Assembly: GCA_965247685.1 (NCBI GenBank) | Contig: OZ252021.1 | Location: forward strand, 180,001 to 212,000 | From: Bdellovibrionales bacterium | GTDB lineage: Bacteria > Bdellovibrionota > Bdellovibrionia > Bdellovibrionales > UBA1609 | Reading direction: 5' to 3' | Length of the DNA stretch: 32,000 nt | Shown here: positions 1 to 32,000 of the stretch, in pieces | How positions within the stretch are numbered: position 1 is the first letter of the stretch | Layout: each line of letters starts with the position of its first letter | Program-made: the position numbers and the translations under genes | Notes under the pieces: generated by a model | The model's database searches: none | Seen by the model: only the letters and a program-made list of their open reading frames with translations | Told to the model about the DNA's origin: nothing

Positions 1-1
1 G

Positions 2-169
2 AAAGACTATCCTGCAAAAACAATATTAAGTGATCAAATATCAAGGGATTTAAAAAAGCGAGGATTTAAGTTTGTGGGTTCCATAATCATCTATTCCCAC
101 TTGCAGGCCACAGGTTTAGTCAATGATCATAGCATCGATTGTTTTCGACACCCTAATAATCTCTACTAA
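2..169 (+). CDS. tag: DNA-3-methyladenine glycosylase I, C-terminal fragment (5' end lies outside the window)
   Basis: Frame 2 reads KDYPAKTILSDQISRDLKKRGFKFVGSIIIYSHLQATGLVNDHSIDCFRHPNNLY-stop (TAA 167-169). The KKRGFKFVG...QA.GLVNDH block is the conserved Tag C-terminus. Absent from the ORF track because it is truncated by the window edge. Confidence 0.8.
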   Translation, partial: KDYPAKTILSDQISRDLKKRGFKFVGSIIIYSHLQATGLVNDHSIDCFRHPNNLY

Positions 170-188
170 TTTGAGATGATCCAAATTA

Positions 189-270
189 TACCCGTGGAGG
201 GACTTGAACCCCCACACCTTGCGGTACTAGATCCTAAGTCTAGCGCGTCTGCCAATTCCGCCACACGGGC
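189..270 (-). tRNA. tRNA-Leu, anticodon UAG, class II with long variable arm, no encoded CCA
   Basis: Reverse complement reads GCCCGTGTGGCGGAATTGGCAGACGCGCTAGACTTAGGATCTAGTACCGCAAGGTGTGGGGGTTCAAGTCCCTCCACGGGTA. It has a 7-bp acceptor stem (G1-U72 wobble), anticodon stem CTAGA/TCTAG with loop CTTAGGA (anticodon TAG), a GGTTCAAGTCC T-loop and discriminator A. Confidence 0.9.
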
Positions 271-275
271 TTTTA

Positions 276-704
276 TTACTCGGTTAAATCTTTAAGTTCT
301 TCCTCAATAAACTTTTTATAAGAAGCTGCATCCATTAAGTATGTCAGATCATTTTCTCGACTCATTTCAATACGAATCAACCACCCTTCACTCATTGGAT
401 GGTCGCTAACCAACCCAGGAGTTAATGAACTATTCACCTCTACAACTTCACCCGAAACAGGAACATAGAGATCGCTGACATGTTTATTGCTTTCTACTAA
501 ACCAAACACCTGAGCTCTTTCTAACATTTGTCCTTTTTTTGGAAGTTTCCAACTGACAATCTCACCCAACTGATCTTGAGCAAAATAAGTAATCCCTATG
601 GTCACAGTATTACGATCATCAAGTGAAACCCACTCATGAGTTTTCGTATAATAAAAATTGTCCGTAGGAACAAGCAAACTGCGCGGCGTTTCTAAATCAT
701 TCAT
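276..704 (-). CDS. gcvH: glycine cleavage system protein H
   Basis: 142 aa with YTKTHEWV, GITYFAQDQLGEIV and a lipoyl-lysine context VESNKHVSDLYVPVSGEV. GGAGG lies 5 nt upstream of the ATG. Sits immediately downstream of gcvT. Confidence 0.9.
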   Translation of the reverse strand: MNDLETPRSLLVPTDNFYYTKTHEWVSLDDRNTVTIGITYFAQDQLGEIVSWKLPKKGQMLERAQVFGLVESNKHVSDLYVPVSGEVVEVNSSLTPGLVSDHPMSEGWLIRIEMSRENDLTYLMDAASYKKFIEEELKDLTE

Positions 705-754
705 AACTACCTCCGTTATTAGAAATCAAACACTATCAAATTTTTCAAATTTAT

Positions 755-1819
755 TCAAATTTTATAAAAAGGTGTGGAAACCACTCGAGATAACTCTGAA
801 CTACCATGGATTTGAATCAAAAATTCACTCCCTACACGAGAGAAATTATTCTGAACCATGGCTGTTCCAATCATCTTATCCAAGCTCGGAGACCAAATAC
901 CACTGGTCACTTGACCTATTTTCTGATTTTCTTTGGAAAATATCTGACAGCCATGTCTTGGAATACCAGATGATTCGACCATTTCAAAGCCCACCCATTT
1001 TCTTAAAGGTTTATTCGACAAAACATCTTTGCCCATGAACAAAGAAGGATTTTTACAAGCCCATGCCAAACCCAACTCATGTGGAAAAGTTTTCTCATCT
1101 ATATCTTCTCCATAAAGAGGATACTTCATCTCCAAACGAAGAGTATTTCGAGCTGCTAAACCCACAGGAAGCACATTCTCATCATCCAGCAAATATTCCC
1201 ATAATCCAGATATCAGTTTGTGCGGAACTAATATTTCAAAACCGTCTTCACCTGTATAACCTGTTCGAGAAATAAACAATTTACTATACTGGCATTCGAC
1301 CCAATGAAAACAAAATTTTTTTAAAGAATCATTAATATTGAGTTTTTTCTTTAATAAAGAAAAAGATTTTGGCCCTTGCACAGCAATCTGACCATAAGAA
1401 AGACTTTCATCAATAACTTGAACATCATAATTTTTTCTATGCTCTTGAAGCCAATTAAAAATTTTCTCCTTATTAGAAGCATTCACACAAAGAAGATAAT
1501 CTTTTTCAAAATCTAAACAAGAAAGAATCATGTCATCCAACAAACCCCCTTGTTCGTTGCACATTAAAGTATATTGACTCTCCCCTTTGGATAATCCTTG
1601 AGAATTATTGGTGAGCATTAAAGATAAAAAAGAAAGAGCTTGCCTCCCTTGAATGCGAATTTCTCCCATATGAGAGACATCAAATAATCCCACATAACTT
1701 CTTACATGAAGGTGCTCTTTTTTTGCACCTGAAAACTCTAAAGGCATAGAATATCCTGCAAAAGGAACCATCCTAGCTTTCCGCTTCACATGATTGTCAA
1801 AAAGAGGAGTTTTTTTCAT
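755..1819 (-). CDS. gcvT: glycine cleavage system aminomethyltransferase T
   Basis: 354 aa. MKKTPLFDNH..., VPFAGYSMPLEF, VGLFDVSHMGEIRIQG, SRTGYTGEDGFEI and RLEMKYPLYGEDI are typical GcvT blocks. Confidence 0.92.
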   Translation of the reverse strand: MKKTPLFDNHVKRKARMVPFAGYSMPLEFSGAKKEHLHVRSYVGLFDVSHMGEIRIQGRQALSFLSLMLTNNSQGLSKGESQYTLMCNEQGGLLDDMILSCLDFEKDYLLCVNASNKEKIFNWLQEHRKNYDVQVIDESLSYGQIAVQGPKSFSLLKKKLNINDSLKKFCFHWVECQYSKLFISRTGYTGEDGFEILVPHKLISGLWEYLLDDENVLPVGLAARNTLRLEMKYPLYGEDIDEKTFPHELGLAWACKNPSLFMGKDVLSNKPLRKWVGFEMVESSGIPRHGCQIFSKENQKIGQVTSGIWSPSLDKMIGTAMVQNNFSRVGSEFLIQIHGSSELSRVVSTPFYKI

Positions 1820-1934
1820 CGTAAAAACCTTAAGATAATTTTCTTCTTATAGATGAAGATGATTTATAAAAGATCAATCCAATAAGCAAGCCACGATATG
1901 GTGTTTATATTCCGGCTCATAGAACCATCATTCG

Positions 1935-2117
1935 TTAGGGCCTCTTCTTAAGTTGCAAATACACTTTTAAAGTTGTTGCATAGGCTTCTTCCCGTAAAGA
2001 ATATTTACCCACAGTATTGTAAAATTCTCTTAATTCTGGAATACGACGCACTTGTGACTTAGATAACTTGACTGGTTTCCGTTTTTCAGAAGATACTTTG
2101 CTTTTTCGAGTAACCAT
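1935..2117 (-). CDS. small basic hypothetical protein (60 aa); coding status uncertain
   Basis: Open frame only. Lys/Arg-rich, no obvious Shine-Dalgarno. Occupies the gap between gcvT and the divergent folD. Confidence 0.25.
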   Translation of the reverse strand: MVTRKSKVSSEKRKPVKLSKSQVRRIPELREFYNTVGKYSLREEAYATTLKVYLQLKKRP

Positions 2118-2163
2118 AAAAATGACTTAATCATTTTTCCGCAAGAGGTCAAAGGAATTTATT

Positions 2164-3018
2164 ATGAAGCTGATAAATGGTTCTCTGGTTGCAAAAAAAG
2201 TCACGAATGAACTGGAATCTCAAGTCCAAACTTTAAAAGACAAAAAAGGCATCCATCCGTGTCTGTGTGTTTTACTGATTGGAGATAACCCTGCAAGCCA
2301 AGTTTATGTTCAACATAAAATCAAAGCTTGTCAAAAGATTGGTATTCAATCCAAGCTTGTTCATCTTGCACAGGACACTTCTCAGGATATAGTTTTAAAA
2401 AAACTAACTTCGCTGAGTGATAACCCTGCTATCCACGGTATTTTGATTCAACTTCCCCTCCCTCCTCAGCTTAGAAAAGAGGAAATTTTTTCCTATCTTC
2501 CTATTGAAAAAGATGTGGATGGTTTAACTGTAGCCAGTATAGGAAGCCTTTGGTCTTCTTTAAACTCTGCAAAACCCTGTACCCCACAAGGGATTATCTA
2601 TTTATTGAAGCACTATCAAATTCCCATTCAAGGAAAACATGCTGTTGTAGTGGGAAGAAGTCAAATTGTTGGACGCCCTATGGCTCAACTCCTGCTGGAA
2701 CAAAACGCAACTGTGACTATTTGTCATTCCAAAACTCAAAATCTTGAGCACTTTACTCAGCAGGCTGATATTTTAATTGCAGCCTGTGGACAACATCATA
2801 AAATTAAAGCTCATCATATTAAAAAAGGTGCAACCATCATTGATGTAGGCATACATAGAATAGAAAAAAATGGAAAAACGATTTTACAAGGGGATGTCTG
2901 CCCTGATGAATTAGATAATATTGCAGAATATATGACCCCCGTTCCAGGAGGTGTCGGTCCTATGACGATTGCTATGCTTTTAAAGAATACTATTGATATT
3001 GCAACGCTTCAAAAGTGA
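2164..3018 (+). CDS. folD: bifunctional methylenetetrahydrofolate dehydrogenase / methenyltetrahydrofolate cyclohydrolase
   Basis: 284 aa with ASQVYV..K.KAC, GILIQLPLP, VDG, VVVGRSQIVGRPMAQLLL and TPVPGGVGPMTIAML motifs. Confidence 0.93.
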   Translation: MKLINGSLVAKKVTNELESQVQTLKDKKGIHPCLCVLLIGDNPASQVYVQHKIKACQKIGIQSKLVHLAQDTSQDIVLKKLTSLSDNPAIHGILIQLPLPPQLRKEEIFSYLPIEKDVDGLTVASIGSLWSSLNSAKPCTPQGIIYLLKHYQIPIQGKHAVVVGRSQIVGRPMAQLLLEQNATVTICHSKTQNLEHFTQQADILIAACGQHHKIKAHHIKKGATIIDVGIHRIEKNGKTILQGDVCPDELDNIAEYMTPVPGGVGPMTIAMLLKNTIDIATLQK

Positions 3019-3133
3019 CAATATTTGGACGATCATGTCCAATTCTGGACACTCCTATCCAAAATAAAATCCTTTTTACACTGTTTTGAACGCCCCCTCA
3101 TTTGCTTTTTATATTTTGTAAAGGAGGTTCCTT

Positions 3134-3388
3134 ATGAAATTTAAAAAAGGACAGGGATTAATAGAATATCTCATTCTGGTCGCACTCATGGCAGTTTCCA
3201 GCATTGCAATTGTGAGGGTGCTCAATCAAACGGTCAAGGCACGATTTGCAAATGCTATTCATGCTCTTCAAGGGACAAACAAAAAAGCAAAAACAGATTC
3301 AGTGAAACAAACAGATTATCAAAAAAGTGATTTGAGTGATTTTATGAATGGAGCTGCTAGTAATAAAAAATCTAAAAAGAAAAAATGA
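3134..3388 (+). CDS. Flp-family (type IVb/Tad) prepilin with a Lys-rich C-terminal tail
   Basis: 84 aa. N-terminus MKFKKGQGLIEYLILVALMAV carries the Flp G-xxxx-EY processing motif followed by a hydrophobic helix. Strong RBS AAGGAGG at 3121-3127. Confidence 0.75.
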   Translation: MKFKKGQGLIEYLILVALMAVSSIAIVRVLNQTVKARFANAIHALQGTNKKAKTDSVKQTDYQKSDLSDFMNGAASNKKSKKKK

Positions 3389-3729
3389 TAAGAAAGAAAA
3401 GCAAAGGGCAAGCTCTTCTAGAAACTCTAGTTATTTTATCCATCTATATCACGATGTTTACCTCTATTTTTCAAATTGTTTTTATCGCTGCAGCTAAATC
3501 TTATGTCAACCATCAACTTTATCATGCGTTGATTTGTATGGCACAAGACGAGCCGACTCATCAATGTCAGAAGAAATTAATTCAAAAGAGTAAAAAAATT
3601 TTAGCTTGGGGAGAATTAAAAAACATTCAACTTAAAAGGAGAGAGCAGGAATGGACAGGAACACTTACTTTAAGTATCTACCCATGGAATTTAAAGCTCG
3701 GACAAGAGCTTCAACTCAAAGAGGATTGA
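3385..3729 (+). CDS. TadE-like pseudopilin
   Basis: 114 aa. N-terminus MIRKKSKGQALLETLVILSIYITMF is a class III signal-like G-Q-xxx-E motif plus hydrophobic helix. Its ATG overlaps the flp stop (ATGA), suggesting translational coupling. Confidence 0.6.
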   Translation: MIRKKSKGQALLETLVILSIYITMFTSIFQIVFIAAAKSYVNHQLYHALICMAQDEPTHQCQKKLIQKSKKILAWGELKNIQLKRREQEWTGTLTLSIYPWNLKLGQELQLKED

Positions 3730-3734
3730 TCTCC

Positions 3735-4415
3735 ATGACTCTTTTGATACTCTCTCCTCTTTTTATCTCTATATTCTTTTTGTCTGTCTCAATGATAATA
3801 GCTTTAAAACATCATACAAAAGCCTATTCTCTTTGCTATCAAACAGGAGTTGGTATCCAGGAAAAACTTAAAATTCAAATTCAAAGTCTTTTTCTTATGA
3901 ATAAGCCTGCTCAAGCTCTAAGAATTGAAAGAGCTTTAAGAGAACAACTTCTCCTCGTTGCTCTTAGTTCTGCAAATCCTTTAGCTATTCAAGAAGCTCA
4001 AATTCAACTTAAAAAAGTAAAACTGAAACAAAAAAAGATAAGAATAATACAACAACGAATTTTACAACAGAGTCAAATACTTATTCAAAAAGAGTGGATG
4101 ACTTATAAATATAAATCTCGCAATTGGGTCCAAAATTATCAAAAAAAACAAATAAAACCTCCTATAGCTGTAGCCCCTTATCCTAAAAACAGTGATTCCC
4201 CCAGCTATAAATTGGTTGATGATTTTTTAAAAAAACAAAGTATTAAAATTTTTTGGACCATGAGTATTTTTAAATTTATTCCTCGATGGATTCGATCCTC
4301 TCTCAATTTACACCAACACTCTCAACATAACTGCTCGGTCAGCCTGAGAGGAAAGGGTAACATATTTTATATTCAACTAATGAAACCAAACTTAGGAGGT
4401 CTGGATGAAACATAA
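3735..4415 (+). CDS. membrane-anchored hypothetical protein of the pilin cluster
   Basis: The ORF track opens at 3651. ATG 3735 is preferred: GAGGA lies 9 nt upstream and it is 5 nt past the previous stop. N-terminal TM MTLLILSPLFISIFFLSVSMIIAL, then a Gln/Lys-rich predicted helical region. No family recognised. Confidence 0.5.
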   Translation: MTLLILSPLFISIFFLSVSMIIALKHHTKAYSLCYQTGVGIQEKLKIQIQSLFLMNKPAQALRIERALREQLLLVALSSANPLAIQEAQIQLKKVKLKQKKIRIIQQRILQQSQILIQKEWMTYKYKSRNWVQNYQKKQIKPPIAVAPYPKNSDSPSYKLVDDFLKKQSIKIFWTMSIFKFIPRWIRSSLNLHQHSQHNCSVSLRGKGNIFYIQLMKPNLGGLDET

Positions 4416-4578
4416 AAAGAAAGGGCAGATGATTATTGAAATGCTATGGATTTTACTATTCATTCTCAGCTTTTTATCTTCCATATTGTTTTTTTATGAT
4501 CGAGCTGAAAAGGAGCTGCAAAAACTCAGAATAGGAGAAAAAAGTAAATATGAACAGTATCAACCACCTCTTCTTTAA
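4405..4578 (+). CDS. unlisted 57-aa prepilin-like mini-protein
   Basis: Not in the ORF track (under 60 aa). ATG 4405 is preceded by AGGAGG (4395-4400). Translation is MKHKKKGQMIIEMLWILLFILSFLSSILFFYDRAEKELQKLRIGEKSKYEQYQPPLL. It has the same K-G-Q-xxx-E plus hydrophobic helix architecture as the two upstream pilin-like genes. Confidence 0.45.
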   Translation: MKHKKKGQMIIEMLWILLFILSFLSSILFFYDRAEKELQKLRIGEKSKYEQYQPPLL

Positions 4579-5035
4579 AGACTATAAACATTACTTATTT
4601 ATTTTTTTAGGAATAGTTTTGCTGTCCTTATTTTTTATATGGATTCAATCTAGCAAAAATATTCCATCCGATGACGATATTATTTTTCAAATATCTGATA
4701 ACATTCCAGAAGGATTTGTCATGGTACCCATTGAACTAGAAAATCATGAATCTATCAGCGACTTGATTACTTCACACGGGGTAGTGGACTTATACTACCG
4801 CCCTTCTCCTCATTCTCAACCTTTAAAGATTGCCCGAGCCATACGTATTATTCGTCTACAACCCTTTCGATTTGTCGTATTGATCCCAGAAGAAAAAATT
4901 TCTACTTTTCTTTCTTCATCTCTTCATTTTTACGCTGTAGTTCAAAATATTAATAAACAAGGGGTGATTGTTTATGGTAAGAAGAAAAAACGCTCTATCA
5001 CTATCGAAGAGGAGAATACGTTCAATGAAATGTAA
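4550..5035 (+). CDS. membrane-anchored protein resembling the C-terminal part of CpaB/RcpC (Flp pilus assembly)
   Basis: 161 aa. N-terminal TM YLFIFLGIVLLSLFFIWI, then IPEGFVMVPIELEN...ITSHGVVDLY...ARAIRIIRL, reminiscent of the CpaB G.r.vsv..d....pGd.VDv motif pattern. No SAF domain is visible. Assignment tentative. Confidence 0.4.
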   Translation: MNSINHLFFKDYKHYLFIFLGIVLLSLFFIWIQSSKNIPSDDDIIFQISDNIPEGFVMVPIELENHESISDLITSHGVVDLYYRPSPHSQPLKIARAIRIIRLQPFRFVVLIPEEKISTFLSSSLHFYAVVQNINKQGVIVYGKKKKRSITIEEENTFNEM

Positions 5036-6011
5036 ATTTATATTAATACCCCTTTACCTTCTGACTTTCACATCTTATGCCCAGTTGATTCGTGCACCTC
5101 AAACTCCACAAGAAGAATTCGATGCTTACATTGAAACAGAAAAAATTACCTCTTATGCAAAATCTCAGCTTCAGCAGATTCAAAATCAATCTAATTCTAT
5201 ACAAAGTTTGTCCTCTTTATTAGAACAAGCACAAAGGAGTTTTATTAAAGGACATTTGCAACAGTCTGGAGATTACTTTCGAGCAATTGTGCAAAAAACC
5301 CATGAGAAAGATTGGATTGAAGAAGCTCAAAATATTATTTTTTATTCTTATCTCAGACTAGCTCAAATTGAATGGAAAGAAAACCCAGACTCTTTTCTCC
5401 ATTCTGCAATTTTATTTTCTCCTTTTTCAAAACCGGATACCTCACTGTTTCCCCCTCCTTTAATTCAAAGGTTTAATGAGATAAAAAATAACCAACCTTC
5501 TCTCTTGGTTTATTTAAAAACTATCTTCCCTTTTCATGAAATGATTTTAATTAATGGAGAATTTTTTTTAAAAGATCATGTACGTCTTCCTTATGGGAAT
5601 TATCGTGTGACAGCTCTCAGCTCGTCTCATCAACCTTGGAGTCAAAAGGTTTCTCTTTCGGATTTAGTTCAAAAAAGAATTGTCACCCCTCCTTGGGTGA
5701 GTGGAACTTGCAAAAGACCTTCTCATACACAAAATATCAAAAAAGAAAATATCCTATATCCTGCTTTTTGCAGATGGAAACCAAGCTCTAAAAAACATCA
5801 TGATAAAAAACTTATACAAAAGAAAACTCCCAATACAGTGATTCAAAACAACATAGAACAAACAATCACAATGCCTTTGAAAAACAATAAATGGCTCTGG
5901 ACAGGCATAGTTGTAACGGGTGTAGTGATAGGGATTATTATTTTCAGCCAAAAAGATAAAAAACCAAATGTGAAAATTCCATCTATACAAAAAGGATTTC
6001 CACAAAAATAG
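5025..6011 (+). CDS. exported hypothetical protein with C-terminal TM anchor
   Basis: The ORF track starts at 4968. ATG 5025 is preferred: GAGGAG is upstream and it yields signal peptide MKCKFILIPLYLLTFTSYA|QL. C-terminal TM WLWTGIVVTGVVIGIIIF. The central part is possibly TPR-like helical. Last gene of the pilin cluster. Confidence 0.5.
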   Translation: MKCKFILIPLYLLTFTSYAQLIRAPQTPQEEFDAYIETEKITSYAKSQLQQIQNQSNSIQSLSSLLEQAQRSFIKGHLQQSGDYFRAIVQKTHEKDWIEEAQNIIFYSYLRLAQIEWKENPDSFLHSAILFSPFSKPDTSLFPPPLIQRFNEIKNNQPSLLVYLKTIFPFHEMILINGEFFLKDHVRLPYGNYRVTALSSSHQPWSQKVSLSDLVQKRIVTPPWVSGTCKRPSHTQNIKKENILYPAFCRWKPSSKKHHDKKLIQKKTPNTVIQNNIEQTITMPLKNNKWLWTGIVVTGVVIGIIIFSQKDKKPNVKIPSIQKGFPQK

Positions 6012-6025
6012 AACATCTAGTGCAT

Positions 6026-6694
6026 TCAATTCGTTTTGAGATAATGTCGATACTGATCTTCCATTAAAAGATTAAATTCCGTCCAATCCTTTTTCTCAGG
6101 ATTCCAATTCTGAAGTAAATCTTGAAACCTTTCTTTCACTTCAATAGGAAGCTGAGCAGGCCGTTGAGGATAATGAGGATGATTGGATAAAATATGATAA
6201 ACTTTCTTGAAAAAATAATTCCAATCAAACTGCAATCCCGGATCAACCTTTCCTCTAAAACCTGCGATATGCTCATGACCTAAAACAGATTCTGGTGATC
6301 GTAAAAAAGTAAACTTCTTTTTTAATAATAAAACAAGCTCCACCAAAGACTGATATTGCTCTGGAGTGTAAGAGAATAAATTTCCATTATTATTCACAAG
6401 CTCCACTCCAAGAGAAAAAGAGTTAAAATCATTCCATAATTTTCCAGAAGAATCTTTCCAATAACTGTCCCCCGCATGATAAGCCTTCAGAGGTTCTTCT
6501 TCTAAACAAGGAATCGTTTCATATACTTCACCTTTAGAATCAATCACAAAATGAGACGAAACTTTTGAAGAAGGATCTTGAAAAATTTCAATAGTTTTTT
6601 CTAAAGAGCAGCCTGTATAATGGAGTATTAAAAATCGCACATCTACAGTACTATTATCTGTATGAGGAGATGAAAAAGAAGCATTTATATTCAT
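6026..6694 (-). CDS. ampD: N-acetylmuramoyl-L-alanine amidase, amidase_2 / AmpD-like
   Basis: 222 aa with LILHYTG, SSHFVID..G, AYHAG.S.W, NDFSLGVELVN, YTPEQYQSL and GHEHIAG..K.DPG motifs. These supply the Zn ligands of the amidase_2 fold. Confidence 0.8.
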   Translation of the reverse strand: MNINASFSSPHTDNSTVDVRFLILHYTGCSLEKTIEIFQDPSSKVSSHFVIDSKGEVYETIPCLEEEPLKAYHAGDSYWKDSSGKLWNDFNSFSLGVELVNNNGNLFSYTPEQYQSLVELVLLLKKKFTFLRSPESVLGHEHIAGFRGKVDPGLQFDWNYFFKKVYHILSNHPHYPQRPAQLPIEVKERFQDLLQNWNPEKKDWTEFNLLMEDQYRHYLKTN

Positions 6695-6876
6695 TTTAAA
6701 GACCTTTAAAAACTAAGGCTTATATAAGCTCTAAGATGCTATCCACCCATTAAACAGTAAAATTTACATAAATTAAAGCTTCTTTTTTATCTTTTTTCGA
6801 CTCTTATAAAAGACTATAAGATAAAAAATTGTGAAAAAGCTAATATTTGAGACAAAATTTGCCGAACTGAAATGTG

Positions 6877-8232
6877 ATGATTAAATTAAAAGATATTAGT
6901 TTTTCTCAGATAAAAAAGCACAACGAAGAAATCTCAATAGTTCTTGCAATTATCGCTTTGCTTTGTACTCTATATCTCATTGAAGGATGTGGTTCCACTA
7001 CATTTAACTATGTTCCACCTGGATCTTGCAATGACTTAGATTATCACGGCCTACCCGATGCTTCATGTACAGTAAAGCCAATAGAACCTTCATCTGACTG
7101 TGATGAAAACCCTGAACGTTGCGATCATTGCGCCCAATACCCTAATGATCCAGAGTGTGAAGATCGCCCTCCATCAACATCAGAACACCCTTATATCTTA
7201 TTTAGTAATTCTTACTCTATGGGCAAAATAGATATCATTTTTGTTATCGACAACTCACGATCCATGTATAAAGAGCAGCAAAATATTGCAGGACAATTTG
7301 ATCAATTCTTAGATTCTATCAGCCACCTAAATTATCGTGTTGCTGTTATGACAGTGGACATATCAGACTCCCCGGGCAATAGAAAAAGATACTACCAAGA
7401 TGGCAAATTCATTCGAATGGGTAAAGAGAGAATACTTTACTTAGAAAACGAAGACTTTGCAGATAACTATGATTATGAACATGATGAAAATATAGAAATG
7501 TTCAAAGAAGCTATAGAAAGAGAAGAATCTTTAAAATGCTTACAAGATGGAGAAAGAAAAGAATGCCCTGATGATGAAAGAGCTATTTGTGCATTAAATT
7601 TATCCTTTGATCGAAGCGATCAAGTAGACTTTTTTAGACCTACAGGTCACCTGATGATTGTAATTCTTTCGGATGAAGATGAAAGATCTTCTTCAGAATA
7701 TATCGATGCCCAAAGACGCCTTTACGATAAAGACTTCAGTCTCACAGCTTGCGATGATCCATATACATTCTATAGAAATGTTGCAGAAAAAGCGAGCAAG
7801 CATAAAAGTGTCAGTGTACATTCTATCATTATCCCTCCAGATGATGACGATTGCCTCGACGAACAAAAAGATGCAAATGGTAGAGGATATTACGGAGAAG
7901 TTTATGAAATGTTTGCTGAACCATCTAGAGAAACTCGAGACAAATATCCATTTGTTCTAGATGGACAAGTCATCTCAATATGTAAGAGAAACTACGGAAA
8001 ACAATTAGGCGAACTGTCCGATTATATTGCTGATTTGCAGCCTATTGCCCTCCCTTGTATTCCACATCAGGTGAATCATGTCAGACTCAGAGGAAGAGGA
8101 AGTCGCTCATCTTCTAATCTGGATTATCGAGTCGAAGGAAGAACTCTTATTATCGAAGAAAAAGATGTACCTCTTAATTCCCGTATTGCTGTCTCCGTTC
8201 TCTGCAGTAAAGACAGCACATGGGTCAGATAA
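6877..8232 (+). CDS. Cys-rich lipoprotein with von Willebrand factor A (VWA) domain
   Basis: About 451 aa. Lipobox-like LIEG|C after a hydrophobic segment. An acidic Cys-rich N-terminal module (CNDLD...CTVKP...CDENPERCDHCAQYPNDPEC) is followed by a VWA MIDAS motif IIFVIDNSRSM. GTG 6874 is an alternative start. Confidence 0.7.
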   Translation: MIKLKDISFSQIKKHNEEISIVLAIIALLCTLYLIEGCGSTTFNYVPPGSCNDLDYHGLPDASCTVKPIEPSSDCDENPERCDHCAQYPNDPECEDRPPSTSEHPYILFSNSYSMGKIDIIFVIDNSRSMYKEQQNIAGQFDQFLDSISHLNYRVAVMTVDISDSPGNRKRYYQDGKFIRMGKERILYLENEDFADNYDYEHDENIEMFKEAIEREESLKCLQDGERKECPDDERAICALNLSFDRSDQVDFFRPTGHLMIVILSDEDERSSSEYIDAQRRLYDKDFSLTACDDPYTFYRNVAEKASKHKSVSVHSIIIPPDDDDCLDEQKDANGRGYYGEVYEMFAEPSRETRDKYPFVLDGQVISICKRNYGKQLGELSDYIADLQPIALPCIPHQVNHVRLRGRGSRSSSNLDYRVEGRTLIIEEKDVPLNSRIAVSVLCSKDSTWVR

Positions 8233-8334
8233 CTCTATCCATTACAGTTTAAAGTCTTAATCCAAGCCCCTTTCTTCCAATACTTTAGTTGTGTCCATCT
8301 ATTTGCATCTTCATGAGTATACGGAGGTATTATT

Positions 8335-8535
8335 ATGGAAAAGTTACAAACCATTTTTGAAGCTGACACACAAGAAAAAAAACAGTTTCTAGAAGAACAA
8401 AGTAAATGTCCCCTTTGCAAAGGTCGTCTCAACATCTGTGTAGAACTTATACCCTTTACACATGCTGTAAGAGAAGAAGCTCGTTGTACAGAATGTATGG
8501 CTCTTTCTCGCGTAGAAAACCATATTATTCACTGA
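8335..8535 (+). CDS. small zinc-ribbon protein (CxxC...CxxC)
   Basis: 66 aa with CPLCKG ... CTEC pairs. GGAGG lies 7 nt upstream of the ATG. Confidence 0.5.
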   Translation: MEKLQTIFEADTQEKKQFLEEQSKCPLCKGRLNICVELIPFTHAVREEARCTECMALSRVENHIIH

Positions 8536-8679
8536 ACAAAAGACTGATTTTGAAAAAATAAAATCCAAAAATTCTTTTAGAATTTTATGATAAAATTGAC
8601 ACATCATGGTCAAATTTTTGACATAGAAGCATTTTAAATCACTTTTAATCCATAATTTTACTTAAATTTCCCTAAATAC

Positions 8680-8708
8680 TTGACAACATCAGACTTGAAA
8701 TCTAAATT
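8680..8708 (+). promoter_or_regulatory. candidate sigma70-type promoter (TTGACA - 17 nt - TAAATT)
   Basis: TTGACA at 8680-8685 and TAAATT at 8703-8708 with 17-nt spacing. Would give a leader of about 140 nt before the ATG at 8855. Confidence 0.35.
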
Positions 8709-8854
8709 TTCGGACAAGACAATGGAGTATAGAGGCTTTCCTTCCTACACTTTGTCGGGCGAGAAAAAAGTGAAATCTTGTTGAGTAATCAAGGAGCGTT
8801 TATTTACGGAAAGAAGTTCATAATTTTGCTAACATTTAACGATAAGGAGTTATT

Positions 8855-9184
8855 ATGACCGAACAACAGCAGAGTAAAGATAATTTTATCTTTAAAGATT
8901 TTGAACCCAATCGTTTCCTTAAAGCCTACTGCAAGCAAGTATATTGCTTAGTTGAAGAAAGAGCTCCCAGTGACGCCACTAAAATAGCTCTGTTATACAG
9001 AGTGAGAACCGGTTTCGAAGGTTCTGTTCGCATAGTTTCTGAATCTTGCACATTCTTTATTACATCGATTCATTCTGAACCTCGTCTTGTTGTGGATGAC
9101 CTATATACTCAGTTTACTCAAAAGATCTTTCACTGGATTCAAAATCGAGAACTTGATTATCAGAACAATTTAATGAATGTTTAG
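8855..9184 (+). CDS. hypothetical protein, possibly HPF/RaiA-like fold
   Basis: 109 aa with strong RBS AAGGAG. The predicted beta-alpha-beta-beta-beta-alpha order resembles ribosome hibernation factors. This rests only on pattern impression. Confidence 0.55.
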   Translation: MTEQQQSKDNFIFKDFEPNRFLKAYCKQVYCLVEERAPSDATKIALLYRVRTGFEGSVRIVSESCTFFITSIHSEPRLVVDDLYTQFTQKIFHWIQNRELDYQNNLMNV

Positions 9185-9269
9185 TTTTTTTGCATTCATT
9201 TTCTTCCAAAAAGAAAGTCACAACTGAAGTTGTGTTGAAGTTTAATTCATTATACATTCTTTGCAAACT

Positions 9270-10004
9270 ATGAACAAAAAAGAAAATCCTTGGTTAAACA
9301 TTGCCTTTAATATTATTCTCCCTGTCGTAATTTTAAATTATGCCTCTCAGACTGTACCAGTACTTACACCTCTTCATACTCTTTTGATTGCTCTCAGTTT
9401 TCCTATTGTTTATGGTCTGCTTGATTACATCAATAACAAGCACAAAAATCTCTTATCTATTATAGGAGTTCTGAATACTTTGTTGACAGGAGGCTTCGCT
9501 CTTTTCACCTTAGATGGTTTTTGGTTTGCAGTAAAAGAAGCAGCTATTCCATTTACTTTAGGCGTAGGAGTTTTAATCTCTTTATTTACAAATACACCAT
9601 TGATGAAATGGTTCGTTCATCGCTCATCTATATTCCGAGTTGAAGTGATTCTTTCTCGTCTGGATTCAGAATTAAAAAAACAACATTACGAAAATCTCAT
9701 TAAAAAATCTACTCTCTATTTGTCTTGTTGTTTCTTTTTGAGTTCTATTTTAAATTTCATATTAGCACGTCGTATTTTTAAAAACACACTACCTCAAAAC
9801 TCCTCCTTAACAGACCATCAGATTATGCTCAATGAACAAATAGCGGACATGACATGGGTTAGTTTCTTAGTAATTGGAGTGCCTCTAACTGTTATTTCTG
9901 TTTGGACAATGTGGTGGTTTATGTCAGAAGTTAAAAAACTCACCTCTTTATCTTTAGAAGAAGTGATGAACATGGAATTTCAAAAGAAAAAAGAAACTCA
10001 ATAA
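9270..10004 (+). CDS. multi-pass inner-membrane protein (possibly VC0807-like family)
   Basis: About 244 aa with five to six hydrophobic helices. N-terminus MNKKENPWLNIAFNIILPVVILNY. The ORF track begins at TTG 9261; ATG 9270 is preferred. Confidence 0.6.
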   Translation: MNKKENPWLNIAFNIILPVVILNYASQTVPVLTPLHTLLIALSFPIVYGLLDYINNKHKNLLSIIGVLNTLLTGGFALFTLDGFWFAVKEAAIPFTLGVGVLISLFTNTPLMKWFVHRSSIFRVEVILSRLDSELKKQHYENLIKKSTLYLSCCFFLSSILNFILARRIFKNTLPQNSSLTDHQIMLNEQIADMTWVSFLVIGVPLTVISVWTMWWFMSEVKKLTSLSLEEVMNMEFQKKKETQ

Positions 10005-10009
10005 TCGAT

Positions 10010-10615
10010 ATGCCAACACGAAAGTTTAATCCTGAAAATATTCCTCAGCCTATTCTTAAAACTTCTCACCCATTACTCGCTCCTTCTTCTACAGAATGCT
10101 GGGACCTTGAAATTGGATGCGGTGATGGAGAATTCAGTTTCAATAGAGCCATCAATCATCCTGATAAAAATATCATTGCCATTGAAAAAACAAGAAATAA
10201 AATTCAAAGACTCCAATTAAAAGAAAATCCTCCAAAAAATTTATGGACTCTTCATACCAATGCCGTATGGTGGGTGAGTCACTATGTTCCACCAATATCT
10301 TTGGATAATATTTTCATCCTTTACCCGAATGTGTATAAAAAGAAAAAACAAGCTAACCTCAGATGGGTGAATCGCCCTTTTTTGCACTTCTTATTGGAAA
10401 GGCTTAAAATGAACGGTTATATTGAATTTCGAACTAATGAACTTTTTTACTATCAAGAAACAAAAGAGAGAATGATTCAAAAATTTCCTTTTATGAAGTG
10501 TGTTGAGGATAAAAAAATACCTCCTACACATAATCCAGAAACAACATATGAGCGAAAGTATCTCACCCGAATGCACTGCTTTGCTTTGAAATTCTTAAAA
10601 CAGGCTCATGAGTGA
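10010..10615 (+). CDS. trmB: tRNA (guanine46-N7)-methyltransferase
   Basis: 201 aa. SAM-binding LEIGCGDGEFS, IAIE, a NIFILYPN-type block and YERKY near the C-terminus are typical of TrmB. Confidence 0.75.
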   Translation: MPTRKFNPENIPQPILKTSHPLLAPSSTECWDLEIGCGDGEFSFNRAINHPDKNIIAIEKTRNKIQRLQLKENPPKNLWTLHTNAVWWVSHYVPPISLDNIFILYPNVYKKKKQANLRWVNRPFLHFLLERLKMNGYIEFRTNELFYYQETKERMIQKFPFMKCVEDKKIPPTHNPETTYERKYLTRMHCFALKFLKQAHE

Positions 10616-10616
10616 T

Positions 10617-11006
10617 TTATAAAAAAAGTTGTTGCTCCAAGGGAATACTGTATACCTCCTTTTGCTCCCTCTCTTTTATTCTTTGTTCAAGGAATTTCTT
10701 TTTTAAAACACTCTTACTAAAGAGTCCTGGATGCGTGTATATTTGAAATATTCTCTCTGCTTTGTCTTGATGATTTTCAAAAACTCTCTGATTCAAAAAC
10801 TGTAACTTCAGTTCTTTCTTTCTTTTTTCTCTTTTTCCTTTTTCTAACACATAGGATTTTTGAGATTGCATCTTTTCTTTTTTTCTACTCTCAGTTTGAT
10901 CAATATACTCTTCAAAATCTACCTGCCTTTGCTTCCACAAGGACTCTCTTGAAAAACTTGTCTCTACAGTACCCATCACAACAAATAGAATAATAATATA
11001 AAGCAT
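10617..11006 (-). CDS. membrane-anchored Lys/Glu-rich hypothetical protein
   Basis: The ORF track extends to 11066. ATG at 11006 is preferred: AGAGG lies 5 nt upstream and it gives N-terminal TM MLYIIILFVVMGTV. The rest is highly charged. Confidence 0.4.
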   Translation of the reverse strand: MLYIIILFVVMGTVETSFSRESLWKQRQVDFEEYIDQTESRKKEKMQSQKSYVLEKGKREKRKKELKLQFLNQRVFENHQDKAERIFQIYTHPGLFSKSVLKKKFLEQRIKEREQKEVYSIPLEQQLFL

Positions 11007-11153
11007 TCCGACCTCTTGGAATATATCGGTCAAAAGCTCTATATTTTTAAATACTCTAATAATCATCCCGCCTCCAAGTTAAACTTCAACGTTTTAAAGG
11101 GTTGCAACATCATCATTCATGGGATAAAAACTATAGCCAGCAAAAGAGGAAAT

Positions 11154-12257
11154 ATGAATTTTTCGACGGAATGGTTAGGGTTTATAGATTGGGGTTATAT
11201 GTTCTCCCTCTTAAGCTCTGCATGGACCTTTTTGTATGTCGTTTTTATATGGCTTTTCAAAGTGTTGCTGAATATAGCTGTATATATTGGTGCCTTAGTA
11301 TTAATTATTTTTTTAATTACAAAAATTCGGGGGAAAAGTATGAAAAAACAAAAAAAGAGCATCAAAGTTACTGATCTGGGTCAGCAGTTGGACTCTTACT
11401 CCTTACAAGTCAAGAAAGTAATAACAAATAACAAAGTATTTAAAAAAATCCTATCTATTTCCAAACAAAAAAGAAAAAATCTGAACAAAAAAAACGCTCA
11501 TGGTCCCGTTGTTTTTGTTGTTGATTTTAAAGGAGATATTAAAGCATCTCAAGTAGAGCTATTTCGAGATGAAGTTTCCACTATTTTACAGACAGCGGAT
11601 CCGAAGAAAGATGAAGTCGTTGTTCGTATTGAAAGTCGTGGAGGTGCTGTTCATGGTTATGGACTCGCAGCTAGCCAACTCCAAAGAATTCGAAATCACA
11701 AAATTCCATTGACGATTTGTATTGATAAGGTGGCAGCCAGTGGAGGATACATGATGGCTTGTGTGGGAGATAAAATTTTAGTTGCACCTTTTGCCATCGT
11801 TGGATCAATTGGCGTGATCTCCATGTTTCCAAATTTTAATCGCTTGTTAAAAAATAAAGATATAGACTACCAAGAGTTTACAGCGGGAGAGTTCAAAAGA
11901 ACAGTCACTATGTTTGGAGAAGTCACTCAAAAAGGCAAAGATAAGCTGCTCGCTGATTTACAAGATATACACGAACTCTTTAAAACTCATGTTCAAGAAA
12001 ACCGCCCTTCTTTGGATATGTCCAAAGTTGCAACAGGTGAATACTGGTATGGTATTCGAGCTAAGGAATTAAACTTAGTCGATGAAATTATGACAAGTGA
12101 TGATTATATTCATCAACTGCTGAAAGATCACAAAAAAGTCTTTAAAATAGAATTGTCAGTCCAAAAAAGCTTAACAGATAAGCTAGGAAGTAAAATCCAA
12201 AACTTAATGTCGAATTCTTTAACAGAGCAACCGTCTGAACAAGTGATTCAATATTAG
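11154..12257 (+). CDS. sohB: S49-family inner-membrane peptidase SohB
   Basis: ATG 11154 follows AGAGGA. It has an N-terminal TM pair, then VVFVVDFKGDI, ESRGGAVHGYG, VAASGGYMMA, GSIGV and a C-terminal SohB-type region. The upstream 46 codons in the track ORF overlap the divergent gene. Confidence 0.85.
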   Translation: MNFSTEWLGFIDWGYMFSLLSSAWTFLYVVFIWLFKVLLNIAVYIGALVLIIFLITKIRGKSMKKQKKSIKVTDLGQQLDSYSLQVKKVITNNKVFKKILSISKQKRKNLNKKNAHGPVVFVVDFKGDIKASQVELFRDEVSTILQTADPKKDEVVVRIESRGGAVHGYGLAASQLQRIRNHKIPLTICIDKVAASGGYMMACVGDKILVAPFAIVGSIGVISMFPNFNRLLKNKDIDYQEFTAGEFKRTVTMFGEVTQKGKDKLLADLQDIHELFKTHVQENRPSLDMSKVATGEYWYGIRAKELNLVDEIMTSDDYIHQLLKDHKKVFKIELSVQKSLTDKLGSKIQNLMSNSLTEQPSEQVIQY

Positions 12258-12289
12258 TTTCTTTAGGTTATACGGCTAAAAAGTAAAAT

Positions 12290-12763
12290 TTATTCAAAAT
12301 AAAAATCAATAATGGTATAAAACTGCTCTTTAGAAGGAGTCTTAACTTCGAAAGTGCCATTTTTAGTTTTCCCAATCATGCCGCGAGCTAAAGGAGACTG
12401 AATAGAAATTTTCTTTTGAGTGACTTCAGCTTCATCTTCACCAACGATTTGATAACTGCTTTGTTTTCCTTTTTCATCTTCAATAACCACATGGGCGCCA
12501 AAAGTTATTCTATCAGATTTAATTTGAGTAGGATCAATGACTTCAGCATTAGCAATACGATCAGAAATTTCAGCAATACGAGCTTCTGTCAAACCCTGTT
12601 GCTCCTTGGCTGCATCATAGTCTGCATTCTCACTCAAATCGCCTAAGCTACGAGCATACTCAATGGACTTAATAATCTCCAGTCGCTTAACTTGAACAAG
12701 ATACTTCAGCTCCGCTTCTAACTTAGCTTTACTTTGTACAGTCATTGGTCTTCTTCTGGACAT
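12290..12763 (-). CDS. greA: transcription elongation factor GreA
   Basis: 157 aa with a GDLSENADYDAAKEQQ acidic finger region and a C-terminal ISIQSPLARGMIGK motif. Confidence 0.93.
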   Translation of the reverse strand: MSRRRPMTVQSKAKLEAELKYLVQVKRLEIIKSIEYARSLGDLSENADYDAAKEQQGLTEARIAEISDRIANAEVIDPTQIKSDRITFGAHVVIEDEKGKQSSYQIVGEDEAEVTQKKISIQSPLARGMIGKTKNGTFEVKTPSKEQFYTIIDFYFE

Positions 12764-12895
12764 GAATCCTCCGAAAAATTGAACATTTTATTGAAAACCC
12801 GCCAGCATGCAACAATAATTGTATTTATTTTTAATAATACTGAATTAATCCCTAAAATCATATAAAAAATCAGTGATATAGTCAAAAACTACCGT

Positions 12896-14260
12896 GTGGA
12901 GAGAAGAGTGAAAAATTTAATGAGAGTGAAAAGTCAGTTTTTAGAACTCAAAAATGCTCTGGATAATCAACAAAGTCCTAAGTCTTTATTAGCACGTATG
13001 GAAGCCGCAGATATAGCATCCTTTGTATCCAACGAAGAAGAGTATTTTTCTCAGCTTGTCTCGATACTGATTGAAATGAATAAAATTGGTTCTGTCCTAG
13101 AAGAAATGCCTTCGGACAAACTGAAGCCTATACTCACTGAAATGACAGACATTCAAATGGATAGTTTATTTCAAAAAGCCCAAATTGACGACCTAGTTTA
13201 TTTATTTCCCTTTATCCCCAAAGATAAACAAACTCGCACTCTCAATAATTCTTCTAGAAAAGAACAATTGCTAAGATTCTTGGAATACTCAAAAGATCAA
13301 GCCGGTCGCATTATGCGTACACCTCTTTTTGCTCTACCGACTCACACAACCGTTTCTGATAGTATTCAACAACTTAGAAAAAGATCTATAGAAGAATTTA
13401 TTTTTTACATTTACTGTACTAACAAGGAAGGTCAACTCACAGGTGTCGTTTCTATGAGACAAGTCGCCACAGCTCCAGCTCATACCACTCTCCAAGAACT
13501 TATGAAGACTAATGTGATTTCCGTACAACCTACTATGACCACAAGAGAAGTAGCTCGTATGGCTGCTCACTATGATTTCTTAGCGCTACCTGTGATTAAT
13601 GAACAAAATAAACTTCTCGGCTTAATTACTATGGATGATATTATTGATATCATTCAAGATCAAAATACCTCCAACCTTTATGCAAGAGCGGGTTTACAAC
13701 TACAAGAAACTGTCCACACAAGTCCATGGATCAGCATTAGAAATAGATTACCTTGGATGTTTCTCAATTTATGCCTCGCTGTTATCGCAAGCTCTGTGAT
13801 TAGTTTATTTGAACAAACAATGAGTCGTTTGATTATACTTGCCAGCCTTAAAAATATTGTAGCAAGCATGGGAGGGAACACAGCCATTCAAACTCTCACA
13901 GTGACCACTCGTGGAATTGCCACAGGAGAGTTCAGGTTTACATCCTTTTCTCAAGCTCTTATGAAGGAGCTTCTTGTTGGACTCGTTATGGGCATCATTA
14001 TGGGTATCAGCACAGGATTTATTACTTATCTTTGGAAAGATGATATTCTTGTATCCGTTGTAATTATGGTGGCCATGATTTTGAACTTCCTAATGGCGGT
14101 TATTATGGGCTCTATCATTCCTATTATTCTCACTCTATTTCGAAAAGATCCAGCTGTAGGAAGTGGAGTTCTTGTCACTATGATCACAGATATTTTCGGA
14201 TTTTTCACATTTTTATTTATAGCGCAAATAGGACTTCGATATTTTAACTTAGCACTCTAA
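12896..14260 (+). CDS. mgtE: magnesium transporter MgtE
   Basis: About 450 aa. N-domain, then a CBS pair (AGRIMRT..., LALPVINEQNKLLGLITMDDIID), then a TM domain with MGGNTAIQT and VTMITDIFGFFTFL. Start uncertain: GTG 12896, GTG 12908 (GGAG upstream) or ATG 12920. Confidence 0.9.
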   Translation: MERRVKNLMRVKSQFLELKNALDNQQSPKSLLARMEAADIASFVSNEEEYFSQLVSILIEMNKIGSVLEEMPSDKLKPILTEMTDIQMDSLFQKAQIDDLVYLFPFIPKDKQTRTLNNSSRKEQLLRFLEYSKDQAGRIMRTPLFALPTHTTVSDSIQQLRKRSIEEFIFYIYCTNKEGQLTGVVSMRQVATAPAHTTLQELMKTNVISVQPTMTTREVARMAAHYDFLALPVINEQNKLLGLITMDDIIDIIQDQNTSNLYARAGLQLQETVHTSPWISIRNRLPWMFLNLCLAVIASSVISLFEQTMSRLIILASLKNIVASMGGNTAIQTLTVTTRGIATGEFRFTSFSQALMKELLVGLVMGIIMGISTGFITYLWKDDILVSVVIMVAMILNFLMAVIMGSIIPIILTLFRKDPAVGSGVLVTMITDIFGFFTFLFIAQIGLRYFNLAL

Positions 14261-14365
14261 TTTATTCTAATTTTTTATAAAAAGAAAATTTTAATTTATC
14301 AGAGTATGTGACGATAAGTCTTAAGTCAAAAACATTTTATCAAAACCTCAAAATAGAGATAAGTC

Positions 14366-15340
14366 ATGCCTCTTCAAAAAACAGATATTCGTAATTTAAT
14401 TCATGATATAAAAAAATCCCAACGTATTATTCTCACAACACATAAAAGTTGTGACTCTGACGGGTTGGGCTCTATACTCGCTCTTCATGACTCTCTTCAA
14501 TCCATAGGAAAGAAAGTACAATCTTTATCTATAGGTGAAGTTCCAAAAAGATATAATTTTATGAAACACCATGGCCGTGTAGAAACATATCCTAAACAAG
14601 CTCTTCAAGAAGCTGATCTCGCTTTAATTTTTGATACGAATGATCCCCTTTACGTGGAGCCTTTGTACTCTGATTTATTGAAAAAAACTAAAAAACAAGT
14701 TTTTATTGATCACCATTGCCCTGTTCAAAATTCTTCAAAATTAAATTTATTAATTGATGAAAACGCAGCAAGTACAGGAGAACTTTGTCATATTTTATTA
14801 GAAGAAATGAAAATTCCTATCACAAAAGAAGTTGCTCGATCTCTGTATATTAGTATTATGTTTGACACTCACATGTTTCGAAGTTCTAAAAATTTATCTC
14901 AAGCTTTTTATACCTGCTCCAAACTTTGCCATCATGTGGATGCTAATGAAATTTACAACGAATTATTTTGCCAATATGATCATAAAAACTGGCAAGATAT
15001 AATTAAGCTGTTGAATCAAGTCCAATACAACAAAGACCATAGTGTTGCTTTTATAGAATGTTCTTATGAGCAATTTCAAAAAAACTCTCTAAGTATCTTT
15101 CATATTTTAGACATTTTAGATTGGGTGATGAAAGTTCAATCTGTTTTGGTGGGCTTTATTAGTATTGAAAAAAAAACTCAACTTTATAAATTAAGCTTTA
15201 GAAGCAAAAAAGGAGTTAATGTCGCATCATTAGCTGAATCTTTAGGAGGAGGAGGGCATATACGCTCTGCTGGAGCTACATTAAGTGATTACTCTAGAGA
15301 CAAGATAATAAAGCTTGCTGAAAAAGCTATCTCATCTTGA
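14366..15340 (+). CDS. nrnA: DHH/DHHA1 phosphoesterase, NrnA-like oligoribonuclease / pAp phosphatase
   Basis: 324 aa with HKSCDSDGLGS, FDTND, IDHH and a DHHA1 GGGGH motif. Confidence 0.8.
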   Translation: MPLQKTDIRNLIHDIKKSQRIILTTHKSCDSDGLGSILALHDSLQSIGKKVQSLSIGEVPKRYNFMKHHGRVETYPKQALQEADLALIFDTNDPLYVEPLYSDLLKKTKKQVFIDHHCPVQNSSKLNLLIDENAASTGELCHILLEEMKIPITKEVARSLYISIMFDTHMFRSSKNLSQAFYTCSKLCHHVDANEIYNELFCQYDHKNWQDIIKLLNQVQYNKDHSVAFIECSYEQFQKNSLSIFHILDILDWVMKVQSVLVGFISIEKKTQLYKLSFRSKKGVNVASLAESLGGGGHIRSAGATLSDYSRDKIIKLAEKAISS

Positions 15341-15478
15341 AACAAATGCAGGTGATTTCTCTTAATCAAATTCCAGACATTCCTCAAAAAGAGATTCAAT
15401 ATGTGCCAAATACTTTTCTGAAAACTTTACTACCTTTAGCTAAATAACATTTTAGAGGGCTTCATAGAAAGTAAGTCC

Positions 15479-16912
15479 TTAGCGAGGGAATGTGCAGGTA
15501 AACTTAGATCCTTTTCCCCTTCTACGACTTGTGAGATAAACATGACCTCCATGTTTTTCCATAACTTGTTTCACAATAGCAAGCCCTATTCCTGTACCAC
15601 CCTTTTCACGAGATCGATCTTCTTCCACACGATAAAATCTTTCAAAAATACGATGTTGATGTTGCAAAGGTATACCCTCACCATCATCTTTGACCGTTAA
15701 TAGAATAAAGTGAGGATGTTTCTCCCAAATAATATCAATTTGTGTTCCTGCCGGAGTATATTTAACTGCATTATAAACCAAATTATATAAAACCTGCTCC
15801 AACCACTGACGAGAAGCCAATACAGTCTCAGCATGAAAAGTATAATGAATATTATGCTTTTCTGAAGGGATAGTTTCACTTGTCACAAATGTAATTTCTC
15901 TCGTATTAATTTCTTGTTTATCTAATGCAGAAATAGAATCAATATGAGATAAACTTAATAAATCATCAATCAGATTCATTAATCGTGTCAGATTACGGCT
16001 AATAATATCTAAAAATTGTTGGATTTGATCATATTTTTCTCTTTTAAAATCTTCATTAATGGTTTCAACAAAACCCTTGATAGAAGTCAGGGGGGTTTTT
16101 AATTCATGAGATACACTGCTCACAAAATCAATTTGACTTTTTTCTGTATTTTTTATCTCTGTTTTATCAAACAACACAATAATAACACCATTTTTCTCAT
16201 CTAAATCATGAGCCAAAGGAGAGATGGAAACTTCAAAAATACGATGCTGATTATATTCACTGACATTTAAAGCAACTTCTAATTTTAAAGATAAACCGTT
16301 TTCTAAACATTGATCACACCCTTTTAAGATATCGTGTGAAAAAATAACATCTTGTACAGGCTCCTTCAGTTGTGCTTTTGGAAACAAATTTACACTTTGT
16401 GGATTAAAAAATATAATATTTTTGTTACTATCCACTGCGATAATAGAATCTGATACAGAAGCAGCAATCGCTTCTAATTCCGCTTTTTCATAAGCTAATT
16501 GCAAACTTGTTTGTTTGATATTTTTATAGATTAAATGCAAGTTTTCATCAATAATATGAAAAGTTTCATGATCAATATCCGCTTCTCCTTTTTCAAAAGT
16601 TTGCAAAGTTTTAAGAGAAATATCTTTTGCGGCAGATATCTGGGTTAATTTTTTAATTTTCTCATTAGCTTGATAAAAAGGCTTTAAAAATAAAGAGAGA
16701 ATAAATAATAACAAAATAAAACTTATAACAAATCCGATTAAAATCAGAAAAATTAAAAAATAAGACAAAAACTCTTTTGGGATATGAGGCGTAACGACTT
16801 TCTCAATCAAAACAAAAATTAAAAGCGAATAGACAGAAAAAACAGCAACAGATAAAAATAAATATTTCTTAAAAATTCTAAATAGAGAAGAATAAGGAAA
16901 CTTATTATTCAT
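15479..16912 (-). CDS. phoR: phosphate regulon sensor histidine kinase
   Basis: 477 aa. Two N-terminal TM helices, a PAS-like region, H-box SHELKTPLTSIKGF, N-box YNAVKYTP, and G-boxes DDGEGIP and GGTGIGLAIVK. Overlaps phoB by 8 nt. Confidence 0.85.
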   Translation of the reverse strand: MNNKFPYSSLFRIFKKYLFLSVAVFSVYSLLIFVLIEKVVTPHIPKEFLSYFLIFLILIGFVISFILLLFILSLFLKPFYQANEKIKKLTQISAAKDISLKTLQTFEKGEADIDHETFHIIDENLHLIYKNIKQTSLQLAYEKAELEAIAASVSDSIIAVDSNKNIIFFNPQSVNLFPKAQLKEPVQDVIFSHDILKGCDQCLENGLSLKLEVALNVSEYNQHRIFEVSISPLAHDLDEKNGVIIVLFDKTEIKNTEKSQIDFVSSVSHELKTPLTSIKGFVETINEDFKREKYDQIQQFLDIISRNLTRLMNLIDDLLSLSHIDSISALDKQEINTREITFVTSETIPSEKHNIHYTFHAETVLASRQWLEQVLYNLVYNAVKYTPAGTQIDIIWEKHPHFILLTVKDDGEGIPLQHQHRIFERFYRVEEDRSREKGGTGIGLAIVKQVMEKHGGHVYLTSRRRGKGSKFTCTFPR

Positions 16913-17627
16913 TGTTTATATAACCAATTCTATAGCCGACACCTCGGACAGTTTCAATCATTTTACCATACTCTCCAATCTTCTTTCGTAGCACAGATGT
17001 ATGAGTGTCTATGGTTCGACTCGTCACATTGATATCTTCCCCTTGTATGTAAGAAGCTAGATTTTGCCGAGAAAGAACTCTACCTTGATTTTTTAAAAGC
17101 GCCTCTAAAAGCAAAAATTCTGATAGTGTCAAAGAAACCTCTTGATCTTTGATAAAAACCTTAAAAGCACTTCGATCCAAAGTCATATCTCCGATATTGA
17201 GCTGATTTTTTGGACTAGAATCCGAAACCAACATATCTCGTCTGCGCAACAAACTTGCCACCCGCGCTAAAAATATCAACACATCAAATGGTTTAACAAT
17301 GTAATCATCAGCTCCATTTTCTAAAGCACTAATAATATGTTCAGGTTCGGATTTCGCTGTCACAAATAAAATAGGTGCAGAACCTGCAGGATGAGATTTT
17401 TTTCTTACTAAAGATAAAAGTTCAAAACCATTCATTCCTGGGAGCATCCAATCGAGAATAAGTAAATCAAATGTCTGATTCTCTAAAATATTATGAGCAG
17501 ACACTCCATCTACAGCTTCTTCCACTTGGTAGCCTTTGCGTTTTAGATGTAAAGACATCAACTGACGAATATCATATTCATCTTCTACCAAAAGAATAGA
17601 GGATTTTTTTGTGTCATTCTCCGCCAT
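16905..17627 (-). CDS. phoB: OmpR/PhoB-family response regulator
   Basis: Start placed at ATG 17627 (MAENDTKKSSILLVEDE). Receiver domain with DWMLPGMNG and VTAK. Winged-helix output with RTIDTHTSVLRKKIG and VRGVGYRI. The longer track ORF overlaps phoU. Confidence 0.88.
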   Translation of the reverse strand: MAENDTKKSSILLVEDEYDIRQLMSLHLKRKGYQVEEAVDGVSAHNILENQTFDLLILDWMLPGMNGFELLSLVRKKSHPAGSAPILFVTAKSEPEHIISALENGADDYIVKPFDVLIFLARVASLLRRRDMLVSDSSPKNQLNIGDMTLDRSAFKVFIKDQEVSLTLSEFLLLEALLKNQGRVLSRQNLASYIQGEDINVTSRTIDTHTSVLRKKIGEYGKMIETVRGVGYRIGYINNE

Positions 17628-18324
17628 GACGCACATCATACCCTGTGTTGAGGAAAATAATATCTTCTGCAATATTGGTCGAATGATCTGCAATTCTTTC
17701 TAAACCACTACTAGCCACAATAAATTCCACACCTGTAGGAATAAGATGATTATGATCTTTCATCATCTTTTGTGACTGTTTTTTAATTTGAATCTGCCAA
17801 GAATCCACAATATCATCCATAGCTAATACATCTTTTGAAAGCTGAAGATCTTCGTTAATAAAAGCCTTTAAAGTAAGACGAACCATTTCAATGGTCGACT
17901 GAAACATTTTATTTAATAAATCATGACAAGGTTGAGTAGCCTCTTTTATTTCCATTCTTTGAGATTTATGAGCAATATTAATAGCTAGATCTCCCATACG
18001 CTCCAAGTCGATACTCGCATATATGCAAGTAAGAATCAGCCTCAGATCTTTAGCTACGGGAGCTTGACGTGCCAAACCCCGAAAACATGCTTTTGAAAGT
18101 TTCAGTTGTAAGGTATTAATTTCAAATTCTCTTTGCTTCATGATCACCAATTTTTCGTTGGCTTGCTCAGGATTCATAATAATAAATTGAGCATCTGAAA
18201 TTGTTTTTTCCACACTAGTGCCCATAGTACTGATCAAGTCCTTCATGTGACCCAATTTCTCATCTAAAATACTTCGAAACTGCTCCGTATTCTTATTTTT
18301 TTTTCTTGCACTCTGTATACCCAT
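17614..18324 (-). CDS. phoU: phosphate signalling complex protein PhoU
   Basis: 236 aa with the duplicated PhoU repeat: DLERMGDLAINIA and GLERIADHSTNIAEDI. Confidence 0.9.
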   Translation of the reverse strand: MGIQSARKKNKNTEQFRSILDEKLGHMKDLISTMGTSVEKTISDAQFIIMNPEQANEKLVIMKQREFEINTLQLKLSKACFRGLARQAPVAKDLRLILTCIYASIDLERMGDLAINIAHKSQRMEIKEATQPCHDLLNKMFQSTIEMVRLTLKAFINEDLQLSKDVLAMDDIVDSWQIQIKKQSQKMMKDHNHLIPTGVEFIVASSGLERIADHSTNIAEDIIFLNTGYDVRHGGE

Positions 18325-18380
18325 AATTAACCCCTGATTTTTACATTGATTTTAATAGTTTGCAACTCGCACTCCATGAT

Positions 18381-19154
18381 TTATCCAAAACGACCTGTAA
18401 TATACCTTTCAGTCCGTACATCTTTAGGGTTTGTAAACAATCTAGATGTTTTATCATACTCCACCAGATCACCATTAAGTAAAAAAGCAGTCCTATCCGA
18501 AATGCGAGAAGCTTGTTGCATATTATGGGTCACAATAATCAAAGTGACCTTTTGAGTGAGGGTTCGGATCAATTCTTCAATACGCATTGTCGAGACAGGA
18601 TCAAGCGCTGATGTCGGCTCGTCCATCAATATAATAGAGGGATCAATTGCCAAAGTGCGAGCGATACAAAGCCGTTGCTGTTGCCCTCCAGAAATGCTTG
18701 TTCCTGGCCGTTTTAAAATGTCTTTGACTTCATCCCAAAGTGCAGACTGCACTAAAGACTGCTCAACTTTTTCTTGTAATGCAGACTTATTTTTAACACC
18801 AAGTAGCCTGAGCCCTAAGGCTACATTATCAAAAATACTTAAACCTGGAAAAGGATTAGGTTTTTGAAAAACCATACCCACTTTTCTTCGAATCATCACA
18901 GGGTCAGAAGAAGAAGCATAAATATCCTCATTGTGTAAAAAAACTTGCCCCTTCACACGAGCATGAAGCGTTTCTTCGTGCATGCGATTGAGACATCGAA
19001 TAAAGGTAGACTTTCCACAACCCGAAGGACCAATAATAGCCACTACTTTATGTGCATACACACTACAACTAACATTTTTAACTACTGCATTCGATCCAAA
19101 ACTTGCCGTCAAATTCTTTACTTGCAATAAAACTTCTTTATCTACTGAACTCAT
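18381..19154 (-). CDS. pstB: phosphate ABC transporter ATP-binding protein
   Basis: 257 aa. Walker A GPSGCGKST, PstB-typical FQKPNPFP, signature SGGQQQRL, Walker B ILMDEPTSALD. Confidence 0.95.
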   Translation of the reverse strand: MSSVDKEVLLQVKNLTASFGSNAVVKNVSCSVYAHKVVAIIGPSGCGKSTFIRCLNRMHEETLHARVKGQVFLHNEDIYASSSDPVMIRRKVGMVFQKPNPFPGLSIFDNVALGLRLLGVKNKSALQEKVEQSLVQSALWDEVKDILKRPGTSISGGQQQRLCIARTLAIDPSIILMDEPTSALDPVSTMRIEELIRTLTQKVTLIIVTHNMQQASRISDRTAFLLNGDLVEYDKTSRLFTNPKDVRTERYITGRFG

Positions 19155-20001
19155 TCGTATAACCTCTTCGATATATGAAAATGCTGGCTCGAACTAAAAG
19201 ATTAATCAAAAATACAAATACAATTAACACTAAAGCTCCACTCCATGCTAAATTTTCAAGCTCTTCAAAACCACTCTTTGCAAATTCATATATCTGCACA
19301 GGCAATGTGGAAATCGGATCACCTAATTTTTGAGAATAGAATTGATTCCCTAAAGCTGTAAAGAGCAAAGGAGCTGTTTCTCCAGAAATTCTTGCTATAG
19401 ACAAAATAATACCTGTCACCAACATAGATGCCGTTCCAGGAATTAAAATATTCATGATCATCTTCCACCGAGGCAGCCCTAGAGCCAGCCCAGCTTCTCG
19501 AATATGTTGAGGAATGAGTTTTAAAATTTCTTCTGTGCTTTTAGCCACAATAGGAAGCATAATAAAAACTAGAGCCAATGCCCCTGCATAAGCAGAAAAT
19601 CCATAATATACGACAACAAGATGATAGACAAAAATTCCTATCACAATAGAAGGAACACTAGTAAATAAATCTACTGTAAATCTTAAAATACGACTCATCC
19701 AGTGAAAAGAATACTCACTCATAAAAATACCAACTCCCATCCCCCAAGGAATTCCTATTAAGCTGGCCATACCCACAACGACCATACTGCCAACAATAGC
19801 ATTTCCCATTCCACCACCCGCTTCACCAGGGGGGCGGGGAACATCAGTAAAAAAATTAAAACTCAGCCCTTCCATACCTTTGGAAATAATAAAAATAAAA
19901 ATAAAAACAAAAGGAATTAAAGCAACAAAAGATAAAAAAGACAACACACCCATCATCCAGAGGCTAAAGTATTTTCTGTAAATATTTCTTGTAATGAACA
20001 T
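19138..20001 (-). CDS. pstA: phosphate ABC transporter permease PstA
   Basis: 287 aa polytopic membrane protein with the EAA-type loop REAGLALGLPRWKMI. Position in the operon is after pstC and it overlaps pstB by 17 nt. Confidence 0.9.
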   Translation of the reverse strand: MFITRNIYRKYFSLWMMGVLSFLSFVALIPFVFIFIFIISKGMEGLSFNFFTDVPRPPGEAGGGMGNAIVGSMVVVGMASLIGIPWGMGVGIFMSEYSFHWMSRILRFTVDLFTSVPSIVIGIFVYHLVVVYYGFSAYAGALALVFIMLPIVAKSTEEILKLIPQHIREAGLALGLPRWKMIMNILIPGTASMLVTGIILSIARISGETAPLLFTALGNQFYSQKLGDPISTLPVQIYEFAKSGFEELENLAWSGALVLIVFVFLINLLVRASIFIYRRGYTNEFSR

Positions 20002-20013
20002 AATAAAAATTCT

Positions 20014-20973
20014 TTATGAGATAGAAAATTTCCTTTTAGTTTTCCAGGCAAATAACAATGAAGAGGAGTGAACTATTATAGATATTAAAAATAAAGCCAG
20101 CGCAATGGCTGTCAAAGATGAAAGATGAAGAGCACTATCAGCTTCTGCATATTGATTAGCTAAAATACTCGCCATCGTTTGAGCCGGTTCAAAAAGCGAA
20201 AGACTCAGATTCGGTTTATTACCAATAACCATTGTGACGGCCATAGTTTCTCCAAGAGCTCGGCCCAACCCCATAATAACAGCTCCTAATATCCCCGTCT
20301 GCCCCCCTTTAATAAGAGCATACTTAAACATTTCCCATCTAGTCGCACCCATTCCAAGTACAGCCTCACGATGAGAATAAGGGATAGATCGAAACACCTC
20401 CTTGCAGATAGAAGCAATAGTGGGTGTAATCATAATTGCTAAAATAATACCTGCACAAAGCATGCCTACCCCATACTGAGGTCCTTTAAAAAAAGGAAGA
20501 AACGAAAAATATTTTCCTAAAAACTCTTGAACAGGAGATCGAATAATAGGTGCGAGAAAAAAAACTCCCCATATTCCATAAACAATAGAGGGAATCGCCG
20601 CTAACATTTCCAAACCAAAGTTGAGAGGGCGAGCAAGCCACTTCGGAGCAAGTTCATTTAAAAAAAGAGAAACACCGACACTTACAGGTACAGCTATCAA
20701 TAATGCTAAGATCGAAGAAACTACAGTTCCCCAAATCATAGCTAAAGCTCCAAAGTCATTCAACCAGCTATCCCAGTTAACATTCACAAAAAATGAAAAA
20801 CCAAATTGTTTTAAAGCTGGAAGTGCTTCCTTAAAAACAATAGAAAATAAAGCTAAAAAGGAGACAATTACTAAAAGAGCCAGAGATTGCAAAAAATAAA
20901 AAAATAAGCGATCACTGATATGAATATCTTTTTTTGATTTCTTTGAATTTTTAAAAAATTTAAGGAGAAACAT
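20014..20973 (-). CDS. pstC: phosphate ABC transporter permease PstC
   Basis: 319 aa polytopic membrane protein with the EAA-type loop REAVLGMGATRWEM. Lies between pstS and pstA. Confidence 0.9.
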   Translation of the reverse strand: MFLLKFFKNSKKSKKDIHISDRLFFYFLQSLALLVIVSFLALFSIVFKEALPALKQFGFSFFVNVNWDSWLNDFGALAMIWGTVVSSILALLIAVPVSVGVSLFLNELAPKWLARPLNFGLEMLAAIPSIVYGIWGVFFLAPIIRSPVQEFLGKYFSFLPFFKGPQYGVGMLCAGIILAIMITPTIASICKEVFRSIPYSHREAVLGMGATRWEMFKYALIKGGQTGILGAVIMGLGRALGETMAVTMVIGNKPNLSLSLFEPAQTMASILANQYAEADSALHLSSLTAIALALFLISIIVHSSSLLFAWKTKRKFSIS

Positions 20974-21982
20974 TTTCTAATAACTGAATATTCTTGATTT
21001 GAAACTGAGCTTGTTGAATCACATTTTTGGGTAAAGGAACATAATACATCTTAGAAGAGTAAGTCTGCCCTTGAGTGAGCGCCCATTTTAAAAAATCAAT
21101 GATGACTCCCCCTTTTTCTTTCTCCATTTTTTTGTAGATTAAAAGGTAAGTAAACGATGCCAAAGGATAAGCTTTTTGATTTTTTGAATTCACTATAGAT
21201 TTAAGATAAGAGTCTTTATTCAACTGAGTCGCTGCACTTTGAACAGATGCAATACTGGGTTCAATAAAACGGCCTGAAGCATTTTGAATCAGCACCATCG
21301 GTAATTTTTGATTCATGGCATAACCCATACCTGCATAGGCGATAGCTCCCTTTATTTTCTTTAAAAAACCAATGACTCCCTCATTCCCCTTACCACCAAT
21401 ACCTACAGGCCAATTCACAGATTTTCCATAACCCACCTTCCACCTTTGAGGCTGTGATCGATGAAGATACTCAGTAAAAATAAAAGTGGTACCACTCCCA
21501 TCTGCTCGGTAAACCACCACTATTGTTTGATCAGGTAACTTTAAATTAGGATTAAGACGTGCTATTTGAAGATCATTCCACTTTGTAATTTTCCCAGAGA
21601 AAATATCTGCAATCAATTCATCATCCAACTTCAGCTTTTGTCCAGATATATTCAAGTTATAAGTGATCACAACAGCACTCAGTGTCGTAGGGATATGTAT
21701 AATTTCTTTTTTACTTTTTTGAATTTCCTCAGCACGCATAGGAATATCTGAAGCACCAAAATCTAAAGTGCCTCTAATCAGTTGCTGTATCCCTCCACCA
21801 CTTCCTATGGAGCGGTAATTGATCTTCACATCCTTATTCACTTTTGCGTACTCGTAGAACCATTTAGAATATAGAATATATGGAAAGGTAGCACCTGCTC
21901 CATTAATCAAAAGAGAACTCGACCAAGTAATGCTTGTAAAAAGCATTACAAGAGCTATCAACAAATGTTTAGCGATCCTCAT
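20960..21982 (-). CDS. pstS: phosphate ABC transporter substrate-binding protein PstS
   Basis: Start placed at ATG 21982 (GGAGGGAGCTGGT ATG), giving signal peptide MRIAKHLLIALVMLFTSITW. Motifs GAGATFPYILYSKW, SIGSGGGI and GASD. The 24 extra codons in the track ORF lack support. Confidence 0.9.
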   Translation of the reverse strand: MRIAKHLLIALVMLFTSITWSSSLLINGAGATFPYILYSKWFYEYAKVNKDVKINYRSIGSGGGIQQLIRGTLDFGASDIPMRAEEIQKSKKEIIHIPTTLSAVVITYNLNISGQKLKLDDELIADIFSGKITKWNDLQIARLNPNLKLPDQTIVVVYRADGSGTTFIFTEYLHRSQPQRWKVGYGKSVNWPVGIGGKGNEGVIGFLKKIKGAIAYAGMGYAMNQKLPMVLIQNASGRFIEPSIASVQSAATQLNKDSYLKSIVNSKNQKAYPLASFTYLLIYKKMEKEKGGVIIDFLKWALTQGQTYSSKMYYVPLPKNVIQQAQFQIKNIQLLENVSP

Positions 21983-22199
21983 ACCAGCTCCCTCCATACT
22001 TTGATTAATAATCAAACAAACTCCAACTACCTTTATACATGACTTATATAACAAGAAAACCTCTTGCTAAATAAAAAAATGATTTAAAGCCGAGTGTCAA
22101 CAAACCTCTATAATGGATAATATGAAATGTGTTACTAAGGGAATACTCATACACACTAAAGCCAAATTTAAGCATTATTCGGCGTGTCCAAATAGCTAT

Positions 22200-22988
22200 T
22201 TAATATTGATCTTTGAGCAATCTTATTTTTGTCCAAAGATGCAGCTCTGAGACTTGTTTTTGAGAGGAAAACCATTTTCTAAGGCTAGAACTGAGTAGTT
22301 TGGGATTTTTGAGCATTTCTTTTGTTCTTAAAAATGGATTAGTTTGAAGTTCTTCAGAGAGTAAGAATGGCACGGTAGATTGATTTTTTTCTCTTATTTG
22401 AATAATTTTTTTGAATCTTCTTTGAAGATGTGGATTATTGCATTCTATTTCCAAAGCAAATTGAGCATTTCTTTTAGAATACTCATGACCACAATAGATC
22501 TGAGTACTTACAGGTAGATTTTTTATTTGATTGAGGCTTTGAAACATTTGAACCGGAGTGCCTTCAAAAAGACGTCCGCATCCCATAGAAAACAAAGTGT
22601 CTCCACAAAAAAGAGTATTCGAGTTTTTGAACCAATAAGCAATATGTCCCAGAGTATGTCCTGGAATAAATAGAATCCGACAGACTTGATCTCCCCATAC
22701 CCACTCTTCATTTTCTTGGACGGTCTGTGAGATGCAGGGAATTCTTTTTTTATCTTTTTCAAAGCCAATAATGGTGCAACCCCATTTCCTCTTCAATTCT
22801 TTATTTCCTCCTACATGATCATAGTGATGATGAGTGTTGAGAATATAATCGAGAGACCATTTCTTTTTTTCTAAAAATTGATTGACAGAATCTGCAGTCG
22901 AGGGATCCACTACAGCCGTTTCTCCATTAGAATTTTTGAGTATATGGACATAGTTATCTTGCAAGTCTGGAATTTGATAAACTTTCAC
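22200..22988 (-). CDS. gloB: hydroxyacylglutathione hydrolase (glyoxalase II)
   Basis: 262 aa metallo-beta-lactamase fold with THHHYDHVGGN, GHTLGHIAYW, CGDTLF and CGHEYS. Confidence 0.88.
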   Translation of the reverse strand: MKVYQIPDLQDNYVHILKNSNGETAVVDPSTADSVNQFLEKKKWSLDYILNTHHHYDHVGGNKELKRKWGCTIIGFEKDKKRIPCISQTVQENEEWVWGDQVCRILFIPGHTLGHIAYWFKNSNTLFCGDTLFSMGCGRLFEGTPVQMFQSLNQIKNLPVSTQIYCGHEYSKRNAQFALEIECNNPHLQRRFKKIIQIREKNQSTVPFLLSEELQTNPFLRTKEMLKNPKLLSSSLRKWFSSQKQVSELHLWTKIRLLKDQY

Positions 22989-23050
22989 AATTCACCTCTT
23001 GAATTCAAGACTAATGCTCTTTTAATTCTATCTCAACCCCTATATCAAGC

Positions 23051-23079
23051 TTGACAGTATTTTTCATTACTTAGAAAAT
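23051..23079 (+). promoter_or_regulatory. candidate promoter for the methyltransferase gene (TTGACA - 17 nt - GAAAAT), implying a very short leader
   Basis: TTGACA at 23051-23056 and GAAAAT at 23074-23079. The ATG at 23090 is only 10 nt past the -10 element and has no Shine-Dalgarno. Confidence 0.3.
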
Positions 23080-23089
23080 CATAAAAGAT

Positions 23090-24241
23090 ATGTTAGAAAC
23101 TCTATTAACTAATAAAACCACTCCTCAACCCTTTCACCCTTTGAATCAACCTATAGATTCTATTGTGACCGAAGGAATTAAATATAGTGGTTCTAAATTA
23201 AAATTACTCCCCCATATTCTTTCTATTGTTCGTTCCTTGCCAGTTAGAAATATTTTTGATGGATTTGCAGGAACAACAAGAGTCAGTCAAGCTTTTGCAA
23301 AATATGGCTACAAAGTTATCTGTAATGATCAAGCTTTATGGTCTAAAGTTTTTGGTGAGTGCTATCTGAAAGGAAAACAAACTGCTTTATTAGAAGAAAA
23401 ACTAGATTACTTGAATCATCTCAAAGGACATGAGGGCTGGTTTACAAAAAATTATGGAGGAGTATCGAACAATGGACTTTCCGTTAACTCGGATGGCAAA
23501 AAAAAAGTTTGGCAAATTCATAATACCAAAAAACTAGATGCTATCCGACCTAAGATAGATAAAATCTCTGAAAACTCTATTGAAAAATCTATACTACTAA
23601 CCAGTCTGATTTCAGCCTTAGATAAGGTGGATAATACCTTAGGACATTATGCTTCTTACTTGAGGCAGTGGTCTCCTCGCTCTTTTAAAACAATGGAGCT
23701 TAAAATGCCTCTTATGAAGTCTATACCTTCTCACCATAAAGTGATGAATAAAGATATATTTCAGGCTTTATCTCAAGTGAAAGCTGATCTTTCTTACTTT
23801 GATCCACCTTATGGATCGAATAATCAAAAGATGCCTCCTTCTCGCGTTCGTTATGCTTCTTATTACCATATCTGGAAGACCATTTGCCTTAATGATAAAC
23901 CGAATCTCGTAGGTCAATCGAATCGAAGAGAAGATTGCAGTGATCGAAAAACAGGTTCTATTTTTGAAGAATTTAGGAAAAATAAGGAAGGAGATTTTAT
24001 CGCTTTGAAGGCTATAGAAAAGTTGATTCAAAAGTGCTCTTCTCGGTACATTTTACTTTCCTACAGTAATGGAGGAAGAGCTGCTAAAGAAGACATATGC
24101 CGAATCATTAAGGAGCATAGTCGAAAAGCTCATATATTTTCCATTGATTATAAGAAAAACGTGATGGCAGGAATGTGTTGGACTTATGATTGGATTAAAA
24201 GAGATAAAAATATAGAGTTTTTATTTTTAATTGAAAAATAA
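23090..24241 (+). CDS. N6-adenine DNA methyltransferase, Dam/D12 class (alpha-type motif order), apparently orphan
   Basis: 383 aa. N-terminal KYSGSKLKLLPHI (the Y.GSK motif of the D12 class), motif I IFDGFAGTTRV, catalytic motif IV SYFDPPYG (DPPY encoded at 23801-23812), C-terminal ILLSYSN block. No nuclease-like neighbour. Confidence 0.8.
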   Translation: MLETLLTNKTTPQPFHPLNQPIDSIVTEGIKYSGSKLKLLPHILSIVRSLPVRNIFDGFAGTTRVSQAFAKYGYKVICNDQALWSKVFGECYLKGKQTALLEEKLDYLNHLKGHEGWFTKNYGGVSNNGLSVNSDGKKKVWQIHNTKKLDAIRPKIDKISENSIEKSILLTSLISALDKVDNTLGHYASYLRQWSPRSFKTMELKMPLMKSIPSHHKVMNKDIFQALSQVKADLSYFDPPYGSNNQKMPPSRVRYASYYHIWKTICLNDKPNLVGQSNRREDCSDRKTGSIFEEFRKNKEGDFIALKAIEKLIQKCSSRYILLSYSNGGRAAKEDICRIIKEHSRKAHIFSIDYKKNVMAGMCWTYDWIKRDKNIEFLFLIEK

Positions 24242-24316
24242 TATCTATATTCATTATTGCTTGATTGGGCTAAGTCCTATTTGCTGAGTTAAGCTAATAA
24301 CGTTAATTCTTAAAAG

Positions 24317-24345
24317 TTGACTTTAAAATATAAAACTTATAGAAT
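24317..24345 (+). promoter_or_regulatory. candidate promoter (TTGACT - 17 nt - TAGAAT) directly abutting the lipoprotein start codon
   Basis: TTGACT at 24317-24322 and TAGAAT at 24340-24345. The ATG at 24354 is 8 nt past the -10 element with no Shine-Dalgarno, a leaderless-like geometry. Confidence 0.35.
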
Positions 24346-24353
24346 TGAATAGT

Positions 24354-24869
24354 ATGCGACTTTTAGTCATTTTTATTTTATCGGTTTCTTTCCTAAACAG
24401 CTGTGGCAGCACTTCTGATAGACTTATAACAAAAGACGCTGTCAGAAAACTTTTAGAAAATCCACCTAAAAATCAGGAAAAACTTAAACAAAAGACTTTT
24501 AATGGCTGTATCGCCGTGCCAGCGAAAAATCTTTTGCAAAGGTTATTTGTAGGGCTTGAGTTCACAGGAGAAACTTGTTCTGTAACAGTCCATCAAAACA
24601 ATAATATAAGCGTTAGTTTTCTTGGAAATGCTGTTATTCCTTTAGTCAGTGAACCCTCTACTATTCGCACGGTTATTCTTATTGGAGATCTAAAAGACAA
24701 AGATAACAATATTATAGTGGTTCAACATCATCAAGGTGATGTAGTGGATGTCACCCACACTTTTTATGACAAAAATAACGGTACGGCTTTTCAGTTGAGG
24801 AATCTAGAATATGTTAAGTCGTGTACTCACCTAACATCCGAAGGAAAAAGAGATTGTACAAGGAAATAG
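24354..24869 (+). CDS. lipoprotein of unknown function
   Basis: MRLLVIFILSVSFLNS|CGS is a signal peptide with lipobox. About 171 aa, no recognisable domain. The track ORF starts at TTG 24345, inside the putative -10 element. Confidence 0.6.
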   Translation: MRLLVIFILSVSFLNSCGSTSDRLITKDAVRKLLENPPKNQEKLKQKTFNGCIAVPAKNLLQRLFVGLEFTGETCSVTVHQNNNISVSFLGNAVIPLVSEPSTIRTVILIGDLKDKDNNIIVVQHHQGDVVDVTHTFYDKNNGTAFQLRNLEYVKSCTHLTSEGKRDCTRK

Positions 24870-24993
24870 TCTAGCTGGTAGAATGTCTTAAAGATGCTAA
24901 GTCTTTGAATGGTCTGTTGATTCTTCTTTTTACTTCAAAATCCCTTTGGTATACTCCTGTTACGGTTTAGAATCATTTCGATAGGTATACATT

Positions 24994-26160
24994 ATGTACA
25001 AAACAAATATTATCATCTTATCTTTAATAATCTCTATAAGTTTTTCACACTACTTGTACGCAAATCAATCTTGTTCATCGACATTTTCAAAAATACCTAC
25101 AACAGAAGGTCAACCGCATTATATGAAAAAAGGTTTTTATGATGGATTAGGTGAAGTTAACGAATTAACTAAATTGGGAAAACACTTGAGAAACAGTTCT
25201 ATAGACCCGAAAAAAACTAATATTAAATACCTGAGACCTTTTATCCAAAAACATATCCATCATATTCAACAAGGCCTCATAGCAACTCATCAAAATCATA
25301 AACTGGATCAATTAAACGCACTTGAGAAGAAAGCCTTAGAGCAAATAACAAACGAACAAATCACTCTTCATTGGTGGCTGTTATTTAATATTAAATTAGC
25401 TTGGCTGGCAACCCGTTCTTCTGATATTTTTGAACGGAAGTTAGAGTTTGAGTTCTTGGACAAATTTAAAAATTATAAAGGACTCACATATTATATTGAA
25501 AAAAACAAAGATGACAACGAAGTTCTTTATCTTATAAACAAAGCTCTTAATTCTTTCCCAGAAAAAATAATTCTACCCACAACTTCCCAACTTGGAATAT
25601 TAGCTTTAAATAGACCTTCAAAAAATGGATTAAATATTATTCCCGTTGAACTCTTTAATCAAAAAAAATCTTTGGATGGTACCACTTCATCTCCTATTGA
25701 GGCTTTTTTACATAATCTGAAACATGTAATAAAATTAGATTATGGAGTAATACTTTTTCCAAAAAATCCAGAACTGAATAGACAAATAGTTTCTCATATA
25801 GAAAAACTACCAACAATAGCAAAAAAGAAAAAAGCAGAGGTTATTTATTTTATTCTCACACATGAATTACTTCCAGAGGAACGTCCAACAATCCATCAAA
25901 TTGTAAACAGCCAAGATTTATTACGAATAATAAGCTCATCGTACAGTATTCTAGATCCCATGGTTATCTTCACTGAAGCTCAAATTTTAAATACTTTAAA
26001 TGATCAAAATATAGATATTTACTCCTTAGGAAATCCTAAAAAAAATGAATCAGACATATTATCTTATAGATATAATATGTTGATAAAAGAAAGTATAAAT
26101 ATTTTTACTCAAACAGCTCGTAAAGCTTTTAAGATGCATTTGCGTACAATGCACTTTTAA
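24994..26160 (+). CDS. exported hypothetical protein (388 aa), no recognisable domain
   Basis: N-terminal signal-like MYKTNIIILSLIISISFSHYLYA|NQ. A long uninterrupted ORF in an AT-rich context. No motif recognised by eye. Confidence 0.6.
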   Translation: MYKTNIIILSLIISISFSHYLYANQSCSSTFSKIPTTEGQPHYMKKGFYDGLGEVNELTKLGKHLRNSSIDPKKTNIKYLRPFIQKHIHHIQQGLIATHQNHKLDQLNALEKKALEQITNEQITLHWWLLFNIKLAWLATRSSDIFERKLEFEFLDKFKNYKGLTYYIEKNKDDNEVLYLINKALNSFPEKIILPTTSQLGILALNRPSKNGLNIIPVELFNQKKSLDGTTSSPIEAFLHNLKHVIKLDYGVILFPKNPELNRQIVSHIEKLPTIAKKKKAEVIYFILTHELLPEERPTIHQIVNSQDLLRIISSSYSILDPMVIFTEAQILNTLNDQNIDIYSLGNPKKNESDILSYRYNMLIKESINIFTQTARKAFKMHLRTMHF

Positions 26161-26247
26161 TGGAAATTCAAAAGCTAATAAAATTAATAATAAAAAATGT
26201 TCCTTATAATCGCTTTTTACGTCTTCTCAGACTCGTCATTTCTTTTT

Positions 26248-27285
26248 TTAGTCAGCTCTCTTCATGCTATTGAAAGCTCTTGCACAGGCAGAAAAAAGAC
26301 CAGTTCCAACCTCTCTCTTATTCGAACTCCCTAAGAGATTGTCTTTGTTAGCTGGCAACCCATTTTTTGCTTCTTCTAATAATTGAAGCATTTTATAAAC
26401 TTTTTGCTCGAAAAGAGAAAGAGAGAAAACCCAATTCCATTTTGCACTGGACTTCTCAGAAGGCCACGTAGATTTTTTTAACACTTGCTCGGGTGTGTAT
26501 CCTTGAGAATTGCTAATGTCTAATCGAACTGGATTTCGAAGAAGAAGACGAGCGGTCTCCAAATCAGCATATTGACTTGTTAAGTGTAACACCATATCTC
26601 CTCTATTATTTTGAGCATTGAAATCAGTTGTGTGATCAATGAGTAATTGTATAAATTTTTCTCTATATTCTGATAAAGACATTTTCCTCCAGAAATTTAA
26701 TAAAGGAATAAGTTTCATAAGAGCTGTGTTGCCATTCAGATCTCTTACCTGAGCATTCAAGCCATATTTAAAAAGTAATTCAATAATATGCAGGGGAAAA
26801 TGAGGCAATGCTGTGCCTTCAGTAGCTCTTATAAGAAGATGCCGTTTCTCGGTTTTCTTAAATCGTCCTTGTTCCGCTGGAAAGAGTATATTAGGGTCAG
26901 CTCCATTGTTTAGCAACATTTTTATAGTCGTAAGGTTAGTGTCCAAAATATCTTCTTCTGATCCATTTGTATTTTCTAATTGCGAAAAAACTTCCTCTAC
27001 ATAAGCTTGGTTTATAAGAGCTTGTTGCAGAAGAGTATATCCATTTTCATTGATATCATTTATTTTATCCGACGACTCTCTTACGATAAGGACTGCCTTA
27101 TCAAAAAACTCTTTTACATCTTGGCTTGACTCAAGATTTAATGGCCTCATGGCATAAATACTTGATGGAAGGGCATCATCATACGTGCTTGGTGGATGGG
27201 GGGTAGACGTGCTTGAATAGGCACTTGAATGGGCATACATGCATAGGTTGAGTAGAATAAAAATTGATAATATTTGTTTTAACAT
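26248..27285 (-). CDS. exported ankyrin-repeat protein (ANK copy 1, divergent orientation)
   Basis: 345 aa. Signal-like MLKQILSIFILLNLCMYAHS|SAY. ANK-type segments NGYTLLQQALIN, DLNGNTALMKLIP and NNRGDMVLHLTSQYADLETARLLLRN...DISNSQGYTPEQV. Confidence 0.75.
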   Translation of the reverse strand: MLKQILSIFILLNLCMYAHSSAYSSTSTPHPPSTYDDALPSSIYAMRPLNLESSQDVKEFFDKAVLIVRESSDKINDINENGYTLLQQALINQAYVEEVFSQLENTNGSEEDILDTNLTTIKMLLNNGADPNILFPAEQGRFKKTEKRHLLIRATEGTALPHFPLHIIELLFKYGLNAQVRDLNGNTALMKLIPLLNFWRKMSLSEYREKFIQLLIDHTTDFNAQNNRGDMVLHLTSQYADLETARLLLRNPVRLDISNSQGYTPEQVLKKSTWPSEKSSAKWNWVFSLSLFEQKVYKMLQLLEEAKNGLPANKDNLLGSSNKREVGTGLFSACARAFNSMKRAD

Positions 27286-27744
27286 AGCTATTTAAAGATT
27301 TTATTTTTGTCAAATTCAAAAACCTTGTAACACATTTATGAATTGGACAATAGAATTAAATGCTATTTTGAAATTTATTGACATACTGTGAAAAAAATAC
27401 ATTTAGGGATAGACATAATTGAAAACAACACTGTAAAACTTCTTTGATTTCTAGAAAAATTACAGGGATATGGTTTATAGCTGTTTCTTATTCTGTGCCT
27501 TGATTAACAGTATTTAATGCAATTACTATATAAAAATTTTGTAAATCAACCTACAAAGACTATAGTACTTTTGAATCCAAAAATAAGGAAAACCTTTTGC
27601 CACTCTCTTTAAAACCAGTCCACTGTAATCAACTTTTCAAAAAATGAAGCAAGCAAAATACTTTGAGCAACTACTTAAAAGAGAGTTTATAGCTGTTTTT
27701 AGCATAAATATTCAAGAACTTTTTAACTTTTGATGATGGATGAA

Positions 27745-27881
27745 ACTATGTGATTATTATATATATACTCTAGTTAGCTTGATTATATTGAACTGCACAA
27801 AGGACAGTTATGAAAACTTATGTTTCTGATTATTATGGGGTTGTTTTTAAGTAGAATATTGTTATAAGGAATATAATCAAT
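27745..27881. repeat. leader repeat, copy A (shortened) of the ANK cassette
   Basis: Aligns with 29000-29104 and 30985-31158: ...attattacatacatactc.agttagcttgat.atattc... then acaaagg.cagttatgaaaacttatgtt. Copy A lacks about 45 nt present in copies B and C. Confidence 0.8.
27810..27854 (+). other. conserved 14-codon upstream mini-ORF (MKTYVSDYYGVVFK-stop), copy A
   Basis: ATG 27810 with AAAGG upstream and TAG at 27852-27854. A near-identical copy lies at 31088-31132. In copy B its first five codons supply the start of the ANK gene. Confidence 0.45.
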
Positions 27882-28508
27882 GTGAGAAACTTAATAAAAT
27901 TATTCGTTAGTTTATTCACTCTTTTGAGTTTGTCAGCAATCGGAACAATAATATGTTTTACTGCTTATGCAGAAACATCAGAATATCGACTTCCCTCAGA
28001 TGAAAAAACACCAACACGTCACTTTCTCTTAAATAGAAAACGAACAACTCGAAAAAAGATAAAAAGGTCAAGTCTCAGAAGAAGACAAGAGGGAGAACAA
28101 GGAAAGCTCTCTAGAAAAAGGAAACGACAGCAAGAAATAGAAGAAAGGCAACTTCTCTCAGCATCAAAGCAACTTCTCTCAGCATCAAAGCAACTTCTCT
28201 CAGCAGTTAAATCTGGAGATATTCAAAAAGTTAACAAAATTTTGTCAAAAAAAAGAGTAGATCTGAGTATCCCAGGTATAGACGGTCGAACAGCTTTACA
28301 TTGGGCAGCCGCTGAAGGTTATGAAGGTCTGGTACGATCTTTCCTTAGACGCGGAGCTCCATTAATTATCCCAGATAACAAGGGTCGAACACCTTTAGAT
28401 TTAGCAGCCAAACGAGGTCATGAACGTGTGGTAGACATTCTCCTTAAACACGGGGCCGCAGCCTCAGGTGGAAACAGTTGTGCAGCAGCTATTATCGGTT
28501 TCATATAA
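27882..28508 (+). CDS. exported ankyrin-repeat protein with NLS-like basic tract (ANK copy 2, about 3 ANK repeats)
   Basis: GTG start aligned with the ATG of copy 4. Signal-like MRNLIKLFVSLFTLLSLSAIGTIICFTAYA|E. Basic tract NRKRTTRKKIKRSSLRRRQEGEQGKLSRKRKRQQ. ANK repeats GRTALHWAAAEGYEGLVRSFLRRGA and GRTPLDLAAKRGHERVVDILLKHGA. Confidence 0.8.
   Translation: MRNLIKLFVSLFTLLSLSAIGTIICFTAYAETSEYRLPSDEKTPTRHFLLNRKRTTRKKIKRSSLRRRQEGEQGKLSRKRKRQQEIEERQLLSASKQLLSASKQLLSAVKSGDIQKVNKILSKKRVDLSIPGIDGRTALHWAAAEGYEGLVRSFLRRGAPLIIPDNKGRTPLDLAAKRGHERVVDILLKHGAAASGGNSCAAAIIGFI
28149..28211 (+). repeat. 21-bp in-frame tandem repeat, 3 copies (QLLSASK QLLSASK QLLSAVK)
   Basis: caacttctctcagcatcaaag occurs exactly twice (28149-28169 and 28170-28190). 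A third copy diverges in its last 5 nt (28191-28211). Confidence 0.95.
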
Positions 28509-28514
28509 AGGAAA

Positions 28515-29089
28515 GTCATAAGTTTGTAGATATGATCTGTGAATTTATGGATTAGGAATCTAATCCTAAGAAGTCAGATAACGGTGGAATTGACGGCTAG
28601 GCTAATAGAAGAAACACACCTATTCAAATAAAGAATCATAAGAATAAAGTTGGAAGACTTAAAATTCAAAAGTTTTTAGGAGCAATAACCAATGATGATT
28701 CTGGTATATTTGTAGCTTAGAAATTCAGTCCCTCTGCTTATGAATATAAGACTAAGATTAAAGATAGAAACATAAAGTTCATTGAAGTGAAAGTATTTTA
28801 GGAAGCCTTTTAATATCAGAGAAACGTAGTGAAAAATACGAGAAGTTATATAAGAAAAGAGTGAAAAAAAGCTTAAACCTCATCACTCCATGGAAAGAAA
28901 AGAAGATCGTATCAACATCATTGTCCAATAACTGTGTAAATCTTTCACTGAATTATCACAGTTTAATGGTTCACTTCACCATATAATTATTACATACATA
29001 CTCCAGTTAGCTTGATAATATTCATCTCTTACCTTATAGGTAAACTAACTTGCTCAGTATTAATCGCTTGGACTGTACAAAGGTCAGTT
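28515..29089. repeat. ANK cassette spacer plus leader, copy B
   Basis: Alignable end to end with 30615-31087: gtcataagtt.gtagat.atgatctgtgaatttatgg...ggagcaataaccaat.atgattctggtatat...cactgaat.at... Carries an extra segment of about 99 nt (about 28771-28869) that is absent from copy C. Confidence 0.85.
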
Positions 29090-30643
29090 ATGAAAACTTA
29101 TGTTATCGGAACGATAATATTTTTTACTGCTTATGCAGGAGCAGGAGAATTAGAAGATCGAGAAAAGAGGCTTCTCTCAGCAGTTAAATCTGGAGATATT
29201 CAAAAAGTTAACAAATTTCTTTCAGAAGAAAGAGTAAATCAAAATATCCAAAATATCAAAGATAAATGGGGTCGATCAGCTTTACTTATAGCAACTGCAA
29301 ACGGCCATGTTAGTATAGTAAAACTCCTGCTTGAAAAGGGAGCAAAGCCAAATATCCCAGATGAAAGGGGTCGAACACCTTTACATATAGCAACTCACAA
29401 TGGTAATGCAGATACGGTACGAATTCTCCTCGAACACAAAGCAGATCCGAATATCCAAGATAACATGGGTGAAACAGCTTTACATCTGGCAGTCAAAGTA
29501 GGTTTTTTTAATATAGCACAACTCCTCCTCAGACACGGAGCAGATCTAAACATCCCAGATAAAATGAATCGAACAGCTTTACTTATAGCAACTGCAAACG
29601 GCCATGTTAGTATAGTAAAACTCCTGCTTGAAAAGGGAGCAAAGCCAAATATCCCAGATGAAAGGGGTCGAACAGCTTTACATTGGGCTGCCGCTGAAGA
29701 TTATGAAGGTTTGGTACAAACTCTCCTCGAATACGGAGCAGATCCGAATATCCAAGATAAAATGGATCTAACAATCTTACATTTAGCAATTCTCGGAGGT
29801 AATGCTGATACGGTACAAACTCTACTTGAACTCGAAGTAGATCCAAATATCCAAGACAGCAGATGGGGTCTAACAGCTTTACACCTAGCAATCCAAATAA
29901 GACCAAGCCCTTTAGATATAGCACAACTCCTCCTCAGACACGGAGCAGATCCAAATATCCAAAATAGAAAGGGTCAATCAGCTTTACATCTGGCAGTCAA
30001 AGCAGGTTTTTTTGATATAACACAACTTAATATAACACAACTCCTCCTCAGACACGGAGTAGATCTAAACATCCCAGATACAGACGGTCGAACACCTTTA
30101 CACCTAGCAGTTCTCAGAGGCAATACTGATATGGTACAAACTGTACTTGAAAAGGGAGCAAAGCTAAATATCCAAGATGAAATGGGTCGAACACCTTTAC
30201 ACCTGGCAGCCGCTGAAAATTATGAAAATGTGGTACAAACTCTCCTCGAACACGGAGCAAAGCCAAATATCCCAGATACAGACGGTCGAACACCTTTACA
30301 CCTAGCAGTTCTCGGAGGTAATGCTGATACGGTACAAACCCTACTTGAAAAGAGAGTAGATTCAAATATCCAAGATGAAATGGGTCGAACACCTTTACAT
30401 TGGGCTACTGCTGAAGGTTATGAAGGTGTGGTACAAATTCTCCTCGAACACAAAGCAGATCCGAATATCCCAGATAACATGGGTGAAACAGCTTTACATC
30501 TGGCAGTCAAAGTAGGTTTTTTTAATATAGCACAACTCCTCCTCAGACACGGAGCAGATCTAAATATCTCAGATAAAAATGGTCGAACAGCTTTCAGTTT
30601 AGCAACTCTCAGAGGTCATAAGTTAGTAGATTATGATCTGTGA
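29090..30643 (+). CDS. exported ankyrin-repeat protein, about 14 ANK repeats (ANK copy 3)
   Basis: Start placed at ATG 29090 (MKTYVIGTIIFFTAYA|GAGELEDREKRLLSAVKSGDIQKVNK...). The track ORF starts at TTG 29012, which lies in the leader repeat that is non-coding in copies A and C. Fourteen 33-aa G.TPLH.A...G....V..LLE.GA.PN modules. Confidence 0.85.
   Translation: MKTYVIGTIIFFTAYAGAGELEDREKRLLSAVKSGDIQKVNKFLSEERVNQNIQNIKDKWGRSALLIATANGHVSIVKLLLEKGAKPNIPDERGRTPLHIATHNGNADTVRILLEHKADPNIQDNMGETALHLAVKVGFFNIAQLLLRHGADLNIPDKMNRTALLIATANGHVSIVKLLLEKGAKPNIPDERGRTALHWAAAEDYEGLVQTLLEYGADPNIQDKMDLTILHLAILGGNADTVQTLLELEVDPNIQDSRWGLTALHLAIQIRPSPLDIAQLLLRHGADPNIQNRKGQSALHLAVKAGFFDITQLNITQLLLRHGVDLNIPDTDGRTPLHLAVLRGNTDMVQTVLEKGAKLNIQDEMGRTPLHLAAAENYENVVQTLLEHGAKPNIPDTDGRTPLHLAVLGGNADTVQTLLEKRVDSNIQDEMGRTPLHWATAEGYEGVVQILLEHKADPNIPDNMGETALHLAVKVGFFNIAQLLLRHGADLNISDKNGRTAFSLATLRGHKLVDYDL
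29277..30597 (+). repeat. 99-bp periodic ANK-module repeats including near-identical internal copies
   Basis: 29277-29377 is identical to 29574-29674 (offset 297 = 3 x 99). 29422-29580 is nearly identical to 30436-30597. A 15-bp tandem duplication lies at 30016-30045. Confidence 0.9.
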
Positions 30644-31158
30644 ATTTATGGGATGGGAATCTAATCCTAAGAAGCTAGGGAACGATGGAATTGACGGTTA
30701 GGTTAATAGAGGAAACACACCTATTCAAATAAAGAATCATAGGAAAGTAGTTAGTAGACTTGAAATTCAAAAGTTTTTAGGAGCAATAACCAATTATGAT
30801 TCTGGTATATCTGCAGCTTGGAAATTCATTCCCTCTTCTTTTGAATATAACGCTAAGATTAAAGGTAGAAAAGCTTAAACCTCCTCGCCCTATGGAAAGA
30901 AAAAAAGAGCGTATCAAAATCGTTTTCCAATAAATGTGTAAATCTTTCACTGAATGATGCATAGTCTTATAGTTTACTTCACTATGTAATTATTACACAT
31001 ACGCTCTAATTGGATTGATTATATTCATCTTTTACAGGTAAAGTAACTTCCTCAGTAGTAATCGTTTGGACCGTACAAAGGTCAGTTATGAAAACTTATG
31101 TTTCTGATTATTATAGGGTTGTTTTTAAGTAGAATATTACTATAAGGATGTAATCAAC
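30615..31158. repeat. ANK cassette spacer plus leader, copy C
   Basis: See copy B. The first 29 nt overlap the 3' end of ANK copy 3. Includes the full-length leader with the mini-ORF. Confidence 0.85.
31088..31132 (+). other. conserved 14-codon upstream mini-ORF (MKTYVSDYYRVVFK-stop), copy C
   Basis: ATG 31088 and TAG at 31130-31132. Differs from copy A by one codon (GGG to AGG). It lies 26 nt upstream of the ANK copy 4 ATG. Confidence 0.45.
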
Positions 31159-32000
31159 ATGAAAAACTTAATAAATTTATTCGCTCATTTATTCACTCTT
31201 TTGAGTTTGTCAGTAATCGGGACAATAATATGTTTTACTGCTTATGCAGGAGCAGGAGCAGGAGTAGCAGCAGTAGCAGAATCAAAACAGCAACTTTCGT
31301 CACAATTAAACAACCGAGGAACTAAACTTCTCTTAGCATTGAAATTGGGAAATCTTGCAGCAGTTATGAAACTTTTTTCAGAAGAAAAAACATTAATAAA
31401 TCCGAATGTCAAAGGTGGTATATTGGGTCAAACAGCTTTACACCTAGCAGCCGAAAAAGGGATTTTAGGGATAATAATATCCCTAATCGAGAACTACAAC
31501 GCAAAACTAAATCTCAAAGATAACAAAGGTAAAACAGCTTTACTTATAGCAATTGAATCAGGTCATGCAGATGTGGCGCTACTTCTAATTACAAAGGGAG
31601 CAGATCTAAAGAGCTCAGATAATAATGGTCTAACACCTTTACTTGCAGCAATTAAAGTAGGTCATAAAGGTGTGGTAGAAGCTCTATTTAATAATGGAAT
31701 AAAAGATCTAGGCCAAAATAAAATGGGTTACACAGCTTTGCATTGGGCAACTCTCTACGGTCATTTAAAGATAATGAGGTTTTTAATCACCCTCGGCGAT
31801 GGCGAAGAAAAAAAACTAGATGCCCTAGATGCCAAAGATAAAGGAGGTCTAACACCTTTAATGGGAGCTGCCAAACAAGGTAATTCAGGTGCGGTACAAC
31901 TTCTACTTGAGTACGGAGCAGATTCGAATATCCCAGATAACGGGGGTCTAACAGCTTTACATTGGGCAGCTTTCTTTGGTCATGAACATGTGGTAGAAGC
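31159..32000 (+). CDS. exported ankyrin-repeat protein, 3' end outside the window (ANK copy 4)
   Basis: Not in the ORF track because there is no stop inside the window. MKNLINLFAHLFTLLSLSVIGTIICFTAYA|GAGAGVAAVAESKQQ..., followed by at least 6 ANK modules (GQTALHLAAEKG..., GKTALLIAIESGHADVALLLITKGADL, GLTPLLAAIKVGHKGVVEALF, GYTALHWATLYGHLKIMRFLI, GLTPLMGAAKQGNSGAVQLLLEYGAD, GLTALHWAAFFGHEHVVE). Confidence 0.85.
   Translation, partial: MKNLINLFAHLFTLLSLSVIGTIICFTAYAGAGAGVAAVAESKQQLSSQLNNRGTKLLLALKLGNLAAVMKLFSEEKTLINPNVKGGILGQTALHLAAEKGILGIIISLIENYNAKLNLKDNKGKTALLIAIESGHADVALLLITKGADLKSSDNNGLTPLLAAIKVGHKGVVEALFNNGIKDLGQNKMGYTALHWATLYGHLKIMRFLITLGDGEEKKLDALDAKDKGGLTPLMGAAKQGNSGAVQLLLEYGADSNIPDNGGLTALHWAAFFGHEHVVE

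Follow-up and report, generated by a model that had tools for sequence, protein, structure and literature searches.

Signal-bearing ankyrin-repeat (ANK) protein families are already well documented. In Chromulinavorax destructans, signal peptides are found on 78% of 98 ANK proteins (PMC6561590), the ANK proteins of sponge-associated phages ('Ankyphage') carry them too (bioRxiv 10.1101/608950), Rickettsia RARP-1 has a Sec signal and is periplasmic (bioRxiv 10.1101/2022.02.23.481736), and Bd3460 of Bdellovibrio is a signal-bearing ANK protein of 23 kDa (PMC4686830). In Wolbachia, the 5′ and 3′ ends of ANK genes are conserved and the internal repeats shuffled (PMC3563639), and MAGs from sponge-associated Bdellovibrionota, 1.24 Mb in size with 32% GC, are enriched in ANK proteins and lack motility (PMC9944714). 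The first-pass annotation of the present sequence described Sec-exported periplasmic ANK proteins as the rarer kind, a view outdated by the Chromulinavorax, Ankyphage and RARP-1 examples.

The locus described here adds a lineage-specific example of this familiar, fast-evolving 'eukaryote-like' protein family and is not a new kind of system. It lies in a window of 32,000 nucleotides (the whole stretch analysed), where three ANK genes, g1–g3, follow one another on the forward strand. We think it somewhat better than an even bet that these three exported-ANK paralogues form a tandem cluster which expanded recently and is specific to its lineage, in a reduced, low-GC genome.

Genes of the array and their divergent neighbour

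Gene g1 occupies 27882-28508 (+ strand; 208 aa, GTG start) and g2 29090-30643 (+; 517 aa), both as originally delimited, while g3 starts at 31159 (+), runs beyond 32000 and ends at ~32163 (full protein P0002, 334 aa). A fourth gene, g0 (26248-27285, − strand; 345 aa), is divergent and likewise encodes a signal-bearing ANK protein. That all four encode ANK proteins, as first proposed, is confirmed by Pfam ANK matches in four out of four (Ank_2 E-values 3e-14, 4e-160, 3e-42 and 1e-9). The strong difference in repeat content among the tandem copies also stands, but the counts given for it (about 3, 14 and at least 6) become an N-cap plus 2 units in g1, an N-cap plus 14 units in g2, the final one truncated, and an N-cap plus 8 units in g3 (counted on full-length P0002). 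The closest solved structures to the array proteins are eukaryotic ankyrin-1/2 and DARPins, and their matches to NCBIfam AnkY, AnkH and AnkX are weak, repeat-driven and all far below cut-offs (g2, 262 versus 600 bits).

The g1 product is identical to public protein P0001, encoded on a 1,280,446-bp contig. It consists of a signal that ends in AYA (aa 1-30), a linker of basic, NLS-like character (aa ~50-85), the ANK units and a tail ending in ...SGGNSCAAAIIGFI; its gene contains a perfect tandem repeat (21 nt x 2.8) at 28148-28205. In g3, the signal (aa 1-30) is followed by an (AG)n linker, for which the gene has GCAGGA x 5.7 (31246-31279), and then by the ANK units and a tail ending in ...SGGNSCRQIIHSI; AF2 predicts a helix at residues 2-29, disorder at 30-40, paired ANK helices and, with low confidence, the tail. 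The two proteins have in common a single-Cys tail motif, SGGNSC, and their last repeats are only ~50% identical. NLS patterns occur in g1 only (three bipartite and two monopartite matches; net charge +14 over 30 aa); such basic runs are a non-specific feature.

The divergent gene differs from the three. g0 matches Pfam Ank_4 (E 7.7e-13) and has 12 homologues of 39-51% identity in which the N-terminal signal-like segment is conserved; AF2 run with an alignment gives a helix at 2-21 and a helical-repeat domain at 54-273 (pLDDT 85-93), for which Foldseek returns generic ANK/DARPin matches. No DNA similarity links it to the cassette genes, and at the protein level the one match, to g3 (28%), reflects generic ANK similarity. 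Judged from its sequence, g0 is a member of a separate signal-bearing ANK family conserved in the lineage and, with no shared DNA and its own family of homologues, it was ruled out as a member of the cassette.

A repeated frame of leader, signal and spacer

The repeated cassette is real. Between the copies, leader, signal-peptide DNA and a spacer of ~0.5 kb are 83-92% identical (BLAST E-values from 1e-60 to 1e-86), the 25-mer encoding the signal end IGTII[C/F]FTAYA is found three times against none expected in shuffles, and a leader 28-mer also occurs three times against none. The signal end noted earlier as shared by the three tandem copies is thus upheld, and the similarity exceeds AT-rich background, a test set beforehand. 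So does the contrast drawn between a conserved export and regulatory frame and divergent ANK payloads survive: the frame is 83-92% identical, whereas the units of g3 reach at most 77% identity to any other.

Leader copy 1 (27745-27881, +), which holds a complete mini-ORF and, ahead of g1, the SD-like TAAGGA, is 92% identical to 31066-31148, and leader plus signal at 27788-27972 are 90% identical to 31066-31249. Copy 1 can be aligned to copies 2 and 3 only from ~27745, and lacks ~47 nt which both carry. Spacer 1 (28509-29089, +) and spacer 2 (30644-31158, +) are non-coding and include leader copies 2 (~28978-29089) and 3 (~30981-31158), respectively. Their homology begins at 30615, already within the 3′ end of g2; positions 28515-28770 match 30615-30871 at 88% identity (E 4e-86) and 28867-29104 match 30869-31102 at 83-84% (E 6e-60), while a 96-99 nt segment (28771-28866) is unique to the first, in agreement with the original description of a ~0.5 kb spacer present twice with one indel of ~99 nt. 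In spacer 1, stop codons interrupt all six frames and leave none open, an Rfam search gave no match and RNA folding detected no structure (z-scores −1.4 to +0.7). No promoter or terminator signal at the array rose above chance.

The leader was first described as containing a 14-codon mini-ORF three times, and while it does occur three times, the mini-ORF is complete only twice: in copy 1 (27810-27854, +; MKTYVSDYYGVVFK and stop) and in copy 3 (31088-31132, +; MKTYVSDYYRVVFK and stop). The former is in frame with g1, with one TAG and nine codons between them, and the latter is out of frame with g3. They differ at one position in 45 nt, versus ~10% in the flanks, a difference that is not significant (rough Poisson P ~0.06).

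In copy 2 the mini-ORF is reduced to its first five codons (MKTYV). A 114-nt deletion took the rest of it, along with the SD-like sequence and signal codons 1 to 19, such that g2 begins with these five codons fused in frame to the last 11 of the signal, its start codon captured from the mini-ORF, its frame kept and an SD-like AAAGG lying upstream. The deletion left g2 with a hydrophobic N-terminus of only 16 residues; of the signal-like N-termini initially ascribed to the tandem genes, the one of g2 keeps only this short remnant. The 3′ end of g2 joins an ANK 'RGH' directly to where the spacer begins (KLVDYDL and stop), and the Cys tail common to g1 and g3 is missing. Internally, g2 has undergone recent duplications of ANK units (r1~r4 97% identical, r3~r13 96%, r5~r12 89%, r9~r11 88%). 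Neither its 517-aa nor a 543-aa form is present in a public collection of 15 billion proteins, where g0, g1 and g3 are found.

Distribution and origin of the paralogues

The array signal is restricted to g1 and g3, whether sought among 5.8 billion clustered proteins, exhaustively with HMMER against 1.84 billion representative proteins, or in the protein set called from the 1.28 Mb contig. The array was at first thought to run past the end of the window; with g3 ending at ~32163 and no further signal carrier called on the contig, it probably does not continue beyond g3. Its DNA has no match in GTDB representative genomes or JGI metagenomes, and the comparison with relatives proposed in the first-pass annotation revealed no array genes in the surroundings of their homologues of g0 and a 388-aa neighbour, hence no unchanged copy at these syntenic loci. 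The source contig (34% GC) has its closest GcvT relatives in uncultured 'Bdellovibrionales' MAGs with contigs of 1.0-1.4 Mb, its placement near Bdellovibrionota being due mainly to one marker (56-58% identity), and the window holds a weak MIDAS-adhesin match. The bacterium is probably host-associated, with a small, reduced genome of at least 1.28 Mb.

The sequence shows that a unit made up of leader, signal, ANK gene and a 3′ spacer of ~0.5 kb underwent tandem duplication, that the copies then diverged by ~10% in the non-coding frame, and that unequal recombination or slippage among the 99-nt ANK units gave rise to 2, 14 and 8 of them. Later deletions removed 114 nt and ~100 nt in g2, making it what it is and turning an upstream mini-ORF start into the start codon of the gene; in the leaders and spacers, 47 nt and 96-99 nt were lost. 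The g2 3′ deletion and the spacer indel both have short direct repeats where their ends meet, and microhomology is visible at one deletion. Similarity among the copies is mosaic, g1 resembling g3 in leader and signal and g2 in the N-cap (91%). A dedicated cassette mechanism was considered and is unneeded, as recent tandem duplication, ANK-unit recombination and deletions explain the pattern.

In every paralogue comparison dN/dS was ~0.8-3 (pooled, ~7.5 synonymous and 38.5 non-synonymous differences), and the signal region shows seven non-synonymous differences versus one synonymous. Values near 1 together with open frames suggest genes that are diversifying, or weakly constrained but functional. 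A dN/dS of ~1 is also given by relaxed constraint.

Export, function and known systems

The signals have a basic n-region, an uncharged h-region of 21-24 residues and A-Y-A at −3 to −1, and resemble the N-terminus of a PstS ORF in the same window. We infer that they are Sec/signal-peptidase-I signals cleaved after AYA, in which case the ANK domains would act outside the cytoplasm, although an h-region of this length could instead form an uncleaved signal anchor. The products are most likely fast-evolving Sec-exported proteins that would bind eukaryotic host targets. Of the two functions originally offered, host or prey interaction is the better supported and periplasmic inhibition or immunity the weaker, given the reduced genome, the kinship to host-associated Bdellovibrionota, the consensus eukaryote-type repeats, the NLS-like segment of g1 and the absence of a hydrolase or toxin partner nearby. 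The search for such partners suggested in the first-pass annotation found, in the window, no DD-endopeptidase, toxin, PBP/peptidase or phage gene adjoining the array. No outer-membrane-crossing secretion system is visible in the window, nor are T4SS genes.

Alternatively, g1–g3 might stay in the periplasm as a diversifying set of binders of the cell's own envelope proteins, be they hydrolase inhibitors or immunity proteins like Bd3460 or scaffolds like RARP-1 and Pseudomonas AnkB. This seems to us unlikely, albeit deserving of real weight, as no second secretion signal is obvious beside the Sec-type one, the bacterium is akin to Bdellovibrionota, the group of signal-bearing Bd3460 (PMC4686830), the layout of g1 (signal, disordered linker, C-terminal ANKs) mirrors that of periplasmic RARP-1, and the conserved, single-copy g0 family fits a housekeeping periplasmic role. 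However, Bd3460 adjoins its DD-endopeptidase target, whereas the sole wall enzyme in the window, an Amidase_2, lies 21 kb from the array, and specific similarity to Bd3460 was not seen among the top solved-structure matches. Conservation is the norm for immunity and scaffold proteins whose bacterial partner is fixed; g1–g3 have no orthologue in the proteins searched, dN/dS is ~1 and repeat number ranges from 2 to 14. The NLS-like segment, furthermore, has no obvious periplasmic use.

We consider it improbable that the array is evolutionary debris, that is, duplicated ANK genes drifting without current function towards pseudogenes in a shrinking genome, their frame conserved by recency. A dN/dS of ~1 throughout, signal included, would fit, as would the GTG start of g1, the lack of promoter or terminator signals above chance, 0.5-kb non-coding spacers that are odd for a compact genome, and a g2 that has been shorn of most of its signal and its tail and whose protein is absent from the public collection. 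Yet all three ORFs, of 208, 517 and 334 codons, have stayed intact at 34% GC, for which neutral decay at the divergence of the frame gives P = 0.001-0.016; coding indels are all multiples of 3, whereas the non-coding parts have 1-nt and 5-nt indels; the 114-nt deletion in g2 kept the frame and gained a start codon with its SD-like sequence; and the SGGNSC tail was kept between g1 and g3 despite the divergence of their last repeats.

Programmed variation, with leader/signal and tail/spacer blocks as recombination handles that would swap ANK payloads between expression sites, as in gene-conversion antigenic variation, and with the mini-ORF as a putative translational regulator, is very hard to credit: the well-kept non-coding blocks beside divergent payloads, the mosaic g1 and the near-identical mini-ORFs would suit it, but there are three copies only, none of them a silent donor; the window ORFs scanned include no gene for a recombinase, reverse transcriptase or invertase; neither inverted repeats nor ends of mobile elements were found, nor any RNA structure by Rfam or folding; and the mini-ORF is not significantly conserved, does not share the frame of g3 and has been destroyed in g2, while ordinary homologous or illegitimate recombination suffices, cf. 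Wolbachia (PMC3563639).

Exported binders of host targets, the reading we prefer, have several partial parallels. Legionella and Coxiella Dot/Icm effectors share with the array eukaryote-like ANK repeats, a host-associated bacterium and the weak NCBIfam matches, but they are not known to bear Sec signals and carry C-terminal T4SS signals instead, and they use a T4SS whose genes were not found in the array's window. Bd3460 is also a small signal-bearing ANK protein, from a Bdellovibrionota-related organism (PMC4686830), but has a single copy, is syntenic with bd3459, its DD-endopeptidase target, and is conserved across periplasmic predators, in contrast to an array of variable repeat number with neither an adjacent endopeptidase nor conservation. 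RARP-1 combines a Sec signal, a disordered region and C-terminal ANKs in an obligately host-associated organism, a layout repeated in g1; it is, however, a single periplasmic protein conserved across its genus, whereas g1–g3 are tandem paralogues without conservation, two of which, g2 and g3, have no such long disordered region.

The ANK proteins of C. destructans (Dependentiae) and the Ankyphage likewise have a Sec-type signal ahead of consensus eukaryote-like repeats; the genomes are small, AT-rich and host-dependent, paralogues have expanded in a lineage-specific way, and host manipulation is the presumed role (PMC6561590; bioRxiv 10.1101/608950). Protein searches detect no orthology with the array, whose leader/signal/spacer frame and single-Cys tail are undescribed for either family; C. 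destructans has 98 ANK proteins versus three paralogues and one unrelated ANK gene here, and the phage context of the Ankyphage has no counterpart. Finally, Wolbachia ANK families share conserved ends, extensive duplication, deletion and shuffling of internal ANK units by homologous and illegitimate recombination at short direct repeats, fast evolution and occasional gene deterioration (Siozios et al. 2013, PMC3563639). Signal peptides are unmentioned in that paper (0 occurrences), and many Wolbachia ANK genes are prophage-borne, while the array paralogues, from a different phylum, are adjacent and set in common non-coding scaffolds.

Four ankyrin-repeat genes and a repeated non-coding frame

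The right end of the window, a bacterial chromosome segment of 34% GC, carries four ankyrin-repeat (ANK) genes, on which the ORF listing and Pfam agree with the first-pass annotation. Three stand in tandem on the forward strand (g1, 27882-28508; g2, 29090-30643; g3, 31159 to beyond the window) and a fourth, g0, is divergent from them (26248-27285, minus strand). The full g3 protein (public record P0002, 334 aa) places the end of this gene ~163 nt past the window edge, at ~32163. If tandem 33-residue helix-turn-helix units scoring above the PF00023/PF12796 gathering score define the family, all four genes belong to it, with Ank_2 scores of 53.6 (g1), 521.4 (g2), 143.4 (g3) and 39.3 bits (g0) and a cut-off of 27.3. 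AF2 predicts helix-pair solenoids, and the Foldseek and PDB matches are ankyrins and DARPins, the best solved relatives being ankyrin-1/2 and DARPins. The gene products are solenoids of ANK repeats of the consensus eukaryote type.

The tandem genes had been described as sitting in a repeated scaffold of leader, signal-peptide DNA and spacer, and this is borne out far above chance. Three copies are present of both a 25-mer for the signal end and a 28-mer leader motif, as opposed to zero in shuffled sequence; the two spacers are 88% identical over 257 nt (E 4e-86) and 84% over 239 nt (E 6e-60), with a 96-99 nt segment exclusive to the first; and over the 185 nt of leader plus signal, g1 and g3 share 90% identity. 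We rejected the spacer as a decayed gene or structured RNA because it has stop codons in all six frames, no similarity found elsewhere in the window, no Rfam match and no excess folding stability. Across the non-coding frame as a whole, no structured cis-regulatory RNA was found (no Rfam match at E <= 1; folding z-scores -1.4 to +0.7), and consensus scans returned promoter-like sites (19 versus 15.5 expected) and terminator-like sites (2 versus 2.3 expected) at background level.

The 14-codon mini-ORF previously reported in all three leaders is complete before g1 and g3, where the copies differ at 1 of 45 nt, but only its start is left in the leader of g2 (alignment A1 of the leader and spacer copies, and translations). 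It is in frame with g1 (27810-27971), with one TAG and nine sense codons between, and out of frame with g3 by a 1-nt deletion, and it may be what is left of an older start or of an older, longer N-terminus. It seems translatable, having a Shine-Dalgarno-like (SD-like) AAAGG and having been reused in g2. An attenuator leader peptide would be expected to show an Rfam match or conserved stable structure, and a leader ORF kept in frame and position; the frames relative to g1 and g3, the truncation in g2, Rfam and folding gave no evidence for such a regulatory role.

A Sec/SPI signal comprises a basic n-region, a hydrophobic h-region ~7-20 residues long and, at -3 and -1, small residues (AXA). Read heuristically, the N-termini of g1 and g3 have MR/MK..K, an uncharged stretch of 21-24 residues and A-Y-A before E/G, while g2 keeps only MK, 14 hydrophobic residues and AYA. 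AF2 places an N-terminal hydrophobic helix at residues 2-29, followed by a disordered linker before the repeats, and the N-termini of g1-g3 resemble that of the PstS ORF. From these features we infer Sec signals with a cleavage site after AYA, though the hydrophobic stretch of g1 and g3 could be a signal anchor instead. A lipobox (TIIC) was rejected, as its Cys is Phe in g2 and its context is atypical.

Remodelling of the payload and of g2

The payload differs among the tandem genes, consisting of an N-cap plus two units in g1, 14 in g2 and eight in g3. Recent internal duplications are evident in g2 (nucleotide identity among its numbered units: r1~r4 97%, r3~r13 96%, r5~r12 89%, r9~r11 88%), while no g3 unit exceeds 77% identity to any other unit. 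Similarity is mosaic: g1 is like g3 in leader and signal (90%), but its N-cap (91%) and one of its units (86%) are like those of g2. Two in-frame micro-repeats add to this plasticity: a perfect 21-nt tandem of 2.8 copies coding QLLSASK in g1 (28148-28205), and GCAGGA x 5.7 in g3 (31246-31279), coding an (AG)n Ala/Gly linker just after the signal. Both are likely slippage sites that alter linker length.

The second copy has been altered at both ends. At its 5' end, a 114-nt deletion took the remainder of the mini-ORF along with the SD-like TAAGGA and signal codons 1-19 (alignment A1 and translations), joining MKTYV of the mini-ORF in frame to IGTIIFFTAYA, so that the mini-ORF start is now the g2 start codon. 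At its 3' end, the ANK 'RGH' (GGTCAT) is fused to GTCATAAGTT at the beginning of the spacer, with 5-nt microhomology, and the ORF runs eight codons into spacer-homologous sequence; g2 is therefore without the tail common to g1 (...SGGNSCAAAIIGFI) and g3 (...SGGNSCRQIIHSI). Neither g2 translation (517 aa, 543 aa) is present in a 15-billion-protein collection, where g0, g1 and g3 are all found on one 1,280,446-bp contig; g2 probably went uncalled or was entered as a pseudogene. The locus is a clear illustration of how such a family evolves: genes are duplicated in tandem, their 99-nt units are shuffled, stretches are deleted and an upstream start codon is captured.

No purifying selection can be seen at the sequence level, dN/dS being ~0.8-3 across paralogous segments (Nei-Gojobori; ~7.5 synonymous and ~38.5 non-synonymous differences pooled over the paralogues). 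Nonetheless, all three ORFs are open, the chance of which by neutral substitution alone is 0.016-0.001 at a per-lineage divergence of 3-5%, taken from the non-coding frame, and coding indels are all multiples of three, whereas those of 1 and 5 nt lie in non-coding parts. Together these observations fit genes whose function is maintained even as their sequence changes, whether freely or because change is favoured. The open frames and in-frame indels argue against plain decay, though g2 itself may be decaying.

Neighbours, origin and source lineage

The window also holds ordinary housekeeping genes (gcvH/gcvT, folD, mgtE, sohB, greA, phoR/phoB-phoU-pstBACS, a glyoxalase-II-like hydrolase and a Dam-like methyltransferase), and the array's neighbours are g0, a conserved 388-aa protein and the Dam-like methyltransferase. 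The latter is a D12-class N6-adenine enzyme (23090-24241, +; Pfam 6e-22, PHROG DNA methyltransferase 4e-29), and none of the genes around it is recognisable as a restriction partner. We scanned ORFs of at least 100 aa within the 32 kb against Pfam or NCBIfam, leaving aside 658-1038 and 18556-18867, which lie inside or overlap other genes, and found no peptidase S13/PBP among them; these scans and PHROGs likewise returned no hydrolase, toxin or phage gene adjacent to the array. Elsewhere in the window, a 452-aa protein (6874-8232, +) weakly matches a Bdellovibrio MIDAS-family adhesin model (109 bits versus a cut-off of 700), and upstream of it lie four ORFs (3385-6011, +) with hydrophobic N-termini and no family assignment.

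The 388-aa protein (24994-26160, +) belongs to no Pfam family; its public record is 368 aa long and lacks the signal-like N-terminus. Homologues of ~50% identity lie downstream of nrdA and directly upstream of murB in both relatives examined (L161, 10001-11146, where ddl follows murB; L162, 10001-11128), a synteny broken in the window, and no ANK gene occurs within 10 kb of either. We rejected this conserved protein, which adjoins murB in those relatives, as a toxin or hydrolase partner of the array.

A prophage or mobile-element origin was also rejected. Near the array, PHROGs matched only a DNA methyltransferase and ANK-containing families of unknown function, with capsid, terminase and portal absent, and no tRNA, terminal repeats or inverted repeats were found near its borders. 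A programmed diversification system would be recognisable by a reverse transcriptase and its template repeat, by inverted repeats served by a site-specific recombinase, or by donor cassettes that are silent. The scanned window ORFs include no DGR, shufflon or gene-conversion genes, the search for inverted repeats gave nothing significant, and leaders and start codons are present in all three copies, so that on the scale of the window no such system is seen.

The closest GcvT relatives (56-58% identity) are from three 'Bdellovibrionales bacterium' MAGs, two of which have contigs of 1.0-1.4 Mb, and the weak adhesin match points to the same lineage. Sponge-associated Bdellovibrionota MAGs have been described as 1.24 Mb, 32% GC, non-motile and richer in ANK domains than any other member of their community (PMC9944714). 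The signal-end DNA motif is absent from GTDB representative genomes and the leader motif from JGI metagenomes, and a PstS-anchored metagenome scan returned relatives at no more than 51% identity. Whether 5.8 billion clusters were searched by word index or 1.84 billion representatives by full HMMER with the g3 N-terminus, only g1 and g3 came back, with no homologue sharing their non-ANK parts. By these searches the cassette family is an orphan.

In contrast, there are 12 homologues of g0 at 39-51% identity; their signal-like N-terminus is conserved, and some lie on the same small-genome MAG contigs as the GcvT relatives. They are single-copy with variable neighbourhoods (e.g. L163, 10001-10969; L164, 10001-10972), and no g1-g3-type genes lie near them in the relatives' loci. 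We rejected g0 as a diverged cassette member, since it has no DNA similarity to the cassette genes and only generic ANK similarity in protein (28%). The window g0 carries an extra Ser/Thr/Pro-rich insert after its signal. The L164 locus also holds tandem trypsin-like/Sel1 and subtilisin (S8)-HEAT-repeat arrays (593-6932 and 15582-20972), so tandem expansion of eukaryote-like-repeat proteins seems common in this lineage.

Possible roles and known systems

We favour g1-g3 as exported, host-interacting proteins for several reasons: the genome is reduced and its relatives are host-associated, no hydrolase, toxin or phage gene adjoins the array, the cassette genes are orphans that evolve fast, and g1 has a basic segment. 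This segment (28031-28135, aa ~50-85, RKRTTRKKIKRSSLRRRQEGEQGKLSRKRKR) has a net charge of +14 over 30 aa and matches three bipartite and two monopartite nuclear localisation signal (NLS) patterns; g0, g2 and g3 have no such segment. The chief alternative, less probable but not remote, is that g1-g3 act only in the periplasm, as RARP-1 and Bd3460 do, since the signal reading is heuristic and any route across the outer membrane is hypothetical. On our preferred reading, the locus supplies candidate host-interaction proteins for host-associated Bdellovibrionota with reduced genomes: three ANK paralogues with putative Sec signals, one of them carrying an NLS-like segment.

The locus also points to the g0 family and to a conserved single-Cys tail. 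Exactly one Cys follows the predicted signal in g1 (tail 28455-28505), g3 (P0002 aa 320-334, past the window), g0 (26251-26320) and all but one of the nine homologues of g0 that were examined (among P0031-P0041), always 8-16 residues from the C-terminus, in SGGNSC in g1 and g3 and an [S/A]-C-x-R-x-F-like motif in the g0 family; it is lost in g2. A CaaX box (Cys at -4) or a CTERM sorting domain (GlyGly-, MYXO- or PEP-CTERM: signature motif, TM helix, basic cluster) was rejected, because the Cys of g1 and g3 lies 8-9 residues from the end, the 7-8 residues after it hold no basic cluster, and these proteins match no NCBIfam or Pfam sorting domain. We consider it improbable that this Cys (shared by g1, g3 and the unrelated but conserved g0 family, the last in at least nine genomes) is a new signal that anchors, tethers or sorts Sec-exported ANK proteins of reduced host-associated Bdellovibrionota, or that the non-coding frame with a translatable mini-ORF start is a selected scaffold for exchange or re-initiation of ANK payloads. 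Were either true, the locus would be a modular platform for effector diversification, beyond plain duplication.

We looked for similarity specific to Bd3460 or to the Legionella Ank families and found none. Bd3460 (PMC4686830) is defined by an adjacent or operonic target DD-endopeptidase (PBP4-family) and by a single-copy orthologue in related organisms; g1-g3 lack both this synteny and such conservation among relatives. Whole-protein scores fall far below the NCBIfam NF0430xx equivalog cut-offs for Legionella Dot/Icm Anks (best AnkY, 262 versus 600 bits for g2; 36 versus 600 for g1 and 96 versus 600 for g3). Prophage-borne ANK genes, as in Wolbachia WO and sponge Ankyphages, would share their element with phage structural or packaging genes, unlike the present array. 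Conserved ends around shuffled internal repeats are a textbook feature of Wolbachia ANK genes (PMC3563639) and recur in g1-g3. Signal-bearing ANK families are well documented, including those of Chromulinavorax destructans (signal peptides on 78% of 98 ANK proteins; PMC6561590), Ankyphage (bioRxiv 10.1101/608950) and Rickettsia, whose RARP-1 has a Sec signal and is periplasmic (bioRxiv 10.1101/2022.02.23.481736). Rather than revealing a new class of system, the present cluster is a lineage-specific example of this known type, and its value is as a candidate set for localisation and interaction experiments.
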